Positions 1 through 64,000 of a DNA stretch of 64,000 nucleotides are shown piece after piece. The DNA is from Candidatus Pacearchaeota archaeon (GTDB lineage: Bacteria > Patescibacteriota > Minisyncoccia > Minisyncoccales > UBA5738). A model generated the notes under the pieces. It was not told the DNA's origin. It ran no database searches and saw nothing but the letters and a program-made list of their open reading frames with translations. Position numbers and translations under genes: made by a program. How positions within the stretch are numbered: the stretch's first letter is position 1; each line of letters begins with the position of its first letter. The stretch lies in contig DAOSDI010000002.1 of the NCBI GenBank assembly GCA_035362275.1, positions 2,232-66,231 on the forward strand, given 5' to 3'.

Positions 1-719
1 TACAAATCGTTATCAATAAGTCCGAGTGAAAAATCTTCATTCTGGCGCCGACAGAACAAAGCGTCTTGGGCAAATTCCTTATAAACTTTAATATTTGGAA
101 ATTTTTGATTTAAGTCTTCTCGGTCAAGAATAGAAAAATTCCTAATGCCGAAAGATTCCCCCAAACTGCAAAACGGATAATCCAGCGCGAATTGAAACGC
201 TTTATCAAAATTTTTTACCGCTCCCGCGATCCCTCCTTCAAAAAGCTCAAAGGGATTTAAAACTTGGATATAAGCATCAACATATTGCAAGTATTCTTCA
301 GAGCTAATAACTCTTGCCTTATAGGATCCTTGGAAAATTCTACCGGACTCTCCGTATTTGGCATTTGTGTAATTGGTAAATCCAATTCCCAATTTTTGCA
401 TTAACATAGCGATACCACCAGCAATGATTTCTCGTAAAAGCAAATGAAAATGATTAGGCATCAAACAGAATGTTTTAACTTCAACCAACGGTTTGCGCTC
501 AGACCAACTTGGCGGCCATTCAAAATCGTTGCATCGTCCGCTTTTTTTCAAAAAAAATAATTCCTGAAAAACTTTTTCTGTTGATTTTTGATTATTAAAA
601 TAGCGCAAGATATTCATAAGCCGCCAATAATCCTCATTACCATTAAAAATTACCATCTTACGATTTCCCCGATTATAAATGTGGGCATAATCGCCCACTG
701 AAATTTCGTCCTTCCTCAT
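1..719 (-). CDS. IS200/IS605-type HUH Y1 transposase, REP-associated tyrosine transposase (RAYT)-like; C-terminus runs off the left window edge
   Basis: Not in the ORF track because it is open to position 1. My translation from the ATG at 719-717 reads MRKDEISVGDYAHIYNRGNRKMVIF...KTFCLMPNHFHLLLREI...KYGESGRIFQGSYKARVI. LMPNHFHLLL is the HUH motif and GRIFQGSYK the Tyr-bearing segment typical of the Y1 transposase (COG1943) family. Confidence 0.8.
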   Translation of the reverse strand, partial: MRKDEISVGDYAHIYNRGNRKMVIFNGNEDYWRLMNILRYFNNQKSTEKVFQELFFLKKSGRCNDFEWPPSWSERKPLVEVKTFCLMPNHFHLLLREIIAGGIAMLMQKLGIGFTNYTNAKYGESGRIFQGSYKARVISSEEYLQYVDAYIQVLNPFELFEGGIAGAVKNFDKAFQFALDYPFCSLGESFGIRNFSILDREDLNQKFPNIKVYKEFAQDALFCRRQNEDFSLGLIDNDL

Positions 720-736
720 AGATTTTTATTTTTATT

Positions 737-840
737 GTAGCGATATTTCTAGCGATATTAAATATCGCTAAGATTATTTTAGCATAATTTTTGTAGCGAT
801 ATCAAATAGCGATACTTGATAGCGATACTTGATATCGCTA
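737..840. repeat. Cluster of REP-like hairpin half-sites TAGCGATA(T/C)
   Basis: GTAGCGATAT (737-746). Perfect hairpin TAGCGATAT-TAA-ATATCGCTA (750-770). Block GTAGCGATAT-CAA-ATAGCGATA-CTTG-ATAGCGATA-CTTG-ATATCGCTA (793-840). The cluster starts 18 bp upstream of the RAYT start codon. Confidence 0.7.
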
Positions 841-850
841 TGAAAAGAGG

Positions 851-890
851 CAAAACAAGAGCTCTGCCCCGAAGGGAGCAGAGCTCTTTG
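851..890 (-). terminator. Rho-independent terminator after the surface-protein gene
   Basis: 10-bp perfect stem AGAGCTCTGC (858-867) / GCAGAGCTCT (878-887). On the minus strand it is followed by a T-rich run (TTGTTTTGCCTCTTTT). It lies about 40 nt after the stop at 927. Confidence 0.6.
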
Positions 891-926
891 CCGCGCTTCG
901 CCACAAGAGAAGCGACTTGACTCAAA

Positions 927-3005
927 CTAGCGCAAGTAAATCGCCGGGCTGATCCACGCCGCTTCGCCATTCATATAACTTGAAGTTACGCTGGTCGGAG
1001 TGGTAGACAGATGCCCCCAATTAATGGAGTTCACCCGAATATCATAGGTGCCCGCGACACCACCATTACTGGCAGTGGCCTTCACCGCGAACGTCGCCGA
1101 GTTCCCTTCGCTAACCTTATAGGTGCCACCCACCAACACTGTGTTGTCCGGTTGGACATAAGTCACATCATTCAGCGTTGCTTGAACACCACCAACACTG
1201 GATTTGATAACAAACGCATCCGTGCTGGTCGCCGAAATGTAGACATCACCGTTCACCGCTTTCACTTGGATGTTGAAAGTCGCCGACATCGTGGAACTCG
1301 CACCATCAAACGGAGCTTGCGTGTTGTCCGTAGTAATACTGGCCAAAGTGAATTCCGGACCCTCGGCATAGATATACGCCGCGTTGCTGGTCGCAGTTCC
1401 CGTGCTCGTGCCAGTGGTGCCATTGCTCTTGGTGAAACCAACTTTGCCCGTGCCGATCGCAACCGTATAGGTGTCTCCATCATCGGCCGACACACGAGTA
1501 CCGGTATTAGGCGCCGCCAAAGTATCGTCAACTTTGATTGACAGAGTCTTGGTCGTACCTTTGGAAATGGTGTAGTCCAATTCGGTGAAGTCATTGTTTC
1601 CGGCAGTAGCGTTGGGGCTAATCGTGCCGATCACCGTGCCGCCATCGTCAACCACGTAAGCGGTCGCGGGAATCTGGGACGCACCAAAGTCAACATCCAA
1701 AATCTCGTCAATGATCAAATCGTCCTTGCTGGCCTTCAAATCAAAGGTCATCAATGTCGCGCCGCTGATTTCCTGATTGGAATCGGCGACAATATTCCGC
1801 TTCTTGGGGCTGTTGGCATTTAAGCTCAACGCCAAAGTCGCGTTCGCGGCCTGCGATTCGTTGACAGTGAAACTGCGATTTACATCACCATATTCCACGC
1901 CGCCGTATTGGTTCAAACCGGCTTGGTCAACCGCGCGCACTGCAGTTGCAGAAGGCATACCGATGTTGATCGTTTGGCTGGTAGTAGTGGTTTGGAATAA
2001 ACCGCTGGAAATACCGGGCAAAACATCCAACTTCACTGTCAACACTTTGTCGGTATTGACCGGTACAATAACTTTGCTGGTGAATCCCGCCAAAGTGATC
2101 TGATAGTTGGTGCTGGTCACCTTGGAAACCGTGGTGGAATTCAACGCGCTGGAAGCAATTTGCGTGTCGCCGTCATACAAATACACGTTGGTAAAATATG
2201 AGTAAGGCTGGGCGCCAAATTGCAAAGTCACGCGTTGAACATCAACATCGGAGCCAGTGGCTTTCACTTTCAGGCCCATCACCGCCACTTTTTCATCACC
2301 TTCGTAGGTCTTGGTACCGTTGGCCGGGCTGGGGTTCACGGAAACCGTGATGGAACCTTCCTGACCGGTCATGGTCAAGCCAGTGCCGGTGGAAGTGCTC
2401 GTGGACGAGCAGGATTCACCCGTAACCGGGCTGTAACCCGCGGTAGAAGTGCATCCTTCAGGCAAAGTGGTGCCGGTCGTGCCGGTGGTGCCAGTTTCGC
2501 CCGTGGTGCCGGTCGTGCCGCCAACCAACATCGCGTTCAATTTCGCGCGAGTGGAAGCACCCACAAAACCGGTGCCCGCGGTCAAACCGACCGGAGCCAA
2601 AATTTCCGCGGCGTATTTGTTTTGAAACGCCACCACCGCGGCTTTGGTCAAACCGCCAAAATACTGAGATTCATTGCCCGCCGAACCCACGCCGGAAGCC
2701 GCCACTTGCGTCGCCGGATCCTGGTTCAACAAAGCTTGCAAACACTGCACATCGGTTCCTTGCGAACCCAACGTCAAATTCCTCGTGAAGCTGATCCCCG
2801 CGCACGCCGCCGGAGCGGTTGAGGAAGTCGTGCCCGTGGTAGTCGTGGTGGTTCCCAATTGTCCCATCAAAGACGCCAATTGCGCCTGAAGCTGGGCAAT
2901 TTGAGCCGCCAATTCTTCGGCAGTCGCCGCTTGTCCCGCGGACGGAACAATCGCGGCCGCCATCGCCAACGCAATTACGCCGGCGAATAATTTCTTGCTA
3001 TTCAT
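927..3005 (-). CDS. Secreted/cell-surface protein with an N-terminal peptidoglycan-binding-like domain, T/G-rich linkers and a beta-rich repeat region
   Basis: Signal peptide MNSKKLFAGVIALAMAAAIVPSAGQA. The segment GSQGTDVQCLQALLNQ...YFGGLTKAAVVAFQNKY resembles PG_binding_1. TTGTTG linkers and a long Ser/Thr/Gly-rich beta region follow. Confidence 0.55.
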   Translation of the reverse strand: MNSKKLFAGVIALAMAAAIVPSAGQAATAEELAAQIAQLQAQLASLMGQLGTTTTTTGTTSSTAPAACAGISFTRNLTLGSQGTDVQCLQALLNQDPATQVAASGVGSAGNESQYFGGLTKAAVVAFQNKYAAEILAPVGLTAGTGFVGASTRAKLNAMLVGGTTGTTGETGTTGTTGTTLPEGCTSTAGYSPVTGESCSSTSTSTGTGLTMTGQEGSITVSVNPSPANGTKTYEGDEKVAVMGLKVKATGSDVDVQRVTLQFGAQPYSYFTNVYLYDGDTQIASSALNSTTVSKVTSTNYQITLAGFTSKVIVPVNTDKVLTVKLDVLPGISSGLFQTTTTSQTINIGMPSATAVRAVDQAGLNQYGGVEYGDVNRSFTVNESQAANATLALSLNANSPKKRNIVADSNQEISGATLMTFDLKASKDDLIIDEILDVDFGASQIPATAYVVDDGGTVIGTISPNATAGNNDFTELDYTISKGTTKTLSIKVDDTLAAPNTGTRVSADDGDTYTVAIGTGKVGFTKSNGTTGTSTGTATSNAAYIYAEGPEFTLASITTDNTQAPFDGASSTMSATFNIQVKAVNGDVYISATSTDAFVIKSSVGGVQATLNDVTYVQPDNTVLVGGTYKVSEGNSATFAVKATASNGGVAGTYDIRVNSINWGHLSTTPTSVTSSYMNGEAAWISPAIYLR

Positions 3006-3247
3006 TGTTTATTTTTTTTGTTTTACACAGGTTATGGATCAATGCCATAACCTTCTTAACTTTTGTCGCGCCGACCCTTTCTTCGCGAAACCGCGAAATT
3101 CCTCCCCGCCAAAGCTTTAAAGCGGTGAAGATCGCGACTGCTTATTCTCCTTTTGCCCCTCCTTACGTCGGGACGCGGGAGAGATTTGCCGCGCTTCTTT
3201 CAAAGACCGGCAAATCTCTCCCGCAAGCTTTTTTCTGTTTTGATTTT

Positions 3248-4021
3248 CTAATTGTTGAGCGAACTGTTCAAGTAGTAATCAATGGCTTGAGAATAGGTGC
3301 CCGCGGAATATAATTCCCGCACCTTGTTGAGATCAGCCATTTTCTCTTGTGGCAACATTTCCTCTTCGTTTAAATAAACGATCAGCGATTCAATAATCTG
3401 TTTGTCCAAGACCACTTCGGCGCGCGGATCTTCTTCCCCGGCGCCCGGCTCCGCGCCCAGCACGGCATAAACCTGCTTTTCCCTGTCGTCAATTTCTTTC
3501 ATCGCCCGCGCCGCCTGCTTGGCAATCTCGCCGGCCTTCCGGGGATTTTTTTTCACCATCGCGGCCACTTCTTTTTTGGCTTCGGTCTTCGCGGTCTGAT
3601 ACTCGTCCATCGCCGCCGGCAAGTTCCGCGCCAGATTCCGGCGGGAAATAATGTCAATTTCTTCCAGCCGCTTGGCGGCCAGCTGCAGATTCGCCGCGGC
3701 GACATCGCCGCGCCGGACTTGTCCCATCACCATCGCACTTCCTTTTTCCGCGGCTTTTTTCAATCCGTATAGCGGCTCCCCGGGCAACGCATTCTGCGCC
3801 GAAGCCAGCAATCCCCCGCCGGCGCCCGCCGCCAGAATCAATCCGGCCAATGCCGCGCGATATTGAAAAACAAAGCGGCGCAAAAAGATCATCGGCGAGC
3901 TTTTTGCCGCCATCGCTTCCGGCCCCATAATGCGCGTTTTGCACGAAACCACCCAATCGTTATCAGGCGCAATTTCCCGCAAAGTCTTTATTCGGTTGAT
4001 CAATGCTTTTTCGGAGTTCAT
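3248..4021 (-). CDS. Single-pass membrane protein, DUF5667-like; putative anti-sigma partner of the upstream ECF sigma factor
   Basis: TM segment AALAGLILAAGAGGGLLA is followed by LPGEPLYGLKKAAEKG, the motif characteristic of DUF5667. The gene lies directly downstream of the ECF sigma gene. Confidence 0.5.
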   Translation of the reverse strand: MNSEKALINRIKTLREIAPDNDWVVSCKTRIMGPEAMAAKSSPMIFLRRFVFQYRAALAGLILAAGAGGGLLASAQNALPGEPLYGLKKAAEKGSAMVMGQVRRGDVAAANLQLAAKRLEEIDIISRRNLARNLPAAMDEYQTAKTEAKKEVAAMVKKNPRKAGEIAKQAARAMKEIDDREKQVYAVLGAEPGAGEEDPRAEVVLDKQIIESLIVYLNEEEMLPQEKMADLNKVRELYSAGTYSQAIDYYLNSSLNN

Positions 4022-4128
4022 ATTTTTGGGCTCACACTACCGATGACGCAAAATCCGCGAAAATGTTACACTAGACAAAAATTAGCATTAAGGCGCCTAA
4101 GTTTATTCACACTTAAAATTCTTTTGCC

Positions 4129-4167
4129 AGGGTCTAACCCCCGCGATTACACGGGGGATAGACCCTT
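4129..4167. repeat. GGGTCTAACCC-family hairpin (solo copy)
   Basis: AGGGTCTAACCCCCGCG-ATTACA-CGGGGGATAGACCCTT is an imperfect palindrome with the same GGGTCTAACCC / GATAGACCC arms as the elements at 5690 and 60934. Confidence 0.6.
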
Positions 4168-4226
4168 GGAATACAAGAATACGCCACCCCAGCAAGTGGC
4201 TACTTTCCACCTCTTGGCAAAGTTAT

Positions 4227-4739
4227 TCAAGAAAGATAGTTTTTTAATTCTTTCATCGCGCGGTGGAGCAAAACTCGCGTCGCCTCTTCAGAACGGTCCA
4301 GGAGTTGGGACACTTCTTTAATTGATAGGTCATCAAGGTAACGCCAGATAATCGCGTTCTGGTAATCATCGTTGAGATGGGACATCGCCTGCCGAACAGT
4401 GTTCATTTCAGATGCCAACATCGCTTTCTTTTCCAAATCAATTTTTGGGTCCGGCAAAAAATTTTCCACCGTTTCGGGCGGTACGGTCTTGATCTTTCCC
4501 GCGGCACGGTAATGGTCAACCATCAGATTTCGGGCGGTTTTATACAAAAACGCGCGCGGATTTTGGACGGCGCCGGGATCTTTCTTGAATTTTTCCCAGC
4601 ACCGCGCAAACGCTTCCGCGGTCAAATCTTGCGCCACCTCCTTGGAGTTCACCCGCAAAAAAACGAAGCGGTAGACTTTTTTGGCGCAATCATCATAGAG
4701 ACGGCTGAATTTTTCTTGATTTTGATCCATGCCAAACAT
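4227..4739 (-). CDS. ECF-type RNA polymerase sigma-70 family factor
   Basis: Region 2 (YRFVFLRVNSKEVAQDLTAEAF...FLYKTARNLMVDHYR) and region 4 HTH (LSIKEVSQLLDRSEEATRVLLHRAMKELK) are both present. Confidence 0.85.
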   Translation of the reverse strand: MFGMDQNQEKFSRLYDDCAKKVYRFVFLRVNSKEVAQDLTAEAFARCWEKFKKDPGAVQNPRAFLYKTARNLMVDHYRAAGKIKTVPPETVENFLPDPKIDLEKKAMLASEMNTVRQAMSHLNDDYQNAIIWRYLDDLSIKEVSQLLDRSEEATRVLLHRAMKELKNYLS

Positions 4740-4818
4740 CTTGACATCTTATCACATTTTTGTTCTAAAATCAACCAATTCCATGAAAAACTCGCGGGGA
4801 AATTCCGCCCGGACGGTA

Positions 4819-5571
4819 TCAAGACAGATTGATTTTCAGTTTATAGGCGGTGGTGTTGCGCTCGCCGGTTCTTTCAATCAATCCCTGTTCCAGCATTGAA
4901 CGGAAATCGCGCCGGATCGTGCGCTTGCTCACGCGGGGAAAAATGTTTTGTATCTCCCAAACCTGCGCCCGCCCTTTCTCCTTCAAAAATTCCGCGATGC
5001 GGTTTTGCCGCGCAATCTGCGCGGCAGTCAGGCTGATTTGACCGGACCCGCGGTTTTCGCCGTTTCCTCCCCCCTCAGTTTCGTTTTCATCTTCTCCGGC
5101 AACGACAGATTCCCCCGCCGGCGCCAGATCGCGCGGCAAGTTCGGGATCAGGGACGCGGGAGATGCGGACGGCACCAAAACAAAGTTCGGGCCGGCAATG
5201 GGCGCGTCATTTTGCGGCGCCGCCGGCGCTTCACCAAAACAGGACTTATCGGCATATTTCTCTTCCGCGGACGCCGGAATCGTTTCTTTTCGCGCGATAA
5301 ATTCCCGGCTCATTTGCTCAAGGCAATCCCGCAAAGACGCGATTCTCTCCGGCGAAACCCAATTCTGGCCGGCGGCAATTTCAAGCTGAATATCCGCCAA
5401 TTCAAAAAGGCGGCAAAGAGTTTCGGCATAATCGTTTTTTTTCATCACCAACTCGGCGACCGCCTCATCGGCGGTTTGGCGCAAATAATGGCGCAGGGGC
5501 TCTTTTTTGGGAAAAAGAAGCGTGATTTCGTAAATATTTTTTGCGAATTGAACCAGCGTGTTTTTGTCCAT
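4819..5571 (-). CDS. Putative regulator: N-terminal four-helix-bundle (rRNA-IVS-protein-like) domain fused to a C-terminal DeoR-type wHTH
   Basis: N-terminus IYEITLLFPKKEPLRHYLRQTADEA resembles the four-helix-bundle family. C-terminus RIAEFLKEKGRAQVWEIQNIFPRVSKRTIRRDFRSMLEQGLIERTG is DeoR-HTH-like. A low-complexity linker joins them. Confidence 0.5.
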   Translation of the reverse strand: MDKNTLVQFAKNIYEITLLFPKKEPLRHYLRQTADEAVAELVMKKNDYAETLCRLFELADIQLEIAAGQNWVSPERIASLRDCLEQMSREFIARKETIPASAEEKYADKSCFGEAPAAPQNDAPIAGPNFVLVPSASPASLIPNLPRDLAPAGESVVAGEDENETEGGGNGENRGSGQISLTAAQIARQNRIAEFLKEKGRAQVWEIQNIFPRVSKRTIRRDFRSMLEQGLIERTGERNTTAYKLKINLS

Positions 5572-5689
5572 AGTCGTTTTGTCCTCCCGACATCAAAATA
5601 TCCGCTTTAAAAAGCGGCGCCGTCAATTTCTTTATACGCTTTTTTGGCCGAATTGTCCAAAATCTCACCGGTAGCCACTCACCGGGTCT

Positions 5690-5802
5690 AAAATTAAAGG
5701 GGTCTATCCCTCGTTAATGCGAGGGTTGGTCCCTTTTAATTCTGCATTCGGATTCTCTGGGAAGGGTCTAACCCTCGCGAGGACGCGAGGGTTAGACCCT
5801 TA
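5690..5802 (+). repeat. Composite two-hairpin repeat element (GGGTCTAACCC family), full copy
   Basis: Hairpin 1 at 5696-5737, conserved linker TAATTCTGCATTCGGATTCTCTGG, and hairpin 2 GGGTCTAACCCTCGCGAGGACGCGAGGGTTAGACCC at 5761-5802. It is near-identical in architecture to 60934-61045 and, as a partial reverse copy, to 42855-42917. Confidence 0.8.
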
Positions 5803-5821
5803 TCCCCGCGAGTGGTCACCC

Positions 5822-6538
5822 TTACCGATTTTCGGCACGGGGCGTACCGCCGGCAAGCGCCGATGTCTGCCAGCCCAAGTCCGGCCGGCGGAACATTGTT
5901 TTTTTGGAGAGATTGTCGCCGGCCGGCCATTTGGCCGGCGCCATCGCCGCATCGGCCAAGCGGCAGTTATCGTCAAACAAATAAAGCGCTTCGTTTTGAT
6001 TGCCCAAAGCTCCTTTGTAGGTTTTATCGGCGGCAACTTGCGGCACGGAATCATCATCGGTGCGCTCCAATAAATACAACCCTTGCGGCGGCAAAGTTTC
6101 ATCGCCGGTGAAAACGATTTTGATCTTCCGGTTTTTGTTTTGCAATTGCCATCCGGCAAGACCAACCTCTTGGCCGGAAATATTTTTCAACTCAATCCAT
6201 TCATCGCTGTAATTGGCTACCGTGCCCATCCAGGCAACTTCGCTGATGATCGCCGATTTTTGCGGCACGGCCGGCGCGGCGGCAAAATCGCACCAGACTA
6301 CCGGCGCCGTTTTTCCGGTTTTGGCCGGCGTGTTTTCCGTCCCCGCGTCTTCCCGCTCCGGCAAAGCTTCCGTGCGCGGCTTGATTTCCGTCCATCCGTT
6401 CCCGTACCAGGCGCCACCCAAGTTCGCGCTCAAAAAACCGGCGCCGTGTTGGCGCCACAACAACGTTCCTCCGGCCAAAAGCCCAACGAACAGCGCGCCG
6501 ATCACCGCCGCTTGTTTTTTGGACAAATAAAATGGCAT
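5822..6538 (-). CDS. Membrane-anchored lamin-tail-domain (LTD) protein
   Basis: ISEVAWMG...SDEWIELKNISGQEVGLAGWQL...LPPQGLYLLERT is LTD-like. I moved the start to the ATG at 6538 (MPFYLSKKQAAVIGALFVGLL, a TM anchor) because the longer ORF-track start lies inside the repeat element at 6594-6754. Confidence 0.65.
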   Translation of the reverse strand: MPFYLSKKQAAVIGALFVGLLAGGTLLWRQHGAGFLSANLGGAWYGNGWTEIKPRTEALPEREDAGTENTPAKTGKTAPVVWCDFAAAPAVPQKSAIISEVAWMGTVANYSDEWIELKNISGQEVGLAGWQLQNKNRKIKIVFTGDETLPPQGLYLLERTDDDSVPQVAADKTYKGALGNQNEALYLFDDNCRLADAAMAPAKWPAGDNLSKKTMFRRPDLGWQTSALAGGTPRAENR

Positions 6539-6593
6539 ATTAAAACGCAAATATTCGCGCGGCTGGCCTGCTTCCGGAGAGCAGATTCTACAA

Positions 6594-6754
6594 GGGTCTA
6601 TTGCCGAATTGGCTTTGGCTGCAATTTCCATCTTTCGGCTGCGCCAAATTCGTCAATCGTCGGCATACTTTAAGCCAAGTATGCCTCCTCTTTCCTCATT
6701 TGACTCGCGCAAAATCTGAAAATTTCGCTTCAAAGCCAATTCGGCAACAGACCC
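6594..6754 (-). repeat. 161-nt long-hairpin element (copy B), candidate MITE or structured RNA
   Basis: 24-bp terminal inverted repeats GGGTCTATTGCCGAATTGGCTTTG / CAAAGCCAATTCGGCAACAGACCC. The central core is shared with 13853-14014 in the opposite orientation. TACAA flanks both ends (6589-6593 and 6755-6759). Confidence 0.7.
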
Positions 6755-7449
6755 TACAAGTCAGCGGCCTTTTTGATCTTGGCAACCGAAATTACCGCAA
6801 CTTGCCCCGATTCGGCCACTTGGGCGATCCCCAGAAAATTACCCTCAATGTCAAACACCGGCGCGCCCGCGGAAGCGGCGTCTTCATAAATGTTGGTCAC
6901 AATCTTATCGCCGGAAACCGCGCGCACCGTCCCTTCGTTGGCAAAAAATTCACCGGACGCCAACGCGCCGACCAAAAAAATCCGCTCTCCCAGCGGCAAA
7001 TCCTCCTGTTGATAAAATCCCGCGGTGAATAAATCCGCATCATTCAAACGCAAAATCGCCAAATTCGCATCCTTGTCGCGCTTCACCACCTCAAAGCCAA
7101 TCTTTTCGCCGGCGGAAAAAACTTCCGCCGCGGCGCCGGCCGGATAGGCGCTGTTTAACGTTACTGCCAGTCCATCAGAGGTGATCGCCGCGCCGGAAAC
7201 CGTGTGGCCGCCGCCGGTCTTGACGGCGATTGCCATATTTTTCACTTTGGCGATGGCATTCTTCAACGCCTTGTTCTCTTGAATCACCGTTTCGCTCTTT
7301 TCAATTTTTGGCGACGAAAGTGTTGACGACAAATAAAGAGGCGCCAGTTCCACGCATTGATAGAAGGAAATCAATCCCCCCGCGGCACCGCCCGCGACCA
7401 GCAATGCGGCAGTCGCGGCGATTTTCAGAATTTTTTTGAATTTTATCAT
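6754..7449 (-). CDS. Membrane-anchored trypsin-fold (S1C/HtrA-like) protein with a degenerate catalytic triad
   Basis: It aligns by eye to the HtrA paralog in this window, with His replaced by Ser (VTLNSAY vs LTNKHVV), Asp by Asn (ANLAILRL vs NDIAVVKI) and Ser by Ala (ASAGAP vs GNSGGP). The gene starts 5 nt after the clpB stop. Confidence 0.6.
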   Translation of the reverse strand: MIKFKKILKIAATAALLVAGGAAGGLISFYQCVELAPLYLSSTLSSPKIEKSETVIQENKALKNAIAKVKNMAIAVKTGGGHTVSGAAITSDGLAVTLNSAYPAGAAAEVFSAGEKIGFEVVKRDKDANLAILRLNDADLFTAGFYQQEDLPLGERIFLVGALASGEFFANEGTVRAVSGDKIVTNIYEDAASAGAPVFDIEGNFLGIAQVAESGQVAVISVAKIKKAADL

Positions 7450-7453
7450 TGGT

Positions 7454-10162
7454 TTAAACCGCCACTTTCGCCGGCCGGCGCAAAGTTTGGCGCGCGGGCG
7501 CGATCACAGCAATCTCGTCGTTTTTAACCTCCACCGAAACACGATCCCCTTCCCTGACTTCACCGGAAACGATTTTCAGCGCCAGCGCGTCCAACACCAG
7601 CTTCTGGATCACCCGGCGCAACGGCCGGGCGCCCAGATTGGCGTCAAATCCCCGGCGCGCCAGCAATTCTTTGGCCGCGTCGGCCACCGCCAAACGGATA
7701 TTCTTGGCGGCCAAACGCCGGTCCACTTTTTGCAGTTCCAGATCAACGATCTTTTTGATTTCCGCGGATCCCAAATAGTTGAAGATCACAATCTCGTCCA
7801 CGCGGTTCAAAAATTCGGGACGAAAAGACTCTTTCAGCACCGCCATTACTTTTTCCTGGATTTTTTCTTTGCCGTTATCAACTTCCGGCCGCGCGGAAAA
7901 TCCCAGCGCCGCTTCCTTGGCAATCACATCCGAGCCGATATTGGAAGTCATAATCAAAATCGCGTTCTTAAACGACGCCGTGCGGCCCTTGGCATCGGTC
8001 AAACGGCCGTCTTCCAGAATTTGCAACAAAATATTAAAGACTTCCGGATGGGCTTTTTCAATCTCGTCCAGCAATATCACCGAATAGGGGCGGCGGCGAA
8101 TCTTTTCCGTGAGCTGGCCGCCTTCTTCGTAACCGACATAGCCGGGCGGCGAACCCAAAATCCGCGATACGGTGTGCTTTTCCATATACTCGGACATATC
8201 CAGCCGCACCAGCGCGTTTTCGTCGTTAAACAGAAATCCGGCCAGCGCCTTGGCGGTTTCGGTCTTGCCCACGCCGGTGGGCCCCAAGAACATAAACGAA
8301 CCCAGCGGCCGGTTTTCTTCGGCGATGCCCGCGCGGGCGCGCCGGATCGCGTTGGCAATCGCGCCGATCGCCGCTTCCTGCCCGATCACCCGGCGTTTCA
8401 AAATCTCTTCCAAATTTTGCAGTTTGCGCGCCTCTTCCTCCATCAGCCGCGTCACCGGAATGCCGGTCCAGCGCGACACCACGTTGGCGACGTCTTCTTC
8501 GGTAATCTGCTCTTTGAGGATCGGGCGGCTCTTTTGAAACCGCGCCAATTTTTTTTCCGCGGACTTGAGCTCTTTGATCAGTTGGGGAATTTGACCGTAT
8601 TTCAATTCGGCCACTCGTTGAAGATTCGCTTGCGCCTCTTCTTTCTCCACCTCAAAACGGCTCGCTTCAAGTTCTTTTTTCAGATTCTTGATTTTGCCGA
8701 TCGTTTCTTTTTCGGAGCGCCATTTGGCCTCAACTTCCTGCAATTTTTCGCCCAAGTCGGCCATTTGCCGTTCAATGGCTTTGCGGCGGAGAATGATTTC
8801 CTGGCCACGGTCTTTTTTGATCGCTTCGTATTCCACCTGCAAATGCTGAAGCTCTTTGCGCAATTTTTCCACTTCCGCCGGCTCGGATTCAATGTCCAGC
8901 CGCAGGGCGCTCATCGCTTCGTCCATCAAGTCCACCGCCTTGTCCGGCAGGAACCGGTCGGGAATATAGCGCGACGCCAATTCCACGCACGCGGCCAATC
9001 CCCGCTCGTCAATTTTGACGCCGTGATGCATTTCATATTTTTCTTTCAGTCCCAGCAGGATCATTTTGGCATCTTCCATTGAAGGCTCGGCCACAAACAC
9101 CGGCTGGAAACGCCGTTCCAGCGCCGGATCCTTTTCAATGTATTTTTGGTATTCTTTCAATGTGGTGGCGCCGATAGCTTTCATTTCGCCCCGTGCCAGC
9201 GCCGGCTTAAGCAAATTGGACGCGTCAATCGTGCCGTCGGCGGCGCCGGCGCCCACCAACGTGTGCAATTCGTCAATAAAAAAGATGTACCGGCCGGCGG
9301 CGCGCTCCACCTCGCGTAGCAACGCTTTGATGCGGTCCTCAAACTCGCCGCGATATTTTGTACCGGCGATCAGCGCACCCAGATCAAGAGATATAATTTC
9401 TTTGTCGCGCAGGCTTTCGGGCGCATTTCCCGACGCAATGCGCTGAACCAAACCTTCCACGATCGCGGTTTTACCCACGCCCGCTTCGCCGATCAACACC
9501 GGATTGTTCTTGGTGCGGCGGCTTAAAACCTGCATCAGCCGGCGAATTTCGTTTTCCCGGCCGATCACCGGATCCAATTTCCCTTGTCGGGCCATCGTGG
9601 TCAAATTGCGAGTGTATTTTTCAATCACTTGATATTTGGATTCCGGTTCCGGATCGGTCACGCGCTGGCCGCCGCGGATCTTGGCCAATTCTTTCAGCAC
9701 GGTTTCATAATCAAGCGCCCCAATCTCGGGCGCGGCAAACCCGCCGTCCGCGCGGATGAATTCCACTTTGTCCAGCACTTCCCGCGCCTTGGTGGCGGTG
9801 CCCGCCAACGCCAAAAACAGATGTTCCACCGAAATGAACTCGTCGCCGAACTTGGACGCTTCTTCCCGCGCCCGCTCCAGCACTTTGGCCATATCCTGCG
9901 TCAAATAGAACTGGCCGAAAGCCTGCGGCGCGGCGATCACCGGCAGTCGGGAAAGCGCCCCCATTATCCGCTTGCGCAAATTCTGAACGTCAACGCCCAG
10001 ACGTTCCAGTAAATTCAAAATCAGGCTCTTTTCCTGAGACAAAAGCGCCGCCAGCAAGTGCAGGGCGTCCACCTGTTGCTGGCCCTTTTCCCGCCCCAGA
10101 TCTTGCGCGTAGAGAATCGCTTCCTGCGCCTTATGAGTAAAGTTTGGTGGTTGGTTGATCAT
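7454..10162 (-). CDS. clpB: ATP-dependent chaperone/disaggregase ClpB
   Basis: Clp N domain, two AAA+ modules ([14 protein letters not shown] and [14 protein letters not shown]) and a long coiled-coil middle domain. The ORF-track start at 10180 is TTG, so I use the ATG at 10162 ([15 protein letters not shown]). Confidence 0.95.
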
Positions 10163-10207
10163 AATAAATTTAAAATTCAAAAATCAAAAATCAAAATTAA
10201 GGAAAAA

Positions 10208-10236
10208 ATTATATACCCTGAATTACAAAATAGCAA
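10208..10236 (-). promoter_or_regulatory. Sigma-70-like promoter candidate for clpB
   Basis: The minus strand reads TTGCTA (10236-10231), a 17-nt spacer, then TATAAT (10213-10208). It lies 45 nt upstream of the clpB ATG and 10 bp downstream of the 49-bp palindrome. Confidence 0.4.
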
Positions 10237-10332
10237 TATTGATATTGTAGCGGTATTTGATACCGCTAAAATTTAGCGGTATCAAATACCGCTACGATCC
10301 TAAAAATATTTATTTTGTAATTCAGGATATAT
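10211..10332. repeat. Nested palindromic cassette containing a 49-bp perfect double-hairpin (10247-10295)
   Basis: Inner sequence GTAGCGGTATTTGATACCGCTAAAATTTAGCGGTATCAAATACCGCTAC is a perfect palindrome made of two TAGCGGTAT-N3-ATACCGCTA hairpins. The outer 22-nt inverted repeats ATATACCCTGAATTACAAAATA / TATTTTGTAATTCAGGATATAT match 21/22. Confidence 0.85.
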
Positions 10333-10370
10333 TAAAATTTTCCATTTTGATTTTTTAATTTTTAATTTTT

Positions 10371-11651
10371 TTATCTTTCGCCCAGCGTCGCTTCCAATTC
10401 AATTTCGCCGCCGGCGCGCCGGACTTTCAGCTTTACCTTATCACCCGGATTATATTTTGCAATAACCCGCGCCAAGGAATTTTTTTGGTCCAGTTTTTGG
10501 CCGCCGATTTCCAGAATAATGTCCCCGTCCTTCAACCCGGCGGTTTGCGCGGGAGAACCGGCCATCACAGCGGTGCCGGATTCGCCGGCAGCAATCCACG
10601 CGCCGCGATCCGCCGGCAGATTATTTTCTTTTTGGAGGCGCGCGTCAATCATCGTGTAATAAACACCCAAGTAAGGATAGACGATCTTTCCCGAGGTTTT
10701 AGCCTGCGCCAATCCGCGCTTCGCCAAATTGATCGGAATCACAAATCCCACGTTTTGCGCGCCGCTGGCAATCGCGGTGTTAATGCCGATCACCTCGCCT
10801 TTCAAATTTAATAACGGCCCGCCGGAATTTCCCTCGTTGATGGCCGCATCGGTTTGGATCAAATCCTCCAAAACTTCGTCCTCGCCCGCGCCATAGGCAG
10901 TGATTGACCGTTGCATCCCCGAAATCACACCCACCGACACCGTATTGTCAAATTCTCCCAAGGCGTTGCCGATGGCAATCACGCTTTGGCCGATCTGTAA
11001 ATTGTCGGAATCTCCCAAAGCCACCGCGGGAAACCGCCGCCCGCCGCCGTCGGAGATCTTCACCACCGCAATGTCGTTGACCGGATCGGCCGCCGTCACT
11101 TTGGCCGCATAGCGCTCGCCATCGGACATCACCACGGTATATTGCGCCTGATTATCGCTCACCACGTGCTTGTTGGTTAAAATGGTGCCGTCTTCATCCA
11201 CGATGAATCCCGTGCCGGCGCCGATCTGCCGTTCCTCCGTGCCCCGCTGGCGCAATTGCGGCATCTGGAAGTCCCAGAAATCAAAAGGGTCGGTCCCGCG
11301 CGCATAATATCTTTCATAAACCGGCATATCTTTGGTGATGATGATGGACACCACCGCCGGAGAATAATCCTTGACCGCCTTGACGACCGCCTCTTCCTGT
11401 GAAGTTTGCGGCACATATTCAACCGGCATGTCCGCAGACGGCGTCTCAACGATTTGCGGCGCGAATTTTATCGCCGGCAAGTCAAACCGCTCGGCCAAAG
11501 AATCAAAATCTTGCGAAAACGCCAGCGCTCCCAAGGCAAATCCCGCGATCAGCACCAACATCGCCGGCCAAATGTTTTTTTTGCGATCCTTGCCCATTCC
11601 CAAAAAATTGCTTTTTGACTCCTCTTTTGAGGTGAGATCATACATTGACAT
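10371..11651 (-). CDS. htrA: HtrA/DegP-family serine protease with a C-terminal PDZ domain
   Basis: GTGFIVDEDGTILTNKHVV (His), NDIAVVKI (Asp), GNSGGPLLNLKGEVIGINTAI (Ser), a PDZ-like tail and an N-terminal TM anchor. The ORF-track start at 11684 is TTG inside the repeat, so I use the ATG at 11651 (MSMYDL). Confidence 0.9.
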   Translation of the reverse strand: MSMYDLTSKEESKSNFLGMGKDRKKNIWPAMLVLIAGFALGALAFSQDFDSLAERFDLPAIKFAPQIVETPSADMPVEYVPQTSQEEAVVKAVKDYSPAVVSIIITKDMPVYERYYARGTDPFDFWDFQMPQLRQRGTEERQIGAGTGFIVDEDGTILTNKHVVSDNQAQYTVVMSDGERYAAKVTAADPVNDIAVVKISDGGGRRFPAVALGDSDNLQIGQSVIAIGNALGEFDNTVSVGVISGMQRSITAYGAGEDEVLEDLIQTDAAINEGNSGGPLLNLKGEVIGINTAIASGAQNVGFVIPINLAKRGLAQAKTSGKIVYPYLGVYYTMIDARLQKENNLPADRGAWIAAGESGTAVMAGSPAQTAGLKDGDIILEIGGQKLDQKNSLARVIAKYNPGDKVKLKVRRAGGEIELEATLGER

Positions 11652-11665
11652 AGTATTAAATTGCT

Positions 11666-11790
11666 CTGAATTACAAGACAACAAATATTGGTATCGTAGC
11701 GGTATTTGATACCGCTAAAATTTAGCGGTATCAAATACCGCTACTTCCATACCGCTACTTCCCCGGCAATATTTATTTCGTAATTCAAAG
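11666..11790. repeat. Second copy of the palindromic cassette with the identical 49-bp double-hairpin (11696-11744)
   Basis: The 49-nt inner palindrome is identical base for base to 10247-10295. An extra half-site ATACCGCTAC sits at 11749-11758. The outer arms CTGAATTACAAG / CGTAATTCAAAG are related to those of the first copy. Confidence 0.85.
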
Positions 11791-11839
11791 TAAATTAAAA
11801 ATCTGGGATATTCATTGGAAATTGGTAATTGGAAATTGG

Positions 11840-12832
11840 TTATTTGCGAAACAAGGTTTTGGCTTCTTCCCAAAATTCCGGGCGATCCTTTTTTGCCTTC
11901 ATCCAATACCACCATTCGCCGCCCCACAGATAAAATTCATCCAGTCCGGTGTTCCGGGCAAACGCAACGTTCTCGCGGAACCGGTCGATGTCCATCGTTT
12001 CGGCATCGTTGGCGCCGCCGTCGTATTTTTGGCCGATCGCCCACGGTTCGGCCTGCAATTCAACGCAAACCACCCTCTTTTTGAACAGCAAGCCAACCAA
12101 TTCCGCCTTAAACGCGTAAAACGCCGGCGGCAGAAGATAATCAACATAGATCCCCAATTCGGAAAAATAAACCCGGCGGTACATTGTGATGCCCGCAATA
12201 TCGCCGGCGTTCGCGGCGTTAAACCACCACGATCCTTCCCCGCTATCCGATATTACAACAGGCCTTTTGTTCCCGTCAAGGGATTTGACCAGCGCGATCT
12301 CCTTTTGCAGAAATTTTTCGTCCCGCCAGGGACATTCGCCGAAAGGAAACAACGGCTCGTTTTCCACTTGCCAGAACTCCAGCGCCGGATGATCGCGATA
12401 GCGGATCACCGCGGTTTCCAGCATTGCCAAAACCGCCGTTTGTTGGCGTTCTTTGTCCAGAGCCTTCGCCCACTCCGGAAGATGGCATTCGGGCCAGCGC
12501 GGCGTTTTCATTCCGATCACCAACACCGTTTTGGCGCCGGCGCGCGCCGCTTCGTCCATTTGCCGGTCCAGATCGGAAAAATCATACTCCCCCGGACGGG
12601 GCGCCAGCAAATCCCAATGCGCGGCGATCCGGATCTTCTTGGCGCCCAAATCGTTGAGCAACGCCGAATAGACAACCGGCCAATCCAACCCCAACGCCGC
12701 CGCCTGCTTTTGCGAAAATGAAACGCCCCAAACAACATCCTCCGTTTCCGGCGCCCGCCAGCAATAAAAAATCCCCAACGCGCCCGCCAGCAATAAAATT
12801 AATACTCCCAAAATAGCAAATTTCTTTCGCAT
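11840..12832 (-). CDS. Membrane-anchored glycoside hydrolase, TIM-barrel clan GH-A-like
   Basis: N-terminal TM anchor. WQVENEP contains the NEP acid/base Glu motif typical of GH-A families, and IRIAAHWDLLAPRPGEYDFSDLD is typical of GH5/GH42-like barrels. The ORF-track start at 12847 is TTG, so I use the ATG at 12832. Confidence 0.5.
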   Translation of the reverse strand: MRKKFAILGVLILLLAGALGIFYCWRAPETEDVVWGVSFSQKQAAALGLDWPVVYSALLNDLGAKKIRIAAHWDLLAPRPGEYDFSDLDRQMDEAARAGAKTVLVIGMKTPRWPECHLPEWAKALDKERQQTAVLAMLETAVIRYRDHPALEFWQVENEPLFPFGECPWRDEKFLQKEIALVKSLDGNKRPVVISDSGEGSWWFNAANAGDIAGITMYRRVYFSELGIYVDYLLPPAFYAFKAELVGLLFKKRVVCVELQAEPWAIGQKYDGGANDAETMDIDRFRENVAFARNTGLDEFYLWGGEWWYWMKAKKDRPEFWEEAKTLFRK

Positions 12833-12894
12833 AACTTTTAAATTCAAACAATGCCGGACCCGCCGCGCAAATATTTACACGGCGGATCGAATAT

Positions 12895-13809
12895 TCAATT
12901 TGCCGCAAAGATCGCCAGACCGGCGGCAATCAGCAGAATCGCGGCAATTTTTTGCACCAAGTCCGCCGGAGAAAGCCGCGCGCCGAAAATTTCCGGCCAG
13001 CGGCGCGCCAAAAACAGGGAAAAGATAAAAATCAATCCGTATTGCACACCGGCCATGGCATTGATCGCCGGCACGCTCGCCTGCGGTGCCAGCGACACCG
13101 CAAAACTTTGCAATAAAAACGCGCTGGCGCCCAGCGCCTGCCCCAAGAAAAACAAACCGCCGGGCTTCCCTTTTGCGCGCTGGCCGGCACGCCTAAAAGA
13201 AAACACCGTCCGGCGCACCGATTTTGACGCCAAAAAAGTGATCGCCGCGGCAACGGAACCGAACGCCATCAACAGAAATCCGTTCAAAAAGGGCAACTGC
13301 AAATAAACCAGCTTTGCCGCCACGGTATTGGCGGCAAAAAATAGCGGCGCCGCCAGAACAAACAAAATCGCTTCTTTTTTAATTGAAATTCCGCGCGCCA
13401 TTATCATCCAGCCGCCCAGTATCAGCAAAAAAAATCCCGCCATTTCCTTTTGGTCCAAAACCGCCGCGCCGCCGGAAACCGCGGCCGTCAGAAAAAACGC
13501 GCCGATCGGCGTCAGACTGCCGACCACGGGCACCGCGCGGGCGGCTTCCATCCGCTTGAGCGCCGAAAAATAGAAAAAATTGCCGTAAATTTGCGCCGCG
13601 CCGGCCAAAAACGCCCACCCAAAAACCGGCGGCGCGGGCTTGGTCCAAAATCCGAACGGCAAAAGCAGGAGTGCTGCCGAACTCAAAATTCCCACATAAA
13701 AAGCGTATATTCGCGGATCACCGACTTTTCCGGAAAGCAAGAATTTGTCAATCAGCGCCATCGCCGCAAACAAAGAAAAAGCGGCCAGCGCCACGAAAAT
13801 CCACACCAT
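12895..13809 (-). CDS. EamA/DMT-superfamily transporter-like polytopic membrane protein
   Basis: About 10 predicted TM helices in two halves. The N-terminus has an EamA-like pattern (FAAMALIDKFLL...YAFYVGILSS). Confidence 0.55.
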   Translation of the reverse strand: MVWIFVALAAFSLFAAMALIDKFLLSGKVGDPRIYAFYVGILSSAALLLLPFGFWTKPAPPVFGWAFLAGAAQIYGNFFYFSALKRMEAARAVPVVGSLTPIGAFFLTAAVSGGAAVLDQKEMAGFFLLILGGWMIMARGISIKKEAILFVLAAPLFFAANTVAAKLVYLQLPFLNGFLLMAFGSVAAAITFLASKSVRRTVFSFRRAGQRAKGKPGGLFFLGQALGASAFLLQSFAVSLAPQASVPAINAMAGVQYGLIFIFSLFLARRWPEIFGARLSPADLVQKIAAILLIAAGLAIFAAN

Positions 13810-13852
13810 GTTTCAAATTTAAAATTTAAAAATCAAAATGAAAAATGACAAT

Positions 13853-14014
13853 GAGATGGTTTCAAAACCCTATTCGTTACGAAATCGTTTTATTCCGAGC
13901 GAGCCGAATGAAGAACGAGGAGGCATACTTGAAGCTAAGGTCTGCCGACGAGTGATGAATTCGGCGTAGCCGGAATAAAACGATTGCAGTAGGATAGGGT
14001 TTTGAAACCATCTC
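13853..14014 (+). repeat. 162-nt long-hairpin element (copy A), candidate structured RNA
   Basis: 21-bp perfect outer stem GAGATGGTTTCAAAACCCTAT / ATAGGGTTTTGAAACCATCTC and a 15-bp second stem AATCGTTTTATTCCG / CGGAATAAAACGATT. The central core GCGAGCCGAATGAAGAACGAGGAGGCATACTTG...TGCCGACGAGTGATGAATTCGGCGTAGCCG is shared with the reverse complement of 6594-6754. Confidence 0.7.
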
Positions 14015-14091
14015 CATGTAAAATTAAAAATTATTAAATCAAAATTACGTCAAGAATTTTACCTTAATTTTACATTTTGATTTTTACATTT

Positions 14092-15420
14092 TTAATTAGA
14101 GCTTTCACCGAAGATAAGGTTTCGGATATTAGCCACGCCCATCCTTTCCCCCTCAATGAATCCTTCCATTGCCGCCTCGGCCAGATAGCCGTTTTCCCGC
14201 CAGTCATCAAGCCATTGGCCGATACAGCGCAAGTCTTCCTGCTCCAAACCGAATCCTGATTTTAACAGCCAGCTTTTGTTGAAATCTTCCTGCGAACCGA
14301 TCGGCGGCGCGATCACAATGGGAATTCCCAGTGCGGCATAGAACGAAAGTTCGCTGGGTTTGGTCCAAAGAATATCGGTGGCGCGCAATGTTTTATTGAA
14401 GCGGTCAAAATATTTCGCGATCGTCGTTTCAAACAGAATTTCCAATCCCGGGGTTTCCTCCGCGTCCAGTCCCGCGGCCAGCACGCCCCGCTCATAAAAA
14501 TACTTGACCCTTTCGTTAATGCCCGCCGACAAAATCAATTTCAATTTGCCGGCGACAATCCGGTCTTTTAGCTGGCGCGCCAGCGCCAATCCGATTTCGC
14601 CCTGCGCGCCGGCGCCGCCGGCGGAAAACATTATCGTGAGCGGATGCCGCGTTTTTAAAGTCGGTGCACACAAAGAATTGTTCACCAGCTGGCAATATTT
14701 TGAAAGATAGACATTGTTGGGATCCAAATTCGCCAGCCGTTGCGCCAAATCTTCTTTAAGAATACCGCCCTCGTCCCCGATGTTTTCCTCGGGCAAAGGA
14801 TAACCGGTCAGAAAAATTCTTTTTTTGGGCACCCCGTAGAGCTTTAACCGTTCCACCACGCGCGGCGTGGGCGCGCAATAATTGATGCGGCTGGAGATCG
14901 GATGTTTGGGCGCCCATTGGCGGCTGATATCGGCATCGCAAACCACCAGGTAAATTTCTTCGGAATAATTGAATTCTTCGGCCATAAACGCCGTGATGAA
15001 AAAAGTGGTCACCAGCGGCCGCGGGTCTTTTTCCAACTGCGCCACAAAATGCCTTCCCCAGCCTTTTTTGATTAGTCCGTAAGTGCGGTTCGTCAAAAAC
15101 GGCGCCCGCGACAGATCCTTCATCGGATAAAAATCAACGATCCGCTGAAAAAGCCGGTCATAGGCCGCAAACACCGCATGGCCGACCATCGGAATGCGTT
15201 TGAACTTTGAGATCGCTTCGTAAAAGCGGCGGCTTTCCTGCCAGATTTTCCGGTCGCGCGGCGGAATTCCCGGGTAATCGTTGGCATTGATCACTTCGCC
15301 GCCGGACAGCGACCGGAGCGTGTGCGCGGTGCGCTGATGGCCGTAACCCATATTCACGCCCACCACCCACGCTTTCCGCGCGCGGCGATTTTTGGTTTCC
15401 GTTTCCGTTTTCATCTTCAA
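14092..15420 (-). CDS. Putative GT-B glycosyltransferase (MGDG-synthase/MurG-like)
   Basis: N-terminal VVGVNMGYGHQRTAHTLRSL resembles the G-x-G-H-x-R-A motif of MGDG-synthase/GT28-type enzymes. The C-terminal half IMFSAGGAGAQGEIG is GT-B-like. This is a weak call without a profile search. Confidence 0.4.
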   Translation of the reverse strand: MKMKTETETKNRRARKAWVVGVNMGYGHQRTAHTLRSLSGGEVINANDYPGIPPRDRKIWQESRRFYEAISKFKRIPMVGHAVFAAYDRLFQRIVDFYPMKDLSRAPFLTNRTYGLIKKGWGRHFVAQLEKDPRPLVTTFFITAFMAEEFNYSEEIYLVVCDADISRQWAPKHPISSRINYCAPTPRVVERLKLYGVPKKRIFLTGYPLPEENIGDEGGILKEDLAQRLANLDPNNVYLSKYCQLVNNSLCAPTLKTRHPLTIMFSAGGAGAQGEIGLALARQLKDRIVAGKLKLILSAGINERVKYFYERGVLAAGLDAEETPGLEILFETTIAKYFDRFNKTLRATDILWTKPSELSFYAALGIPIVIAPPIGSQEDFNKSWLLKSGFGLEQEDLRCIGQWLDDWRENGYLAEAAMEGFIEGERMGVANIRNLIFGESSN

Positions 15421-15486
15421 AGAAAATCTTTTTTATTAAACTGCCGTTCTTACATCATACCAAAAAAAATTTTATTGCGCCAAAAT

Positions 15487-15509
15487 TTACAGGGGTTCAA
15501 CCCCTGTAA
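15487..15509. repeat. Solo copy of the CAGGGGTTSAACCCCTG palindrome family
   Basis: TTACAGGGGTTCAACCCCTGTAA lies in an intergenic region. The same palindrome occurs as dimers inside nrdG (21640-21688) and tsaD (53988-54039). Confidence 0.8.
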
Positions 15510-15550
15510 TTTGCATTTGCTTTGTGACGGCAAATAATTATTCGCCCTGA

Positions 15551-15589
15551 AATTAAAAAGAGAGAGTATGGCTAACCTTTGCCATACTC
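15551..15589 (-). terminator. Rho-independent terminator overlapping the stop codon of the 126-aa gene
   Basis: The minus strand reads GAGTATGGC-AAAGGTTA-GCCATACTC followed by TCTCTTTTTAATTT. Confidence 0.55.
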
Positions 15590-15952
15590 TTTGAAAAACA
15601 TCGTCTGATTCGACCCCAACTTACACACGACGACGCGATAGACGTCGACAAAATGAAACCTAAGAAGGAAGCTCCCCCCGGGAGCTTCCTTCTCGCGGCT
15701 GGTCTCCACCTCGGTGGTGGTGTACAAGGCGACATAATAGTCGCCCATTATGGTCTCGTTCTCGAGATGCCAATCTGGCATCTCGGCACTTAGTTCAGAA
15801 GCTATCTGATGCTTCTGAATCTCAATGCTTCTTTCCGTAGGCTCTTCTATGAAAGAGCCCTCTTTGCTACTCGCTACGGCTGGCGTAATTGCCAGCGTCA
15901 TTGCCAGAATTACACTGGCGACCACCACTATGATGGCCAGATTCAACTTCAT
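15572..15952 (-). CDS. Hypothetical small secreted/anchored protein
   Basis: N-terminal hydrophobic signal/anchor MKLNLAIIVVVASVILAMTLAITPAVA. I recognise no other motif. Confidence 0.45.
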   Translation of the reverse strand: MKLNLAIIVVVASVILAMTLAITPAVASSKEGSFIEEPTERSIEIQKHQIASELSAEMPDWHLENETIMGDYYVALYTTTEVETSREKEAPGGSFLLRFHFVDVYRVVVCKLGSNQTMFFKEYGKG

Positions 15953-16167
15953 ACCCTAACATTAAAGCATATATATTTAATTTTGTCAAGACCACCGCGA
16001 AAGTTGCGGGGTATTCCGATGCTCCGCTGTGCCGCACGATTGGATTTAAAAAAATCACGGATAATTTTATTTTTACGGCTCTCTCAAAACATACACACAA
16101 TTTTGCCTGAAAATATCGTTATAACATCAATTATATGCCTAAAAATTGGCATGTCAGGCTCATGACC

Positions 16168-16203
16168 GCAAAACGCAAAAGGACGATCACACAGAATCGT
16201 CCC
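16168..16203 (-). terminator. Rho-independent terminator
   Basis: The minus strand reads GGACGAT-TCTGTGTG-ATCGTCC followed by TTTTGCGTTTTGCGG, about 25 nt after the stop at 16228. Confidence 0.55.
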
Positions 16204-16227
16204 CGTTAAATATAAAAACGCAACGGC

Positions 16228-16602
16228 CTACTCAATCTCAGCCAGAATTTTGGCAATTTCGGCTTTTTGGCTGTCATCCCCGCGAGTTTTGAGATAAGCG
16301 ATATGCTCGTCGTTTACTTTTTTCATTTCCGCCTGCATCCGAACCTTGAAATTTTCATCGCCGGCGTGCGCTTTGGCAATTTGTTCCATTATTGCCTTTT
16401 TCTCCTCACTACTCTTCTGCGCCGCGTCATTGATTGCTTTAATTTCTTCCGGAGTCAAAACTCCCAGAAATGCCGTTGACACCGCAATTTGTTGAATCTT
16501 GGCTAACTCTTTCAACGTGGCGTCAATATCATCGAATGTAAATTCCAATATTTCGTAAATACGGGCCAGGCAATCTTTAATTTTTGGCGTAGCTTGAACC
16601 AT
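16228..16602 (-). CDS. Hypothetical helical protein
   Basis: Intact ORF, predicted all-helical and charged. The ORF-track start at 16632 is TTG, so I use the ATG at 16602 (MVQATPKIKD). No recognisable domain. Confidence 0.45.
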   Translation of the reverse strand: MVQATPKIKDCLARIYEILEFTFDDIDATLKELAKIQQIAVSTAFLGVLTPEEIKAINDAAQKSSEEKKAIMEQIAKAHAGDENFKVRMQAEMKKVNDEHIAYLKTRGDDSQKAEIAKILAEIE

Positions 16603-16673
16603 GGTTTTATGAATTAGTATTTTTCGCCGCAACCTTCTTGCTTTACTCCAAGAAAACTTTGGCTTTAAAAAAA

Positions 16674-17834
16674 TTAGGACCCTTTAATTTTCTTCAAAAG
16701 CTTTCCCACGTAAGCCATTTTCTCATGATCCCCGCTATCGGGATTTTGGCCCAATGGCACTGTTTCCGGTTTTTCTTGATTTCCCAATCCCACTGTTTTC
16801 AGTTGCTTGTCATTGCCCAATGGCACAGCTTCCGGATTATGACCCTTAACAACATTGCCTATTTCTACTTCTTTTGGAGTTTCGCCTTGGACAACTTTAC
16901 CTATTTTTATAGCTTTCGATTCGCCATCGCGGCTAACTGAGCTCGCATCTACTATCTTTGAATTCTCTCCTTCGCCAACCTTGTCCAGTCCCGTGGGGTC
17001 TTGCCTCTCACTTTCCGGGAGACCTATTCCTCCTTTTGGAGCAACATAGGTTTTAAAACTGGTTTCTTGGGTACCGTCGGCTTTAAAACTGGTTTCTTGG
17101 GTACCGTCGGCTTTAAAACTGGTATCCGCCTTGCCAACTCCAATACCTCCTCCTTTATTGAGATCTCCAATGTTGCCACCACCGCCGCCACCCTCCACAG
17201 CCTCCTTGATTTTATTTTCATCCGGAAAATCCGGATAAGACCCGGAAAATGGCTCTTTACCTCCAGGCGGGTTTTCCATTAGGTTTTTGCCCCCCTTACT
17301 TAACCACTCAACGGCTTGCTTCTGATCGGAATCAACAGGAGTTTTTTCCAAACCGGTACCTATTGGGTTTGGTTGTTGCGTCTCACCGGCTGAAGGATCT
17401 GCCGGCCACCTGTCTTCGTAACCGGGATTATCCCACCAACTCTTATCATAAAAAACTTTGTCCGGGTCAATGTCAACGGCTTCCGGAACAACTCCTTGCT
17501 GGCTAACTGCCTCCCCAAAACTCTCAACCATTTCGTCCAATCCCACCATTCCCCCCGTAAGCAAATCAAAATCCGGCGTACCAACGATCATGATCCTTGT
17601 CGCCATCAAGGTGCCGACCATCGCCAATTGCCGCCCGCTCGGATGCGTAATACCCAAAGCCCCAACTTTACCGATAAATCCCCGCGTGCGATCCTTAAGC
17701 ATTCCCGCCAAATTTTCAATAACGCCTTGCTTTTCAGGAGATTCAATTTTTTCCGGCTCCAAAGTTTCAATTCCCATAATTTTTACGAAAAAATAGTTTT
17801 CGTGATTTTGATATATTTTAAACCTTTTTGACAT
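16674..17834 (-). CDS. Hypothetical low-complexity protein with internal tandem repeats
   Basis: Repeats SFKADGTQET x2.3 and (V/L)G(N/Q)..PE.V motifs, plus Gly-rich tracts. The start is uncertain: ATG at 17834 or 17777, and the ORF-track start at 17855 is TTG. Confidence 0.45.
   Translation of the reverse strand: MSKRFKIYQNHENYFFVKIMGIETLEPEKIESPEKQGVIENLAGMLKDRTRGFIGKVGALGITHPSGRQLAMVGTLMATRIMIVGTPDFDLLTGGMVGLDEMVESFGEAVSQQGVVPEAVDIDPDKVFYDKSWWDNPGYEDRWPADPSAGETQQPNPIGTGLEKTPVDSDQKQAVEWLSKGGKNLMENPPGGKEPFSGSYPDFPDENKIKEAVEGGGGGGNIGDLNKGGGIGVGKADTSFKADGTQETSFKADGTQETSFKTYVAPKGGIGLPESERQDPTGLDKVGEGENSKIVDASSVSRDGESKAIKIGKVVQGETPKEVEIGNVVKGHNPEAVPLGNDKQLKTVGLGNQEKPETVPLGQNPDSGDHEKMAYVGKLLKKIKGS
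17051..17123. repeat. 30-bp tandem repeat (about 2.4 copies) inside a CDS
   Basis: (C/T)TTTAAAACTGGTTTCTTGGGTACCGTCGG at 17051-17080 and 17081-17110, with a partial third copy to 17123. It encodes the SFKADGTQET repeat on the minus strand. Confidence 0.85.
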
Positions 17835-18169
17835 ATTACAATATGCCGCTTCCAAGTGTCAATAAACTTCACCGAGGCAAAGCCCCGAGGCATTCTGGCG
17901 AGTAAATAAATAAAAACAGAGGCCAAACCTCTACGAAATTCGCATTTGAAAAAGAAAAAAGAATCAGGCGGTGCACAATTGCATATCACCATAATGATTA
18001 CGGTGCAATTTGTACAATTTGTACAAGCCTGATTCCCACACGCTGGAGATGCTTCCCCAGCCTCATTTTCCACTACGTCGCAGTCGCATGGCGGAATATC
18101 TATGTCCGCCATCCCGAGCCCCATTAATCCAATCACAAGGATTAATGAGACGATTATTCCTTTTTTCAT
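17783..18169 (-). CDS. Hypothetical Cys-rich small protein with a signal peptide; the C-terminal third reads through a repeat element
   Basis: MKKGIIVSLILVIGLMGLGMA then PPCDCDVV...ACGNQACTNCTNCTVIIMVICNC. Residues YLLARMPRGFASV are the translation of the repeat at 17870-17917, so the true 3' end is doubtful. Confidence 0.3.
   Translation of the reverse strand: MKKGIIVSLILVIGLMGLGMADIDIPPCDCDVVENEAGEASPACGNQACTNCTNCTVIIMVICNCAPPDSFFFFKCEFRRGLASVFIYLLARMPRGFASVKFIDTWKRHIVICQKGLKYIKITKTIFS
17870..17917 (+). repeat. CCCCGRGGYATTCTGGCRR-TAAATAAA family repeat (solo unit)
   Basis: CACCGAGGCAAAGCCCCGAGGCATTCTGGCGAGTAAATAAATAAAAAC. Related copies lie at 19686-19748 (-), 34872-34916 (-), 43575-43672 (+) and 49174-49371 (+). 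Confidence 0.7.
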
Positions 18170-18224
18170 CTAGGGATTTCCTCCGTTTTTGATTATACAT
18201 CTTTTTCTGATTTTGTCAAGGGTT

Positions 18225-19685
18225 TTAAAATTTAATAAGCTCTTCTTTTTCTCGTTTCCTGATTTTGTGCGCGGCCGCCGCCAAAACGGCGTAGGCAAGC
18301 GCCAGCCAGAAAAAGCCGATTTCAAATTCCATTTTGGCGCCGGGCAAACCGGCAAAGAAATCATTCACCGCCAGCAAATAGGACAGCGCCAGCCAGATCG
18401 GAAAAAATAAAATCCATCCCAGCACCGGGCTGATCGCCCCGCAAATCGCCAGCACAAATCCATAAATCGTGATAAACGACACCAGCGGCTCCACCAGAAC
18501 ATTGGCAATCAGCCCGTAAGACGAAACATAGCCGAAATTATAAACTACCAGCGGCAGGGTAAAAATCTGCGCCGCCAGCGCCACCGATAACGCTTGGCGC
18601 GCGAATTTCGGGCGGACAAATCCGATTTTCTTTTCAATCGGCCGCGCAAAAAACACCATTCCCAGCACCGCCAAAAACGACAATTGAAACCCGATATCAA
18701 AACGCAAGATAAGCGGATTTTGCCACACCATCGCGGTAGCGGCGATGGCGATAATCCGCAAAGTGTCGCCGGGGCGGCCGATAATTTTGGCAAACATCGC
18801 CAAACTACCCATCACCGCGGCGCGCACCGCCGACGCGGGCAGGCCGATCATCGCCACGAACAGCCACACAAAAACAATTGTCGCCCAAAGGGCCTTTTGC
18901 CGCCACCATCCCAGCGCAATCAAAAACGGCACGATTACCTGCGCCATAATTGCCACGTGGGCGCCGGAAACCGCCGACAAGTGGCGCAGTCCGGAAATGT
19001 TCAGTTTTTCTTTCAATGCTTGCCCCAATCCGCTTTGATCGCCCAGTAAAATCGCGGTCAACAGCGAATTTTGCGGCGCCGGCAGGCTCTCTCCCGCCCC
19101 CCGCTTAAGCTGATGTTTCATCCACAGCAAACCGGCGTAGACCGGATTGCCGTTGCTCTCCGACGCCAACTCAATCTCGGGCCATCGCGCCATCGCGTAA
19201 ACCCCGTCTTTGGCCAGATAATTTTTATAATCAAAATCCGAAAAATTTTGCGGCGCTTCCAGCCGGGCGACAAATCGGATTTTATCGCCGTAAACATACT
19301 CCGGATAACGGCGCGCCAACACCATAATGTTGCCTTCAATTCCGTCAGGGCGCAAAATAATTTGCTGGCTTGAATCTTTCAAAACCGGATCGCGGACAAC
19401 CGTTCCGACAACCTCAACCGTTTGGCCGTTTAGTTTTGTCAAGTCATTGTCAACCGTTTTTTGCCAGGCCGCATCAAACCGCCAAAAACCAAAGATGAAT
19501 CCAAATAATAAAATTCCGGCCAGCGCGATTTTATGCCGGCGCGCGGCAATGCCGCTGCCAAACAAAAAAACGGCGCCCGCCGCCAAAAGCCAAAACAAAA
19601 AACGCGAAATTGACACCATTGACGCCGCCCCCACCCCGGCCATTGTTGCCAAACACCCGTATAAAAACACCTGCGGATAAGGCAT
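18225..19685 (-). CDS. comEC: ComEC/Rec2-family DNA uptake channel (DUF4131 plus Competence domain, no beta-lactamase-like domain)
   Basis: Polytopic membrane protein with LTAILLGDQSGLGQALKEKLNISGLRHLSAVSGAHVAIM, the ComEC signature region. Confidence 0.85.
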   Translation of the reverse strand: MPYPQVFLYGCLATMAGVGAASMVSISRFLFWLLAAGAVFLFGSGIAARRHKIALAGILLFGFIFGFWRFDAAWQKTVDNDLTKLNGQTVEVVGTVVRDPVLKDSSQQIILRPDGIEGNIMVLARRYPEYVYGDKIRFVARLEAPQNFSDFDYKNYLAKDGVYAMARWPEIELASESNGNPVYAGLLWMKHQLKRGAGESLPAPQNSLLTAILLGDQSGLGQALKEKLNISGLRHLSAVSGAHVAIMAQVIVPFLIALGWWRQKALWATIVFVWLFVAMIGLPASAVRAAVMGSLAMFAKIIGRPGDTLRIIAIAATAMVWQNPLILRFDIGFQLSFLAVLGMVFFARPIEKKIGFVRPKFARQALSVALAAQIFTLPLVVYNFGYVSSYGLIANVLVEPLVSFITIYGFVLAICGAISPVLGWILFFPIWLALSYLLAVNDFFAGLPGAKMEFEIGFFWLALAYAVLAAAAHKIRKREKEELIKF

Positions 19686-19748
19686 TTATTTACTCATCCG
19701 CCAGAATACCCCGGGGCTTTGCCCCGGCGATGTTTGGCAGGGGAATAA
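19686..19748 (-). repeat. CCCCGRGGYATTCTGGCRR-TAAATAAA family repeat abutting the comEC start codon
   Basis: The minus strand reads CCTGCCAAACATCGCCGGGGCAAAGCCCCGGGGTATTCTGGCGGATGAGTAAATAA, immediately followed by the comEC ATG. Confidence 0.7.
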
Positions 19749-19807
19749 AATGATTTCAATGATTCCCTTCACCGGTGCGGGTTTATCGCGTGATGCAAAC
19801 AGCAAAA

Positions 19808-20089
19808 TCATTTTCGCGCCCGCACGCCTTCGTAGTGGATATTTTTATTGCCATTACCCCATTTTTTCCAAAAGTTTTTGGGAATCCCGGATTTGTGAAT
19901 GATTGATTCAAGAGTTTTTGGCGGTATGCTTTTCCCTCGGTGCCACGGGACGAACGTTAATCTTTCTTGGCCATCCACACATCCGCGATAATAAAAATGG
20001 GATCCTTCCGTGTTAACATGCTTAAAATAGTGCTTCCTCAGAAAACGCTCAACATCTTTAAAATTCCAATTGAGCAGTCCGTTAGGCAT
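19808..20089 (-). CDS. hicA: HicA-family toxin (mRNA interferase)
   Basis: FKDVERFLRKHYFKHVNTEGSHFYYRG...RLTFVPWHRGKSIPPKTLESIIHKSGI matches the HicA pattern (GSH...P.H...I..GTL..IlkqaGi). Confidence 0.7.
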   Translation of the reverse strand: MPNGLLNWNFKDVERFLRKHYFKHVNTEGSHFYYRGCVDGQERLTFVPWHRGKSIPPKTLESIIHKSGIPKNFWKKWGNGNKNIHYEGVRARK

Positions 20090-20426
20090 AACAATAATTT
20101 TTGAGATTATTGAGGCTCACACAGCATTCATCGATGCTTTTTATCGCGGATTTTAGCGGTTTTTCTTCTTTTGCCGATTTTAGAAACGCCTCGTATAAAT
20201 CAAAATATTTTTTTTCCGCTTGATTGTTGAGCAAATCTTCGCTTAATTTCTCTTTTTTCACGGTTTTTAAATAACCCAGCGAAACCACGCTTAGCTCATT
20301 CTTAACTTCATCTATCGTTTTTCCCTGAATCACCATTCCAAAATCCAAACACACGCCGGTAAAAAGTTTATCGCCTTTCTTTTTGAAAATAAGAAATTTT
20401 ATTTGTCCGCGCGTTATTTTGTTCAT
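20082..20426 (-). CDS. hicB: Putative HicB-like antitoxin
   Basis: It overlaps the hicA start by 8 nt. IKFLIFKKKGDKLFTGVCLDFGMVIQGKTIDEVKNEL resembles the HicB N-terminal fold. I placed the start at the internal ATG at 20426 (MNKITRG) to avoid overlapping the SWIM gene. Confidence 0.5.
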   Translation of the reverse strand: MNKITRGQIKFLIFKKKGDKLFTGVCLDFGMVIQGKTIDEVKNELSVVSLGYLKTVKKEKLSEDLLNNQAEKKYFDLYEAFLKSAKEEKPLKSAIKSIDECCVSLNNLKNYCYA

Positions 20427-20488
20427 ATTTTTACCGCTATTGTTTTTATAGTAAAGCATAACGCAAACTAACACAAATACCGTCAAAG

Positions 20489-21220
20489 TCAATTTGATAT
20501 TTTGGCAATCAGGGGTTCTTCCCAATCAAAACAGGTCTGAACTCCCGCCAATTTTTTGAATTCTTTGCCGCAATTTTTATCGGCTTGGACAAACTCCAAC
20601 AATAAAGCCACGCAACCTTCAATAAATCCGCCCACGGCGCCGTCGGAGTCGTCCACCCCGCCGGTGCATAGTTTTTTATCCAGCCGCAGAAGCAAATTAA
20701 CAATCAATTTGACGGTTTGCGGACTGGCCGGCAATCCACTGATGATGGCAGACAAGCGATTACCGCCTTCGGATAAAGAATTTTGATAGGCAAACCATTT
20801 TTTTGACGGCCCGCGCCAGGCCTTGATGTATTTTTGCGCCTCGCGAATTTTTTCTTTAACTTGCACCGATTCTTTATCATCCAAATCGCCGGTTCTACCG
20901 CAAAATGACACCTTGTTTTTTTGTTTTTTATCCTCATCGGACAGCGGCGCGCCGTGCCGCACCGCCCAAATCGCCAGCGCCACCATATGCTTGCAAAGAA
21001 TATCCTGCCGGCCCACGAAACAATTGCAATGGCCGCGATCATAATGCGTTTCGGAAACCGCCACGTCATAGGACTGGGTGCCTGAAACCCGCGCGGTAAA
21101 TCCGATATAGGACTCCTCCACCTCGCTCACTTTGCCGGCCTCATACAACCCCACCGCCCGCACCCAAGTTTTTTGGTCCACTCCAAACTTAATTTTTTCC
21201 AAATCATATTGAGGAATCAT
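20489..21220 (-). CDS. SWIM zinc-finger domain protein
   Basis: CNCFVGRQDILCKHMVALAIW is a C-x-C-x(n)-C-x-H SWIM signature. Confidence 0.75.
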   Translation of the reverse strand: MIPQYDLEKIKFGVDQKTWVRAVGLYEAGKVSEVEESYIGFTARVSGTQSYDVAVSETHYDRGHCNCFVGRQDILCKHMVALAIWAVRHGAPLSDEDKKQKNKVSFCGRTGDLDDKESVQVKEKIREAQKYIKAWRGPSKKWFAYQNSLSEGGNRLSAIISGLPASPQTVKLIVNLLLRLDKKLCTGGVDDSDGAVGGFIEGCVALLLEFVQADKNCGKEFKKLAGVQTCFDWEEPLIAKISN

Positions 21221-21237
21221 ATCATCATATAACCGCT

Positions 21238-21260
21238 AAAAGGGTCCGACCCTTTTAATT
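21238..21260 (-). terminator. Short hairpin (minimal GGGTC..GACCC family unit), possible nrdG terminator
   Basis: AAAAGGGT-CCG-ACCCTTTT followed by AATT, matching the CCCTTTTAATT end of the composite repeat family. It lies about 80 nt downstream of the nrdG stop. Confidence 0.35.
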
Positions 21261-21338
21261 AAAACATTCAAACATTCCAACATTCTCAAGAATGTTGGAA
21301 TGTCCGCTAATTATCAATCATCAATTATTGATTATTGT

Positions 21339-22103
21339 TTAAAAGTCGCGAACGCGGACAAACGGCACATAGGGTTTGATCTTGGCCAGCGCCGCAGTGA
21401 AAAATTCGTCGTCAAAGGGTTTTAATTTTTCAAATTCGGGATCAATGTTGCGCCCGGGTTTGAAATTCTGCAAAAAATATTTGGGAGACCGCCCGGGAAT
21501 ATCCTGCCCGATCCACTTGGCCATCCGGCCGAGATCGTCGGGCGTATGAACCCCGGGCGCAACCGTAGTTCTGAATTCAAAATCAATCCCCCCGTTTTTC
21601 AAAATCTTTAGGCTTTTCTCAACATCATCCACTCTTATCGACAGGGGTCCAACCCCTGTCAAATCTGCAGGGGTCCAACCCCTGTCAGCCCCGGCAAAAA
21701 GCGTCGCGTATCTTTCTTTGGGCAGTTTGATGTCCATGGCCACATAGTCAATCAATTTTTTATCAATCAGTTCTTTTATCATTTGAGGATTTGATCCGTT
21801 GGAATCCAGCTTGATCAAAAATCCCAAATCCTTTATTTTTCGGCAAAATTGGGGCAAGTCCGGATGCAATGTCGGCTCTCCCCCGCAAATGACCACCCCT
21901 TCCAGCAATCCTTGTTTTTCTTTCAAAAATTCCAAAACCTCCGTTTCCGGAATTTGGGGCTGTCGGGCAATCAACTCCGGCAGAACCAACTCCTTGGAAT
22001 AACACCACGGACACCGGAAATTGCACCCGGCCAAAAACACCGTGGCCGCCACATGCCCCGGATAATCAATCAACGTTGTTTTTTGCAGTCCGCAAATCTT
22101 CAT
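21339..22103 (-). CDS. nrdG: Anaerobic ribonucleoside-triphosphate reductase activating protein (radical SAM)
   Basis: MKICGLQKTTLIDYPGHVAATVFLAGCNFRCPWCYS carries the CX3CX2C cluster motif, in an operon context with nrdD. The ORF-track start at 22139 is TTG, so I use the ATG at 22103. Confidence 0.85.
   Translation of the reverse strand: MKICGLQKTTLIDYPGHVAATVFLAGCNFRCPWCYSKELVLPELIARQPQIPETEVLEFLKEKQGLLEGVVICGGEPTLHPDLPQFCRKIKDLGFLIKLDSNGSNPQMIKELIDKKLIDYVAMDIKLPKERYATLFAGADRGWTPADLTGVGPLSIRVDDVEKSLKILKNGGIDFEFRTTVAPGVHTPDDLGRMAKWIGQDIPGRSPKYFLQNFKPGRNIDPEFEKLKPFDDEFFTAALAKIKPYVPFVRVRDF
21640..21688. repeat. Dimer of the CAGGGGTYSRACCCCTG palindrome inserted in frame in nrdG
   Basis: GACAGGGGTCCAACCCCTGTC (21640-21660) and CTGCAGGGGTCCAACCCCTGTCAG (21665-21688), 26 nt apart. 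On the minus strand it is translated as DRGWTPADLTGVGPLS. Confidence 0.85.
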
Positions 22104-22224
22104 AATGGTTTGTTCCAAATAATTTCTCGCGATTGTCAATTATAACTCCGCCCGCCGATTTAACCAAGAACCATTTTTGCGACCGCAAAATTTGTCAGAT
22201 AATGCGCCAATAGGAACGCAAAGC

Positions 22225-23370
22225 TCATCGTTTAAGAGGCAAGCGCCATAGGGATTTTTCGTCTTCGGGCCAGGCGGCGCGAGCAACGATGTTGTTGCAG
22301 GACAGATCCGTGGTTTCCACGGCCGGACACCGGGCACATAATTTAAGCGCGCAATGTTTGGCACAGCCGTCACAAACATATTGCTCCCAAAAATGCTCGC
22401 AGGAATTTTTGATCACATTACGGTCATGCCGCCGGTCAAAAACCTGACTTTTCTTTTCAATCGCCCGATCGATTATCTCTTCAAAAGTGAACTTCTTCAA
22501 TTCAAAAAGCTGGCCTTTGGCGGCAAACCCCTCTTTTTGCTTGGCAATATATTCGTCCGGATTGGCAATGTCGGTAAAACGCAGTGCATTTAAAATTTCC
22601 ACGATTCTTTTTTGCAACGCCAATTTTCCGCCGGCTTTCTTTTCCATCAACGCCAGCGAATATAATCCAAGCGACGCGCCCCATGGCAGATCGCCGGCCT
22701 CCATTTTTTGCTTCATTGACGCGAAATGCGCCGCCCGCCACCAGTGCGGCATATAGATCGAATTTATTTTCCCTTCGGCCAGAAATTTTATCAGCCGCAT
22801 CCATCCCAGATTGCTGGGCATAAACCGGCCCTTTTCATAACGGAAATGTGCCGCCTTGGCATTTAAAAATCCCACCCCTTCCCTGAGATCGCGGAGGCAT
22901 TCTTTGGTGGTCCAAAGGATCCACTGGCCGGCGCTGGGCGCCAAAATCGATTCATTGATAGTCAAATCGGCATCGCACAAAATTTTACGCAAGGCATATT
23001 CGCCGATCTCCCCCTTTACCGGTTCGGCATCTTCGCTTTTCAGTTCAATTCCTTGAGCGTTAAGATTTTGCCGGATGCGCAAAAATTTTTCCGCCAAAAA
23101 ATCCTTGCTCTTGGGTAAGGTGCCTTTGTGGAAAATAATAATATCAACATCGTTTATCCGGCGCTCAACAGCTTGCCGTTCTTGATCGAAAAACCCATCA
23201 TTGGCAAACGCCAGCGCCTCAATGCAACAAAGGCGGGCAAGCCCGCCTTTTATCACTATATCTTGCTCCGGCGCCAGTGAATCAAGCGCGTATTCCACAA
23301 ACGGCGGAAATTTGGCAATCACCCGCTTGGCCAATTCCACCTGCACGAATTTTCTCTGCGGTTTTATCAT
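22225..23370 (-). CDS. Divergent Pol-beta-superfamily nucleotidyltransferase (CCA-adding-enzyme/poly(A)-polymerase head-like) with a C-terminal Cys cluster
   Basis: IKGGLARL ... NDVDIIIF ... CDADLTINESIL parallels the GGxVRD / DxD / RDFTINA motifs of the PolyA_pol head domain. The C-terminus has 9 Cys (CEHFWEQYVCDGCAKHCALKLCARCP...C). I could run no profile search. Confidence 0.4.
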   Translation of the reverse strand: MIKPQRKFVQVELAKRVIAKFPPFVEYALDSLAPEQDIVIKGGLARLCCIEALAFANDGFFDQERQAVERRINDVDIIIFHKGTLPKSKDFLAEKFLRIRQNLNAQGIELKSEDAEPVKGEIGEYALRKILCDADLTINESILAPSAGQWILWTTKECLRDLREGVGFLNAKAAHFRYEKGRFMPSNLGWMRLIKFLAEGKINSIYMPHWWRAAHFASMKQKMEAGDLPWGASLGLYSLALMEKKAGGKLALQKRIVEILNALRFTDIANPDEYIAKQKEGFAAKGQLFELKKFTFEEIIDRAIEKKSQVFDRRHDRNVIKNSCEHFWEQYVCDGCAKHCALKLCARCPAVETTDLSCNNIVARAAWPEDEKSLWRLPLKR

Positions 23371-23391
23371 AAAAGATTTGGCAATCGGCGA

Positions 23392-25512
23392 CTAATTCGC
23401 CAAGGTTTCTTTTTTCACGCGGTATTCTTTGCGGTCTTTGTATTCCTGCTGTTTGCCGGTGTTGAATTGCGTCACCGGCCGCAAATAGCCCACCACGCGG
23501 GTGTAGACTTCGCAGGGCTGTTCAATGGCGCATTTGGGACATTTGAAATGCTCGCCGGCAATGTAGCCATGCGTGGGGCAGATGGAAAACGTCGGCGTGA
23601 GCGTAATGTAGGGCAATCGGAATTTTTCAAAAATCTTCTTCACCAGCGCCTTGACGCTCTGCGTATCGGACAATCTCTCCCCCAAAAAAAGATGCTGGAC
23701 CGTGCCGCCGTTATAGCGGCATTGGATCTCGTCTTGAAGCTTCAACGCCTCAAACACATCATCGGTAAAATTAACCGGCAACTGCGACGAATTGGTATAA
23801 TAGGGACTCTTTTTTGTGCCCGCCGCGGCAATGTCGGGATATTTTGCTTTGTCTTTCAAGCACAGGCGGTAAGCGGTGGATTCACCCGGCGTCGCTTCCA
23901 AATTATAAATGTTGCCGGTTTCTTTTTGATAGGCCACCATCCGCTCGCGCATAAAATCCATCACTTCCAGGGCGAATGCTCTCCCCTTTTTGGAGGCGAT
24001 ATTTTCGTCCAAAAAGTTAACCAGCATCTCGTTCATCCCCACCAATCCGATGGTGGAAAAATGATTGCCGTAATATTGGCCGCGGGATTTTTTGATGTTG
24101 GACAAATAATGGCGGGAATAGGGATACAGCCCTTTTTCAATGTAGTTTTCAATCACCTTGCGCTTCAACTCCAAGCTCTCTTTGGCCAGATCCATCAATC
24201 GTTCCAGCCGCTGGAAAAATTCTTTTTTCGTCTTTGACAGATAGCCCAGCCGCGGCATATTGATGGTCACCACGCCGATGGACCCGGTAAGCGCGCCACT
24301 GCCAAACAGCCCGCCGCCGCCGCGATTGTGCAGTTCGGTGAGGTCAAGGCGCAGGCGGCAACACATTGAGCGCACATCTTCGGGGCTGATGTCGGAATTG
24401 ATGTAATTGGTGAAATAATTGACGCCATATTTGGCCGTGGCCTCCCACATCGGCTCCAGCGCCGGATTGTCCCAGTCAAAATTTTTGGTGATGCTTACCG
24501 TCGGAATGGGAAAAGTGAATACCCGCTGATTTTTGTCTCCCTCCAGCATCACCTCGTAAAAGGCGCGGTTGAGCATATTCATTTCTTCCTGAAACTCGCC
24601 ATAGGTTTTATCCTGCGGCACGCCGCCGATGATCACCGGCTGTTTGGCAAACGACGGCGCCGGCGTCAAATCCAGCGTCACGTTGGAAAACGGACACTGA
24701 AATCCCACCCGCGTGGGCGTGGCCATGTTGAACAAAAACTCCTGCATCGCCTGCTTGACTTGGTGATAATTCAAATTGTCATAATAAATGAACGGCGCGA
24801 TCAATGTGTCAAAATTGGAAAAGCTCACCGCGCCGGCCACTTCTCCGGCCAGAGTGTAGATGAAATTCACGGCCTGTCCCAAAACCGTGCGCAAATGCTT
24901 GGGCGGTTTTGATTCCAATTTTCCCGGCGTGCCGCCAAAGCCGCGGCGCAGAAAATCATAGAGATCCCAGCCGGAGCAGTAAGGCGCCAAAGTGTCCAAA
25001 TTATGCAAATGGAAATCGCCCGATTCGTTGGCCTCGCGAATTTCCTTGGGATAAATTTTATTGAGCCAGTATTTCTTCACGATGTAGGACACCGCGTAGT
25101 GATTGAGTCCCTGCAAAGAAAAAGCCATATTGGCATTTTCTTGGACTTCCCAATCCATCTTTTCCAAATATTGATCCACCCGGTCCATCGCCTCATCGCT
25201 GGCCACCGCCGCCTCGCGGATTCGCCGCCTCTGCTCGCGGTAGAGAATGTAGGATTTGGCGGTTTCCACCAGCCCCTCCATAATCAACACCTCTTCAATA
25301 ATGTCTTGAATTTGCTCCACGCCGGGCACGCCGCCGTTTTTAAAACGGCGGATAAACAACTTGCGCGCCTGCTCGGCCATCTTTCTGGCTCTGGTTTCAT
25401 CGCCCTGTCCGGTCGCGGTAATCGCCTTGAAAATCGCGTTGACAATCCGGTCAAAGTCAAAGTCAACAATCCGGCCGTCCCTTTTTTGCACTTTGGTGAT
25501 TTTATTTTCCAT
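23392..25512 (-). CDS. nrdD: Anaerobic (class III) ribonucleoside-triphosphate reductase with an N-terminal ATP-cone
   Basis: ATP-cone KVQKRDGRIVDFDFDRIVNAI. C-terminal Zn ribbon CPTHGYIAGEHFKCPKC and glycyl-radical motif TRVVGYLRP. Confidence 0.95.
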   Translation of the reverse strand: MENKITKVQKRDGRIVDFDFDRIVNAIFKAITATGQGDETRARKMAEQARKLFIRRFKNGGVPGVEQIQDIIEEVLIMEGLVETAKSYILYREQRRRIREAAVASDEAMDRVDQYLEKMDWEVQENANMAFSLQGLNHYAVSYIVKKYWLNKIYPKEIREANESGDFHLHNLDTLAPYCSGWDLYDFLRRGFGGTPGKLESKPPKHLRTVLGQAVNFIYTLAGEVAGAVSFSNFDTLIAPFIYYDNLNYHQVKQAMQEFLFNMATPTRVGFQCPFSNVTLDLTPAPSFAKQPVIIGGVPQDKTYGEFQEEMNMLNRAFYEVMLEGDKNQRVFTFPIPTVSITKNFDWDNPALEPMWEATAKYGVNYFTNYINSDISPEDVRSMCCRLRLDLTELHNRGGGGLFGSGALTGSIGVVTINMPRLGYLSKTKKEFFQRLERLMDLAKESLELKRKVIENYIEKGLYPYSRHYLSNIKKSRGQYYGNHFSTIGLVGMNEMLVNFLDENIASKKGRAFALEVMDFMRERMVAYQKETGNIYNLEATPGESTAYRLCLKDKAKYPDIAAAGTKKSPYYTNSSQLPVNFTDDVFEALKLQDEIQCRYNGGTVQHLFLGERLSDTQSVKALVKKIFEKFRLPYITLTPTFSICPTHGYIAGEHFKCPKCAIEQPCEVYTRVVGYLRPVTQFNTGKQQEYKDRKEYRVKKETLAN

Positions 25513-25617
25513 GGCTTTTTATTCTTCCGCGTTTATCGGCAAATTGAAACGATTTTAAAATCGGCTCATATTCGTTTATAAACCGGCGATCAGAGATTTT
25601 AACAAAGACAATACCCC

Positions 25618-25645
25618 ATTTTAGCCCGCCCAAAAAATCCGTCAA
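25618..25645 (-). promoter_or_regulatory. Sigma-70-like promoter candidate for nrdD
   Basis: The minus strand reads TTGACG (25645-25640), a 16-nt spacer, then TAAAAT (25623-25618), about 105 nt upstream of the nrdD ATG. Confidence 0.35.
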
Positions 25646-25772
25646 ATCCCCCTTAAAAAATTCTAAACCCTAATTTCTAAACCCTAAACAAATCTAAAAT
25701 TCAAATTTAAAAAAATAATTTTTTTGTTTTGATTTTTAAATTCTGAATTTATTTAGAATTTGAAATTTAGTT

Positions 25773-26702
25773 TCAGAAGCCGGTGGCCACCACCGTGATT
25801 TTAATCTCCCCCTTAGGCAAGGTTTGATCATGCACCGCGCCAAAAATCACGCGCGCCCGCGCATTGATCTCGGAAGTGATAATCTTGGCGGCTTCTTCAA
25901 CCTCGGACAAACTGATATCCAATCCTCCGGAAACATTGAACAGCAAACCCTTGGCGCCGCGCGCCGGCGCGTCAAACAGCGGTGATTCCATCGCCGCCCG
26001 CGCCGCGATTTCCGCGCGCTTTTCTCCCCGCGCCCGGCCAATGCCGAAAATCGCCCGCCCGGAATCTTTTAATATGGAACGCACGTCGGCAAAATCAACA
26101 TTAATGATCCCCGGCGACAACACCAAGTCGGAAATACTCTGCACCGCCTGCCGCAACACTTCGTCGCAAAGCCAAAAGGCGTTGGCCAAAGTCGTGTCGG
26201 GATTCAGCGCCGCCAGCAATTTGTCGTTGGAAATGGAAATCAGCGAATCCACCTTGCCCTTGATGATGTCCAAACTTTCCTGCGCCACGCGCTGGCGGTA
26301 AGCACCTTCAAAGGAAAACGGCCGCGTCACCACCGCCACGGTGAGCGCGCCGGCGTTTCTGGCAATCTCGGCCACCACCGGCGCCGCGCCCGAACCCGTA
26401 CCTCCCCCCATCCCGCAGGCAACAAACACCATCCCGGCGCCGGCCAGCGCTTTTTGGATGTCTTCTTTTTGTTCTTCGGCGGCCTTGCGGCCCATTTCCG
26501 GATTCATCCCCGTCCCCAATCCCTGAGTGAGCTTTTTACCGATCTGGATTTTGACATCCGCCTTGACTTTTTTCAAGTCTTGATAATCCGAATTGAGCGC
26601 AATCAACTCCACTCCCCGGATCCGGTCTTTTTCCATACGGGAAATCGCATTGCACCCCGATCCCCCCACTCCCGCCACTTTGATATTGATTGGATTGAAC
26701 AT
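25773..26702 (-). CDS. ftsZ: Cell division GTPase FtsZ (core only, no C-terminal linker or tail)
   Basis: GVGGSGCNAISRM and the tubulin signature GMGGGTGSGAAPVVAEIA. The protein ends at ...KITVVATGF-stop. The ORF-track start at 26711 is TTG, so I use the ATG at 26702. Confidence 0.9.
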   Translation of the reverse strand: MFNPINIKVAGVGGSGCNAISRMEKDRIRGVELIALNSDYQDLKKVKADVKIQIGKKLTQGLGTGMNPEMGRKAAEEQKEDIQKALAGAGMVFVACGMGGGTGSGAAPVVAEIARNAGALTVAVVTRPFSFEGAYRQRVAQESLDIIKGKVDSLISISNDKLLAALNPDTTLANAFWLCDEVLRQAVQSISDLVLSPGIINVDFADVRSILKDSGRAIFGIGRARGEKRAEIAARAAMESPLFDAPARGAKGLLFNVSGGLDISLSEVEEAAKIITSEINARARVIFGAVHDQTLPKGEIKITVVATGF

Positions 26703-26814
26703 CTGAAACAATTTTCAATTTACAAACAAAACATAAATCCACGGTTTTCGTTTGATTCGTTGGAAATTGAAAATTCATTAAAAACTGATAATTGATAATT
26801 GATAACTGATATCA

Positions 26815-28035
26815 TTAGGGGACGAATATTTTGAAAAATCGCTTGATTTTCCCCAATCCCCCCGCCGAAAATCGCGAAGAGCCGGCAGACTCTTCTTCTT
26901 TTTCTTTCCATCCCGCCCGCGCCAGCCCGCAAACCGCCGCCAGCGACGGGTCGTCTTCAATATTGGAAAAATTCCGGAGTGCGCCAACCGCGCAGGTGAG
27001 TTGGAAAACTTTTTTGGCAACCTCATCGGCTCCCGGAACTTTGACGCCGCCGCCGACAAGAACGATGCCTCCGGGAAGTTTTTTCTCGCGGCCGATTTTT
27101 TTTAATTCTTTGTTGGCGAGTTCAAAAATTTCCGCCACGCGTTCCTGAATGATGCGGGAAACCAATCTTTGAGAAAATATCGCTCCCGCCGCTTTATCGT
27201 TTTCGCCGGCCAATTTGATTTTTTTATCCGCGCCCTTGAAGGCGCACATCCCCTTTTCCACTTTCAATCTTTCGGCGGTTTCCACGTCAACTTTCAGGCC
27301 GATGGCAATATCGTGCGTGATGTTGGCCGATCCGATCGGCAGAATCGCGATATGCGACAAATCCCCCTCTTCATAAACCGCTAATCCGGCGGTGCCCGCA
27401 CCGACATCCAACACCGCGGCGCCCAATTCTTTTTGTTGTTCGGACAACGCCGCGCCCGCGGCGGCGATCACCGCCGGCGCGCGATTGGCCACCTCCAAAC
27501 CGGCGCGCAACACCGCTTGATCCGAATTTTTCAAGTAAGGGGTAAATCCTGCCACGATCAGCACTTCGGCTTCCAGGCGGACCCCTTTCATTCCCACGGC
27601 GTCCTTGACGCCGGACTCCCCGTCCACCGCAAATTCCCGCGGATAAATGTCAACGATCTCTTTATTGGAAGACAGAGAGATCGTTCTGGCAGCCTGCAAA
27701 ACGCGGTCAACATCTTCGGCGGAAATACTGCCGTCGGCGCGGGAAACCGAAACCAATCCGTGCGACCGGGTACAAAAAATATGGCCGCCGTTAACGCTGA
27801 TGTGGACCTCCTCCAAATCATGCCCCACCGCCAACTGGGCGGCCTTGAGCGCTTCGCCGATGCATTTGGCGGCGGCTTCCGCGTCCACCACCACTCCCCG
27901 CCGCACCCCTCGCGACGGCTGGCCGGCGGCATAAGTAATTTCCAAATTTTCTTCTTCAGGGCGCTTTTGCGCCACCGCGATCTTTATTGAACTAGTGCCA
28001 ATGTCCAACCCGGTGATCAATGATGATTTCGCCAT
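26815..28035 (-). CDS. ftsA: Cell division protein FtsA (actin-like ATPase)
   Basis: LITGLDIGTSSIKIAV phosphate-1 motif, VLDVGAGTAGLAVY and GGIVLVGGGVKVPG, plus a C-terminal amphipathic helix LGKIKRFFKIF. I use the ATG at 28035 because the ORF-track start at 28056 is TTG. Confidence 0.9.
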   Translation of the reverse strand: MAKSSLITGLDIGTSSIKIAVAQKRPEEENLEITYAAGQPSRGVRRGVVVDAEAAAKCIGEALKAAQLAVGHDLEEVHISVNGGHIFCTRSHGLVSVSRADGSISAEDVDRVLQAARTISLSSNKEIVDIYPREFAVDGESGVKDAVGMKGVRLEAEVLIVAGFTPYLKNSDQAVLRAGLEVANRAPAVIAAAGAALSEQQKELGAAVLDVGAGTAGLAVYEEGDLSHIAILPIGSANITHDIAIGLKVDVETAERLKVEKGMCAFKGADKKIKLAGENDKAAGAIFSQRLVSRIIQERVAEIFELANKELKKIGREKKLPGGIVLVGGGVKVPGADEVAKKVFQLTCAVGALRNFSNIEDDPSLAAVCGLARAGWKEKEEESAGSSRFSAGGLGKIKRFFKIFVP

Positions 28036-28045
28036 GCAAAATTTT

Positions 28046-28495
28046 TTAAAAGTCAACTCTCAATTTTGAAAGATATTCTTCTTCCTTTTTGCGCATTGAA
28101 CGCGCCGCGGCCTCGTTTTTTTCGTGGTCATATCCCAGCAAATGCAACGTTCCGTGAATCGCCACCCACGCCGCTTGACAATCAAAAGCGCGCCTCGCCT
28201 GCTTGGCGTCTTGAGCGACAACTTCGGGACAAATCACCAACTCTCCCAAAATTCTCCCGCCGACAAGCTCTTTGCCTTCGCAATGCGCGAAAGATAGGAC
28301 ATCAGTGGCGCAATCCACCATACGATATTTTTTATTGAGCGCTCTGATCCTGTTTTTTCCGACAAAAACCAGCGACAGTTCGCCGCGCGATTTTGACTCC
28401 CCCTCCATTACGGCCGCCGCCGCTTTTTTAATCAGCGGCGCGTTGATTTTTCGGCCAGTTAAATTGTTAATTTCAATAATCGGTTCCATCTTCAT
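28046..28495 (-). CDS. ybeY: rRNA maturation endoribonuclease YbeY
   Basis: HGTLHLLGYDH zinc-binding motif. I use the ATG at 28495 because the ORF-track start at 28531 is TTG. Confidence 0.85.
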   Translation of the reverse strand: MKMEPIIEINNLTGRKINAPLIKKAAAAVMEGESKSRGELSLVFVGKNRIRALNKKYRMVDCATDVLSFAHCEGKELVGGRILGELVICPEVVAQDAKQARRAFDCQAAWVAIHGTLHLLGYDHEKNEAAARSMRKKEEEYLSKLRVDF

Positions 28496-28543
28496 TTTAC
28501 CAGACAAAAAGCCCGAACGCAAATCAATCAACGCGGCGCCGCG

Positions 28544-29182
28544 TCATTCCGCAAATTTCAATGTCGCAATGGCCGATTGGTAAAGCCGTTCGTCATAATC
28601 GTCCGCCCCGCCGCATTTTTCCGCCGCTTCTTTAGCCAGCATACCAAACTCAAACACCCGCCCGGCGTTCTCAACAAACACCGAACTGCCGTACAGGCCG
28701 GCCTTCGGAGTTTGGTAACTGGTTTTCACCGCCGGCCGGCCGGCGGCATTGATGTTTTCCCGCGATTCAACTTCCATCCCCTGCAACTGCCGCGCCATAA
28801 AATCTTCCAATGTTTCATTTTCGCTCCCCGCAAAAAAATAGAAATCATCCAATGAAAATCCGTCCTCGGTCTTTTGGGGCGACGGACAACGCGCATCGCC
28901 GGCAACCGTCGGATAGCGCAATTCCAGACCCCAGCGATCATCGCGATAAACCGCTAACGCAAACCCGCCTTCGGGTGCGGGCGCGCCCTCTTCGGCAGTT
29001 TGTTCGGGCGGCAGTGCGGATTCGGTTTCGGGATTGTCGGCAACTTCAATGATATCAACTTTTTCCTGCGGATAGCGGTAGACGTTGAAATAAAAATCCA
29101 AGGCAATCCACGCGAAAACCCCGACCGCCAGCCCCGCGACTATCCAATTGAAATTATAATTTCCTTTTTTCCTCCTCGCCAT
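28544..29182 (-). CDS. Membrane-anchored hypothetical protein, distant member of the anchored W/Y-R-x-x-x-G-(F/L)-E-x-x-Y-P paralog family
   Basis: N-terminal TM anchor and the motif LAVYRDDRWGLELRYPTV. Confidence 0.5.
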   Translation of the reverse strand: MARRKKGNYNFNWIVAGLAVGVFAWIALDFYFNVYRYPQEKVDIIEVADNPETESALPPEQTAEEGAPAPEGGFALAVYRDDRWGLELRYPTVAGDARCPSPQKTEDGFSLDDFYFFAGSENETLEDFMARQLQGMEVESRENINAAGRPAVKTSYQTPKAGLYGSSVFVENAGRVFEFGMLAKEAAEKCGGADDYDERLYQSAIATLKFAE

Positions 29183-29357
29183 GATTTTTTAATTATTAAT
29201 GTTCGCTAATTGACTTGAATATAGAATATGCCTGATTTAGCTTTATTTTCAGACTTGTTGATATTCAAGCTATTATGCGATAGTTAATAGTTGTTTTATT
29301 CCAACACGATATGCCAAAACAAAAACTCGTTCAAACAAGCATTGCATCCGGCATCGT

Positions 29358-30569
29358 TCAATCAAATTTTAAGGTGGAAATAATCGGAAATAAAATTTCA
29401 TCCCTCATTGTTTCATCAAAAGATTTTTCCGGCTCCTTGTCGCACAAATCATCCCTTCCATAGGAACTCCTAATAAGTAATCCCATAGTTATTTTATAAC
29501 AAAATCCATTATGCAATGTCTTGTAAGTATAATCCATATTCACCTCGCCGCCCATCGCGTGATCGTCGCTATAATCCCGATAAAAAGTAAGGCCATTGAC
29601 TTCTTTTGTTTCTGGCCAGCCGCTTTGCGTTAACTCCCAGGAACGCTGATTTATATAATTCTGGTTCGTTGTCGGCTGATATATAATGCTTTTTTGACAA
29701 TCAGGATCATCACCCTTGCTAAAATCAACCCACATGTGTTCGCACATCAGACAAGGGTCATCGCTTTGGCATTTAAAAATAATCCTATTATTGGCGCGAT
29801 CAAATGATTCATGCCACTTGATCGGATAATTGACATTTATTCCTATATTTTGATTCCGATATATTCCTGGCACAATATTATCGGCAGAATCGAACAATTC
29901 AACAAATTTGAATGTGGAAAGCATTTGGTTAAAAAATTCATTTGGTTCAATATTATCGTTTGGAGATAGTCTTATAAAAAAATCAGCATTGTCATTAAAA
30001 ATTATAACTATTGTTGAACCAAAATCGCCCAATTCACCAATAGAATCGCCGCCCGAGGATAAAAGGTAAAACTTAACCCAATATTCTGCAACCTTACCAT
30101 CCGCGACCAAATTGGCCTTCCGAATAATATTATTTTTTACAGCATTATCAAGTTTTTGAACATAAATTGATCTGTGGGAATTGTTAATTTCGTAAATAAA
30201 TTGAATGTTTTTTGAATGTCGCTCGTCGCGCGTGCTATCACGATTATTGATCGTAAATTTATAATCATTGATTTGGGGAAAATTTATCTCAAAACCGTAT
30301 TCCTCATTGCGGTAAGTTTGCCAATCGGAAGTGTCAACCGCTTCGCCTTGCGCCAAAGTTGGCGCGGCGGCCTGTCCCGGCTCAATCGCCGTCGTCGTGG
30401 CGGCAGCCGGTTCCGACGGTATATCTTTCAAAATATTTTCATCCGCCGGCGCGGGGTTAGTTCGGGCGGTTTGATTGAAATAAAGATACGCGCCCGCGCC
30501 GATCGCGGCCAGCGACAGCACAATCAAAACAACAACCAGCGTCGCAAACTCTTTTTGATTTGGATCCAT
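29358..30569 (-). CDS. Membrane-anchored extracytoplasmic protein, paralog family (403 aa)
   Basis: N-terminus MDPNQKEFATLVVVLIVLSLAAIGAGAYLY, a Pro/Ala-rich linker, then WQTYRNEEYGFEINFPQ. Confidence 0.6.
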   Translation of the reverse strand: MDPNQKEFATLVVVLIVLSLAAIGAGAYLYFNQTARTNPAPADENILKDIPSEPAAATTTAIEPGQAAAPTLAQGEAVDTSDWQTYRNEEYGFEINFPQINDYKFTINNRDSTRDERHSKNIQFIYEINNSHRSIYVQKLDNAVKNNIIRKANLVADGKVAEYWVKFYLLSSGGDSIGELGDFGSTIVIIFNDNADFFIRLSPNDNIEPNEFFNQMLSTFKFVELFDSADNIVPGIYRNQNIGINVNYPIKWHESFDRANNRIIFKCQSDDPCLMCEHMWVDFSKGDDPDCQKSIIYQPTTNQNYINQRSWELTQSGWPETKEVNGLTFYRDYSDDHAMGGEVNMDYTYKTLHNGFCYKITMGLLIRSSYGRDDLCDKEPEKSFDETMRDEILFPIISTLKFD

Positions 30570-30583
30570 AAGTTTGTTTGTTT

Positions 30584-32014
30584 TTATCGCATTAAAAGAA
30601 AATACTTTAATGGAATCTTTATCGCATTATTTTCTTTCGAATATTCCAATTCGTCATTAGAAACAATAATGCTGTATTCGGGCTTTATTTTTTGCGCCGT
30701 CGCAATTGCCTGCCGATATCCTTTTTTGCCCGCGCCGATTTCCATCACAATCCTGCGCTTGCCCAAGGTAATAATAAAATCGGCGCCGCCCTCGGAAACA
30801 TCGTAAGTCAACGAACAATCGCCAAACTGCGGTAAAATTCCGTTCAAATACATTCCCGCCAAATCTTCAAACAAACTTCCCTGATAATTTTCGAATACAT
30901 CCGCGCTCTCTCTGGCCGCCAAATATGAAAATCGGAGCGCCGGCGTTGCAAAAAGATATTTTGACGGTTTTTTAACCTGTCGAAAATGGGCGCCGAAAGG
31001 CGCAACCCGCGAAACCAGACCGGAACTTTCAAGAGATTTCAAAATGAGACGCAAAGTGTCGGGCTTCATTTCCATCGTTTGGCTCAACTTTGTCACGCTC
31101 ACCCCCAATGTTTCGGAAATCAAATACAATATCTTATCAATCCGGTTTAATGTTTCGGTTTCAAATTTGTAAAACTGCGGAATATCGGAATAGATTATCT
31201 TGTTGATAATCTGCGCAATAAAACTTGCCGCCATCCCCTCATTGTCCATTTTCAGCGCAAACGGAAATGTCCCGAATTTTACATACCGGCTTATTTCCAG
31301 CAAATCAATATCCAGCCAGTATTTTTTTATTCCGGCACTTTCTTTTTGCAATTTTTCAAACGCGTCTTGGGCGCTTTGCGAACGCAAAATCGCGCCTTCA
31401 ACCGCCCGCATTACCTCATCTGCCGGCGGCTTGCCGTATTTAAAAAGCAAATACTCGGAAAAACCGACTGGATTGACATCAACAAAAAAAACCCGGCGAG
31501 CAATATCGGCGCCAACTTGTTCGCGCAACAACAACGCCGCCGATCCGGTGCAAAAAATCATTACTTTTTTTGATTTGTCATACATTGACTTCAAAAAAAA
31601 CGCCCACTTCTCGTCGTAATGGATTTCGTCCAAAAAAAGAATCAGCGGCGCGTCAATTTCTTCCAAACGCTTGCCGACCAATTCTTCATAGTTCTCAAAA
31701 ATGTCCCACAAACCGATGCCAAATCTTTTTATCGTTTCGTCGGCCGAAAGATAAAATTTGCCGACATTTCCATCCAATGACAAAAAAAGCTGGGCCAATA
31801 AAGTGGTCTTGCCGGTGCCGCGCAATCCGGGCATAACGATTATCCGCGGTTCACCGCCTTTAGCCAAAAAATCAAGCATGTAACGGCGCAACTCAAAAAA
31901 CACGCTCCGCTTGAAAAGCGGCTTTCCTTGGACATCGTTGGCCATGCTTCGCAACCGCTTGGGTGCCGAAACGATCTGTGCCCGGATATATTCTTGAAAT
32001 TCTTTATTTGCCAT
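30584..32014 (-). CDS. AAA+ ATPase (COG1373-like) with a C-terminal nuclease-like module
   Basis: Walker A GLRGTGKTTLLAQL and Walker B ILFLDEIHY. The C-terminus has GGADFIITLGKRRIVMEIGAGKK. Confidence 0.65.
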   Translation of the reverse strand: MANKEFQEYIRAQIVSAPKRLRSMANDVQGKPLFKRSVFFELRRYMLDFLAKGGEPRIIVMPGLRGTGKTTLLAQLFLSLDGNVGKFYLSADETIKRFGIGLWDIFENYEELVGKRLEEIDAPLILFLDEIHYDEKWAFFLKSMYDKSKKVMIFCTGSAALLLREQVGADIARRVFFVDVNPVGFSEYLLFKYGKPPADEVMRAVEGAILRSQSAQDAFEKLQKESAGIKKYWLDIDLLEISRYVKFGTFPFALKMDNEGMAASFIAQIINKIIYSDIPQFYKFETETLNRIDKILYLISETLGVSVTKLSQTMEMKPDTLRLILKSLESSGLVSRVAPFGAHFRQVKKPSKYLFATPALRFSYLAARESADVFENYQGSLFEDLAGMYLNGILPQFGDCSLTYDVSEGGADFIITLGKRRIVMEIGAGKKGYRQAIATAQKIKPEYSIIVSNDELEYSKENNAIKIPLKYFLLMR

Positions 32015-32188
32015 AATACTAACCTATCATAAGGGGTTAGCAAATGTCAACACTAACCCTTTACAAAGGGTTAGTAATCATCACCGAGGCCGAAACTGCG
32101 GCGATCATGCCACCAGCAACCCCATCAGCAAAACCACTCTGGCTTGGTTTTGATTTTTTAAATTGAAATATTTTTATTAACCCAGCGG

Positions 32189-33433
32189 TTAGTTATATTT
32201 TATGGTTTTTTCTTCTTTCTTAATCAACTTTCCGTTTTCCAATTTGTAAATTTCTTCAACTGTCCTGCTAGTCATATTTTGACGATCGAAATCAGTATCC
32301 CTGGTAATCTTTATAAAACCACCATCAAATAAAACCGATTTTATTTCCAAACCATATCCATCTAAAAGAATAGTATTCTCTTTACCGGGGCAAATCCATT
32401 TTTCATTTTGTTTTTCCAAAATCTGCATATATTTCGGATATATATGGCTTAATTTATCAAATTCCGTAATAAACACAACCGATTCGTTATTTCCGTCATT
32501 GTCAACATCGGCAACCAAAAATTTTTCCACATCCAAGGTCGCAACATAATCGACCGGCTCTTCATTTTCAAAAAAATTATATTCATAACCGGCCTCGCCG
32601 TCCGCTAAATCCAAATTTGACCGCGGATAAGGTTGCGATATGCAAACCGAAGCATTATATAATTCATTCATTTGCTTATCCGCTTGCGTTTCGGAAATCT
32701 TATTAACCTTAAAAGAAGACATAATCAACGAAATAAGATCTTTTTCATCCGGATCCAGTTCCCATCCATGTATAAACGTCTCAAAATCAACAATAAATAC
32801 ATTATATTTGTGTTTTTGCGACGAAGCATGGATTGTCACCGGCAACTTAAAATAATAATACAATGCGCCACCATCATCATTTTTTGATTCAATTACTGCC
32901 ACCGGCAAACCGTTTATTTCTTTTTTTTCGATATTTTCTATATTTGAATTCCCTATTTTTTTGCTTTTTATTTTTTCATCCAAAAATAAATCAAAATTTT
33001 CAATAAATGATGCTGCGATGTTTATCTGGTTATCCCTTATATCATTGTAGTAAGAATATTCGGTTCCCGACCAATCGACAGGCAATTTAATTTCGTATCC
33101 GAATTTTTCACTTCGCCGAACGTTCCAATCTTTTGAATCATAATTTTCTATTGTTTTTTTAAGATATTCATGCCATGCGATTTCTTTTTCGGTTAAAATT
33201 TCATCTTGGATTGCGATCTCAGTCTTAACCGGCTCTTCCGATTCTTCAACTTCGGTTTTAACTTCTTTTTCGCCAACAACCGACTGGTTTTCGGTTTTTT
33301 GGACCGCAGGCGCAGGTTTTGGCGTGGCAACCTGAGTTTGATAGACCCAAACGCCGGCGCCGGCCAAAAGCGCCGCCGTAATAACCAGCGCGACGACAAT
33401 TGCCGCAAATCCTTTTTGGTTTATTTCCTCCAT
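32189..33433 (-). CDS. Membrane-anchored extracytoplasmic protein, paralog family (414 aa)
   Basis: N-terminus MEEINQKGFAAIVVALVITAALLAGAGVWVYQTQ, a linker, then WNVRRSEKFGYEIKLPVDW, with an FG-GAP-like DVDNDGNNE later. The gene starts 3 nt after the upstream ATPase stop. Confidence 0.6.
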   Translation of the reverse strand: MEEINQKGFAAIVVALVITAALLAGAGVWVYQTQVATPKPAPAVQKTENQSVVGEKEVKTEVEESEEPVKTEIAIQDEILTEKEIAWHEYLKKTIENYDSKDWNVRRSEKFGYEIKLPVDWSGTEYSYYNDIRDNQINIAASFIENFDLFLDEKIKSKKIGNSNIENIEKKEINGLPVAVIESKNDDGGALYYYFKLPVTIHASSQKHKYNVFIVDFETFIHGWELDPDEKDLISLIMSSFKVNKISETQADKQMNELYNASVCISQPYPRSNLDLADGEAGYEYNFFENEEPVDYVATLDVEKFLVADVDNDGNNESVVFITEFDKLSHIYPKYMQILEKQNEKWICPGKENTILLDGYGLEIKSVLFDGGFIKITRDTDFDRQNMTSRTVEEIYKLENGKLIKKEEKTIKYN

Positions 33434-33436
33434 AAT

Positions 33437-34735
33437 TTATTTTTTATAATCGATTAAAAGCCACTTCCACAAAGGAATTTTTATCACTTTTTTGCCGTCA
33501 ATTTTTTCTACCCCTTCTTCATCGTCCGTAATAATCAATAAATTATCGCATTTCAATTCATCAGAAGCCAAAACAAGCGCTTTTATTTCCCTTTCTTTTG
33601 GTCCCATGGCGTCTAATTTATGGCAAACTTGAATAAGTTGCGTTATTTTGTTTTTATTTTTTACGGCAAAATCAACCTCCTTGCCGGAATAATCGCTCCA
33701 ATAAAATATTTTTGATTTTTCTTGCCAATAATTCTTCCGCCTTCTAAGATCAATCGCCACCGCGTTTTCCATGATCCGACCGAAATTATCCGAAAAATTA
33801 ACCGCAACTTCGTTGATCATTCCCGTATCAATCGCGTAAACTTTTTTGGAGGTGATATACCTTTGTTTCAATTTATACGAAAATTTTTCAAAAACAAAAA
33901 TTAAAAAAACCGAACTCAAATAATCAATGTAGTTTTTAACCGTATGCACGTCCTTGATGGAAAAAACATGCCCCAACTTGCGATAGTTCAAGCCACCGGC
34001 AAAATTGGAAACAACATAATTGGCCATTTCGCGAAAAGTTTTTTTATTTTTCACGCCATAACGCAATAAAATATCCTTGATAATAACATCTTCATAAATC
34101 CTACCGGCAATCGCCGCGCCAAATTTAAACGTTTCAGGAAATCCTCCACAGTTAAGGTATTCAGTTAAATTTTTCTTTATTCGTGAAATTTTTTTTGTTG
34201 AATAAAAATCATTTTTTTCAATCACAATACCTCTAAAATCCAAAAATTCGCGAAAAGAAAACGGGTATAAGACAAATTCAAAATAACGTCCGGTAAGATG
34301 CGTCGCCAATTCTTCCGACAACAGATTAGCATTTGAACCGGTAATAATTATTTTCTTGGTTCGCCGCAAGCGATTGGCAAACAACTCCCATCCGGAAATA
34401 TTTTGTATCTCATCAAAAATAAAATGCTCAATATCTTGCCCGTAAAGTTCGTAAAACGCCCGCAATGCAACGTCAAAATCATCAGCGCAAAATCCAGCCA
34501 GCCGTTCGTCGTCAAAATTCAGATAACCGGCTCTCTTGTCCCTCAAAATAAACGTAGCCAATGTTGATTTTCCGCTTCTCCTTGGCCCGGTGATCAAAAG
34601 AATATTGGGCTTGGCCAAAAAATTTTGCAATCGCGTAAAATCTATTTCCCGCTTTATTATTTTTTCGCGCCGATAAATTTCTTCTATTTCTTCTTTTTGA
34701 TCGACGATTATCTTTTTAATTTTCTCAATATCCAT
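33437..34735 (-). CDS. AAA+ ATPase, COG1373 family (AAA_14 plus DUF4143-like)
   Basis: Walker A GPRRSGKSTLATF and Walker B FIFDEIQN. The C-terminus has GKEVDFAV...LIQVC. I prefer the ATG at 34735 (MDIEKIKK) because a perfect palindrome lies just upstream; the alternative ATG is at 34783. Confidence 0.75.
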   Translation of the reverse strand: MDIEKIKKIIVDQKEEIEEIYRREKIIKREIDFTRLQNFLAKPNILLITGPRRSGKSTLATFILRDKRAGYLNFDDERLAGFCADDFDVALRAFYELYGQDIEHFIFDEIQNISGWELFANRLRRTKKIIITGSNANLLSEELATHLTGRYFEFVLYPFSFREFLDFRGIVIEKNDFYSTKKISRIKKNLTEYLNCGGFPETFKFGAAIAGRIYEDVIIKDILLRYGVKNKKTFREMANYVVSNFAGGLNYRKLGHVFSIKDVHTVKNYIDYLSSVFLIFVFEKFSYKLKQRYITSKKVYAIDTGMINEVAVNFSDNFGRIMENAVAIDLRRRKNYWQEKSKIFYWSDYSGKEVDFAVKNKNKITQLIQVCHKLDAMGPKEREIKALVLASDELKCDNLLIITDDEEGVEKIDGKKVIKIPLWKWLLIDYKK

Positions 34736-34743
34736 ATTCGTAT

Positions 34744-34770
34744 TCACATATTTTATATTAAAATATGTGA
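34744..34770. promoter_or_regulatory. Perfect 12-3-12 palindrome upstream of the AAA ATPase gene (operator candidate)
   Basis: TCACATATTTTA-TAT-TAAAATATGTGA lies 9 nt upstream of the ATG at 34735. Confidence 0.35.
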
Positions 34771-34871
34771 TTACTAACAACATATTTTAAACTATCACGG
34801 ACGGCCACGAATTGTCAACATCAATCCTTAAACCTGTTAGAAACAGGTTCATTATTTTTATAAATGATTTT

Positions 34872-34916
34872 TATTCATCCGCCGGAATATCCCGGAAATT
34901 TGCTCCGGCGTGGTTT
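34872..34916 (-). repeat. Degenerate copy of the CCCCGRGGYATTCTGGCRR family
   Basis: The minus strand reads CCGGAGCAAATTTCCGGGATATTCCGGCGGATGAATAAAAATC. Compare CCGGGGCAAAGCCCCGGGGTATTCTGGCGGATGAGTAAATAAATG at comEC. Confidence 0.5.
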
Positions 34917-34989
34917 ATTTTTTTTCGCCAAACGCCAACGGCAAAAAACGGAAGGGTTTTGCTTCCGCCGCGCAGGAGACGCGTGCCAG

Positions 34990-35625
34990 TCACGCGCCGC
35001 CAATTCGGATTGAATTGATAATTTCACGGATTTTGTCGTTTTCGCCACTGGCGGAATCGCCATAGCCGGCAAAAACATAAACAAAATAGTCGCCCGCCTC
35101 AAACAGGTAGAGCGGACCGGCGCAGGCGCCGGTTAACGCCAATGTGGGACCGCCGTGATCCACTTGGAAAACTTTCTTGGAACCCGAATCAATTTCGGCC
35201 ACCAGCGGAGAAACGGAAAAATCGCGCACCATCATAAAATCCTCGTAAAGCTGAACCACCAAACCGTCTCCCCGGCCGTCAAGCGGTTTTTCCGCCGCCA
35301 GTATCCGCAAGTCAATGCATTCGGAATCGCACTTTCCGGGCGCGCCGGCGCATTTTTTGTTGTCCATTTCCGCGGAAAAGATGCCCGGAGCGTAATGATC
35401 GTAATCCGCAACCAAATTCCAACTTGACGGATAAGCAAAAGAAATTCCGAGAGTATTTTCGCGGAAATCTTTCCATTCCGCACCGAAAAACGGCTGGCTT
35501 TGCGCTTGCCTGACCAACAGAAAAATCGCGGCGGCCACCAACACCAAAAACACGGCACCGGCGGCAATCGTTTTTTTGCGGCAATCACACCCTAAACATT
35601 CTTTTTTTGAATCGCAATCTTTCAT
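34990..35625 (-). CDS. Membrane-anchored hypothetical protein with a Cys-rich cytoplasmic N-terminus, distant paralog-family member
   Basis: MKDCDSKKECLGCDCRKK, then a TM anchor, then WKDFRENTLGISFAYPSSW. Confidence 0.5.
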   Translation of the reverse strand: MKDCDSKKECLGCDCRKKTIAAGAVFLVLVAAAIFLLVRQAQSQPFFGAEWKDFRENTLGISFAYPSSWNLVADYDHYAPGIFSAEMDNKKCAGAPGKCDSECIDLRILAAEKPLDGRGDGLVVQLYEDFMMVRDFSVSPLVAEIDSGSKKVFQVDHGGPTLALTGACAGPLYLFEAGDYFVYVFAGYGDSASGENDKIREIINSIRIGGA

Positions 35626-35700
35626 TCCTGCATTTTAACATATCGCCGCTTTGAATCAATTCTTGCCAAATTCATTGTTTGTTGTGCCGCTCGGATCAGA

Positions 35701-37071
35701 TCAACGGCTTGAATCCATTTTGTTTTTCAAATAATCTTTGAAAATCTTATTTTGTTCGTTTCTCAAATTATTTGAAAAACAAACAAAATGATAAGGTGCC
35801 TTTCCGCAACCTATATCATCGGCGGCAACTTGCAAATTATCGCAAAACTCCACCTTCAAGTCAGGCGAAGAATAATTTCCCCATCCCTCCCTTTCGCTGA
35901 CGCAAAAATGCTCATTTTTCACCGGGGAATATAAACACAGTTCGTCAATTCGCCCGGTGCAAGTTCCTCCATAATTATAACCGCCGTACGCAAACTCTTT
36001 AGCGCCGTCGCCATCAATATCTTTTGTCTCGGCGACGCTGACGCCTCTCCATCTGTCCTTGTCAAGCCGCCAGATCGTTGAAGTATCGCCGCGTCCGTCA
36101 GTCGATAATATTGACAATGCCGACCCCGCCATTCCTTCAATTATGCAACCGCCATAAGAAATTTTTGCGCCGGCAACATCATAATTGCTGTCTTCATTGA
36201 ATATTTTCCCTTGCCCCCCGCCGCAAAAATCAAAAGATTCAGGCAAAAGCTTGTACGGAGAGACAATCGGTTCCTGCCCTGAACTCACCTCGGTAAATTT
36301 GAAGGTGGAAATAATTTTATCCATAATCAGCTTGTCCTCATTGTTCGCGCCAATCGTCATTCCGGCCGCATAAAGATTCGGCGCTTGATCAATATAATAA
36401 TTCGTTTTATCGCAATCTTTTACCCTATCAACATATTTTAAAGCCGCACGCCCTCCGAAAATCATCGGCTCCAAAACGGGCATTGTTTCCGGCGCCGTGC
36501 CCCTTTCCGGGTTTTTAATGATGAAATTTACAAATTCCTTAAAATTTAAACCGCTATGTGATTGTCCCGTGCCGTCAACCCGCTTAATGCCGATTTGAAA
36601 CATTCCCGCCGCATATCCCGGCTGACATATGCTTTGCGATTCGTCCTCCGGCCCTTTCGCGCCATTTGAAAAATTAATTTGGATGGATGAACGGTTTTGG
36701 GAAGGAACATAATCGCCAAACGACCCGTCATCAAAAATCCACGATTGAGGATATTTGAATTCAAACCCATATTCCTCGTTGCGGTAGGTTTTCCAGCCGG
36801 CGGTATTAATGGATTCGGCTTGGCCGGATGCGATTTCGGCAGGTTCGGTTCCCGGCAATTTTTCCGATTCGGCGGCTTCGATCCCTGCCTCATCCGCGTT
36901 TGCCGCCGGCTCGTCCGCCGTGGTTTCGGTTTCTTGGACCGCGGGAACGGCTGGCGACGTTGGCTTGCCGATTTGCGTTTGGTAAAAATAAACCCCCGCG
37001 CCGGCCAAAACCGCCGCCGCGACTATCAGGGCAACCGCTACTGCCGCAAATCCGTTTTGATTTGATTTCAT
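35701..37071 (-). CDS. Membrane-anchored extracytoplasmic protein, paralog family (456 aa)
   Basis: N-terminus MKSNQNGFAAVAVALIVAAAVLAGAGVYFYQTQ, then WKTYRNEEYGFEFKYPQSW. The C-terminal part has the FG-GAP-like DIDGDGAKEF. Confidence 0.6.
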   Translation of the reverse strand: MKSNQNGFAAVAVALIVAAAVLAGAGVYFYQTQIGKPTSPAVPAVQETETTADEPAANADEAGIEAAESEKLPGTEPAEIASGQAESINTAGWKTYRNEEYGFEFKYPQSWIFDDGSFGDYVPSQNRSSIQINFSNGAKGPEDESQSICQPGYAAGMFQIGIKRVDGTGQSHSGLNFKEFVNFIIKNPERGTAPETMPVLEPMIFGGRAALKYVDRVKDCDKTNYYIDQAPNLYAAGMTIGANNEDKLIMDKIISTFKFTEVSSGQEPIVSPYKLLPESFDFCGGGQGKIFNEDSNYDVAGAKISYGGCIIEGMAGSALSILSTDGRGDTSTIWRLDKDRWRGVSVAETKDIDGDGAKEFAYGGYNYGGTCTGRIDELCLYSPVKNEHFCVSEREGWGNYSSPDLKVEFCDNLQVAADDIGCGKAPYHFVCFSNNLRNEQNKIFKDYLKNKMDSSR

Positions 37072-37133
37072 AGTTTTTTGGAAGATTGGATAATTGACAA
37101 ATCTTATCGCAATTTCGCCATATTTTACAAAAA

Positions 37134-38882
37134 TTATAAAGACAGAATTCGGTTTTTATCCGAGCATGCCGAATATTTGCTGTCAGCTACTGCATCTTCG
37201 GCACAAAATCCCAGAAGATCGGCATAAACTTGAGAATTTTGCAAATCGATTTTATAGCCGATAACGGCGCGATAACCCGTACCGCAAGCGCGGCAACCGG
37301 TGGTGATATCAAAAGTGAAAACCAGTTCACTGTTTTTATTCAATCCGATCCATTCGCCGTTGGAAAACGAAATTTCCCGGCCGGCCGGAAATTCTTTCGC
37401 CAAGCGGCCGCTGTCGCCAATTTTTGAAAAATCAGTCGCCATCAAATACCAGATATTTTCACCGGCATCATATAAAGCGAACTGATGATTGCTGTTCGCC
37501 GCCAGCGGGTTCAAAACATCAAGGACGGCATAATATCCGCTTTGATAATCGCCGTAGCCGATATAATTTGCCATCAATCCCCAATCGGATTGGCGCCAAA
37601 ATTCAATCGCGCCTTCGCCGGCGCCAAGTTTTTTCAACGCCGCGGCTTGACAGTCGGCGCCGCCGTCGGAACATCCTTGGATCTCGGCCCGCTGGCCGGC
37701 ATCCCAAGCAATATCAAAAATCGCCTCTGAACTGAAAACGCGTGAAAATTTTTTCGGAACGATTGCCGTTTCTTGCCGTTCTGCCGAATCGTTTTTTCCG
37801 GACGGCGGGGCTTCGATTTCGGACTGGTTCTGCGCCGCAGATTCGGTTTGCTCCGGCGCAGACACCATATCATATCTTATATCCGGCTCAATAAACTTGA
37901 ATGTGGCAACAATTTGATCCAAAAAAAACCCTCTCTTATCGTTTGACCCACCGGCAACGCTAAAATTAATCAATCTATCACCCCGCAAAAAATAAATTGA
38001 TTTGTATTTTCCAGCCATTCCGTTTTCTTCAATCTCAACCCCCCAAATATTATTTCCTTCAATTTTTTTCATATCACCGCCCGCAACCGCTTGTCCGTTA
38101 AGATAATCTGCAAAACTCATTCCTTGAAGTCTTTCCTCGGCGGATGAAAAATAAACTAGAGGAGAAATTCCTCCCTCAACTTGCGAACAAAACATTTTTT
38201 CTTTCTCGCTAACCAAATTCTGACAATCCATAAGATCGTCGGTGGAAAATCGAATACCATTATCAATTTCTTCAAGATGATAATACCCATCCGGATATTT
38301 AAACTCAAACCCCCATTCTTCATTGCGGTAGGTTTTCCAATCCGAAGTATTAACGGATTTATTTTCTTCAAGCTTGATCGTGGCGATGATCGGCTCAAAT
38401 ATTTTTAAAATTTCCTCGCTCCCGCTGTCCGTGTAAATAAAGTCTGAAATCAAAGAATTAAATTGGCATTTTGAATGGTTTTCGGAAGAATCGCAACTTA
38501 TTTGGTGGCCGCCAATCCCAATAAAATCAATCTCCTTTTTTGAAATATCGGGAAATATTTTTAAACTGATATTTTCGGAGACGCTTTCTTGCGCTTGCAA
38601 AGCCGCAGATTGGTAATATGTTTTTTCAACAATCCAATTTGCCGGATATTGGAATTCAAATCCTTTCCAACGATATATTTCCCAATTGGAAACATTGACG
38701 GTTTCAATTTGATCAGATGCAGTTTTGGTTTCCGTCTCTTGGGCTATCGGCGCCGGCACGGACGCAAATTTTTGCCCAACAATTTGCGTTTGCCAAACCC
38801 AAACTCCGGCGCCGGCCAAAACCGCCGCCGCGACTATCAGAACAACCGCTACTGCCGCAAATCCGTTTTGATTTTTTCTCAT
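37134..38882 (-). CDS. Membrane-anchored extracytoplasmic protein, paralog family (582 aa, motif duplicated)
   Basis: N-terminus MRKNQNGFAAVAVVLIVAAAVLAGAGVWVWQTQ. Two motif copies: WEIYRWKGFEFQYPANW and WKTYRNEEWGFEFKYPDGY. Confidence 0.6.
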   Translation of the reverse strand: MRKNQNGFAAVAVVLIVAAAVLAGAGVWVWQTQIVGQKFASVPAPIAQETETKTASDQIETVNVSNWEIYRWKGFEFQYPANWIVEKTYYQSAALQAQESVSENISLKIFPDISKKEIDFIGIGGHQISCDSSENHSKCQFNSLISDFIYTDSGSEEILKIFEPIIATIKLEENKSVNTSDWKTYRNEEWGFEFKYPDGYYHLEEIDNGIRFSTDDLMDCQNLVSEKEKMFCSQVEGGISPLVYFSSAEERLQGMSFADYLNGQAVAGGDMKKIEGNNIWGVEIEENGMAGKYKSIYFLRGDRLINFSVAGGSNDKRGFFLDQIVATFKFIEPDIRYDMVSAPEQTESAAQNQSEIEAPPSGKNDSAERQETAIVPKKFSRVFSSEAIFDIAWDAGQRAEIQGCSDGGADCQAAALKKLGAGEGAIEFWRQSDWGLMANYIGYGDYQSGYYAVLDVLNPLAANSNHQFALYDAGENIWYLMATDFSKIGDSGRLAKEFPAGREISFSNGEWIGLNKNSELVFTFDITTGCRACGTGYRAVIGYKIDLQNSQVYADLLGFCAEDAVADSKYSACSDKNRILSL

Positions 38883-39006
38883 TGATATTTTTAATTTAAA
38901 TTAGTTCATTCTAACAAATCAATGCCAAAAAAAACAGAGCTTCCCCTGTTTTCCATTCCCGTGCTTTCATGATTAAATGCTTGGCAAGGCGTATGGTTAT
39001 ATGGTT

Positions 39007-39483
39007 TTACGAAAGCGCCTCTTTCACCAGCTTTCCGACCAGGCCGCTGTCGGCTTTGCCCTTTATTTCGGGCATCAAAATTCCCATCACCTTACCCATG
39101 TCCTTGATCGTGGCCGCGCCGGCCTGCGCGACGGCGTCGGCGACAAGTTTTTTAATTTCATCCTCGCCAAGCTGGGCGGGCAGATAACGCATCAGGACTT
39201 CAATCTCTCCCTTGTTTTGCGCAACCAGATCGGCGCGGCCTCCCTGCTCAAACAGCGCGATGGCATCGCGAAGTTTTTTAACTTCGGTGGAGATCACGGC
39301 GATGATATCATCATCGGCAAGCGCCGCTTGAGCAATATCTTCGCCCGCCTTGCCGGCTTGGAATTGCTTTTCTTTTTCTTTGTTAAGAAGAGCGGCTTTA
39401 AGGTTCTTCAAAACCGCAAGCTCGCTTTTCCTCTTTTCCTTGAACGCCGCTTTGAAGTCTTCGTTGATTTTATCTTTTAGCAT
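39007..39483 (-). CDS. yqeY: GatB/YqeY domain protein
   Basis: MLKDKINEDFKAAFKEKRKSELAVLKNLKAALLNKE... is typical of the YqeY family. I use the ATG at 39483. Confidence 0.8.
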   Translation of the reverse strand: MLKDKINEDFKAAFKEKRKSELAVLKNLKAALLNKEKEKQFQAGKAGEDIAQAALADDDIIAVISTEVKKLRDAIALFEQGGRADLVAQNKGEIEVLMRYLPAQLGEDEIKKLVADAVAQAGAATIKDMGKVMGILMPEIKGKADSGLVGKLVKEALS

Positions 39484-39506
39484 TGTCAAAAGCAAAAAAT
39501 GCGCCG

Positions 39507-39722
39507 TTAAGCTTTGCGCATTTTTTTGATTAAATCGTATTTTTTCTTGGTTTCAATTTTGCGCAGGGCGGATTTTTTCTGCATATTGTCCGATTTTGTC
39601 CGCTTGGCAAACTGCCGCCGGCGCTTTTCCAGTAAAATGCCGCTTTGTTGCACCGCTTTTTGGAACCGGCGCATCATCGCTTGCGCGTTTTCGCGCTGTT
39701 TTCTTCTGATTTCCAAAGCCAT
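39507..39722 (-). CDS. rpsU: 30S ribosomal protein bS21
   Basis: 71-aa basic protein MALEIRRKQRENAQAMMRRFQKAVQQSGILLEKRRRQFAKRTK with the bS21 pattern. Confidence 0.85.
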   Translation of the reverse strand: MALEIRRKQRENAQAMMRRFQKAVQQSGILLEKRRRQFAKRTKSDNMQKKSALRKIETKKKYDLIKKMRKA

Positions 39723-39757
39723 AAGATTTATTAATTATAAGTTATAAATTATCAACT

Positions 39758-40099
39758 CTAGCCGGTGGCAAACGGCAATTCCTCGCCGCCCACCAAGTGA
39801 ACGTGCAGATGATCCACCGATTGGCCGGAATCTTTGCCGCAATTGATAATCAAGCGATAACCGGTTTTGTCCACGCCTTTGATCTTGGCAATCTCGGGAA
39901 CCGCCAGTAAAATCTGCAACAAACACTCCCCGTCCGGCGCTTCCGCCTCTTGAATGCTGGCAATGTGTTTCTTGGGAATGATTAACACGTGCACCGGATG
40001 CACCGGCTTGATATTTTCAAACGCCAGCACCCGGTCGTTTTCCCAAACCGTTGTTGCCGGAATCTTTTTGTTGATAATGTCGCAAAACACGCACTCCAT
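39758..40099 (-). CDS. HIT-family (histidine triad) nucleotide hydrolase
   Basis: CVFCDII... at the N-terminus and the histidine triad HLHVHLVGG. Confidence 0.9.
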   Translation of the reverse strand: MECVFCDIINKKIPATTVWENDRVLAFENIKPVHPVHVLIIPKKHIASIQEAEAPDGECLLQILLAVPEIAKIKGVDKTGYRLIINCGKDSGQSVDHLHVHLVGGEELPFATG

Positions 40100-40131
40100 A
40101 TATTTACCTCAATTTCAATTATTCGTCAACC

Positions 40132-41409
40132 TCACTTCCGCAGGCGTTTTTTCACCTCCGCCACCGCGGCGTCAAAATTCAAAATTTCTTGTTTGCCCGA
40201 TTCCATATCGCGCAGGATCACGGTGTTTTCAAGCGCCTCTTTCTGGCCCAAAAGCAACGCATACCGGGCGCCGTATTTGTCGGCGACCCTCAATTGGGAC
40301 TTCAACGAATCGCGGTCAAACGCCTCGCCGGTCGGAATTTGGGCGCGGCGCAATTCTTCAAAAAGCTTCAGCGATTTTTTCTTGCCCAGTCCGCCCAGTT
40401 GCGCCAGAAAAACCTTCACTTTCTTGTCCTTGCCAATTTCAACGTCCGCGGCTTTCATCGCCAAAACGACGCGGTCAACTCCCAAGCCGCCGCCAACCGC
40501 GAAAGTTTCCTTGCCGCCCATCATTTTAACCAGCGCGTCATAGCGGCCGCCGCCGGCCAACGCCACCGGCGCTTTTTCCCCCTCTCCTTCCCGGAACATT
40601 TCAAAGACCGTCCGCGTATAATAATCCAAACCGCGCACCAAATAAGGATTCAGACGATAGGGCAAGCCAAGCTCTTCCAGATACTCCAGAACTTCCTGGC
40701 AGTGCTTCTTGCATTCCTCGCAAAGATGATCCACCGCCTGTGGCGCCTGTGCTCTGACCGACTGACATTTCTCTTCTTTGCAGTCAAGCACTCTCAGCGG
40801 ATTTTCTTTCGCCCGGCGCCGGCAATCGGCGCAAAGAGAGTTCTGGCGGTTCCTCAGATAACCGGCCAGTGCCCGCCGATATTGCGGCCGGCAAACCGCG
40901 TCGCCGATGCTGTTGATTTCAATGGTGATGTCCTTTAAACCCAACTCGCGCAACAAATTGAAATATATTTGAATGATTTGCGCGTCAATGATCGCTCCCC
41001 CCTGGCCGATCGCTTCAAAACCCAATTGCCAAAACTGGCGGTAACGGCCGGCTTGAGGTTTTTCATAACGGAAAAACGGCCCCCAATACCAAAGCTTGAC
41101 CGGCGGCGGCCAATTGGCCATCCCGTGTTGCAAATAAGCGCGGACGACCGCCGGCGTCCCCTCGGGGCGTAACGCCACGTTGTCGTTCCCCTTGGTCTTG
41201 AAAACAAACATCTGTTTTTGCACAATCTCCGTGGTCGCGCCCGTGCCCCTGATGAAAAGATCGCTGTTTTCCAAAATCGGCGTTTCTATCCGCGAGAAAC
41301 CGTAAAAATCCGCGATCTCTTTGGCGGTTTCATAGATTTTTTCGTAATATTTCTGATCGTCGGGCAAAATATCATGCATGCCGGCGACGCTTTGGATTTT
41401 CGGTTTCAT
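40132..41409 (-). CDS. hisS: Histidine--tRNA ligase
   Basis: GMHDILPDDQ, class II motifs (FRYEKPQAGRYRQFWQLGFE and GGGRYDALV) and a C-terminal anticodon-binding domain. Confidence 0.95.
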   Translation of the reverse strand: MKPKIQSVAGMHDILPDDQKYYEKIYETAKEIADFYGFSRIETPILENSDLFIRGTGATTEIVQKQMFVFKTKGNDNVALRPEGTPAVVRAYLQHGMANWPPPVKLWYWGPFFRYEKPQAGRYRQFWQLGFEAIGQGGAIIDAQIIQIYFNLLRELGLKDITIEINSIGDAVCRPQYRRALAGYLRNRQNSLCADCRRRAKENPLRVLDCKEEKCQSVRAQAPQAVDHLCEECKKHCQEVLEYLEELGLPYRLNPYLVRGLDYYTRTVFEMFREGEGEKAPVALAGGGRYDALVKMMGGKETFAVGGGLGVDRVVLAMKAADVEIGKDKKVKVFLAQLGGLGKKKSLKLFEELRRAQIPTGEAFDRDSLKSQLRVADKYGARYALLLGQKEALENTVILRDMESGKQEILNFDAAVAEVKKRLRK

Positions 41410-41420
41410 AACAAAACAAA

Positions 41421-41996
41421 TTAGTAGCTGGGCGTCTGAATCCGCGTGATGCTATTGGGCGGCCAGAGGCGGACTTCCACCCGGCCGATGATGTTTCTTT
41501 GCGGCAACTCTCCCCAATCCTGCGAATCGGAAGAATAAGGCCGGTTATCCCCCAGCACAAAATACTCGCCGGATGACAAGGTTGCCGGCGGCATATCCGG
41601 CGCCTTTGATCCGGCCGGGATATAGGCCTCATCCAGCGTCCAACTTTTTTCCCCGGCGGTGATAATCACTTGTCCGCCGTTAATCTCCACCGTTTCTCCC
41701 GGCAAACCGATAATCCTTTTGATAAAACGCTTGGAAGCGTCCAGCGGATATTTGAAGACCACCACTTCCCCTCTTTCCGGTTCGCGAAAGCGATAGGAAA
41801 GCTCGTCAACGATCAGATAATCCGCCTCGTAAAAATTCGGCTCCATTGACGAACCCTGGATGACGAACGGCTGGAACAAAAAATAACGGATTGGCAACAC
41901 GATCGCCAGCGCCAAAATCACGATTTTGGCCACTTCCCAGATAAACTCACCCGCGTTTTGCAATGCTGAAGACATGCGATTTTTGGTTAATTTCAA
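41421..41996 (-). CDS. lepB: Signal peptidase I
   Basis: GSSMEPNF (catalytic Ser), RGEVVVFKYP, KRIIGLPGE (Lys box) and GDNRPYSSDS. Confidence 0.9.
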   Translation of the reverse strand: MKLTKNRMSSALQNAGEFIWEVAKIVILALAIVLPIRYFLFQPFVIQGSSMEPNFYEADYLIVDELSYRFREPERGEVVVFKYPLDASKRFIKRIIGLPGETVEINGGQVIITAGEKSWTLDEAYIPAGSKAPDMPPATLSSGEYFVLGDNRPYSSDSQDWGELPQRNIIGRVEVRLWPPNSITRIQTPSY

Positions 41997-42221
41997 TTGA
42001 TTTTAAACGAAAACATCTTTCATTATACCACAAAAATCCCCCTCCGCAAGAGCAAAATTGCATAGGTGTCACCTATGCAATTTACTCAAACGCTTCCCTG
42101 CTGCGCCACCCGCCCTCCGCAAAACTTCGCATTTTACTTCTATTTACTATTTAATTTTCTTTATGCCACCCCCCCCACAAAAAACGCCCCGCGTCAATCA
42201 AAGTTATTCGCGGATAATTTT

Positions 42222-42542
42222 TTATAAACTGAGCATTTTAAATAATTTGGCATTGGCTTTTGCCAGAATATCTTTCTCCAGTTTGCCGATTTTACCCAAA
42301 ATCAATGTTTGATCAAGTGTAACAATTTTATTTAACTTCAATATTGAGTCCGTTTTCAGCCCGTTTTCCTCGCTTTTGGGAATCGGCATATCGCAATCGC
42401 CGGCATTTTTGACGATTGAAGAAATAAAAATCACGATCAAATCATCGCGATAAACATGAAACACCAACGCCGGCCTTAATTTGGCACCACTCAAATCGGT
42501 GAACGGAAACGGAATTAAAACAATATCGCCCTTATTGAACAT
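42222..42542 (-). CDS. PemK/MazF-family toxin endoribonuclease
   Basis: MFNKGDIVLIPFPFTDLSGAKLRPALVF is the hallmark N-terminus of the PemK/MazF fold. I use the ATG at 42542. Confidence 0.75.
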   Translation of the reverse strand: MFNKGDIVLIPFPFTDLSGAKLRPALVFHVYRDDLIVIFISSIVKNAGDCDMPIPKSEENGLKTDSILKLNKIVTLDQTLILGKIGKLEKDILAKANAKLFKMLSL

Positions 42543-42756
42543 CTTTTGTTGAATAAACATCCGGCTCACAAACCAAAAAATCAAATGCTTTCGTTTTTTC
42601 CGCTAATCGGGAGATACCCCGATTCAAATTTTCCCTCTCATTCTTTGCCACCAAAAAATCAACAAAACCCAAAACTTCCGTCAAACTTTTTTTGTCCAGT
42701 TTGCGGCCTCTTTCCGTTATAATTTGGATCAATTCGTCAATCGCTTGAGTATTCAT
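42532..42756 (-). CDS. Putative antitoxin of the MazF-like toxin
   Basis: 74-aa ORF overlapping the toxin start by 11 nt. This is a positional inference only. Confidence 0.45.
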   Translation of the reverse strand: MNTQAIDELIQIITERGRKLDKKSLTEVLGFVDFLVAKNERENLNRGISRLAEKTKAFDFLVCEPDVYSTKDVQ

Positions 42757-42854
42757 TGCTTTAATCCATTATCACTTGATTATACCACAAAAATCCCCCT
42801 CCGCAAGAGCAAAAAATTGTAACCGCTCTGGGTATTTGTATTTTAAAGGATTTT

Positions 42855-42917
42855 AAAGGTCTGACCCTCGCGTCCTCGCGAGGGTCAGACCTTTCCCAGA
42901 GAATCCGAATTTCAGCC
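42855..42917 (-). repeat. Partial reverse copy of the composite GGGTCTAACCC-family element (linker plus hairpin 2)
   Basis: The minus strand reads GGCTGAAATTCGGATTCTCTGGGAAAGGTCTGACCCTCGCGAGGACGCGAGGGTCAGACCTTT. Confidence 0.75.
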
Positions 42918-42938
42918 GGTATAATCGGCGGGAAAATG

Positions 42939-42947
42939 TGTTATAAT
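42939..42947 (+). promoter_or_regulatory. Extended -10 promoter candidate for pth
   Basis: TGTTATAAT (TG-n-TATAAT) lies 10 nt upstream of the ATG at 42957. Confidence 0.35.
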
Positions 42948-42956
42948 AGCCTAATT

Positions 42957-43571
42957 ATGGAAAAGAAAACGATGGAAAAACCGCCGGCTATTCTCATTGC
43001 CGGGCTGGGAAACCCGGGAGATAAATACCAAAACACGCCGCACAATGCGGGGTTTCTTGCGGTTGACGAATTCGCGCGGCGGTTTGAATTTCCGGAATTT
43101 AAGATGGCGCCCGACGGCATTTTGGCGGCGCGCAAAGAAATTTTCGGCAAAACCGTGATTTTGGCAAAGCCGCAGATGCTGATGAACAATTCCGGCAAAG
43201 CGCTGGCAAAATTGTTCAATCATTTAAAAATCCGGCCGAAAAAATCCCGCCCCGATCTTTGGGTGATAAACGACGATCTGGATATTCCCCTTGGCAAAAT
43301 CAAAATCTCCCGGAACCGCGGCGCGGCGGGCCACAAAGGCGCGCAGTCAATCATTGACCAACTGAAAACCAAAAACTTCGTCCGTTTCCGTTTGGGTATC
43401 GCCCCGCTGGCCGCCCAAGCAAAAAAAATCCCCGCCGATAAATACGTGCTCAAAAAAATCACGCCCGCCGAGCGCGTCTTTCTTGACCAAGCGATTGATT
43501 CCGCCGTCTCAGCCCTTGCCCTTGCTCTTTCCGGCGGCATTGAAAAATCAATGACCGAATTCAATCAATAA
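42957..43571 (+). CDS. pth: Peptidyl-tRNA hydrolase
   Basis: LIAGLGNPGDKYQNTPHNAGF is the Pth signature. The start is uncertain: ATG at 42936, 42957 or 42972. I prefer 42957 because 42936 overlaps the TATAAT box. Confidence 0.9.
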   Translation: MEKKTMEKPPAILIAGLGNPGDKYQNTPHNAGFLAVDEFARRFEFPEFKMAPDGILAARKEIFGKTVILAKPQMLMNNSGKALAKLFNHLKIRPKKSRPDLWVINDDLDIPLGKIKISRNRGAAGHKGAQSIIDQLKTKNFVRFRLGIAPLAAQAKKIPADKYVLKKITPAERVFLDQAIDSAVSALALALSGGIEKSMTEFNQ

Positions 43572-43574
43572 GCT

Positions 43575-43672
43575 ACCCCGCCTTAAGGGGCGAGGCATTT
43601 CCTTCGGGACAAGCTTGCTTGGTTGCCAAACATCGCCGATACAAGCAGGGAGGTATTTGGCAGGTAAATAAA
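43575..43672 (+). repeat. Full-length member of the CCCCGRGGYATT family (two end units flanking a structured centre)
   Basis: It starts 3 nt after the pth stop. Left end CTACCCCGCCTTAAGGGGCGAGGCATTTCCTTC, right end GCCAAACATCGCCGATACAAGCAGGGAGGTATTTGGCAGGTAAATAAAAAA. Confidence 0.65.
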
Positions 43673-43707
43673 AAAGGCGGCTAACGATTCATTTCGCTTT
43701 GCCGCAC

Positions 43708-44130
43708 TTAAAGTTTAGATATTAAGCCCATATCTACTAATGCCGGGAGCAAAAGTTCGTCATTGTCCAGCTCCCAAAGCTCGTCATATATCGCCCCCAC
43801 CAAAACCGGCGCGAACAATTCATATATCTTTTTTTGGGCGGTTTTAATGCTCCCAAAGATTTTTTGAACATCAATCTTTGCCTCCAACCTTATATCGCGC
43901 GGATGGCGCACGATGATCATAATTTTAGATCCGCATGGATTAAAAAAACATCCATTATCGGTCGCTATCGCCACCGCAATCAACAAAAATTTTTCTTCAT
44001 CTATGCGCGCAGAGCAAACCGCTTCGCGCAAATCATTGAGACTAACGCACAGAATCGGTGCATGCATTTCCATCCTTACGGGATTATCCCTGATAAATCC
44101 TTCCACGATCGCCTTTTCCAACTCATTCAT
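43708..44130 (-). CDS. Hypothetical protein
   Basis: Intact 140-aa ORF preceded by a strong SD (GGGAGGAG). I recognise no motif. Confidence 0.45.
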   Translation of the reverse strand: MNELEKAIVEGFIRDNPVRMEMHAPILCVSLNDLREAVCSARIDEEKFLLIAVAIATDNGCFFNPCGSKIMIIVRHPRDIRLEAKIDVQKIFGSIKTAQKKIYELFAPVLVGAIYDELWELDNDELLLPALVDMGLISKL

Positions 44131-44301
44131 CTTCCATCTCCTCCCGTTTTCTTTTTTCTATCCTTTAAGTTTTTCAAATATTTTTTGGTCAATCCGTTTC
44201 TTCCTTTTCGCGCTCTTCTTGGGTCTCCTTTTGCCATATAATATACCAACTTTTGAATGATGCTGATTGCGTTTTACCTCATTTTTGATTTTTGGCAAGG
44301 G

Positions 44302-45195
44302 ATGAAAAAATGGTATAGTGGAAAAGTGGAAAACGACCAAATCAAAAAAATAAGCGAGGGCAACATTGAATTTCCCAATTGCCTGCGCGCCATTCCTTCG
44401 CGGCCGAAGCAAATTTATTATCGCGGTAACATCAACATTACCGCGCCGTGCGCGGCAATCGTGGGCGCGCGCGTTCCCTCAACCTACGGTAAACAGGCCG
44501 CGCACGACATCGCCGCGGGGTTGGCGCGCGCCGGCGTTTGCATTGTTTCGGGAATGGCCCCGGGCATTGACACCATCGCGCACCTTGCCGCCCTTGAATG
44601 CGGCGGTTTGACCTGCGGCGTGATCGGCGCCGGTCTTGACAAAGAATCGTTTTTCCCGCAAACAAATCTTGGACTGGCAGAAAAGGTGCTTGACGCCGGC
44701 GGATGTTTGGTGAGTGAATACGCGCCGGGGTTTAAATCCGTCTACTATTCCTTCCCCCAGCGAAACCGCATCATCGCCGGCTTGTCGCTGGCGGTGATCG
44801 TCATTGAAGCCAAAGAAAAATCCGGCTCGCTGATCACCGCCGAATGGGGCAGAAAACAGCACAAACCGGTCTTTGCCGTTCCGGGGTCAATCTATTCAAC
44901 CTCTTCGGCCGGATGCCACCGTCTGTTGAAAAACGGCGCGGCCGCTTGCACCGGCGCCGAAGACATTTTAGACTTTCTGGGACTGGCCGGTGCCGGAACA
45001 AAAACCGCGGCCAAAAGCAAAAATCCCGACGAGCAAAAAATCTTGGATGCCCTGCGTCAGGGAGCGCTTGACGCCGACAAGATCATCCGCGCCGCCGCAC
45101 TGCCCGCGCCCGCGGTAATGAGCTTGCTTCCCGTAATGGAGATCAACGGCGCAATCCGCAATTTGGGCAACGGAGAATACTGCCTCAATAACTAA
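44302..45195 (+). CDS. dprA: DNA processing protein DprA (Smf)
   Basis: AIVGARVPSTYGKQAAHDIAAGLARAGVCIVSGMAPGIDTIAHLAAL and FPQRNRIIAGLSLAVIVIEAKEKSGSLITA. The start is uncertain: the longest ORF begins at the ATG at 44257, but I prefer 44302 (MKKWY). Confidence 0.9.
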   Translation: MKKWYSGKVENDQIKKISEGNIEFPNCLRAIPSRPKQIYYRGNINITAPCAAIVGARVPSTYGKQAAHDIAAGLARAGVCIVSGMAPGIDTIAHLAALECGGLTCGVIGAGLDKESFFPQTNLGLAEKVLDAGGCLVSEYAPGFKSVYYSFPQRNRIIAGLSLAVIVIEAKEKSGSLITAEWGRKQHKPVFAVPGSIYSTSSAGCHRLLKNGAAACTGAEDILDFLGLAGAGTKTAAKSKNPDEQKILDALRQGALDADKIIRAAALPAPAVMSLLPVMEINGAIRNLGNGEYCLNN

Positions 45196-45340
45196 TTTTC
45201 AATTTTCAATTCGAGCGAAGCAAAATCAAGCTTTGCTTATGATTCAATTTTCAAACGAAATACGAATTTGCATTTTGTTTGAAAATTGCGGCATTGTAAC
45301 ATTTATTGGAAATTGAAAATTATTAATTGAAAATTATTTT

Positions 45341-47455
45341 ATGGATTTAATTATCGTTGAATCCCCCACCAAAGCCCGGACCCTGCAAGGGTTTTTGGGG
45401 TCGGGCTACAAAATACTCTCGTCGTTCGGGCATGTGCGCGACCTGCCCAAGGGCGATTTTGGCGTTGATGTTGATAAAGATTTTGAACCGAAATATGTCA
45501 TCCCGACGAAAGCAAGGAAAAATTTGACTTTGCTGAAAAAAGCGGTTAAAGACGCCGGGTTGATTTTGATTTCAACCGATCCGGACCGCGAAGGCGAAGC
45601 CATCGCTTGGCATTTGGTGGAGGCGTTGAAACTGGACAAACCCAAAACCGAAAAAATCGAAGGCAAGCCCTACCAACGGATTGAATTCCACGAAATCACC
45701 AAAACCGCAATTGAAAACGCGCTCAAAAATCCGCGCGAAATCAACTTTGATCTGGTCAACGCCCAGCAGGCGCGCCGGATTTTGGACCGCCTTGTGGGCT
45801 ATAAGTTGTCGCCGTTCCTTTGGAAAAAGATCGCCAAGGGATTGTCGGCCGGGCGGGTGCAATCGGTGGCGGTGCGCCTGATTGCCGAACGCGAGCGCGA
45901 AATTGAAGCCTTCAAGCCCGAAGAATATTGGGAGATCGCCGCGATTTTGAAAAACATCAAGAATGATCCCAAAAAAGAATTTGCGGCGCGACTTAACAAA
46001 ATCAACGGCCGGCCGCTGGACAAGCTGGAAATAAAAGACGAACCGCAAGCCATCGCCATTGAAAAAAATCTGGCCGGCGCGGCTTATTCAATTGAAAAAA
46101 TTGAGAGAAAAGAAACGCGCAAGAATCCAAACGCGCCGTTCACCACTTCAACGATGCAACAGGCCGCCTGGCAAAGATTCAAGATGACCGCCAAGGCCGC
46201 AATGATAACCGCCCAGCAATTGTATGAAATGGGGCTGATCACCTATCACCGCACCGACTCGCTGAATTTATCCGCCCAATCGCTGGCCGCGGCCAAAAGC
46301 TTCATTGAAAAAACCTACGGCAAGAATTATCATCCGGGACATTTTAACACCTACAAAACCAAATCAAAGGGCGCGCAAGAAGCCCACGAAGCCATCCGCC
46401 CCGCCTATCCCGACCAAACTCCGGAAATGGCGCTGGCCGACAAAGATCTTTCGCGCCCGCAAGCCAAATTATACGAACTTATTTGGCAAAGGTTTGTCGC
46501 CAGCCAAATGGCGCCCGCGGTTTTTGACAGCGTGAGCGTTGATATTGCCGCCGCCGGGAATTCGGGAACAAATTACGGTTTCAAATCCAACGGCCAAACC
46601 TTAAAATTTGACGGCTATCTGAAGGTCTATCCGTCAAAGTTTGAACAAGTGGAATTGCCGGCGATGGAAACCGGCGCGCCGCTGGAATTCATCAAGCTCA
46701 ATGTGGATCAGCATTTTACCAAGCCGCCGGCCAGATATAACGAAGCCACCCTCATCAAAGCGCTGGAAGAACAAGGCATCGGCCGGCCGTCAACCTACGC
46801 GCCGACCATCTCCACCATCCAAACCCGCAATTACATTGAAAAAGACGAAAAAAAATCATTGAAACCCACCGAAATCGGCCTGATGGTCAACGATTTGCTG
46901 GTGGCACATTTTCCGCAGATCGTGGATATCGGCTTCACCGCCAAGATGGAAGAAGAGTTTGACGAAATCGCCGAAGGGCGCGCCGAGTGGATGAAAGTTT
47001 TGCGCGAATTCTATGATCCGTTTATCAAAAATCTGGAAGAAAAGTATCAAGAAGTGGAAAAGAAAAACAAAACGCCGGAAACCACCAACAAGCTCTGCCC
47101 CAAATGCGGCGCCAATCTGGTGATTAAAATGGGGCGGTTCGGCAAATTCTTGGCCTGCCCCAAATTTCCCGAATGCAAGCACGCCGAACCGCTGGCGCCG
47201 GAAAAGCCGGCGTTTGCGGTGGAAATCCCCTGCCCCAAATGCGGCGCCGGCCACATCGTGGAAAAGCGCACCAAAAAACACAAAATATTCTACGGCTGTT
47301 CGGCCTATCCCGCCTGCGACTTCGCCCTCTGGGACAAACCCACCGGCGCCAAATGCGAAAAATGCGGCAGCCTGATGATTGAAACCAAACGCAAGCAAGT
47401 AAAGTGTTCCAACAAAGAATGCAAACAAACATTAAACATTGACAAAAACTCGTAG
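45341..47455 (+). CDS. topA: DNA topoisomerase I with three C-terminal zinc ribbons
   Basis: TOPRIM LIIVESPTKA and DPDREGEAIAWH, active-site region YHRTDS, and C-terminal CPKCG...C..C motifs x3. Confidence 0.95.
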   Translation: MDLIIVESPTKARTLQGFLGSGYKILSSFGHVRDLPKGDFGVDVDKDFEPKYVIPTKARKNLTLLKKAVKDAGLILISTDPDREGEAIAWHLVEALKLDKPKTEKIEGKPYQRIEFHEITKTAIENALKNPREINFDLVNAQQARRILDRLVGYKLSPFLWKKIAKGLSAGRVQSVAVRLIAEREREIEAFKPEEYWEIAAILKNIKNDPKKEFAARLNKINGRPLDKLEIKDEPQAIAIEKNLAGAAYSIEKIERKETRKNPNAPFTTSTMQQAAWQRFKMTAKAAMITAQQLYEMGLITYHRTDSLNLSAQSLAAAKSFIEKTYGKNYHPGHFNTYKTKSKGAQEAHEAIRPAYPDQTPEMALADKDLSRPQAKLYELIWQRFVASQMAPAVFDSVSVDIAAAGNSGTNYGFKSNGQTLKFDGYLKVYPSKFEQVELPAMETGAPLEFIKLNVDQHFTKPPARYNEATLIKALEEQGIGRPSTYAPTISTIQTRNYIEKDEKKSLKPTEIGLMVNDLLVAHFPQIVDIGFTAKMEEEFDEIAEGRAEWMKVLREFYDPFIKNLEEKYQEVEKKNKTPETTNKLCPKCGANLVIKMGRFGKFLACPKFPECKHAEPLAPEKPAFAVEIPCPKCGAGHIVEKRTKKHKIFYGCSAYPACDFALWDKPTGAKCEKCGSLMIETKRKQVKCSNKECKQTLNIDKNS

Positions 47456-47541
47456 GGGCAACCCTTGCTTCGCCTCGCCGTAGTTATTGAAGGCGGGTGG
47501 TTGCCCCGATAAATACGGGCGGGCATAAAGCCCGCCCCTAC
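47452..47541 (+). repeat. 90-nt GTAG...CTAC-bounded structured repeat (copy 1)
   Basis: GTAGGGGCAACCCTTGCTTCGCC...GGTGGTTGCCCCGATAAATACGGGCGGGCATAAAGCCCGCCCCTAC overlaps the topA stop codon. A second copy lies at 59773-59862. Confidence 0.75.
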
Positions 47542-47623
47542 AAATGCAAAAAATCCCACAAACATCCCTTGCTTTTTCCCCAATTTCGCGCTAACTTATT
47601 AACAGTAAAATTGATGATTCTTT

Positions 47624-47707
47624 GCCGAAGTGGTGAAATTGGCATACACGCAGCACTCAAAATGCTGTGAGGGCAACCTCGTGTGGGTTCAACTCCCACC
47701 TTCGGCA
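47624..47707 (+). tRNA. tRNA-Leu (anticodon CAA), class II with a long variable arm
   Basis: Acceptor stem GCCGAAG/CTTCGGC, anticodon stem CAGCA/TGCTG with loop CTCAAAA, variable arm GAGG-GCAA-CCTC, T-arm GTGGG-TTCAACT-CCCAC, discriminator A. No encoded CCA. Confidence 0.9.
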
Positions 47708-47711
47708 CTTC

Positions 47712-47746
47712 AAAAAATCCGCCCTCACTAGGGGGCGGATTTTTGT
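47712..47746 (+). terminator. Rho-independent terminator after tRNA-Leu
   Basis: AAATCCGCCC-TCACTAGG-GGGCGGATTT followed by TTTGTT. Confidence 0.7.
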
Positions 47747-47880
47747 TAATAGTTGGTAGTTTGTTGCTTATCGTTAATACGGAGCAGAATTGCCAAAACT
47801 ATGCTAAAAACATTGTTTTTAGCGCACCGCACTTGACTAATTTATATGTTTTTCATATAGTGAGCATATAAAAACAAAAT

Positions 47881-49047
47881 ATGAAACCAAGAAAAATTGT
47901 TCCTCAATTAGAAGATGAAATTGCCAATCCTTCCAAAAAAATCATTTTTTTATGGGGGCCGCGACAAACCGGCAAAAGCACTCTTTTAAATCACTTGCGC
48001 CAAAAACACGGCGGCGCGTATTTTAATTTTGATGATCTAAACGACCAAAAATTGTTCGTCCCCGAATTGGAAAAATTAAAATCAGTGATCGCGCAAAAAA
48101 ATGGCGGGAAAGATTCGCGCATTATTTTTATTGATGAAATCCAAAATTCGCCGGAAAGCACCCAATCGCTGAAATTGCTTGCCGACCGCTCCGATTATAT
48201 TATTTTTGCCACCGGCTCATCGGAATTACGCGCCAAAACCCGGCAATTTGACACTCTCGCCGGGCGTTATAAAGAGTTTCTCCTATTCCCTCTCACAATT
48301 GACGAGATCGCGATTTTTCACGAAGACAAAATCAGTTTTGAAAAATCGCTCTCATTTGCCAACCGCGACTTGCTATCACGCCACCTGGAAAAAAATATGA
48401 TTTATGGCGGCTATCCGGCGGTGGTTTTGGCTGATAACAAAATTGAGGAGATTAAAAATATCACTCAAAACAGCGTGGTTAAAGACATTGTCAACATTTA
48501 TGATTTAAAAAACACCGACTTGATTTATAATCTTTTGCGGGTTTTGGCAATGCAAATCGGAAATCTGATCAACATCGCCGAGCTGGCTTCCTCGTTGAAA
48601 ACCACCGCCACCACCATTGATAATTATTTGAGCATTCTGGCAAAAAACCGCATCATTTATTTATTGGAACCGTATCGCACCAATAAGCGGCGCGGCTATT
48701 TGGGGCGCAAAAAAGTTTTTTTCCATGATCTGGGAATCCGTAATGCCTTAATTGATGATTTCCGCGCGCTCAATTTGCGTCCGGATTTGGGCGCGGTTTT
48801 TGAAAACTTGGTCATAATGGGCGTTTTGCGCCAAAATATTTACGAAAGAAACAATAACAAAATATATTACTTCCGTGAAATTTCCGGCAGTCAAAAAGAA
48901 ATTGATTTGATCATTGAAACGCCGCAAGGATCCAAAACCGGCTATGAAATAAAATTACATGGCGGCAAGCCAAACATCTTTCCCGAACTGCAAATCGCCG
49001 AATATGGCACAATCTCCAAAGAAAACGCCCCTGATTTTTTAATTTAA
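47881..49047 (+). CDS. AAA+ ATPase, COG1373 family (AAA_14 plus DUF4143-like)
   Basis: Walker A GPRQTGKSTLLNHL and Walker B IIFIDEIQN. The C-terminus has the PD-(D/E)xK-like QKEIDLIIE...GYEIK. Confidence 0.75.
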   Translation: MKPRKIVPQLEDEIANPSKKIIFLWGPRQTGKSTLLNHLRQKHGGAYFNFDDLNDQKLFVPELEKLKSVIAQKNGGKDSRIIFIDEIQNSPESTQSLKLLADRSDYIIFATGSSELRAKTRQFDTLAGRYKEFLLFPLTIDEIAIFHEDKISFEKSLSFANRDLLSRHLEKNMIYGGYPAVVLADNKIEEIKNITQNSVVKDIVNIYDLKNTDLIYNLLRVLAMQIGNLINIAELASSLKTTATTIDNYLSILAKNRIIYLLEPYRTNKRRGYLGRKKVFFHDLGIRNALIDDFRALNLRPDLGAVFENLVIMGVLRQNIYERNNNKIYYFREISGSQKEIDLIIETPQGSKTGYEIKLHGGKPNIFPELQIAEYGTISKENAPDFLI

Positions 49048-49049
49048 AA

Positions 49050-49172
49050 CCTACCGCAACGCCCAACTTTCTGGCAAAGATTAAAGGCAATTTTGTTAAA
49101 AAACCGAGCGTTCAGATGATCGCCAAAATCGCCAAAGCGTTAGACATACCAGCCAATAAGTTAATTGAATAA
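49050..49172 (+). pseudogene. Remnant of an XRE-family HTH gene (C-terminal half only)
   Basis: The frame ending at TAA 49170-49172 reads ...PNFLAKIKGNFVKKPSVQMIAKIAKALDIPANKLIE, like the end of an HTH_3 domain. There is no upstream start or N-terminal half, and the frame overlaps the end of the ATPase gene. Confidence 0.4.
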
Positions 49173-49173
49173 A

Positions 49174-49371
49174 CTACCCCGGGGCAGAGCCCCGAGGTAT
49201 TCCTTCCGCTCCGCCTTCGCCCGTTGAAGCGGACTTCGGCGGACAAGTCCGCGAAAACGGGTTCGCTACGCGGTAGGAAAAGTTTGTTTATAGCCTCCGC
49301 TCCGCTTCGCTACGGGCAGCAATTCATCCCTGCGGCAAAGCCGACGGGGTATTCTGGCAGATAAATAAAAA
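49174..49371 (+). repeat. Largest member of the CCCCGRGGYATT family, ending 4 nt before the next start codon
   Basis: Left end CTACCCCGGGGCAGAGCCCCGAGGTATTCCTTCC, a long imperfect internal stem (TTCCTTCCGC...GCGGTAGGAA), and right end CGGCAAAGCCGACGGGGTATTCTGGCAGATAAATAAAAAT. Confidence 0.65.
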
Positions 49372-49375
49372 TATA

Positions 49376-50095
49376 ATGACAAAACAAGAGATTATTAACT
49401 CCATACAACAAGCGGCAAAAATAAATAATGGCATTCCCCTTGGCAAGGGAAGGTTTGAAAAAGAAACAGGTATAAAAGAACACGAATGGAATAAATATTG
49501 GGCTCGGCTCAGCGATGCACAAAAAGAAGCGGGTTTTATACCAAATCAGAAGCAAGGCGCTTACACAGAAGAATTTCTTATCAAGAAATTAATTATCCTT
49601 ATGCGGAAATTGAGTAAGTTTCCAACTTATAGAGAGATAAATGTGGAAAAAAATATTAATGATTCAAAATTTCCAGATAAAGTAACCTTTGGACGGCTAG
49701 GAAGCAAAAAACAGCTTGCCGAGAAAGTAATGGATTATTGCGTGGAAAAAACTGGTTATGATGATATTGTCAAATTATGCCAACCGATCGTTGGAGGGTT
49801 AGATAATGAAAAAAATAACGACAATACCAGCATTAATATTGGAGAGGTATATCTCTTTAAATCCGGCCGTTTTTATAAAATTGGAAAAACAAATGACACC
49901 GTACGACGCGGAAGTGAAATTAGAATCCAATTGCCCGAAAGGATGGACTTAATTCACTCTATCAAAACTGATGACCCAACCGGCATTGAAACTTATTGGC
50001 ACAAACGATTTGAAGCAAAAAGAATGAACGGAGAATGGTTTGACCTAAATTCTTCCGATATTAAGGTGTTTAAACGTTGGAGGCGCATTGTTTAA
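49376..50095 (+). CDS. Homing-endonuclease-associated-repeat protein with a C-terminal T5orf172/MUG113 (GIY-YIG-like) domain
   Basis: The C-terminus VYLFKSGRFYKIGKTNDTVRRGSEIRIQLPERMDLIHSIKTDDPTGIETYWHKRFEAKRMNGEWFDL matches the T5orf172 pattern. The N-terminus carries two repeats of the type ...FP(T/D)...FG(R/S)... Confidence 0.7.
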   Translation: MTKQEIINSIQQAAKINNGIPLGKGRFEKETGIKEHEWNKYWARLSDAQKEAGFIPNQKQGAYTEEFLIKKLIILMRKLSKFPTYREINVEKNINDSKFPDKVTFGRLGSKKQLAEKVMDYCVEKTGYDDIVKLCQPIVGGLDNEKNNDNTSINIGEVYLFKSGRFYKIGKTNDTVRRGSEIRIQLPERMDLIHSIKTDDPTGIETYWHKRFEAKRMNGEWFDLNSSDIKVFKRWRRIV

Positions 50096-50142
50096 AAATC
50101 TTTCGCCAAAAAATCTTCGGCTCGAACCTGTATTTGTCCGCC

Positions 50143-50173
50143 AAAAAAATCCGCGCGTAAGCGCGAATTTTTC
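50143..50173. terminator. Bidirectional terminator hairpin between convergent genes
   Basis: AAAAAAATCCGCGC-GTAA-GCGCGAATTTTT, with an A-run before and a T-run after. It sits between the + gene ending at 50095 and the - gene ending at 50196. Confidence 0.55.
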
Positions 50174-50195
50174 GTTAATAGTCAATGGTCAAAGT

Positions 50196-50483
50196 TCAAT
50201 GTTTGTTATTCTGTTCTATCCTGATCGCTTTGCCGTTGATGAGGGCATCGGCAGTTTTTTGGTTGGCCGAGGCTAAAATGCGGGCAAAAGTGCTTTGCGA
50301 GGTGTTCATTTTTTGCGCCGCTTCGGTCTGTTCCAGCCCCTCCAAATTTTTCAACCGCAACGCTTCCATTTCTTCCAGCGACATTTGGACCACTTCCAAG
50401 CACCGCACAGGAATTCCCTGCGGCTTGAAATAGGTAACTTCCGGATTAAATCTCACCTTCCGGCACAATCTTGGTCTTGTCAT
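50196..50483 (-). CDS. DUF134 (UPF0251) family predicted DNA-binding protein
   Basis: MTRPRLCRKVRFNPEVTYFKPQGIP...LEEMEALRLKNLEGLEQTEAAQKMNTSQSTFARIL is the DUF134 pattern with a sigma-70 region-4-like HTH. I use the ATG at 50483. Confidence 0.75.
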   Translation of the reverse strand: MTRPRLCRKVRFNPEVTYFKPQGIPVRCLEVVQMSLEEMEALRLKNLEGLEQTEAAQKMNTSQSTFARILASANQKTADALINGKAIRIEQNNKH

Positions 50484-50490
50484 ATAAAAT

Positions 50491-51231
50491 CTATTCGCCG
50501 ATAAACTTGGCCGCAAACATTATCGCGATCCCCGTCAGGAACACCAAAAACGCGCCCACGGATTTTTTCAAAACTCTTTCTTTGCGGATTTCAGGCATCA
50601 AATCCGAGGCGGCGATATAAATAAATCCGCCGGCGGCAAACGGCAAAAGATAAGGAATGATGTTTTCCACCGCAAAAGACAAAACATATCCTGCCACCCC
50701 GCCGGCGACCACCATCAGCGCGATGGCGTAATTTGTCGCCAATGCCTTAATTCTGCCAAAACCCGCATGAATCAACACTCCGAAATCGCCGATCTCTTGC
50801 GGAATTTCGTGCAGAGCGATTGCCAGAGTCGTGGCCGCGCCCAAACCGGGGTTAACCAAAAACGCGGCGGCGATCACCATGCCGTCAATGAAATTGTGCA
50901 CCGAATCGCCGATCAAGTTCATATAGCCGAAAGTGTGGATCGCGCAATTTTCTTTATGGCAATGGCGCCAAAACAGCAATTTTTCCATAAAGAAAAAAAA
51001 CACGAATGCTCCCAGCACGATGAGATAGAGCTTGTCGGCCGGAATCTCTTCGGCCGCTTCGGGCAATAAATGCAAAAATGCGCCGCCGGTGAGCGCGCCC
51101 GCGGAAAGCGACACCAAAAATATCGTAATTTTATCCAGCGTCTCTTTTTTGAAACACAAAAACAGCACCGCCGCCCAGACGCACAAACTGATGGAAAAGG
51201 TCGCCAAAATAATCGCCAGCAATATCGCCAT
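50491..51231 (-). CDS. zupT: ZIP-family divalent metal (zinc) transporter
   Basis: HNFIDGMVIAAAF and HEIPQEIGDFGVLI motifs, about 8 TM segments. Confidence 0.85.
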   Translation of the reverse strand: MAILLAIILATFSISLCVWAAVLFLCFKKETLDKITIFLVSLSAGALTGGAFLHLLPEAAEEIPADKLYLIVLGAFVFFFFMEKLLFWRHCHKENCAIHTFGYMNLIGDSVHNFIDGMVIAAAFLVNPGLGAATTLAIALHEIPQEIGDFGVLIHAGFGRIKALATNYAIALMVVAGGVAGYVLSFAVENIIPYLLPFAAGGFIYIAASDLMPEIRKERVLKKSVGAFLVFLTGIAIMFAAKFIGE

Positions 51232-51332
51232 AATGCAATTTGTAATTGATGATTATAAAATACCCCCAAAATTCATTTTTATCAACACAACGCCCCCTTG
51301 AAAACAAAGGGGCGTTATTCCACCGGTCGCAA

Positions 51333-51581
51333 TCATTTTTCTTTTTTCAAGGCGGCAATTTCCTCTTTCACCGCTTTCAATTCTTCTTCCAGCATTTCCG
51401 CTTCGTCTTCCAACGCCGCCATTTCGTTTCTGGGAGAAATGAATCTCCGGCGGCCAAATCCCATCATTCCGCATCCGAATCCATAACCGCCGCCCCATCC
51501 CATTCCCCCGCCGCAAGGACCCATTCCCCTGCCGGTGCGCGCGCCTTGGCCCATCGGGCCGGTTTGGTCAAATCTCGGCAT
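51333..51581 (-). CDS. DUF5320 family protein
   Basis: MPRFDQTGPMGQGARTGRGMGPCGGG..., then a Gly-rich stretch, then a C-terminal coiled coil LEDEAEMLEEELKAVKEEIAALKKEK. Confidence 0.7.
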   Translation of the reverse strand: MPRFDQTGPMGQGARTGRGMGPCGGGMGWGGGYGFGCGMMGFGRRRFISPRNEMAALEDEAEMLEEELKAVKEEIAALKKEK

Positions 51582-51754
51582 AATTTTTAATTTGAATTTT
51601 TTTTGGAAATTTCAAATTGATTAGCGTTTCACGCTCCGACCTTTGTTTTATCCTCCTGTTTTGAATATATATTCATAACAACATCTTGTCAAGCTCTCGC
51701 GTCTTCATTCGCAAAAGCAAAATATCCCACCGCTCCGGCCGCAAATAATAGCAA

Positions 51755-52585
51755 TCATTTTCTTGCTCCGATTTTAAATGATTCCACGCCTTTCAAGTAT
51801 TTTGCGAACATATAAAAATGGGGCAAGATAATGCTTAGATAAAAAATTGTCACAACCGCAATATCAGCATCGTAACTTTTAAATATCAACATTCCCAATA
51901 ACGTAAGCAGCATTCCATAACCAATTCTAATAATGATATTTATCGCAACCAATTGCGACAATCCATCATTATTGTTTGCCAGCCGCAAAATGATTAACAG
52001 GATCATTAATGGATAAATAATCAAACCAACGACGAATAATGGTTCGTCAAAAAAATTAACAAATAGCAATGCCAAGCCAAACACCAGCAAAATTAAACTT
52101 GCCTGATAATTTTTATTTTTGTTTTTTTCAAAAAAATCTTTCACGCCGGTTTTAGCCAGAAAAAAGGCAGCCAGCGTTAAAATCATAATAAAATCATCGG
52201 CTTTTATTCCCCGAAAAACTGCTAATGCTCCGATTAAATAAGGAATTATCACGTAATTTGCCGTCAAATAAAACGGGGCGATATTACTTGAAGATAATTT
52301 CAATTGCGGCAACGCATAAGCGATATTCATAATAAATATTAAAAAAAGAAGTGCCCCAATTCCTTTTCCCAAAAAAAATCCCATGGTAGCTCCCATCAAA
52401 AACAATAGAATTGATAGCGGGTATTTTCTATTTTTTACGCCCAACGCAATAATTTCCGCACAAAGAAAAATCGTCGCCAAACAAAAAAACGGCGGCCTTA
52501 TCAGATTGTCGCCATTGCCAATCGCGCCAAAAAGCATGAATAAAGCCGAAATCAACGCAGACTGAATTCTTCCTGCCGTCCTCAT
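51755..52585 (-). CDS. Hypothetical polytopic membrane protein
   Basis: About 8 hydrophobic segments in an AT-rich gene. I recognise no signature motif. Confidence 0.45.
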   Translation of the reverse strand: MRTAGRIQSALISALFMLFGAIGNGDNLIRPPFFCLATIFLCAEIIALGVKNRKYPLSILLFLMGATMGFFLGKGIGALLFLIFIMNIAYALPQLKLSSSNIAPFYLTANYVIIPYLIGALAVFRGIKADDFIMILTLAAFFLAKTGVKDFFEKNKNKNYQASLILLVFGLALLFVNFFDEPLFVVGLIIYPLMILLIILRLANNNDGLSQLVAINIIIRIGYGMLLTLLGMLIFKSYDADIAVVTIFYLSIILPHFYMFAKYLKGVESFKIGARK

Positions 52586-53481
52586 TTAACTGTCTTAAAT
52601 GTCCAAATGCTTGCAAGGGTATTGATATAAACAACCCAAATCACGTTATAGGCAACCGCCAAACAAACCATGATCCAGAAAAAACTTGCCAACAAAGAAG
52701 CATTTTTTAAATTAATTGCTTCCCTTTTGATTTCATGGAACGTCGCAATGCAAACTATAAGGGCGGCCGCGATAAAGATTGCAAACCACTCCACCAAATT
52801 AGAGCCAACATTAAAAATATCAAAAAGATATATGTGAAAAAAGAAGACTGGTAAAAGGGCGTGGTAAAAAATATCACGAATATCTGTTAAAAACGCATAA
52901 TGAATATCAAGGTATCCGGCCAACACAATGCCATAAAATAATAAAATTCCCAGCGGAAGGGCAAAAACTCTGATTAAATTTTCAACTTTTGCGCCAAATT
53001 TTAGATTTGATATCGACTTAATCTCAAGTTTATGAGCTGAATAAATAGCGCTCAAAATGAATATGGTAAAAATAATCGCGCCAGCGGCAACAAACAAATT
53101 TTCCGGACCGTTATTTGGATCAAAACCGACCAAACCGGTGTGTATCTCTTGAAAATATAAAAGATATGGGGATAATATAAATTTTGCCAGCAAAAAAAAT
53201 GAAATAAAGGCTAGCGTCAAAGCCAGCTTGATTTCATCTAATTTTATCATTCGGCCAACATATTTAAGAAAAAGAAAAGTGATGAAAATCAAAAACAGCC
53301 CCGTGATGGATAGTTGCAAAATTGTTGGCTTGCTTCCCTCCGCTAATTTTTCCGCTATATGTGGAAAAATAACCGCGGACGTTATACCAACAAACATGAA
53401 AATTCCCAATGCCAACCATAAAGTTGCCGCAATTGGAATTTTAATTTTAGGATGTATGTTTATGATTTTCATAGGTTTCAA
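52582..53481 (-). CDS. Hypothetical polytopic membrane protein
   Basis: About 8-9 hydrophobic segments. It overlaps the downstream gene by 4 nt (ATGA-type coupling) and is AT-rich. Confidence 0.45.
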   Translation of the reverse strand: MKPMKIINIHPKIKIPIAATLWLALGIFMFVGITSAVIFPHIAEKLAEGSKPTILQLSITGLFLIFITFLFLKYVGRMIKLDEIKLALTLAFISFFLLAKFILSPYLLYFQEIHTGLVGFDPNNGPENLFVAAGAIIFTIFILSAIYSAHKLEIKSISNLKFGAKVENLIRVFALPLGILLFYGIVLAGYLDIHYAFLTDIRDIFYHALLPVFFFHIYLFDIFNVGSNLVEWFAIFIAAALIVCIATFHEIKREAINLKNASLLASFFWIMVCLAVAYNVIWVVYINTLASIWTFKTVK

Positions 53482-53554
53482 GCGCTATTAGCTTTTCGAT
53501 CAGTTGATTGCGCATTATGCCTGTAATGAATTAATTTTAATTTAACATTAAAAT

Positions 53555-54652
53555 TCAAATACTTAAATTTGGTTTAGAAATTAAATCTTGCGGAGTAACA
53601 ACCGCTTGATCGCGGCGAAAAGCAAAATACCCCGCCACTCCGGCCATGGCCGCGTTATCCACCGACAGATCAACCGCCGGCGACAAAAATCTGATTTCCA
53701 ATTCATCGGCCGCTTTTTGCATCGCCTGGCGCAACACCAGATTCGCGCTCACCCCCCCGCCGATAATGATTGACCTGGCGGCAAATTCTTTTGCCGCGCG
53801 GGCGGTTTTGGAAACCAAAACTTCCGCAATCGCCTGCTGGATTTCATAACTCATCGCTTGCAAATATTCCGGCATTTTCTTGGTTTTTTCGGTTTGCTTT
53901 TGGTGAAAATACAAAATTGCGGTTTTCAACCCCGAAAAACTGAAATTATAATTCTTTTGCCCCATCATCGGCCGCGGAAGCTTAACCGTCAGGGGTTCAA
54001 CCCCTGTAAGTTTAACAGGGGTTGAACCCCTGTAAGTTTGGGCGAGTTTGGCGATTTCCGGGCCGCCCGGATAGCCCAGCCCCAAAATCCGGGCCGCTTT
54101 GTCAAAGCACTCGCCCGCCGCATCGTCAACGGTCTGACCCAGCAGTTTATAGTCGCCGATCCCCGTTGCTAAAAACAACAGCGTGTGCCCGCCCGAAACC
54201 ACCAGGCAAATTGCCGGCAGGTAATTTTTCGCGAATTCATCCTCACCAATTCCCAAGGTGAGTAAATTCGCCAAAAAATGCGCTTCCAGATGATTGACGC
54301 CCGCCAGTGGCAGGTTATATTTTTTTGCCAATTTTTGGGCAAAATTTATGCCCGTCCACAAGCAAGGGTCCAATCCCGGACCCTTGGTCACGCCAATGAA
54401 TTTGATTTTGGCAACATCGATTTTTTTTATCGCCTGCTCAAAAACCACCGGCAGATTTTTTTGATGCTCCCGCTTGGCCAAGAACGGATAAACTCCGCCA
54501 TAGCCGGCGTGCAATTCCGTTTGCGAAGAAACGACATTTGATAGCGCCTCGATTTTTTTCAACCTGCCCTTGCCGTCCTCCTTTGCGCGCAAAACGCTCA
54601 CCGAGGTGTCGTCGCAGGAAGTCTCAACGGCAAGAAAATATGTTTCATTCAT
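53555..54652 (-). CDS. tsaD: tRNA N6-adenosine threonylcarbamoyltransferase TsaD
   Basis: LAVETSCDDTSVSVL, GVNHLEAHF, FSFSGLKTA and IIGGGVSANLVLRQ. I use the ATG at 54652 (MNETYFLAVETS). Confidence 0.9.
   Translation of the reverse strand: MNETYFLAVETSCDDTSVSVLRAKEDGKGRLKKIEALSNVVSSQTELHAGYGGVYPFLAKREHQKNLPVVFEQAIKKIDVAKIKFIGVTKGPGLDPCLWTGINFAQKLAKKYNLPLAGVNHLEAHFLANLLTLGIGEDEFAKNYLPAICLVVSGGHTLLFLATGIGDYKLLGQTVDDAAGECFDKAARILGLGYPGGPEIAKLAQTYRGSTPVKLTGVEPLTVKLPRPMMGQKNYNFSFSGLKTAILYFHQKQTEKTKKMPEYLQAMSYEIQQAIAEVLVSKTARAAKEFAARSIIIGGGVSANLVLRQAMQKAADELEIRFLSPAVDLSVDNAAMAGVAGYFAFRRDQAVVTPQDLISKPNLSI
53988..54039. repeat. Dimer of the CAGGGGTTSAACCCCTG palindrome inserted in frame in tsaD
   Basis: GTCAGGGGTTCAACCCCTGTAAGTTT followed by AACAGGGGTTGAACCCCTGTAAGTTT (26-nt period, loop flipped TTCAA/TTGAA). 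On the minus strand it is translated as YRGSTPVKLTGVEPLTVK. Confidence 0.85.
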
Positions 54653-54787
54653 AAATGTCAAAATCAAAATGACAAATAACAAATAAAATCCAGAATCCAA
54701 ATGTCAAATATCAAAACGGGATACGGGAATTCGATTTGATCTTTGAGCTTTGGATTTGATTTGAAATTTGAGCTTTGACATTTTGAT

Positions 54788-55735
54788 TTATTTTACCACC
54801 TCAATCGCGAGTTTCACTGCCCCGACAACCGGATCGGCGGCAAACACAAAATCAAATTTATTCGGATAGCGCCGTTCAATCTCATTGGCCGCGGCATCGG
54901 CCACCCAGCGCGACTTGTAGACTCCGCCCACCAGCACCAGCGGCACCTGCCCGTCAAAATCAAGCCTTTGCGCCGCCGCGATTACCGCCCGCGCAATTTC
55001 AATTCCGGCGGCAATCAAAATTTCTTGCGCAATTTTGTCTTTTCGGCTGGCCGCGCGATCGCATATCGGCGCCAATCCGGGCAAATCAACCGGCGAATCC
55101 ATATAAAGAAATTTTAATAAATTGTTTATTTCTTTAAATTTGTATTTTTTAAACACCAAATCCGATAAAATCGTTTTTTGCCCTCTGCCATCCAAATCTT
55201 CCGCTACCGCCTCCATCACTTTATTGCCGATCCATATCGCCGATCCCTTACTCACCCAACCCTGATTATTAACCAAAGCCTCTTTTTTGCCGTTCCAGCC
55301 GTGAACGGCGCTTCCGGTGCCGCAAATGGCCACGATACCGTCTTTAGCATAACTGCCCGCGCGAAACGCCACCGACTGGTCCGACCCGATGGCAACTTTG
55401 CCCTTAAAAATTTGAGCGATTTTTTTATGTTTTTTCAGCTCGCGGATTATCGCCGGCTTTTTATTCTTATATTCCTCTTCCGTCGCCGGCAAGCCGATAA
55501 AAACAGAAGCGATTTTAATGTTTTTCCGCCGCTTTATCAGATCGTATATCGCCTTTACAACATTTTCCGCCGCCAATTCTATGCCAAAATCGCGCACGCT
55601 TGACCCGCCCGAAACCGCCCGCGCCACAATCTTGCCGTCCAAATCCGCCAAAGCCGCGGCAGTCTTGGTTCCTCCCCCGTCAACTCCGATCACGAAATTC
55701 CCAACATTGAGCCTTGAACTTTGAACTTTAACCAT
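54788..55735 (-). CDS. BadF/BadG/BcrA/BcrD-type ATPase, N-acetylglucosamine kinase-like
   Basis: VIGVDGGGTKTAAALADLDGKIVA phosphate-1 motif, AICGTGSAVHG and LVLVGGV. Confidence 0.65.
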   Translation of the reverse strand: MVKVQSSRLNVGNFVIGVDGGGTKTAAALADLDGKIVARAVSGGSSVRDFGIELAAENVVKAIYDLIKRRKNIKIASVFIGLPATEEEYKNKKPAIIRELKKHKKIAQIFKGKVAIGSDQSVAFRAGSYAKDGIVAICGTGSAVHGWNGKKEALVNNQGWVSKGSAIWIGNKVMEAVAEDLDGRGQKTILSDLVFKKYKFKEINNLLKFLYMDSPVDLPGLAPICDRAASRKDKIAQEILIAAGIEIARAVIAAAQRLDFDGQVPLVLVGGVYKSRWVADAAANEIERRYPNKFDFVFAADPVVGAVKLAIEVVK

Positions 55736-55848
55736 TTTATCATTTTTATAATTGATAATTTATCATTGATAATTGAATTTACTATCATTCTACCACACCT
55801 CACCTCCGCATAAAAAAAGAAGGCGCAATGCAAAACAATGGCCATACT

Positions 55849-55992
55849 TTAACGAACCAATATGATGGTCGCTATCTCTTGAGTTTCCGAAAGAACTATC
55901 AGCGTTGCCACGAGGCTACATCCAGAGAAAATTTGATCGCTAAGCATTTCTACATCTTCCTGTGGACATATCGCACTTAAAATATCTATCAT
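55849..55992 (-). CDS. Candidate small ORF (47 aa)
   Basis: Not in the ORF track (<60 aa). MIDILSAICPQEDVEMLSDQIFSGCSLVATLIVLSETQEIATIILVR is preceded by an AGGGAGAAAG SD-like sequence and follows a terminator hairpin. Support is weak. Confidence 0.25.
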   Translation of the reverse strand: MIDILSAICPQEDVEMLSDQIFSGCSLVATLIVLSETQEIATIILVR

Positions 55993-56007
55993 TTTCACTT
56001 TCTCCCT

Positions 56008-56042
56008 AAAACAAAACACAACGCACGGATTATCTCCGTGGT
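56008..56042 (-). terminator. Rho-independent terminator after the GlmU-like gene
   Basis: The minus strand reads CACGGA-GATAA-TCCGTG followed by CGTTGTGTTTTGTTTT. Confidence 0.55.
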
Positions 56043-56088
56043 TTGATTTTGTTTGACATTATTTGCGTAGCATATTCTGACCCAAAAG

Positions 56089-57369
56089 TCAAATTTTTTG
56101 GTTGTCGTCAAGGTTGTGCGAGATTGTCTCGCCGGCGGCAATTTGGCAGTTTTTGCCGATGAAACGGGCCGGCAGAATGGTGACGCGTGCGCCGATTTTT
56201 GAGTTTTGGCCCGCGATTGTTCCCAAGGCCTTTAAACCGGTGTCCACTTTGGCCAAGACTTTGACGCCGTCTTTTTCTTTTTTCACCCGCGCGGATATTT
56301 GCCCCCGATCCAGCCGCACATTGGCCGTGATCGCGCCCGCGCCGACCCGCACTCCCCGATCCAGAATTGAATCGCCGATATATCCCGAATGGATATGGAC
56401 ATCGGGCTGGAAAATCGTGCGCGCCGCCTCGCAGAGCGCGCCCACCATCGCGCCCGCTTCCAAATTGCAATTGTCGCGCACCACGCTGTTATTGCCGATA
56501 ACGGAATTGTCGCCGATATAGCAAGGCCCCTTGATAACCGCGCCTTCGTAAATTTTGCAATTTTCGCCGATATGAACATTGCCTTCAATCACCGCGTTTT
56601 TGGCAATTCGCGCGGATTTGGCAATCTGTTTTTTTTCCAGATACTTATCAAAAAGATATTTTTGCGCGTCAAACAAATGCCATGGATATTTCAACGACAC
56701 GCTTTGATAATCGCTGTCCAAAATCACGATGCGCGCATCGTTTTCTTTGGCATAATGCGACATTGCCACTTCAAATTCTTCGTTTTGGTTGGCGCTCCCC
56801 AAAACTTTTCCAATATATCCAAAAATTTTATTGTCCAGCAAATAAACTCCCGTCACTTTGATTTTTGACGGTTCCTTGCCTTCGGCCGGTTTTTCCATCA
56901 CTTCCAAAACCTTGTCGCCGTCCAATCGCGCAATGCCATAAAGCCAGGTTTTATCGGTCTCTTGTCCGGCCAGCACCATTTTGGCGCCGGTTTGCCGGCT
57001 TTTGTCCAGCATTCCGGCCGCGATTTCCTGGCAATCAATCCGACCGGCGTTCAACACGAAAAATTGGCCGGCAATATGATCTTTGGCGCTCATTATCGCG
57101 TCGCCCATGCCTTTGGGTTCTTGCTGGATCGCGTATTTGATGTCTTTTAGATTAAATTCCTTCAATCCCTCTTCAACATTCCGGCTCGCCCCCTGCACCA
57201 CCACAATATCTTTCACGCCAATCCGGCGCAAACCGTCGATCGTATACCAAATCAGCGGCTTGCCCATAATTTGCAACAAACTTTTGTGCTTTGAATTCAG
57301 CGGCCAAAACCGCGACGATTCCCCCGCGGCCAAAATCACGGCCTGCAATTGATTGTTTTTATCTGCCAT
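56089..57369 (-). CDS. Bifunctional sugar-1-phosphate nucleotidyltransferase / left-handed beta-helix acyltransferase (GlmU-like)
   Basis: AVILAAGESSRFWPLNSKHKSLLQIMGKPLI (NTP_transferase) plus C-terminal hexapeptide repeats. The ORF-track start at 57387 is GTG, so I use the ATG at 57369. Confidence 0.75.
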   Translation of the reverse strand: MADKNNQLQAVILAAGESSRFWPLNSKHKSLLQIMGKPLIWYTIDGLRRIGVKDIVVVQGASRNVEEGLKEFNLKDIKYAIQQEPKGMGDAIMSAKDHIAGQFFVLNAGRIDCQEIAAGMLDKSRQTGAKMVLAGQETDKTWLYGIARLDGDKVLEVMEKPAEGKEPSKIKVTGVYLLDNKIFGYIGKVLGSANQNEEFEVAMSHYAKENDARIVILDSDYQSVSLKYPWHLFDAQKYLFDKYLEKKQIAKSARIAKNAVIEGNVHIGENCKIYEGAVIKGPCYIGDNSVIGNNSVVRDNCNLEAGAMVGALCEAARTIFQPDVHIHSGYIGDSILDRGVRVGAGAITANVRLDRGQISARVKKEKDGVKVLAKVDTGLKALGTIAGQNSKIGARVTILPARFIGKNCQIAAGETISHNLDDNQKI

Positions 57370-57397
57370 TTGTCGTTTATTATTCACCGCTTATCAT

Positions 57398-58387
57398 TTA
57401 CCGCTTATAGTTGATGAGTTTAAAAATTTCCCGGACGACTTTTTTGGGATCATAGGCAAATTCATCTTTCTTCAGAATATCGGCGCCGATAAATTTATCT
57501 TTGGATAAGTCGTTATCTATTTTTATCGGTTCACAAATCATCGATTCTTTTTTTTCATATTCAGCCAGCATATCCTCATCAACCGGCTTGTTGTGATACA
57601 AAATATAATCCAAATCCGATCTCATGTATTTTTCCACTTCGGCGGCAAAAGTTCCAATAGAAAATCCGTGAGTTTCGCCTTTGCGCGAAACCGAATTGCT
57701 GATCAATATCTTTTTACCTTTGGCCTTTTTGAAAGCGGCCGGCGCGTCTTTAGGCAAAAAACACGGAACCGTGCTGGAATACAAATCTCCCGGACCAATC
57801 AAAATAAGATCCGCTTCCGAGATCGCTTTTTTCGCTTCGGGGAAAATTTTACCCCCCGGTTTTTGGAAAATTTTTTTGATTTTCAAATTCGCGTCATGAT
57901 TGCCCGCCAGTTCTATTTCCTGTTCGCCTTCAATAACGCTGCCATCCTCCAATTCGGCAATAATATTTGTTTTATCAACGGTCATGGGCAACGCGCGGTT
58001 GTTTTTGAGTTCCATAAATTCCGAAACGATCGCCATGGCTTTTTTATGGCTTTTTAGATTCCATTCCAAACCGGCAATGAACGCATTGCCAAATGATTGC
58101 CCCTTATGCCAAGCGCCGTAAAATTCATCGCCAAAACGAAATTGCCACAAATCCTTTTTCCATTTGGGCGCGTTGGAAAGCGCCAGAACATGGCGGCGAA
58201 TATCTCCCGGCGACAATACATCAAATTGCCGGCGAAACACGCTGGCCGCGCCGCCGCTATCCACCATGGAAGTGATACCGGTCAATAAAACCGGATAAGA
58301 TTTTAGCGGCTCCAGCAAAACTTTGGGCACCAGATTACCTCCGCCCAAGCAAACGATCTTGAGTTTTTTGTTTTTTTGGGCGGCCAT
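57398..58387 (-). CDS. YvcK/CofD-family (UPF0052, gluconeogenesis factor-like) protein
   Basis: KIVCLGGGNLVPKVL...ITSMVDSGGAASVFRRQFDVLSPGDIRRHVLAL and LILIGPGDLYSS. I use the ATG at 58387 because the ORF-track start at 58393 is TTG. Confidence 0.65.
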   Translation of the reverse strand: MAAQKNKKLKIVCLGGGNLVPKVLLEPLKSYPVLLTGITSMVDSGGAASVFRRQFDVLSPGDIRRHVLALSNAPKWKKDLWQFRFGDEFYGAWHKGQSFGNAFIAGLEWNLKSHKKAMAIVSEFMELKNNRALPMTVDKTNIIAELEDGSVIEGEQEIELAGNHDANLKIKKIFQKPGGKIFPEAKKAISEADLILIGPGDLYSSTVPCFLPKDAPAAFKKAKGKKILISNSVSRKGETHGFSIGTFAAEVEKYMRSDLDYILYHNKPVDEDMLAEYEKKESMICEPIKIDNDLSKDKFIGADILKKDEFAYDPKKVVREIFKLINYKR

Positions 58388-58450
58388 AGACAAAATCAGA
58401 GTTATTCCTTAGAATGTATGATACTCTAAAAATACCTTAAATTCAATCTC

Positions 58451-59716
58451 ATGCCACAAAAATTTTTAGTCAAAGGCGGCAATCCGCTCAAAGGCCAAGT
58501 AATGATTTCCGGTTATAAAAACAGCGCCGGCCCGGTTTTGGCGGCCGCGCTGTTATCCGAAGAACCATCCACCATTTCCAATTTACCGCTGGTCACCGAT
58601 GTCCTCAACCAAATTGAAATAATGGAACAGATCGGTTGCGAGGTTGAATGGCTGGACGACCACACCGTCAAAATCAATGCTAAAAATCTTGACCCGCAAA
58701 AAATACCGTTTGGCGTGTTCCAAAAAATGCGGGTCTCGGTTTTGCTCATCGGCCCCCTGCTGGCGCGTTTCCGAAGTTTCCGGGTTCCCCATCCGGGCGG
58801 CGATAAGATCGGCTTGCGGTCAATTTCCACTCACCTTGACGCTTTTGAACAATTCGGCATCAAGGTCTGGCGGGAAAACGATTCCTATTGCTTTGAAGCG
58901 CCCAAAGAACTGAAACCCGCGCATATTATTCTGAAAGAATTTTCCGTCACCGCCACCGAAAACGCGATGATGCTCGCCGCCGGCATTGAAGGCAAATCAG
59001 TCATTGAGATCGCCGCCGCCGAGCCGCAAGTCCAAGACTTGATAACCATGCTGGAAAGCATGGGCGCAAAAATCCGCTGGAGCCAGCCCCATACTCTGGA
59101 AATCCAAGGTTCAACGAAATTATCCGGCGCCGGCCACTCTGTTTGTCCCGATCCGCTGGAAACCGGCACTTTTATGATCGCGCTGGCCGCCACCGGCGGC
59201 CAGGGTAAAATAACCAATACCAACCCCAAGGTTCTCACTTTTTTCTTGGAAAAAATGAAAGAGATCGGCGTAAATTTCACCGCCACCGACGATTCAATCA
59301 CCGTCAATCCGTCGGGCAATTTCAAAGCCGCGCGCGTGCAAGTAATGATTTACCCGGGATTCCCCACCGACCTTCAGCCGCAAATTTCGGTTTTACTCAC
59401 GCAAGCCACCGGAAAAGCCGTCATCAACGAACCGCTCTATGAAAATCGCCTGCGCCACTTTGAAGAATTGCGCAAAATGGGCGGCGACATTGAAATCACC
59501 GACCCGCACCGGGCGCTGATCTTCGGCAAAACCGAACTGTTCGGAACCACCGTGGACGCTTCCGACATCCGCTCCGGCACCGCCCTCACCCTGGCCGCAA
59601 TCATCGCCAAAGGCCAAACGATTGTGGAAAACATCGCCAACCTTGAACGCGGCTCGGAAAAATTTGACGAAAAACTCCGCTCGCTGGGCGCCGACATTGA
59701 AAAGATCGGCGAATAA
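58451..59716 (+). CDS. murA: UDP-N-acetylglucosamine 1-carboxyvinyltransferase MurA (Asp at the active-site Cys position)
   Basis: KGGNPLKGQVMISGYKNSAGPVLAAALL at the N-terminus, VPHPGGDKIGLRSISTHL loop and YPGFPTDLQPQ. Confidence 0.95.
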   Translation: MPQKFLVKGGNPLKGQVMISGYKNSAGPVLAAALLSEEPSTISNLPLVTDVLNQIEIMEQIGCEVEWLDDHTVKINAKNLDPQKIPFGVFQKMRVSVLLIGPLLARFRSFRVPHPGGDKIGLRSISTHLDAFEQFGIKVWRENDSYCFEAPKELKPAHIILKEFSVTATENAMMLAAGIEGKSVIEIAAAEPQVQDLITMLESMGAKIRWSQPHTLEIQGSTKLSGAGHSVCPDPLETGTFMIALAATGGQGKITNTNPKVLTFFLEKMKEIGVNFTATDDSITVNPSGNFKAARVQVMIYPGFPTDLQPQISVLLTQATGKAVINEPLYENRLRHFEELRKMGGDIEITDPHRALIFGKTELFGTTVDASDIRSGTALTLAAIIAKGQTIVENIANLERGSEKFDEKLRSLGADIEKIGE

Positions 59717-59734
59717 ATTCCAAGATTCAAGATC

Positions 59735-59762
59735 AAAAATCCGGCGAGTGCCGGATTTTTTA
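59735..59762 (+). terminator. Rho-independent terminator after murA
   Basis: AAAAATCCGGC-GAGT-GCCGGATTTTTT, 19 nt after the stop codon. Confidence 0.75.
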
Positions 59763-59772
59763 ATTTTGCATT

Positions 59773-59862
59773 GTAGGGCAACCCTTGCTTGTCTCGCAGT
59801 AGCTTTAGCGAAGGCGGATGGTTGCCCGAATTGAAAAGGGCGGGCACAAGGCCCGCCCCTAC
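59773..59862 (+). repeat. 90-nt GTAG...CTAC-bounded structured repeat (copy 2)
   Basis: GTAGGGCAACCCTTGCTTGTCTCGCAGTAGCTTTAGCGAAGGCGGATGGTTGCCCGAATTGAAAAGGGCGGGCACAAGGCCCGCCCCTAC is colinear with 47452-47541. Confidence 0.75.
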
Positions 59863-59867
59863 AAGAT

Positions 59868-60503
59868 TTACAACTCTGTAAATTTTTTCGCTAATTCCCA
59901 CGCTTTCACATTCACATCCAGATGCTTGGGCGCCACCGATGACTTGATCGCTTCCAGCATGGTCTCGGGCACCAGCGGGATCATTTTCTTGAATGCCGCC
60001 ACGCACAGCAGATAAACTCCCGATACCGCGGCCGTTCCCAATTCTTTTTGGCAAATGCCGGCGGCGTCAATCACTTCAATTTTTTTGGTGAATTTTTTCA
60101 AGTTGCCGATTATTTCCTCCTCGGCCAGCAACGGCTTGCCCGGGATAGCCACTTCAGTCTTATTTATGAGGTACTGCGTTTGCGGTCCGCTAAAATACGC
60201 CGCCTTTAAGCATTCCTGCATTTCCAGCCCCACGATCAAATCCGCCTTCTTTGCTTCCACCAGCGGCGAAAAAACCTTCTTGCCGAATTTGATGTGCACC
60301 TCCACCGATCCGCCCCGCTGGGACAGCCCGTGCAATTCCGAAGTCTTGGCATCCAGCCCGTTTTTCAGCGCCGCGTCCGACAAAATTTCCAGCAAAGTGA
60401 TCAGCCCCTGCCCGCCCGTGCCCACAATGACGCAATTAAACACTTTGTTATTTTTTTTTGTTTTAATTTCTTTTTTTGATTTGATATTTTTTTTGTTTGC
60501 CAT
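59868..60503 (-). CDS. iorB: Indolepyruvate/2-oxoacid:ferredoxin oxidoreductase beta (gamma-domain) subunit
   Basis: NCVIVGTGGQGLITLLEILSDAALKNGLDAKTSELHGLSQRGGSVEVHIKFG. Confidence 0.8.
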   Translation of the reverse strand: MANKKNIKSKKEIKTKKNNKVFNCVIVGTGGQGLITLLEILSDAALKNGLDAKTSELHGLSQRGGSVEVHIKFGKKVFSPLVEAKKADLIVGLEMQECLKAAYFSGPQTQYLINKTEVAIPGKPLLAEEEIIGNLKKFTKKIEVIDAAGICQKELGTAAVSGVYLLCVAAFKKMIPLVPETMLEAIKSSVAPKHLDVNVKAWELAKKFTEL

Positions 60504-60523
60504 AGCTTTTAAATTGATACTTC

Positions 60524-60552
60524 ATTCTATTAAAAATTATCAGATTTATCAA
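60524..60552 (-). promoter_or_regulatory. Sigma-70-like promoter candidate for iorB
   Basis: The minus strand reads TTGATA (60552-60547), a 17-nt spacer, then TAGAAT (60529-60524), 21 nt upstream of the iorB ATG. It follows a hairpin AGCACTGA-AAAAA-TCAGTGCT (60566-60586). Confidence 0.4.
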
Positions 60553-60598
60553 ATAAAAAAGTTAAAGCACTGAAAAAATCAGTGCTATTTAAAAAATA

Positions 60599-60727
60599 TT
60601 ATGTTGGATTGCCGTAGCATTCATCAATTGCTAAATCTTGCTTCTGCTTTTCTGAAAGTTGTGTTTCGTCAATTTCCAATCCGTTCCATATCCCTCCGCC
60701 AACAAATTGCAAAAGATTTTCCGCCAT
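60599..60727 (-). CDS. Candidate small ORF (42 aa) between iorA and iorB
   Basis: Not in the ORF track. MAENLLQFVGGGIWNGLEIDETQLSEKQKQDLAIDECYGNPT, with an AAGAGGT SD 7 nt upstream and a terminator-like hairpin downstream. Confidence 0.3.
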   Translation of the reverse strand: MAENLLQFVGGGIWNGLEIDETQLSEKQKQDLAIDECYGNPT

Positions 60728-60933
60728 TACATTACCTCTTATTTATTTTAAGAACTATTTCTTATTTCTTACCGTTGTTTCGGCGCTGTTCCCTGCCCGC
60801 TCCGAGCGGGTGTTGCCTTTCCTTGGCCGGCGGACGCTCTCCGGCTAAAACTCTCTTTTTTCGCTCCATACTTTTTAATATAATTTTATTGAAAAAATGT
60901 AAAGAGATAAAAGGGTAACTACTCGCTGGTCCC

Positions 60934-61045
60934 AAAATTAAAAGGGTCTAACCCTCGCATTAACGAGGGATAGACCCTTTTAATTTTGAATTCGGATTCT
61001 CTGGAAGGGTCTAACCCTTTTGATTACAAAAGGGTTAGACCCTTA
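60934..61045 (+). repeat. Composite two-hairpin repeat element (GGGTCTAACCC family), full copy
   Basis: AAAATTAAAAGGGTCTAACCCTCGCATTAACGAGGGATAGACCCTTTTAATTTTGAATTCGGATTCTCTGGAAGGGTCTAACCCTTTTGATTACAAAAGGGTTAGACCCTTAA. Hairpin 1 is the reverse complement of hairpin 1 at 5696-5737. Confidence 0.8.
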
Positions 61046-61065
61046 ACACAAACACGGATGCGAAG

Positions 61066-62736
61066 CTATTCCTTTTTGGCCACAAATTTGCACGGGCGGC
61101 GGGCGATGATCACGCTCACTTCGGGCTTGTCAACAAATTCGCGCACCGCAGCGATGAACTCTTCGGATTGGCCCTGGTCAATGATTTTCATATTTTCCGG
61201 CTTGACCCCGCAGGCCAGCACCATATTTTCAATCGGAATCGGATGAACCGCGCCGACAGAATCCGGATGCGGCTGATGGCCGGTCATCGCGGTGATGTCA
61301 TTATTCATAATGATGATCAAAGGGTTGGAGCCGTTATAAACCGCGTTGAGCAATCCCTCAATTCCCGAATGGAAAAATGTGGCATCGCCGATGAAGGCAA
61401 TCACTTTTTGGTCCGCGGCGGCTTTTTTAATCCCGTGAGCGATGCCGATTGACGACCCCATGCAAAACATATAATCATAGAGCTCGTGCGGCGGCAGGGC
61501 GCCGATCATATAACAGCCGATATCGCCGCCAAAAACCACCTTGCTGGCATCCACCGCCTTTTTCACCGCGGCAAACACCAGCCAATACGGGCATCCCGGG
61601 CACAATTGCGGCGGTCGCGCCGGCAGTTCAAATTTGGGCGCGAATTTGGGCAGAGTGTATTTTTTGCCCGTGAATTTGGCAACCATTTCGGCCGCGATCT
61701 CCGGCTTCATCTCGCCGATCTGCGTGCGCCAATCAACCCCGCGGATCTCCAATTTGCAATTGGCATCCTTGGCCAGCATCTGGATCCTCTTTTCCAAATA
61801 GGGTTCCATTTCTTCCAGCACCAAAACCTTTTTCAATCCCTTGATGAAATCACGGATCTTTTTTTCCGGCAGAGGATGGAACATCCCCAATTTCAGCACC
61901 GGCAAAACAACGCCCAATTCTTCCATCGCCTCCTGCGCGTGCAAATAAGCGATACCGGAAGTGATTATTCCCAACGGCTGATTTTTACCTTTAATAACGC
62001 CTTCAACGCGGTTTAATTTGCTTTTTTCAAAATACTGCGCCAATTTTTCTTCGCGGGCCAGCATTTCTTTTTTCATTCCGTTCAGGCGCGGCATCATGGT
62101 CACATATTTGCGCTTGTCTTTGATAAATTCGCCTTTCAGGTTGACATTGCGGTCGGGAGCCAATTCGCCCAAAGCCACCAAGGCCCGCTGGTGCGCGGTG
62201 CGCGTGGTGATGCGCACGATTACCGGCGTCCCGAATTTTTCCGAAATGGCAAACGCCTCAATCGTGAAATCTTTGCACTCCTGCGCGTCGCTTGGCTCCA
62301 GCATCGGCAGATGCCCCAACACCGAAAACGGCCGGGTGTTTTCCTCACTTTGCGCCGAACTGTGGCACCCCGGGTCATCCGCCACGAAAATCACCATCGG
62401 GGCGCGCGTGCCGGTATAGGCCAGCGGTAAGAGCGGTTCCAGAGCAACATTTAAGCCGAAATTTTTCATCGCCACCAAGGTTTTTAATCCCGAAAAATTC
62501 GCGCCGATGGCCGCTTCCATCGCGGTTTTTTCATTGGTGGAAAATTCAAACAAAAACTTGGGATCGCCCTTCAACTCTTTTTGCAAGGCGAAAAAATTGT
62601 TGCCGATCTCCGAAGCGGGCGTTCCCGGATAGGTGGAAACGAATTGCACCCCGGATTCCAGCGCCCCGCGAATAATCGCCTCGTTCCCCAAAAACATCGC
62701 TCTCTTCCCCTTTGAATCTTCAAGTAATTTATTCAT
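61066..62736 (-). CDS. iorA: Indolepyruvate:ferredoxin oxidoreductase alpha subunit (TPP-binding), lacking a C-terminal ferredoxin domain
   Basis: FVSTYPGTPASEI, GDIGCYMIG and IAFIGDATFFHSG (TPP motif). The protein ends ...ARRPCKFVAKKE with no CxxCxxCxxxC cluster motifs. Confidence 0.75.
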   Translation of the reverse strand: MNKLLEDSKGKRAMFLGNEAIIRGALESGVQFVSTYPGTPASEIGNNFFALQKELKGDPKFLFEFSTNEKTAMEAAIGANFSGLKTLVAMKNFGLNVALEPLLPLAYTGTRAPMVIFVADDPGCHSSAQSEENTRPFSVLGHLPMLEPSDAQECKDFTIEAFAISEKFGTPVIVRITTRTAHQRALVALGELAPDRNVNLKGEFIKDKRKYVTMMPRLNGMKKEMLAREEKLAQYFEKSKLNRVEGVIKGKNQPLGIITSGIAYLHAQEAMEELGVVLPVLKLGMFHPLPEKKIRDFIKGLKKVLVLEEMEPYLEKRIQMLAKDANCKLEIRGVDWRTQIGEMKPEIAAEMVAKFTGKKYTLPKFAPKFELPARPPQLCPGCPYWLVFAAVKKAVDASKVVFGGDIGCYMIGALPPHELYDYMFCMGSSIGIAHGIKKAAADQKVIAFIGDATFFHSGIEGLLNAVYNGSNPLIIIMNNDITAMTGHQPHPDSVGAVHPIPIENMVLACGVKPENMKIIDQGQSEEFIAAVREFVDKPEVSVIIARRPCKFVAKKE

Positions 62737-62789
62737 ATTGAAAAATTTAAAGTTTAAATATCAAAAATCAAAATGACAATGTAAAATTT

Positions 62790-62829
62790 AAAATGACAGT
62801 TCAATTTTAACATTTTGAACTGCCATTTT
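62790..62829 (-). terminator. Terminator hairpin after hicA
   Basis: The minus strand reads AAAATGGCAGTTCAA-AATGTTAAAA-TTGAACTGTCATTTT followed by AAATTTT. The stem is 15 bp with one mismatch. Confidence 0.5.
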
Positions 62830-62846
62830 CCATAAAATATTATAAA

Positions 62847-63074
62847 TCAAAGATATTTGACGAATTCATCCACGGTCATGTCAAGCTGCCTGACGATAGC
62901 GCGCAAAGTGCCTTTGGCTAAATCTTTATGATGCAACGGAATCACCGGCTGGTGTATCGCGTCGCCATCGCGCACCATAATCAAATGGCTGCCTCTTTGA
63001 TGATGCTTTCTAAATCCCAATTTCTCCAAAACCGCCACAACCTCTTTTGGTTTTAAAACCGGAAGTTGCGTCAT
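62847..63074 (-). CDS. hicA: HicA-family toxin (mRNA interferase)
   Basis: LKPKEVVAVLEKLGFRKHHQRGSHLIMVRDG...VIPLHHKDLAKGTLRAIVRQLDM. Confidence 0.85.
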   Translation of the reverse strand: MTQLPVLKPKEVVAVLEKLGFRKHHQRGSHLIMVRDGDAIHQPVIPLHHKDLAKGTLRAIVRQLDMTVDEFVKYL

Positions 63075-63077
63075 ATT

Positions 63078-63350
63078 TTAAGCCGGGCAATAATTTACTT
63101 CTACGCTCACTTTGCTTTTTAAAAAATTGGGATCGACATCTTCCGGAAAAGCGATTTTTCTCTCGGCCAAAGTTTCCAAATATAATTCTATCGCTTCGCG
63201 CGCGTTCTTTTTGGCCTCGGCCAAATTTTTGCCCTGGGTAACGCAACCCGGTAATGCCGGAACCTCAATCACAAAATCGCCAGTTTCCTCATCGGGAGTA
63301 AATAGAACAGTATATTCCATTATGTGCTTTTTTTTCAGTTGTTTCGTCAT
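63078..63350 (-). CDS. hicB: HicB-family antitoxin
   Basis: MEYTVLFTPDEETGDFVIEVPALPGCVTQGKNLAEAKKNAREAIELYLE. The start is either the ATG at 63350 or the ATG at 63320. Confidence 0.8.
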   Translation of the reverse strand: MTKQLKKKHIMEYTVLFTPDEETGDFVIEVPALPGCVTQGKNLAEAKKNAREAIELYLETLAERKIAFPEDVDPNFLKSKVSVEVNYCPA

Positions 63351-63412
63351 GGTTTTATAATACTTTCGATACTTGATTTGTCAAATTTTTTGTGTTATTC
63401 CATCGCTGAACG

Positions 63413-64000
63413 CTAACCATTCTTTTTCATAAAATAATCAACCAAACTGCCAAAAGAATCACAGGTTCTTGGATTGCCTTTGGGCTTTCCAAAGCCATAA
63501 GAAACATAAATAAAATCCATTCCCGCCAACCGCACCGCTTCCTCATCGGATGCCGTATCGCCGACATAGACCGGATTTTTCAAATAAAAATTCTTTTCCA
63601 TCTTTGCCAGCATTTCATTCTTTGGCAATCCCGACATGCCGTTGCAGTCAAATCCCGCAACAAACGGCCTTAAACCGGAAAAATCCAAGAAAAGATCCAA
63701 ATACCATCTGGCGCAATTGCTGACAATAAATACTTTATATGACTTTGCCAGATTCTTTATGCCTTCAATAACACCATCATAAAAAATCCCGCCGTTAATC
63801 TTAATAGCTTCATTTTCGCAAGCATCAAGAACTTCAAATAAATTAGGATGGGTTTCCTGCAATCCGGGTAAAATAATTTCTATACATTTTTTGTAAGGGT
63901 TTCCCGCCACGCTTTCCAAATCATGGAAAGTAACCACTCTCTTAATGCCTATTTTCTTTAGTCCGTAATTCCAACCACTGGCACTAGCTAAACAAGCATT
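63413..64000 (-). CDS. HAD-superfamily hydrolase (phosphoglycolate-phosphatase-like), N-terminus beyond the right window edge
   Basis: VYVGDTASDEEAVRLAGMDFIYVSYGFG (HAD motifs III/IV) and IVSNCAR (motif II). The ORF-track start at 63937 is GTG, and the frame stays open to position 64000 (...NACLASASGWNYGLKKIGIKRVVTFHD), so the DxDGT motif is probably off-window. Confidence 0.7.
   Translation of the reverse strand, partial: NACLASASGWNYGLKKIGIKRVVTFHDLESVAGNPYKKCIEIILPGLQETHPNLFEVLDACENEAIKINGGIFYDGVIEGIKNLAKSYKVFIVSNCARWYLDLFLDFSGLRPFVAGFDCNGMSGLPKNEMLAKMEKNFYLKNPVYVGDTASDEEAVRLAGMDFIYVSYGFGKPKGNPRTCDSFGSLVDYFMKKNG

Follow-up and report, generated by a model that had tools for sequence, protein, structure and literature searches.

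Do the palindromes crowding a transposase gene at one end of a stretch of patescibacterial DNA belong to that gene, or do the two merely lie side by side? The partnership of RAYTs with REPINs is the most familiar example of a host retaining a transposase along with its non-autonomous repeats, and work on it has so far centred on Gammaproteobacteria. Patescibacteria have genomes that are among the smallest and most streamlined, and a REPtron layout across this group would provide a test of the 'beneficial partner' idea, in which such repeats persist by helping the host. Here we examine a 64,000-nt stretch of a patescibacterial contig (hereafter the window), whose first 890 positions had been read, from the sequence alone, as a RAYT/REP system. 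We consider it probable, at roughly 0.8, that positions 1-841 together with some 35 nt beyond the window edge form a REPtron: a vertically inherited chromosomal HUH/Y1 gene of the RAYT/TnpA-REP type, bracketed by its cognate REPs. The arrangement itself is already known; what sets the present case apart is a protein branch and a phylum for which we came across no earlier account of it.

Results

A complete HUH/Y1 gene

The original prediction recognised an HUH/Y1 protein from the motifs LMPNHFHLLL and GRIFQGSYK, and described its ORF as open to the window edge. Both motifs are present in the translation and the assignment holds, but the gene is complete. Its ATG occupies 719-717 and its last sense codon 5-3, while the TAG stop codon straddles position 1: a longer contig covering this locus (L001) has its G one base past the edge. 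Pfam Y1_Tnp matches the 239-aa protein with 27.6 bits (cut-off 23). The catalytic tyrosine, which had been left to be checked by alignment, is present: Y150 aligns with Y115 of the E. coli protein and with the tyrosine of a Legionella YIVLNP motif, and is invariant in 42 homologues, as are H90 and H92 of the HUH motif. Sequence searches of the PDB returned no match for the single protein and, with a profile of the family, only weak matches to ISDra2 TnpA (E ~0.1), so that a fold search was needed. The AF2 model (pLDDT 89) has 4er8, 2a6m and 2xqc as its top Foldseek matches; the best of these, 4er8, which also gives the longest alignment among the top hits, is the E. coli RAYT-REP complex. The protein contains an insertion of ~30 residues, its C-terminal region, ~80 residues long, is helical, and none of the 42 members has a Pfam match to an HTH-like C-terminal domain (Bac_DnaA_C, HTH_23, HTH_28) at E <= 0.01. 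The gene is the sole copy in the 64-kb window. The neighbouring genes encode a secreted protein of 692 aa and a protein of 279 aa, the latter without a Pfam match, and there is no tnpB partner among these neighbours.

Cognate hairpins on both sides of the gene

The REP unit reads GTAGCGRTAT-N3-ATAYCGCTA; its stem is 9 bp long and its loop 3 nt. We counted 17 occurrences of the half-site TAGCGRTAY in the window, where 0.67 would be expected and no shuffle gave more than 3. The 5' flank of the Y1 gene (737-841) had been described as a cluster of at least six half-sites starting 18 bp upstream of the start codon, with TAA-looped hairpins and two GTAG-headed units. This description was confirmed: seven TAGCGATAY half-sites lie at 738-840, although chance would give only ~0.7 across the entire window, the distance from the first of them to the ATG at 719 is 18 nt, the TAA-looped hairpin at 750-770 is perfect, and GTAG stands at 737 and 793. 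The hairpin at 820-840 has one mismatch to the search pattern and is still paired throughout. Between the two groups of 5' REPs sits a promoter-like site whose -35 hexamer is inside a REP half-site (Table 1).

The 3' flank can be read in L001 as GTAGCGATAT-CAA-ATATCGCTA-TTTG-ATATCGCTA, and the Y1 stop codon is itself part of the GTAGCGATAT-CAA-ATATCGCTA hairpin. This REP folds with -14.3 kcal/mol (z = -6.7), and the same hairpin is found at the equivalent place in a further contig, L104. Cognate hairpins on both flanks (window 737-841 and L001 10717-10751) are the hallmark layout of a REPtron. The GT[AG]G foot tetranucleotide is present as GTAG at the stop codon, as well as at 737, 793, 10247 and 11696.

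Table 1. Coordinates of the Y1 gene, its REPs and the dispersed REPIN-like elements.
Feature	Position in window	Strand	Details
HUH/Y1 (RAYT-like) gene, complete	719..3 (1..719 with partial stop)	minus	239 aa; translation and identical recorded protein P0001
3'-flank REP, first three bases (GTA)	1..3	minus	overlaps the stop codon and runs on outside the window; L001 10717-10751
Proximal 5' REP group	737..770		half-site GTAGCGATAT at 737-746; perfect hairpin TAGCGATAT-TAA-ATATCGCTA at 750-770; 18 nt upstream of the ATG
Promoter-like site TTGATA-18-TAAAAT with TG extension	776..805	minus	consensus scan, 10/12 matches; pattern match only
Distal 5' REP group	793..841		half-sites at 793-802 (GTAG-headed) and 807-815; hairpin TAGCGATAC-TTG-ATATCGCTA at 820-840
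Terminator-like hairpin of the upstream 692-aa gene (927..3005)	857..888	minus	outer boundary of the REPtron, not a part of it
REPIN-like element 1	10217..10326		intergenic, between htrA-like gene and clpB
REPIN-like element 2	11666..11787		REP doublet 11696-11744; extra half-site 11749-11758; arms CTGAATTACAAG...CGTAATTCA

REPs are dispersed and vary in copy number

Away from the gene, REPs are intergenic and occur mostly as inverted doublets (REPINs), among them the elements at 10217-10326 and 11666-11787. A one-base variant of the hairpin had been noted at 10247 and 11696; both sites were recovered, each with two hairpins of this G variant, TAGCGGTAT (10248-10294 and 11697-11743, with the extra half-site of the second at 11749). 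In the first element two identical GTAG-headed REPs stand inverted at 10247-10295 around a 5-nt spacer, inside longer complementary arms (CCTGAATTACAAA...TTTGTAATTCAGG), and the whole would fold as single-stranded DNA into one long hairpin (-43.8 kcal/mol, z = -15.9); it recurs in a different gene context in contigs L062/L106. The second (-34 kcal/mol, z = -10.4) lies upstream of the htrA-like gene, ~15 nt from its likely ATG (11651). The hairpins next to the Y1 gene are of the A variant, while those dispersed in the window are of the G variant. The REPtron of a sister genome (L081) carries a hybrid A/G hairpin, which places the two variants in one family.

Further copies were found in 12 distinct contexts besides the REPtron, in contigs of related genomes and in metagenomes. 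The element is seen, among other places, 3' of an RNA polymerase subunit gene, behind terminators and next to unrelated genes for membrane proteins. The expectation that the hairpin would recur elsewhere is thereby borne out, as is the guess of a CPR-like host, given that close relatives of both protein and repeat come from Patescibacteria, Nealsonbacteria and Parcubacteria assemblies. Copy number as seen so far is modest, at tens at most rather than hundreds: some 74 kb of unbiased sequence contained two dispersed elements, and in the related MAG UBA6102 just three loci match exactly. A hairpin scan of 596 Gb of genome contigs matched 90 stretches, of which ~80 are isolated matches in unrelated taxa (many in Sediminibacterium and Paenibacillus), about the chance expectation for the pattern; the relevant stretches come only from UBA6102 and one MAG labelled 'Saccharibacteria'.

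Near-identical strains show a precise 26-nt difference, single REP in one and doublet in the other, between nearly identical flanks, from which REP copy number appears to have changed recently. Such single/doublet differences could be explained by replication slippage without any enzyme. When all REP-bearing loci were blasted against the window, L001 and the syntenic contig L097, no orthologous empty site was found.

Several other repeats in the window could be set apart from this family. The 90-nt repeats at 47452 and 59773 exist as originally described, 85% identical and bounded by GTAG and CTAC (ends GTAGGG...CCCTAC), but they have no sequence in common with the TAGCGRTAT hairpin, and being unrelated to it in sequence and structure they were rejected as part of the system. 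Further palindrome families are plentiful here, and the abundant generic palindrome GGGTCTAACCC is a different one from that at the Y1 flanks. Across the whole window Rfam recognised one tRNA only, with neither the hairpins nor the 90-nt repeats matching a family. We also considered REPs as the cause of contig breaks at this locus and rejected the idea, as the contigs end 216-234 nt past the gene and not at a REP.

The hairpin changes with the protein

Flanking repeats are a property of the wider family. In all 11 homologue genes assessed, 12-mers are common to the 5' and 3' flanks, compared with 8 of 65 control ORFs from the same loci (Fisher p = 1.3e-8), and the same test recovers the known rayT REPtron of E. 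coli. The shared hairpin differs from gene to gene, both in the syntenic orthologue of L097 (64% identical) and among paralogues on one contig, which are 27-67% identical with none near-identical. This gene-by-gene difference points to specific recognition between protein and hairpin. The GT[AG]G head varies across the family, being GTGG in L097 and GTAG in L155, and absent in L099, L154-2 and L156. In annotation, one REPIN in L097 lies inside a called 81-aa ORF, and the called start codon in L155 falls within repeats.

The order LTD, HTH_DeoR, sigma-70, DUF5667, large secreted protein and Y1 is shared by the window, L097 and L155, and gene order is kept around homologues that are 64% and ~53% identical in protein. 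This conserved gene order argues for vertical descent of the Y1 gene.

Relationship to described Y1 transposases

Among described relatives, the Y1 protein is closest in sequence to TnpA-Y1 subclass 2.1, which is equivalent to RAYT group 1 of Bertels and to the TIRYT of TIRtrons (Di Nocera 2013, PMC3733652; Bertels 2017, PMC5581495; PMC6006769). By hhalign it matches a Legionella protein with NHYH, FQ and YIVLNP motifs (E = 8e-18, probability 99%) and a P. aeruginosa protein with NHVH, WE and YIELNP motifs (E = 4e-13), while the match to E. coli RayT is weak (E = 0.07). Against the NCBIfam equivalog for REP_Tyr_transpos (NF047646) it scores 23.5 bits, below the cut-off of 80; the RAYT model is weakly matched by 30 of 42 relatives, no E-value being better than 3e-8, and the NCBIfam IS200 models match none of the 42. 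The consensus around the tyrosine is Y150-I-Q-V-[FL]-N155-P, that is Y-x4-NP with conserved N and P. It departs from the class-2 signature Y-x3-NP (PMC6006769), and hhalign needs a one-residue gap to align it with YIVLNP and YIYINP. The RAYT/REP reading is upheld by the hairpins on both flanks, the dispersed copies and the catalytic tyrosine, but the protein is not a canonical RAYT of the E. coli type. In the literature we found no report of a RAYT/REP arrangement for this protein branch or phylum.

Discussion

The reading of the locus as a REPtron has to be weighed against other ways of bringing a Y1 gene and palindromes together. The gene might belong to an ordinary autonomous insertion sequence of the IS200 type, its hairpins serving as subterminal structures of the left and right ends and the doublets being MITE/PATE derivatives. 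Such an element would account for the IS200-like Y1 fold, for hairpins at both gene ends and for short non-autonomous palindromic elements that share them. We nonetheless regard it as the least probable of the alternatives, and a check for an IS200 element with tnpB, set by the original prediction, came out against it: the gene is single in 64 kb, tnpB is absent, gene order is conserved and no member matches an NCBIfam IS200 model. Moreover, the chromosomal position is kept at 64% and ~53% protein identity, yet the hairpins differ; same-contig paralogues are 27-67% identical instead of near-identical; each side has several hairpins, not one; and the motifs are NHFH and Y..NP, as opposed to the DH[VI]H and Y---Q of IS200 TnpA (PMC6006769). 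It is also very improbable that the palindromes are operators of a conventional dimeric transcription factor, for instance of a stress regulon in which the Y1 gene is merely one regulated gene. The 9-3-9 palindromes are indeed promoter-proximal at clpB, the htrA-like gene and the Y1 gene. However, the element also follows an RNA polymerase subunit gene, stands behind terminators and adjoins unrelated genes for membrane proteins, and it overlaps the stop codon at the Y1 3' end; a heat-shock operator at clpB and htrA was rejected because of these unrelated contexts and the 3' copy. Nor does a regulon model predict a different palindrome on both flanks of every Y1 homologue, or a number of units that varies among near-identical strains.

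Slightly less improbable, though still very unlikely, is the view that the Y1 protein is a subclass-2.1/TIRYT-like enzyme with a job independent of hairpins, and that generic intergenic hairpins (terminators or recombination-prone repeats) have accumulated nearby. Quentin et al. (2018) found no REP-like sequences for TnpA-Y1 subclass 2.1, which holds the closest described relatives (PMC6006769); other palindrome families are plentiful in the window, and 8 of the 65 control ORFs also have flank words in common. Against this stand the contrast of 11/11 with 8/65, which is far from chance, the change of hairpin with protein even between neighbouring paralogues, and the difference between the abundant palindrome GGGTCTAACCC and the Y1-flank hairpin.

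Within the REPtron reading, a mechanism can be proposed by analogy with the TnpA-REP proteins of E. coli, S. maltophilia and Marinomonas (PMC3479197, PMC8266576). The enzyme would bind the folded hairpin on single-stranded DNA, reading the stem and the foot bases of its own REP; it would then cleave next to the hairpin through the H90/H92 metal site with a covalent link to Y150, and the rejoining of ends would add, remove or move REP units. Binding may also control expression of the Y1 gene, because the REPs lie in and just downstream of its own promoter-like region. The sequences show how the gene is built, its catalytic residues and fold, the REPs on both flanks, a different hairpin for each protein of the family, the dispersed REPs and their varying copy number; binding, cleavage, mobilisation and any benefit to the host are predictions.

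Whether Patescibacteria carry a large, apparently undescribed clade of REP-associated Y1 proteins (451 clusters at 50% identity, E <= 1e-30), branched from subclass 2.1/TIRYT and with an own REP/REPIN family for each paralogue in ultra-small streamlined genomes, seems to us evenly poised. If they do, RAYT-REPIN partnerships extend well past Proteobacteria, Cyanobacteria and Bacteroidetes, which would suggest that the partnership benefits its host even under strong genome reduction, and TIRtrons and REPtrons would be linked in evolution. A family nearest to subclass 2.1/TIRYT, reported without REPs, could connect TIR-flanked and REP-flanked forms. Neighbouring paralogues with different cognate hairpins also offer natural specificity pairs for the study of hairpin reading by HUH enzymes. 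In practical terms, REPs could fragment metagenome assemblies and be wrongly annotated as ORFs.

With IS200/IS605 TnpA (IS608, ISDra2) the locus has in common the HUH/Y1 fold, short palindromic non-autonomous relatives and, by inference for this protein, the recognition of DNA hairpins; it differs in having no Y---Q motif, tnpB or multicopy identical elements, in its conserved chromosomal position and in its several hairpins per flank. The protein resembles TIRYT in its length (~238 aa), NH[YF]H and FQ motifs and C-terminal extension, although the HTH/DnaA_C-like C-terminal domain of TIRYT was not detected. The terminal inverted repeats of typical TIRtrons are non-palindromic and carry a GGGGWSAS motif, as in a P. 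aeruginosa plasmid copy whose TIR, GGGGACAG, is common to the flanks in inverted orientation only, whereas the flanks of the Y1 gene bear short perfect hairpins in both orientations, GTAG-headed in this member, with dispersed REPIN-like doublets. Some TIRs are self-complementary and occur in dimers or clusters, in repeat families of moderate abundance (Di Nocera, PMC3733652).

The RAYT/TnpA-REP REPtrons described for E. coli rayT, Pseudomonas, S. maltophilia and Marinomonas (Nunvar 2010; Bertels & Rainey 2011, PMC3116915; Messing 2012, PMC3479197; Corneloup 2021, PMC8266576) differ from the present locus in several respects. The protein here is remote in sequence and longer (239 aa, with the ~30-residue insertion and helical C-terminus), and has FQ in place of WQ/WE together with Y-x4-NP. 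Unlike in RAYT REPs, the TAG of the GTAG head lies inside the stem (a 'double-foot' form in doublets), and the host is a member of the Patescibacteria with, so far, tens of copies at most and not hundreds. What the locus has in common with REPtrons is a low-copy HUH/Y1 gene bracketed by its own GTAG-headed palindromic repeats, inverted doublets dispersed between genes, several paralogues per genome with a repeat family each, vertical inheritance, and a best structural match to 4er8.

The Y1 gene and its flanks

The Y1 frame, originally predicted to run open past the window edge, is complete: a recorded protein (P0001) is identical to its 239-aa product, and in L001, a contig that extends further over this locus (NCBI GCA_964462975.1), the frame ends ...GAT TTG TAG, so that the stop codon straddles window position 1. 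The protein lies just over the threshold of Pfam Y1_Tnp (27.6 vs 23 bits), a model matched by 42/42 aligned relatives. H90, H92, Y150 and N155 are invariant across the alignment of 42 homologues, and the catalytic tyrosine (Y150) expected of a RAYT is thus present. AlphaFold models the protein confidently (pLDDT 89); among PDB folds the model matches 4er8 best, an E. coli RAYT in complex with its REP (E = 7e-5 over 210 aligned columns), and then IS608 and ISDra2 TnpA. At 23.5 bits the protein scores below the NCBIfam RAYT equivalog cut-off of 80, a model matched by 30 of the 42 relatives, and no NCBIfam IS200 model matches the protein or its relatives (42 examined). The Patescibacteria family comprises 451 clusters at 50% identity (E <= 1e-30).

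Upstream of the gene, TAGCGATAY occurs seven times within 738-840, where at least six half-sites had been noted; the degenerate TAGCGRTAY occurs 17 times in the whole window against 0.67 expected. The missing 3' flank is supplied by L001, where the stop codon forms part of GTAGCGATAT-CAA-ATATCGCTA-TTTG-ATATCGCTA, and the same hairpin therefore brackets the gene on both sides. The outermost REP units form inverted termini, CATAGCGATATCAA...gene...TTGATATCGCTATG. The half-site inside the coding region (Table) may be due to chance. In five independent assemblies of this locus (L002-L006) the contig stops at nearly the same point beyond the gene, 216-234 nt past the stop codon (71 nt in one) and not at a REP; strain variation or another repeat may be responsible.

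Features of the Y1 locus, the rest of the window and related loci
Locus	Feature	Position	Strand	Sequence or remark
Window	Y1 gene	719..3	minus	239 aa; translation contains LMPNHFHLLL, GRIFQGSYK
Window	Full REP hairpins, 5' flank	750-770; 820-840		
Window	GTAG heads, 5' flank	737; 793		
Window	Promoter-like, between two 5' REP groups	805..776	minus	TTGATA-18-TAAAAT
Window	Extra half-site, Y1 coding region	407-415		TAGCGATAC; codons for GGIAM
Window	G-variant hairpins, two per locus	10248-10294; 11697-11743		
L097	Cognate hairpin			GGAAGGACTWAGTCCTTCC
L099	Cognate hairpin			CGAAGGT-CTA-ACCTTCG
L153	Cognate hairpin			GTGAGAGCTAAGCTCTCAC
L154	Hairpins, three genes			CTACGAGGTCTCGCCTCGTAG; ACAGAGGCCAGACCTCTGT; TTGACCCCTCGGGTTAAC
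L155	Cognate hairpin			GTGTAGATGTCSGACATCTACAC
L156	Hairpins, two genes			TTTGTCCTTTGCTAAGCAAAGGACAAA; TTGTGTGCCTA...TAGGCACACAA
L097	Gene call in REP array	7409-7654		81-aa 'gene' spans a REPIN
L155	Gene call in REP array	10001-10114		N-terminus translated from repeat units
Window	Large secreted/surface gene	927-3005		
L099	Large secreted/surface genes	1-6536; 10853-14944		
L154	Large secreted/surface genes	3713-9841; 11004-13155; 17656-20720		
L156	Large secreted/surface gene	2928-7571		
Window	Long palindromes	4118-4167; 5670-5801; 42845-42894; 60914-61044		GGGTCTAACCC...GGGTTAGACCC
Window	Hairpins	15485-15509; 21637-21687; 53985-54035		ACAGGGGTYCAACCCCTGT
Window	90-nt repeat	47452-47541; 59773-59862		
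Window, L108	~160-nt repeat	6594-6754 (window); 4161-4321 (L108)		
L001	~195-nt repeat	4796-4991		also L118, L127, L152

Dispersed copies and recent change

The one-base hairpin variant noted at 10247 and 11696 is confirmed, with two hairpins per locus. Each locus consists of two identical REPs, inverted and 5 nt apart (GTAGCGGTATTTGATACCGCTA / AAATT / TAGCGGTATCAAATACCGCTAC), within longer complementary arms (CCTGAATTACAAA...TTTGTAATTCAGG). Folded as single-stranded DNA, element 10210-10332 makes one long hairpin (-43.8 kcal/mol, z-score -15.9), as does element 11660-11790 (-34 kcal/mol, z-score -10.4). Both are intergenic, one between an htrA-like gene and clpB and the second just upstream of the htrA-like gene. 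These copies are REPIN-like; up to three mismatches, the window holds no others.

A scan of one genome per species returned mostly isolated chance matches and two informative assemblies. Patescibacteria UBA6102 has three REP loci, while a second MAG carries a homologous Y1 gene (L081) with the same hairpins on both flanks, one of them an A/G hybrid that therefore ties the A and G variants to one family. Metagenomes yielded 52 stretches. Once flanks are clustered, related genome and metagenome contigs carry the REP in 12 distinct contexts besides the REPtron; for example, it lies downstream of an RNA polymerase subunit gene, follows terminators, or has membrane-protein genes as neighbours. This bears out the expectation of additional copies. 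Two sites show a single REP in some strains and a doublet in others, a difference of exactly one 26-nt unit between nearly identical flanks; unit number has therefore changed recently. Comparison of REP-bearing loci with the window, L001 and L097 revealed no empty orthologous site.

The window also contains other repeats. The GGGTCTAACCC...GGGTTAGACCC palindromes, some paired into ~130-nt composite elements, occur at 9 sites in 20 kb of L099; many related contigs have the same core, as does a distant Nealsonbacteria genome in its intergenic DNA. CPR lineages share this abundant family of intergenic hairpins, which is distinct from the Y1-gene REP. The ACAGGGGTYCAACCCCTGT hairpins, also found in L103, L115, L135 and L137, may represent a second family of REPs, with the gene for its enzyme located beyond the window; two of three window loci are doublets with the 26-nt spacing of TAGCGGTAT doublets. 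The 90-nt repeats (85% identical, two unequal hairpins, no Rfam match) had been mentioned alongside the RAYT/REP system; they do have GTAG...CTAC ends (GTAGGG...CCCTAC), but their sequence is unrelated to the TAGCGRTAT REP. Dispersed intergenic repeats of ~160 and ~195 nt are 74-89% identical to copies in unrelated contexts on related contigs.

A hairpin for each gene, and rival explanations

Among Y1 homologues 25-64% identical whose surroundings we examined, every one has its own hairpin on both flanks (Table). Both flanks share 12-mers in 11/11 Y1 genes versus 8/65 other ORFs at the same loci (p = 1.3e-8). This test picks up the known E. coli rayT REPtron and, in a P. aeruginosa plasmid relative, the GGGGACAG terminal repeat in inverted orientation only. 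Cognate hairpins also occupy other intergenic sites within 20 kb in L097, L153, L154 and L155. Flanking hairpins are a trait of the protein family as a whole. ORFs or start codons have been called inside REP arrays in L097 and L155. Homologue genes repeatedly adjoin genes for very large secreted or surface proteins (692-2042 aa, Laminin_G_3), and at two loci components of a diversity-generating retroelement (bAvd, reverse transcriptase, FGE-sulfatase-type target) are found close to them.

If the palindromes were generic intergenic hairpins around a gene whose enzyme does its real work without them, the 11/11 versus 8/65 contrast and the change of hairpin with protein would go unexplained, and we consider this improbable. 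Slightly less credible still are operators of a transcription-factor regulon, which would leave unaccounted for the 3'-end hairpins, the separate hairpin of each paralogue and the varied contexts. An autonomous IS200 element is also unlikely: the window, L097 (Y1 protein 64% identical) and L155 (about 53%) have in common the order LTD, HTH_DeoR, sigma-70, DUF5667, large secreted protein, Y1, each with a different hairpin, and paralogues sharing one contig are 27-67% identical. The ordinary IS200 TnpA with a tnpB partner, raised as a possible refutation, finds no tnpB at the Y1 locus, no IS200 model match and one gene copy in the window.

Anatomy, intact catalytic residues, fold, protein-specific hairpins, dispersal and recent gain or loss of units are direct observations. 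By analogy with characterised TnpA-REP enzymes (PMC3479197; PMC8266576), the enzyme would bind the folded single-stranded REP and cut the adjacent DNA, forming a phosphotyrosine link at Y150, and rejoining of the ends could alter REP number and position. More speculatively, the gene might regulate itself via the REPs around its promoter-like region.

Place among known Y1 systems

The original reading as a RAYT/REP system holds: with hairpins on both flanks, dispersed doublets, the fold and intact catalytic residues, this is a system of known kind, a REPtron with REPINs. We found no paper linking RAYT, REPIN or REP to Patescibacteria or CPR. By hhalign the family matches a Legionella plasmid protein (NHYH / FQ / YIVLNP; E-value 8e-18) and a P. 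aeruginosa plasmid protein (NHVH / WE / YIELNP; 4e-13), with E. coli RayT at 0.07. Both plasmid proteins belong to subclass 2.1, equivalent to Bertels group 1 (table in PMC6006769), which has been reported without REPs (Quentin et al., PMC6006769) and linked to TIR-flanked 'TIRtrons' (Di Nocera et al., PMC3733652). Compared with subclass 2.1, the Patescibacteria family has a ~30-residue insertion after the first helix, Y-x4-NP in place of Y-x3-NP, no detectable C-terminal HTH domain, and terminal repeats that are palindromic rather than one-way. What is new is the host phylum, together with a protein branch nearest a subclass described as lacking REPs.

Follow-up and report, generated by a model that had tools for sequence, protein, structure and literature searches.

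REPIN-type palindromic elements and a likely cognate RAYT-like transposase in a Nealsonbacteria-like genome of the Patescibacteria

Introduction

In the 64-kb stretch of DNA analyzed in this work (referred to below as the window), two copies of a 49-bp palindrome bracket the htrA gene, and one of them also precedes clpB. This arrangement raises the question of whether the palindromes are control sites of these two genes or mobile repeats. Both answers were contained in the original prediction, which read them either as BIME-like REP doublets mobilised by a RAYT at the start of the window or as an operator that the genes of a proteostasis regulon have in common. The REPINs or BIMEs and their RAYT/TnpAREP transposases have been described previously (Bertels and Rainey, 2011, PMC3116915; Ton-Hoang/Messing, 2012, PMC3479197; Quentin, 2018, PMC6006769), and a survey of the GTAG REP superfamily took in eight phyla, mostly Proteobacteria (Di Nocera et al., 2013, PMC3733652). 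The host examined here belongs to the Patescibacteria and has a Nealsonbacteria-like genome; when the literature was searched for RAYT or REP in this group (Patescibacteria/CPR), only false or irrelevant matches came up.

Structure of the Repeated Element

The 49-mer is present at both of the positions originally claimed for it (Table 1), and its two copies show no mismatch, where no such repeat was expected from 100 shuffles. It had been called a perfect palindrome, which is correct for the two arms (24/24 positions) but not for the central base, where the reverse strand has the one mismatch that is unavoidable in a sequence of odd length (24+1+24). Each core is comprised of four half-sites, TAGCGGTAT, in alternating orientation, and these form two hairpins with 9-bp stems and loops of TTG and CAA that are separated by 5 nt. 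The hairpin unit, GTAGCGGTAT-TTG-ATACCGCTA, is a short palindrome with a GT[AG]G foot of the kind by which REPs, units of 20–40 bp, are recognized. GTAG is located at the outer end of each unit, with its TAG paired with CTA inside the stem, and the two units are joined tail to tail. A second variant of the core was also seen in which both inner half-sites are altered together and the 24-bp long palindrome is kept, a case of covariation.

The cassettes of about 120 bp with related outer inverted repeats, which were part of the original prediction, are real and constitute imperfect palindromes of ~120–130 nt. Within the 64-kb window the outer repeats, CTGAATTACAAAATA, adjoin the two cores only, and across loci the outer arms exhibit compensated changes from A/T to G/C. 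The formation of one long hairpin by two inverted units, which is expected of REPs and REPINs, was observed in the palindrome of the core and in the computed folds of the whole cassettes, with cassette 1 (10208–10335) giving a single long hairpin of −43.8 kcal/mol (z = −14.7) and cassette 2 (11655–11795) one of −34.7 kcal/mol (z = −9.7). An Rfam search yielded just sub-threshold, generic long-hairpin matches to plant miRNA precursors. A solo half-site is also found beside the core of copy 2.

Table 1. Positions of the repeated elements and associated genes within the window.
Feature	Position	Strand	Evidence
REP doublet core, copy 1	10247..10295		Exact 49-mer, half-site structure
Full cassette 1, ~122 nt, arms TATATACCCTGAATTAC.../...GTAATTCAGGATATAT + core	10211..10332		Fold, L009 match
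REP doublet core, copy 2	11696..11744		Exact 49-mer
Full cassette 2, ~133 nt, including solo half-site 11749–11757	11661..11793		Fold, relatives
Promoter-like TTGCTA-N17-TATAAT, aimed at clpB	10208..10236	-	10/12 consensus match
RAYT-like Y1 (HUH-Tyr) transposase gene P0001, 239 aa	3..719	-	Pfam, motifs, Foldseek
REP array, variant half-site TAGCGATAT, GTAGCGATAT motifs	737..840		Perfect hairpin 750–770
htrA, bracketed by both copies	10371..11651	-	Trypsin_2 + PDZ domains (Pfam)
clpB, downstream of cassette 1	7454..10162	-	Clp_N, two AAA, ClpB_D2-small (Pfam)

With the gene calls confirmed by Pfam, the claimed placement of one copy before htrA and of the other between htrA and clpB was borne out. 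Since both genes are read from the minus strand, the copy beginning at 11696 is the one upstream of htrA; its cassette lies in the spacer that separates the stop codon of a GH42-like gene from the start of htrA, and cassette 1 in the spacer that separates the stop codon of htrA from the start of clpB.

Distribution of the Element Across Loci and Strains

When one genome per GTDB species was scanned, the half-site doublet was found only in Patescibacteria UBA6102, where it occurs in the rpoC/ftsK interval and in the amino-acid permease/Na/Ca exchanger interval. A metagenome scan revealed further loci of the core, at FAD oxidoreductase/ATP synthase beta, a DUF1554 secreted protein, a T4SS-coupling-type ATPase and a convergent surface-protein/CDP-alcohol transferase pair. 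Every copy found is intergenic and most of them are located after the stop of one gene and before the start of a co-directional one, with one case between convergent genes. Within the window, the contigs and the MAG covered here, the number of copies is low, with two dispersed in 64 kb, two in the UBA6102 MAG and ~8 distinct loci overall. A phage origin was rejected, as viral contigs gave no matches. Seven matches to a single half-site in unrelated phyla, from the genome scan, were treated as chance because about nine were expected by a rough estimate, and another locus (L015), which matches the degenerate pattern but is a tandem repeat unrelated to the element, was set aside.

Comparison of orthologous sites shows the presence/absence polymorphism that is expected of mobile REPs and REPINs. 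Cassette 1 is missing, with alignable flanks, from a strain of 96.5% nucleotide identity to the window (L020) and from all four other orthologous loci, viz. L037 and L038 (HtrA 91% identical) and L039 and L041 (72–73%). Cassette 2 was found in L010, L020, and L037, and is missing in L039 and L041, although the start region of htrA is conserved in these. In L037 one orthologous copy is represented by a run of Ns. An exact insertion junction or target duplication could not be defined for cassette 1, because the DNA around it is AT-rich and varies from strain to strain. Over 122 nt, cassette 1 shares 94% identity with a copy at the Na/Ca-exchanger locus of a relative (L009), versus 75% with cassette 2. 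The identity of the two cores with diverged flanks had been ascribed to either recent spread or strong selection; recent spread explains it better, the flanks having diverged because the two copies represent different sub-lineages of the element.

These observations bear directly upon the proposal that the 49-mer is a shared operator through which an unknown repressor or activator controls a proteostasis regulon (clpB, htrA, and a trypsin-like gene) in a manner similar to CIRCE/HrcA or CtsR. The presence of identical dyad-symmetric sites just upstream of promoter-like hexamers at two adjacent stress genes speaks for such a function, and the four-fold layout of half-sites, together with extra solo half-sites, resembles protein-binding sites. 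However, a heat-shock operator should be conserved at orthologous chaperone and protease genes and confined to its regulon, whereas the clpB copy is absent from the 96.5%-identical strain and the four other orthologous loci, the htrA copy is absent at 72–73% HtrA identity, and the same core is found by ftsK, the Na/Ca exchanger, the FAD oxidoreductase, secreted proteins and the T4SS-type ATPase, and once between convergent genes. Additionally, no regulator gene is associated with it, and hairpins of the same family lie on either side of a transposase gene (see below). CIRCE has the sequence TTAGCACTC-N9-GAGTGCTAA. The CIRCE/HrcA and CtsR systems likewise have inverted or direct repeats before chaperone and protease genes, but there is no sequence similarity to the 49-mer, which differs from them also in being unconserved at orthologous promoters and in occurring beside unrelated genes. 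Based upon the orthologous loci and the neighbors of the other copies, we have rejected the operator, which we regard as very unlikely; it fails on the terms that the original prediction had set for it, because copies are found beside unrelated genes and are unconserved upstream of clpB or htrA in relatives.

The outer arms allow another interpretation, in which the ~122-nt unit with ends TATATACCCTGAATTAC... is a MITE of the TIR type that a DDE transposase mobilises through these arms, with the double hairpin as cargo and no link to a Y1 enzyme. Cassette 1 and the L009/L013 copy are alike over the whole 122 nt including their ends, the arms are inverted repeats with TA-rich ends, and at the cassette 2 site L038 has the arms around a different core, which indicates that arms and core are separable. 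However, many copies lack one or both arms (L012/L014, L018, L021, and L019), and it is the core that is the most widely distributed and conserved part. The Y1 gene described below is flanked by the core family and not by the arms, and no DDE transposase with matching TIRs was seen in the window or any of the loci. A MITE of this kind is considered very unlikely.

Promoter-Like and Terminator-Like Signals

The original prediction pointed to a good promoter-like sequence 10 bp from the core. The hexamers TTGCTA-N17-TATAAT are indeed present, with the claimed spacing, in the outer arm or end of cassette 1, and the L009/L013 element carries the same hexamers (TTGCTA-N17-TATAAA) followed 5 nt on by an ATG. 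Nevertheless, five promoter-like matches in the region versus 2.9 ± 1.5 in shuffled sequences do not exceed the background, and the sequence is therefore not significant by itself.

The copies could also be structural elements (an intercistronic terminator, an mRNA-stabilising hairpin or an insulator) that are selected by the host and spread by recombination or gene conversion. Consistent with this, all copies are intergenic and mostly placed after a stop and before a start of co-directional genes, on the gene strand the outer stem leads into a T-run, and the htrA-clpB spacer of relatives has a small AT-rich, terminator-like hairpin where cassette 1 sits here. However, an intrinsic terminator scan (10100–11900) called none, the occurrence of identical elements at non-homologous loci requires a copying mechanism, and neither the link to a Y1 transposase nor the presence of family-specific hairpins around its homologues is explained. 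Such a role is compatible with, and secondary to, a REPIN origin of the copies; as an explanation in its own right it has very little probability.

The Y1 Transposase Gene and its Flanking Hairpins

The gene at the start of the window encodes a protein (P0001) and is cut off at the left edge just short of its stop codon; the full gene with both flanks is available in another locus (L027, from the MAG GCA_964462975.1). P0001 is assigned to Y1_Tnp by Pfam (27.6 bits, cutoff 23), and it has the Y1 HUH-Tyr nuclease core expected of the RAYT/TnpAREP proteins, with N89-H90-x-H92 and Y150-x-Q152-x2-N155 invariant among 25 homologues. By contrast, its score with the NCBIfam model NF047646 (REP_Tyr_transpos) is only 23.5 bits versus a cutoff of 80, which places P0001 outside this family and indicates that it is a divergent clade and not the Proteobacterial equivalog. 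A search of PDB sequences with P0001 alone gave no match and with a profile it gave at best ISDra2 TnpA (E = 0.15); since neither was significant, comparison of structures was needed. For an AF2 model (pLDDT 86.5), the best Foldseek match was 4er8_A (E 1.3e-4, target TM-score 0.65), which is the REP-associated transposase of E. coli in a RAYT-REP complex. It ranked ahead of the ISDra2 and IS608 TnpA proteins, and the predicted fold is hence nearer to TnpAREP than to IS200/IS605 TnpA, as expected of a RAYT, by a modest margin. For the Y1 proteins of ~240 aa in Patescibacteria, 677 homologues at E <= 1e-5 were counted among 1005 scored candidates.

At its 5' end the P0001 gene is directly adjoined by the GTAG-tagged REP array (Table 1), and its 3' flank contains the hairpin GTAGCGATATCAAATATCGCTA (L027, 3716–3752). 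The GTAGCGATAT hairpins at both flanks have their GTAG heads pointing toward the gene. The variant array was absent from the original prediction. The flanking half-site, TAGCGATAT, differs from the dispersed TAGCGGTAT at one compensated stem position, which has A instead of G. The gene is thus flanked within ±1 kb by the dispersed REP family, which is the arrangement of a REPtron, with a difference of one position; due to this difference, a second RAYT, encoded at some other place in the genome, could be the true cognate enzyme. We consider P0001 the likely cognate enzyme of the dispersed doublets.

As is expected of RAYT lineages, the homologues have REPs of their own. Of seven homologues that were examined, six have hairpins on either side that are their own and unrelated, at least four of these being double hairpins of the same layout, and distinct hairpins were observed at the L012 homologue, P0004, P0113, P0008, and P0059. 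The closed genome CP092821.1 of Ca. Nealsonbacteria likewise carries a REP of its own. P0001 and P0004 are 64% identical and occupy the same chromosomal position with different REPs, while their neighbors are orthologous and 38–44% identical; this synteny supports a probable vertical descent of the transposase.

Relationship to Known Systems

The system resembles REPINs and RAYTs in its GTAG-tagged extragenic palindromes, inverted pairs of which form one long hairpin, in a Y1 HUH-Tyr gene that has repeats of the same family on its flanks (REPtron), in the possession of its own REP by each transposase homologue, in the conserved chromosomal position of the transposase and in copies that are polymorphic between strains. 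It differs in its host, a member of the Patescibacteria with a small genome, and in the few copies seen here versus tens to hundreds in classical REPIN populations. The spacer is 5 nt versus 20–100 bp in most REP dimers, the TAG of the tag is paired whereas it is unpaired in canonical E. coli REPs, and P0001, of ~240 aa, has an extra C-terminal helical region and the low score on the curated model noted above. The GTAG REP superfamily includes families with very short spacers of 1–2 bp (Di Nocera et al., 2013, PMC3733652), and it shares with the present element the GTAG at the outer hairpin ends, dimers that fold separately or as one large stem-loop, and the occurrence of homodimers as well as heterodimers, the second core variant of the present element being heterodimer-like. 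The location of the tag partly within the stem is a difference, and the TAGCGGTAT family was not found among the families of this survey that were checked. The IS200/IS605 TnpA proteins (IS608, ISDra2) share the HUH-Tyr fold, being the second-best structural matches to P0001, and recognize single-strand DNA hairpins, as P0001 may by analogy. However, the P0001 gene is not within a mobile unit that is repeated along with it, it is syntenic between relatives, and the hairpins here are dispersed alone.

Discussion

The 49-mers are, with high probability, REP doublets within a REPIN-type element of ~120–130 nt, which is non-autonomous and has P0001 as its likely cognate enzyme. The first reading of the original prediction is thereby supported by the hairpin family flanking the transposase gene and its TnpAREP-like fold, as well as by the double hairpins of the homologues, the strain polymorphism and the unrelated genes neighboring other copies. 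By analogy with E. coli TnpAREP and IS200/IS605, the element would fold into a hairpin on single-stranded DNA, the transposase would recognize this hairpin together with its GTAG foot, and cutting and rejoining via a covalent 5'-phosphotyrosine link would lead to excision and intergenic insertion. That the copies stand before htrA and clpB is most likely incidental. In this spacer cassette 1 replaces the small terminator-like hairpin of relatives and, speculatively, may serve secondarily as a hairpin at the 3' end of htrA with an outward promoter-like sequence.

The system is of a known kind and is found here in a bacterium of the candidate phyla. It is conceivable, though we hold it doubtful, that the ~240-aa Y1 proteins of Patescibacteria form an undescribed subclass of RAYT. 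Such a subclass would be distinguished by a C-terminal helical extension, by REPs that are compact double hairpins, joined tail to tail and with a conserved center rich in A/T, and by domesticated, syntenic genes with full replacement of REP specificity between orthologues of 64% identity. Certain copies, cassette 1 among them, might have been recruited as an insulator, made up of a hairpin and a promoter, in the htrA-clpB spacer.

For genome annotation, these results mean that such palindromes break assemblies, as in the run of Ns in L037, and can mimic regulatory sites. The attractive but mistaken idea that a candidate-phyla bacterium has a novel heat-shock operator here is set aside. Systems of the REPIN-RAYT type have been examined almost exclusively in Proteobacteria; in Patescibacteria, whose genomes are tiny, several families of them exist in parallel, and their syntenic transposase orthologues with wholly different cognate hairpins provide a compact case of co-evolution between a transposase and its target.

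Structure of the 49-bp Palindrome and Its Gene Setting

The original prediction described a 49-nt palindrome present in two identical copies, and both copies of GTAGCGGTATTTGATACCGCTAAAATTTAGCGGTATCAAATACCGCTAC were recovered in the window without mismatch, where chance expectation is none. The sequence is a 24+1+24 palindrome, the central base being the sole difference from its own reverse complement. It consists of four TAGCGGTAT half-sites of alternating orientation, which form two 9-bp hairpins (loops TTG and CAA) with a 5-nt spacer. The related outer inverted repeats reported around each copy (CTGAATTACAAAATA) are also present, and within the window they were found only beside these two cores. 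As a single strand, each cassette folds into one long hairpin.

The placement of the copies upstream of htrA and between htrA and clpB was confirmed by Pfam-supported gene calls: with both genes read from the minus strand, cassette 2 precedes htrA, and cassette 1 separates the htrA stop from the clpB start. The hexamers of the clpB-directed promoter-like sequence are present as described, but matches of this kind in the AT-rich stretch (5) show no excess over shuffled sequences (2.9 +/- 1.5). At htrA, a -10-like hexamer ends 1-2 nt ahead of the first ATG, in a start context (ATATGTCAATGTATGATC) that is conserved in orthologues, and translation may begin at the second ATG of a leaderless mRNA. 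Similarly, at the Na/Ca-exchanger copy of the element, TATAAA lies 5 nt ahead of the ATG of the exchanger gene.

Coordinates of the features in the window and in related contigs (L numbers)
Feature	Location	Strand	Remark
P0001 gene, 239 aa	3-719	minus	Pfam Y1_Tnp above cutoff
TAGCGATAT hairpin cluster	737-840
AGGGTCTAACCCTCGCG...CGCGAGGGTTAGACCCT palindrome family	4118-4167, 5690-5804, 42845-42910, 60914-61044
Trypsin_2-domain protein, 231 aa	6754-7449	minus	directly downstream of clpB
clpB	10162->7454	minus	Pfam
TTGCTA-N17-TATAAT	10236..10208	minus	promoter-like match
Cassette 1 (REPIN)	10211-10332
Cassette 1, folded strand	10208-10335		-43.8 kcal/mol, z = -14.7
49-mer copies	10247-10295, 11696-11744
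htrA	11651->10371	minus	Pfam
htrA start context	11630-11660	minus
Cassette 2	11661-11793
Cassette 2, folded strand	11655-11795		-34.7 kcal/mol, z = -9.7
Single TAGCGGTAT half-site	11749-11757
CAGGGGTYCAACCCCTG doublets	15478-15512, 21638-21690, 53986-54044
CAGGGGTYCAACCCCTG family	L012, 668-723 and 1424-1479		both sides of RAYT homologue
GTTGAAATTTTTTGCAAAAAATTTCAAC	L037, 4778-4877; L041, 4763-4865		htrA-clpB spacer
GATTTAAATTTTGCAGAACAGAAATTAAATC	L020, 7600-7720		htrA-clpB spacer
GTCGCGGCAATGCCGC... core	L038, 255-350		within cassette 2 arms
N run	L037, ~3405-3435		centre of cassette 2
Orthologous palindromes	L012, 8973-9019; L014, 1725-1771		differ at central base

In a second core variant from another species, both inner half-sites are altered jointly (ATACCGCTA...TAGCGGTAT to ATATCGCTA...TAGCGATAT), such that the 24-bp long palindrome stays perfect and a G:T mismatch enters each small hairpin. 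The outer arms also carry compensated changes (ACAAAAT/ATTTTGT, ACGAAAT/ATTTCGT, GCGAAAT/ATTTCGC), and these patterns of substitution fit an element whose folded form matters. Orthologous palindromes in two contigs that are 99% identical (L012 and L014) read AAATTTT and AAAATTT in gene orientation, a difference explained by either a single substitution or an inversion of the palindrome.

The Transposase Gene and Its Flanking Hairpins

The minus-strand gene at the window start encodes P0001, in which the HuH motif (N89-H90-x-H92) and the Tyr motif (Y150-x-Q152-x2-N155) are invariant across 25 aligned homologues. PDB sequence searches with P0001 gave no significant match. The best structural match of its AlphaFold model (pLDDT 86.5) was 4er8_A, a complex of the E. 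coli REP-associated tyrosine transposase with a REP hairpin (E 1.3e-4, target TM-score 0.65), with IS200/IS605 transposases ranking behind it. P0001 is thus predicted to be a Y1 HUH-Tyr enzyme. Against the NCBI curated RAYT model, which is Proteobacterial, it scores 23.5 bits (cutoff 80); it falls outside that model and therefore represents a divergent clade.

A cluster of hairpins with the half-site TAGCGATAT, a compensated G-to-A stem change relative to the core motif, directly adjoins the start of this gene. In L027, a related contig carrying the complete gene, GTAGCGATATCAAATATCGCTA lies immediately 3' of the gene end and the stop codon is inside the GTAG of this hairpin. Hairpins of this family thus lie on either side of the transposase gene, their GTAG heads pointing to it, the arrangement named REPtron (PMC6006769). 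Two findings weaken the reading of the cassettes as TIR-MITEs: the outer arms are missing from many copies, and it is the core, rather than the arms, that flanks the transposase gene.

The original prediction of REP doublets with a RAYT was right as regards flanking hairpins, nearest fold and REP-doublet features: the 49-mer elements are very probably REP doublets (REPINs) with an associated RAYT-like transposase, and, copy number aside, membership in the curated model is the only defining feature tested that is lacking. By analogy with E. coli TnpAREP and IS200/IS605 (PMC3479197, PMC6006769), the transposase would recognise the hairpin and GTAG on single-stranded DNA, cleave, and rejoin the ends via a phosphotyrosine link. 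A purely structural role in the host could only be secondary.

Distribution and Orthologous Loci

When one genome of each GTDB species was searched for the half-site hairpin, Patescibacteria bacterium UBA6102 alone had doublets; one of its two copies lies in the rpoC-ftsK spacer, and the other separates an amino-acid permease gene from a Na/Ca exchanger gene. The remaining 7 matches were single hairpins from unrelated phyla, against about 9 expected by chance by our rough estimate. In metagenomes the doublet pattern matched 15 loci, of which one is an unrelated tandem repeat and others are orthologous to loci already named. Further copies lie between ATP synthase beta and an FAD oxidoreductase, ahead of a DUF1554 secreted protein, ahead of a T4SS-coupling-type ATPase, and between convergent genes for a surface protein and a CDP-alcohol phosphatidyltransferase; no chaperone or protease is among the neighbours at these four positions. 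The element was not found in viral contigs, Rfam holds no family for it, and no account of REP or RAYT from Patescibacteria turned up in the literature searched.

The gene order DUF6938, 304-aa protein, GH42-like, htrA, clpB and trypsin-like is kept in relatives whose HtrA is as little as 72% identical; the Trypsin_2 gene 3' of clpB is syntenic in all relatives examined (L038, L039, L041). Cassette 1 is absent from L020, whose DNA is 96.5% identical to the window over 5 kb and which has cassette 2, and likewise from L037 and L038 (HtrA 91%) and from L039 and L041 (72-73%). In these relatives its site is occupied by other small AT-rich palindromes, and the flank downstream can be aligned. Cassette 2 was found in L010, L020 and L037, and not in L039 or L041; its counterpart in L038 has the outer arms around a different, shorter core, and therefore arms and core can decay or be exchanged independently. 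In all of these contigs the htrA start region is conserved, the -10-like hexamer included. Both the neighbours of the mapped copies (ftsK, Na/Ca exchanger and others) and the absence of cassette 1 from these orthologous spacers argue against the alternative prediction of a shared proteostasis operator, which is rejected on the test that the prediction itself had set.

Over 122 nt, cassette 1 shares 94% identity with the Na/Ca-exchanger copy of a UBA6102-like genome; its identity to cassette 2 is only 75%. These identities mark it as a recent copy of a full-length element and not a duplicate of the neighbouring cassette 2. The palindrome in the htrA-clpB spacer varies by lineage, and the spacer looks like a hotspot of hairpin elements replacing one another. 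The public L037 sequence has a stretch of N at the centre of cassette 2, and several contigs break off close to these repeats; the palindromes disturb assembly.

Related Transposases and Their REPs

Other P0001 homologues are accompanied by different hairpins. The L012 homologue (34% identical) has the double hairpin CAGGGGTCCAACCCCTGTCAAATTTACAGGGGTTGGACCCCTG on both sides, with the same layout and A/T centre as the 49-mer core family, and the CAGGGGTCCAACCCCTGTCAAATTTACAGGGGTTGGACCCCTG family is also dispersed within the window. P0004 (64% identical) is flanked by GGAAGGACTAAGTCCTTCC doublets and P0113, from a closed Ca. Nealsonbacteria genome, by CGAAGGTCTAACCTTCG repeats; P0008 and P0059 have their own hairpins on both sides and P0058 on the 3' side only. 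P0001 and P0004 sit between orthologous neighbours that, at 38-44% identity, are less conserved than the transposases themselves, a comparison which indicates that the transposase gene would have been inherited vertically while its REP turned over.

A third palindromic family in the window (AGGGTCTAACCCTCGCG...CGCGAGGGTTAGACCCT) is intergenic, some copies having AAAATTAAA outer arms. The 49-bp feature is real and belongs to the already known REPIN-RAYT kind. Additionally, a second double-hairpin family (CAGGGGTYCAACCCCTG, with an AAATTT-like centre) occurs in the window and flanks another RAYT homologue in L012, and therefore several REPIN-RAYT families probably coexist in these genomes.

Follow-up and report, generated by a model that had tools for sequence, protein, structure and literature searches.

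Prokaryotic MITEs are described as carrying TIRs and direct repeats, as targeting AT-rich intergenic DNA and as giving rise to stable stem-loop transcripts (PMC10969869). RNase III cuts Correia transcripts at their paired ends, and ERIC has an orientation-dependent effect on mRNA decay (PMC10969869). The elements analysed here resemble Correia/NEMIS (Neisseria), ERIC/IRU (enterobacteria), RUP (pneumococcus), QMITE (Coxiella) and the Rickettsia palindromic elements in being 100-200 bp long, non-coding and multi-copy, in having terminal inverted repeats, short duplications and AT-rich intergenic targets that are occupied in either orientation, and in that the entire element folds as a stable stem-loop. 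In a typical MITE it is the ends, not the centre, that are most conserved. We suggest, and consider it likely, that the two elements (copies A and B) found within a 64-kb window (the whole stretch of DNA that was analysed) represent a previously undescribed, non-coding and non-autonomous foldback (MITE-like) family of Patescibacteria, of about 160 bp, which is transposed in trans and has a core that acts single-stranded, probably as RNA. This family departs from the ordinary in two respects: its pattern of conservation is inverted, and one core is combined with several end types and two duplication lengths.

Both copies are hairpins of about 160 bases and lie exactly where a sequence-only reading of the window had placed them (Table 1). 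Copy A folds as one 162-nt hairpin with an MFE of -89.6 kcal/mol, against -37.7 ± 3.7 kcal/mol for dinucleotide shuffles (z -14.1), and copy B, read as its reverse complement, is a single rod-like hairpin too (-88.0 kcal/mol against about -40 kcal/mol for dinucleotide shuffles; z -11.2). Strings taken from both halves of the shared core are present just twice in the window, where 0.00-0.03 would be expected by chance, and a covariance-model search of the 64 kb with filters off yielded no third copy. As the same reading had claimed, the outer stems (23-24 bp) are unrelated in sequence between A and B and near-perfectly paired within each, and the stem GCCGAAT/ATTCGGC of A, compared with GTCAAAT/ATTTGGC of B, contains the compensatory G-C to A-U change already described, together with one C-G to U·G change. 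The shared core, put at about 75 nt, is indeed present in both copies, but conservation extends more widely, over an inner module of about 110 nt running from CGAAAT to ATTGCAG, and A and B differ only in the outermost 23-27 nt of each arm.

Table 1. Features of copies A and B in the 64-kb window
Feature	Position	Strand	Details and basis
Copy A, complete 162-nt foldback element, subfamily III	13853..14014	+	Ends GAGATGG...CCATCTC; fold
Copy A outer stem, 5' arm (variable)	13853..13875	+	Pairs with 13992-14014; fold
Copy A outer stem, 3' arm	13992..14014	+	Fold and alignment
Copy A conserved inner module, CGAAAT...ATTGCAG	13880..13989	+	Alignment of family copies
Copy A G·A helix, 5' strand, GA-A-GA-AC-GA-G-GA	13910..13921	+	Faces 13947-13958
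Copy A G·A helix, 3' strand, GA-C-GA-GT-GA-T-GA	13947..13958	+	Sequence reading
Copy B, complete 161-nt foldback element, subfamily II	6594..6754	-	Ends GGGTCTG...AGACCC; fold; 172.6 bits on -
Copy B conserved inner module	6619..6727	-	Alignment, identity comparison
Copy B G·A helix, 5' strand, GA-G-GA-AA-GA-G-GA	6686..6697	-	Sequence reading
Copy B G·A helix, 3' strand, GA-C-GA-TT-GA-C-GA	6650..6661	-	Sequence reading
Copy B target-site duplication, upstream copy TTGTA (- strand)	6755..6759	-	Empty site L107
Copy B target-site duplication, downstream copy TTGTA (- strand)	6589..6593	-	Empty site L107

What had been taken for conserved loops in the core proved to be paired: four tandem G·A/A·G pairs follow one another regularly, with one, two and one Watson-Crick pairs between them. 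In copy A the stem GCCGAAU/AUUCGGC leads into this G·A array, which in turn leads into the apical stem GGCAUA.../...UAUGCC. Written as RNA, the helix of copy A has GA-A-GA-AC-GA-G-GA as its 5' strand and GA-C-GA-GU-GA-U-GA as its 3' strand, and since both strands carry the pattern GA-N-GA-NN-GA-N-GA the helix is 2-fold pseudo-symmetric. Its spacer pairs covary between A and B (A-U to G-C, C-G to A-U) and also family-wide (columns 61:105 and 64:102), and the lower stem has two GA/A(Y)G internal loops and a conserved U·G pair (columns 37:129). Copies share on average 85% pairwise identity in the inner module and 54% in the outer stems; between subfamilies the outer stems go down to 31-54%, with the inner module still at about 85%, and the core is conserved across subfamilies with different ends. 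Conservation of the G·A positions across the retrieved set is partly by construction, because the retrieval patterns required these positions (the metagenome pattern left all Watson-Crick positions free), and two diverged copies that the covariance model picked up (L035:10364-10524 and L052:3623-3781) have lost some of them. The G·A-bearing strand of copy A is the plus strand, on which the covariance model scores 174.7 bits versus 68.7 bits on the minus strand; it runs antisense to both genes flanking the copy. In copy B it is the minus strand, which matches the sense of the flanking genes, and the first G of this element is the last base of the TAG stop codon of the ORF at 6754-7449.

Of the 19 loci that a pattern scan of genomes, one per species, brought up, seven are true copies. 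Every one of these seven belongs to a Patescibacteria MAG, the hosts being UBA6102, with at least five copies, UBA5738, a Minisyncoccales MAG and one that is labelled Saccharibacteria. The remaining 12 were discarded as chance matches within E-rich coding sequence of high-GC genomes. Every one of the 70 loci from the metagenome scan is a true copy, two of them coming from the window's own contig, so that all 7 + 70 true-copy loci lie in Patescibacteria MAGs or on metagenome contigs; the sample series concerned (Ga0116xxx, Ga0172xxx, Ga0265xxx and Ga0302xxx) we take to be anaerobic-digester and landfill metagenomes. The family comprises at least 56 distinct copies at about 54 sites, with element lengths of 158-163 bp, to which the covariance model adds a few diverged or truncated copies; near-identical copies of A occur at further loci (L014, L050, L061/L070 and L080). 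Ten copies end at a contig edge, as is expected because repeats break assemblies. No copy was found on viral contigs, and a literature search found no description of this element, nor of MITEs in Patescibacteria. As far as sampled, the family is restricted to a clade of Patescibacteria (Minisyncoccales and relatives).

Covariation was assessed on 21 representatives of the 56 distinct copies, and this wider alignment bears out, strongly by both RNAalifold and shuffling, the combination of a conserved core with variable but paired outer stems that the sequence-only reading had noticed in two copies. RNAalifold returned a single hairpin with 57 pairs, of which 35 have at least one sequence changed on both sides. 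Standard pairs make up 98.1% of cells versus 82% in column shuffles (none of 500 shuffles was as high), and sliding the register drops pairing to 28-46%. Compensatory changes are seen in 21 of the 23 pairs of the outer stem (alignment columns 1-23 : 141-163) and also inside, where the stem GCCG/CGGC becomes AAAA/UUUU in four sequences. Judged by covariation among sequences, these data show that the whole element is one rod hairpin maintained by compensatory evolution. The hairpin is not equivalent on the two strands: the G·A strand is predicted to be stabler than its complement in 56 of 56 copies (mean -76.8 versus -62.2 kcal/mol), as it is under DNA parameters in 55 of 56, and G·U cells number 47 versus 13 A·C cells. 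With both the G·A pairs and the U·G pair conserved, the structure is specific to one strand, and this strand specificity fits a single-stranded function, whether as RNA or as DNA.

The termini fall into five types, which are conserved within each subfamily and different between subfamilies, the terminal arms being complementary over 23 bp. Subfamily I (ends AGACCTACTGCG...) holds most copies (dozens), subfamily II (ends GGGTCTGTTGCC...) includes copy B, subfamily III (ends GAGATGGTTTC...) includes copy A, and subfamilies IV and V have the ends GAGGCTGTCTG... and GAGAGTGTAG..., respectively. The ends of A and B thus look unrelated because the two copies belong to two subfamilies, and subfamilies are found mixed on single contigs (II and III in the window, I and II on L052, I and V on L035). 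A 5-bp direct repeat flanks subfamily II elements at 6 of 10 sites, plus the copy L052b, the duplications being TTGTA, TTTAG, CGTTA, CATAG, TTTTA, TTAAT and TTAAA. For subfamily I, with only de-duplicated and non-chimeric sites counted, a 3-bp direct repeat (AAT, ATT, AAA; AWT type) is present at 18 of 25 sites (permutation p = 1.5e-4); subfamily IV has a TAA repeat at two of three sites and subfamily V has AAT at one site. No target-site duplication was discernible at five sites of subfamily III, that of copy A.

For copy B, an empty site allows the insertion itself to be read. There, locus L107 from a related genome, whose flanking protease is 89% identical, reads GGCTTATAG|AAATCGC, whereas in the window the filled site is GACTTGTAG[GGTCT...AGACC]CTTGTAGAATCTGC. 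The two differ by an insertion of 166 nt, made up of the 161-nt element and the duplicated TTGTA. Copy B is absent at the orthologous sites of L107, L108 and L111. Copy A is absent from L098 and L100-L106, which encode an identical 304-aa neighbour, and gene coordinates put the neighbouring genes about 161 nt closer together in L098 and L101; the AT-rich spacer of these relatives is too diverged for the junction to be read. All copies are intergenic, at unrelated sites and in either orientation, with AT-rich intergenic DNA as the target, and many adjoin a stop codon. At the 44 fully flanked sites, 13 copies are sense and 18 antisense to both neighbours, 10 lie between divergent and 3 between convergent genes. 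These observations show that the element is mobile and that it inserts as a unit with a staggered target cut.

As to what might move it, clustering of ORFs over 77 loci gave housekeeping families only, with no recurring neighbour protein family, and no autonomous element or transposase with matching ends was present in about 630 kb of locus DNA. When the five end types were compared with all loci by BLAST, nothing but short palindromes without a core came up, BLAST of one arm against plasmids gave noise only, and no fixed motif flanks the copies. Inside the element there is no conserved promoter or terminator, and conservation ends at the hairpin base.

From conserved loops beside stems that differ but keep pairing, the sequence-only reading had argued for a structured RNA or a hairpin-recognised DNA rather than a MITE. 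The structural part of that argument stands; the exclusion of a MITE, which rested on the termini, does not, given termini conserved within subfamilies, dispersed intergenic sites, duplications and the 166-nt insertion at site B. The element is small and non-coding (the hairpin fills it entirely, so that there is no room for a gene), it has terminal inverted repeats that are conserved within subfamilies, it is flanked by duplications in subfamilies I and II, and it is multi-copy at unrelated loci with presence/absence polymorphism (about 54 sites, those of A and B being empty in relatives). Since these features match the published definition (PMC10969869), the conclusion that the element is not MITE-like falls. 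Against a MITE-like reading, the termini are without common conserved terminal dinucleotides. Elements served by one transposase family usually share such dinucleotides, and two duplication lengths within one family are unusual.

We propose that transposases encoded elsewhere, one or several, mobilise the family in trans; that subfamilies differ in their termini and in duplication length suggests that more than one enzyme is at work. Its conserved core would not be the terminal binding site of the transposase; not being what a transposase needs at the termini, it is taken here as a module that acts single-stranded on the G·A strand. Most likely it would act as RNA once the element is co-transcribed with a neighbouring gene, either as the binding site for a (possibly dimeric) protein, as a determinant of processing and stability, or as both. 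The perfect 23-bp outer stem may then be an RNase III-type substrate in the read-through transcript, as in Correia and ERIC, and the inner G·A rod may serve as a hairpin that binds protein or withstands processing. With no preferred orientation with respect to genes, read-through in the G·A sense would reach about half of the copies at most.

The main rival to transposition in trans of an element with an RNA-acting core, and one that we judge unlikely, is that the substrate is a folded single DNA strand recognised by its structure (IS200/IS605-derived, REP/RAYT or attC-like), with the G·A core as the recognition site of the enzyme and the hairpin base setting the ends. Recognition of single-stranded DNA by a hairpin-binding recombinase would explain well why outer-stem sequence drifts under a kept structure and why the mismatches lie on one strand only, both being hallmarks of attC and IS200/IS605, and it would agree with element ends that coincide with the hairpin base, with a centre that is conserved more than the ends and with the greater stability of the G·A strand under DNA parameters as well as RNA parameters. 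The target-site duplications count against it, since attC, IS200/IS605 and REP/RAYT systems are not known to leave any. Nor is there an orientation bias relative to gene direction (13 versus 18), and gene direction follows replication here: the GC skew in the window is monotonic, yet A and B are opposite. Neither a Y1/HUH gene nor an integrase gene is a repeated neighbour of the copies, and in attC the base is the conserved part and the apex the variable one, the reverse of this element. An alternative account of the variable stems, which seems to us improbable, makes the inner module of about 110 nt the true unit, repeatedly inserted at the dyad centre of pre-existing palindromes, so that the outer stems would be host palindromes. 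Such palindromes exist without a core, for subfamily I at L052 (about 6166-6205) and L038 (about 3280-3315) and for subfamily II at L030 (about 1533-1580); conservation drops sharply at CGAAAT / ATTGCAG, and the duplication length differs by subfamily, all of which nested insertion could accommodate. At site B, however, what was inserted is the whole 161-nt element including its outer stem, and the duplications border outer stems rather than the inner module. Full copies also outnumber the core-less palindromes about tenfold in the DNA searched, the core-less forms of subfamily I are explicable as deletions between a 12-nt direct repeat (AAATATTTACGC) in both arms, and the outer stems can be aligned across subfamilies (e.g. 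AGACCTGCTGCC versus GGGTCTGTTGCC, 8 of 12 positions).

Two further explanations dispense either with mobility or with function. That the copies form an ordinary, non-mobile chromosomal gene family for a structured small RNA, whose closing helix would be the outer stem, draws on the strong covariation and the strand-specific motifs, and the lack of an Rfam match speaks for it as well; we nevertheless regard it as very improbable, since the empty-site comparison, with the target-site duplications, already contradicts it, no conserved promoter or terminator accompanies the copies, whose conservation stops at the hairpin base, the flanks are unrelated and the orientation random, and assemblies break inside the element. 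We give as little credence to the proposal that the core has no function and is conserved only through recency or gene conversion among copies. Many subfamily I copies are indeed near-identical, and L087, compared with L003/L028 (minus strand), has flanks and outer stem alike and a different apical core, which could be gene conversion; the L087 case may, on the other hand, be an assembly chimera. Recency or conversion would also have to contend with outer stems at 31-54% identity between subfamilies beside an inner module at about 85%, with compensatory changes in interior stems (GCCG/CGGC to AAAA/UUUU), and with all eight G·A positions staying mismatched, neither drifting nor being 'repaired' to Watson-Crick pairs, in a set whose retrieval patterns required those positions.

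Returning to the reading of a foldback transposon family with a single-stranded core, the elements offer a natural experiment in which the ends are near saturation yet paired, whereas the centre, with its eight G·A mismatches on one strand (positions that the retrieval patterns demanded), stays frozen. Diverged ends beside a frozen centre point to a specific partner for the core, and the core supplies a defined 50-nt motif. We raise the tentative and on balance doubtful possibility that the apical module is a new structured nucleic-acid motif which would bind a dimeric host or element protein and travel as the cargo of miniature transposons of two or more end types, with 3-bp and 5-bp duplications; the motif would be rod-shaped and 2-fold pseudo-symmetric, its tandem sheared G·A pairs numbering four (up to seven). 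Were this so, a functional RNA or single-stranded DNA module would be spreading via different transposition machineries or by insertion into palindromes, and if the core is a functional RNA on transposons with different ends, the family would show how a regulatory RNA module can spread through a genome. Patescibacteria genomes are very small and streamlined. An active foldback transposon family in such genomes is a useful marker of their dynamics, and it causes assemblies to break.

The sequence-only reading had recognised no known RNA family and had allowed that an Rfam family might yet match; none did, the sole match in the whole window at the Rfam 15 gathering threshold being tRNA-Leu, and a permissive scan of both copies at E <= 10 gave matches at chance level, with E > 1 (C/D snoRNAs at E about 2-4, RalA, miRNA and ARRPOF). 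Tandem sheared G·A pairs recall box C/D RNAs, kink-turns and TIGR-Tas guides, and copy A contains GUGAUGA, the box C consensus, where copy B has UUGACGA instead. In box C/D RNAs and kink-turns, box C (RUGAUGA) and box D (CUGA) form a 3-nt bulge ahead of tandem G·A pairs. We reject a box C/D RNA or kink-turn, given symmetric 2x2 loops and a box C in A only; with no 3-nt bulge in the element there is no kink-turn geometry. TIGR systems occur in Patescibacteria and in phages of Patescibacteria, and a TIGR array consists of tandem units with two variable spacers and an adjacent Nop-domain Tas gene (PMC12045711). The present copies are single and dispersed, have an invariant core and no spacers, and have no adjacent Nop-domain gene, and so are not a TIGR array. 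An intrinsic terminator, a GC-rich stem with a T run immediately after it that lies behind genes in sense orientation, is likewise rejected (no T run follows the hairpin, and only 3 of the 44 fully flanked sites are between convergent genes), as are, by eye, a hammerhead, a mini-ORF with SD and start codon, and a sarcin-ricin similarity, the motifs differing between A and B. The likeness to attC, to IS200/IS605 ends and to REP/RAYT would lie in recognition of a folded strand with mismatched bases marking the functional strand. REPs measure 20-40 nt, and the attC consensus places R''/R' (RYYYAAC / GTTRRRY) at the hairpin base below a variable apex. The element, with a variable base, a conserved apex and no GTTRRRY, is not an integron attC site, and as duplications are present and a fixed flanking motif is not, it was not assigned either to the IS200/IS605-derived palindromic elements or to REP/RAYT, which insert beside a fixed tetra- or pentanucleotide and go with a Y1 transposase in the genome.

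Among transposons that duplicate their targets, the 3-bp A-W-T/TAA duplications of subfamilies I, IV and V are like those of IS5 / PIF-Harbinger-type MITEs, and the 5-bp duplication of subfamily II in AT-rich DNA, with its GGG(G)TCTG terminus, is like that of Tn3-derived miniature elements. For the 3-bp A-W-T/TAA type, the target preferences of IS5 subgroups are a lead; so is the form of Tn3 ends, which are about 38 bp, start with GGGG, end with TAAG and go with 5-bp duplications. Canonical Harbinger elements have 3-bp duplications (PMC12730594). Unlike Tn3, subfamily II is without the inner end motif TAAG at about 35-38, and the other subfamilies have 3-bp duplications; unlike the IS5/Harbinger and Tn3 types alike, the family has no matching transposase or full-length element in the fetched loci. 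With regard to the Correia/ERIC-type repeats, the differences are of another kind: the element has Patescibacteria as its host and no known parent insertion sequence, it occurs with several end subfamilies and two duplication lengths, it is conserved at the centre, and its core is a regular tandem run of G·A pairs on one strand.

At loci sharing one genomic site, the outer stem of the foldback element is identical and the apical core is represented by different variants (L087 compared with L003 and L028), an outcome that may be due to gene conversion from one copy to another or, alternatively, to a chimeric assembly spanning the repeat. Within the mixed-flank contigs the left flank fits one insertion site and the right flank another; here we consider chimeric metagenome assemblies caused by the element more likely than element-mediated recombination. 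The short core-less palindromes, each of which is a subfamily I or II outer stem closed on itself, may be deletion derivatives, or else original palindromes that received the core by insertion. With respect to the core itself, the G·A helix of one diverged copy in L052 is of half length (approximately two, not four, tandem G·A pairs), which hints that the four-unit helix could have arisen by duplication of a two-unit helix. Additionally, the 5' arm of one subfamily I copy contains an extra hairpin of ~30 nt (GCGATTCCGCGTAGCGGAAT), inserted where the middle stem gives way to the core.

Coordinates of palindromes, repeats and unusual element copies in the window and in fetched genome or metagenome loci (L-numbers; positions after the colon are within the locus)
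Feature	Location	Remark
Perfect 49-bp palindrome GTAGCGGTATTTGATACCGCTAAA/TTTAGCGGTATCAAATACCGCTAC	window 10247-10295; 11696-11744	two identical copies
Diverged relative of 49-bp palindrome	window 794-815	one copy, inside 750-846
Nested long inverted repeats, motif AAAATCAAAAAT/ATTTTTGATTTT	window 10163-10371; 13813-14100	AT-rich intergenic spacers
Two-hairpin repeat unit	window 5690-5805; 60933-61046	~110 nt
Single hairpins of two-hairpin repeat family	window 4128-4167; 42855-42894	
Terminator-like hairpin with T run	L111:1000-1050; L108:2240-2300	orthologues of window ~6540-6760
Subfamily I copy with additional hairpin	L010:1813-2000	
Diverged copy with shortened G·A helix	L052:3623-3781	
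Short core-less palindromes	L052:6166-6205; L038:3280-3315; L030:1533-1580; L022	
One site, different apical core variants	L087:1692-1850 versus L003:4103-4264 and L028:5752-5913	
Mixed-flank contigs	L053, L076, L088	compared with L067, L081, L071, L058, L086

The 49-bp palindrome also lies in AT-rich spacers of the window, and the nested inverted repeats enclose either an inner palindrome or copy A, the subfamily III copy. Since other subfamily III copies occur without these flanks, we place them outside the element proper. At the orthologous site of copy B (subfamily II), two related genomes that lack the copy there (L111 and L108) carry a terminator-like hairpin (GGCCGCCGG...CCGCCGGTTTTTTT) that overlaps the protease gene end and is missing from the window and from L107.

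The window holds a second repeat family, whose unit consists of two hairpins based on AAGGGTCTAACCCT...AGGGTTAGACCCTT and separated by a conserved linker, ATTCGGATTCTCTGG; its motif is matched 14 times within the window, where 0.14 occurrences would be expected. With A and T runs on either side, the first hairpin resembles a bidirectional terminator, and its GGGTCT...AGACCC ends are similar to those of subfamily II elements.
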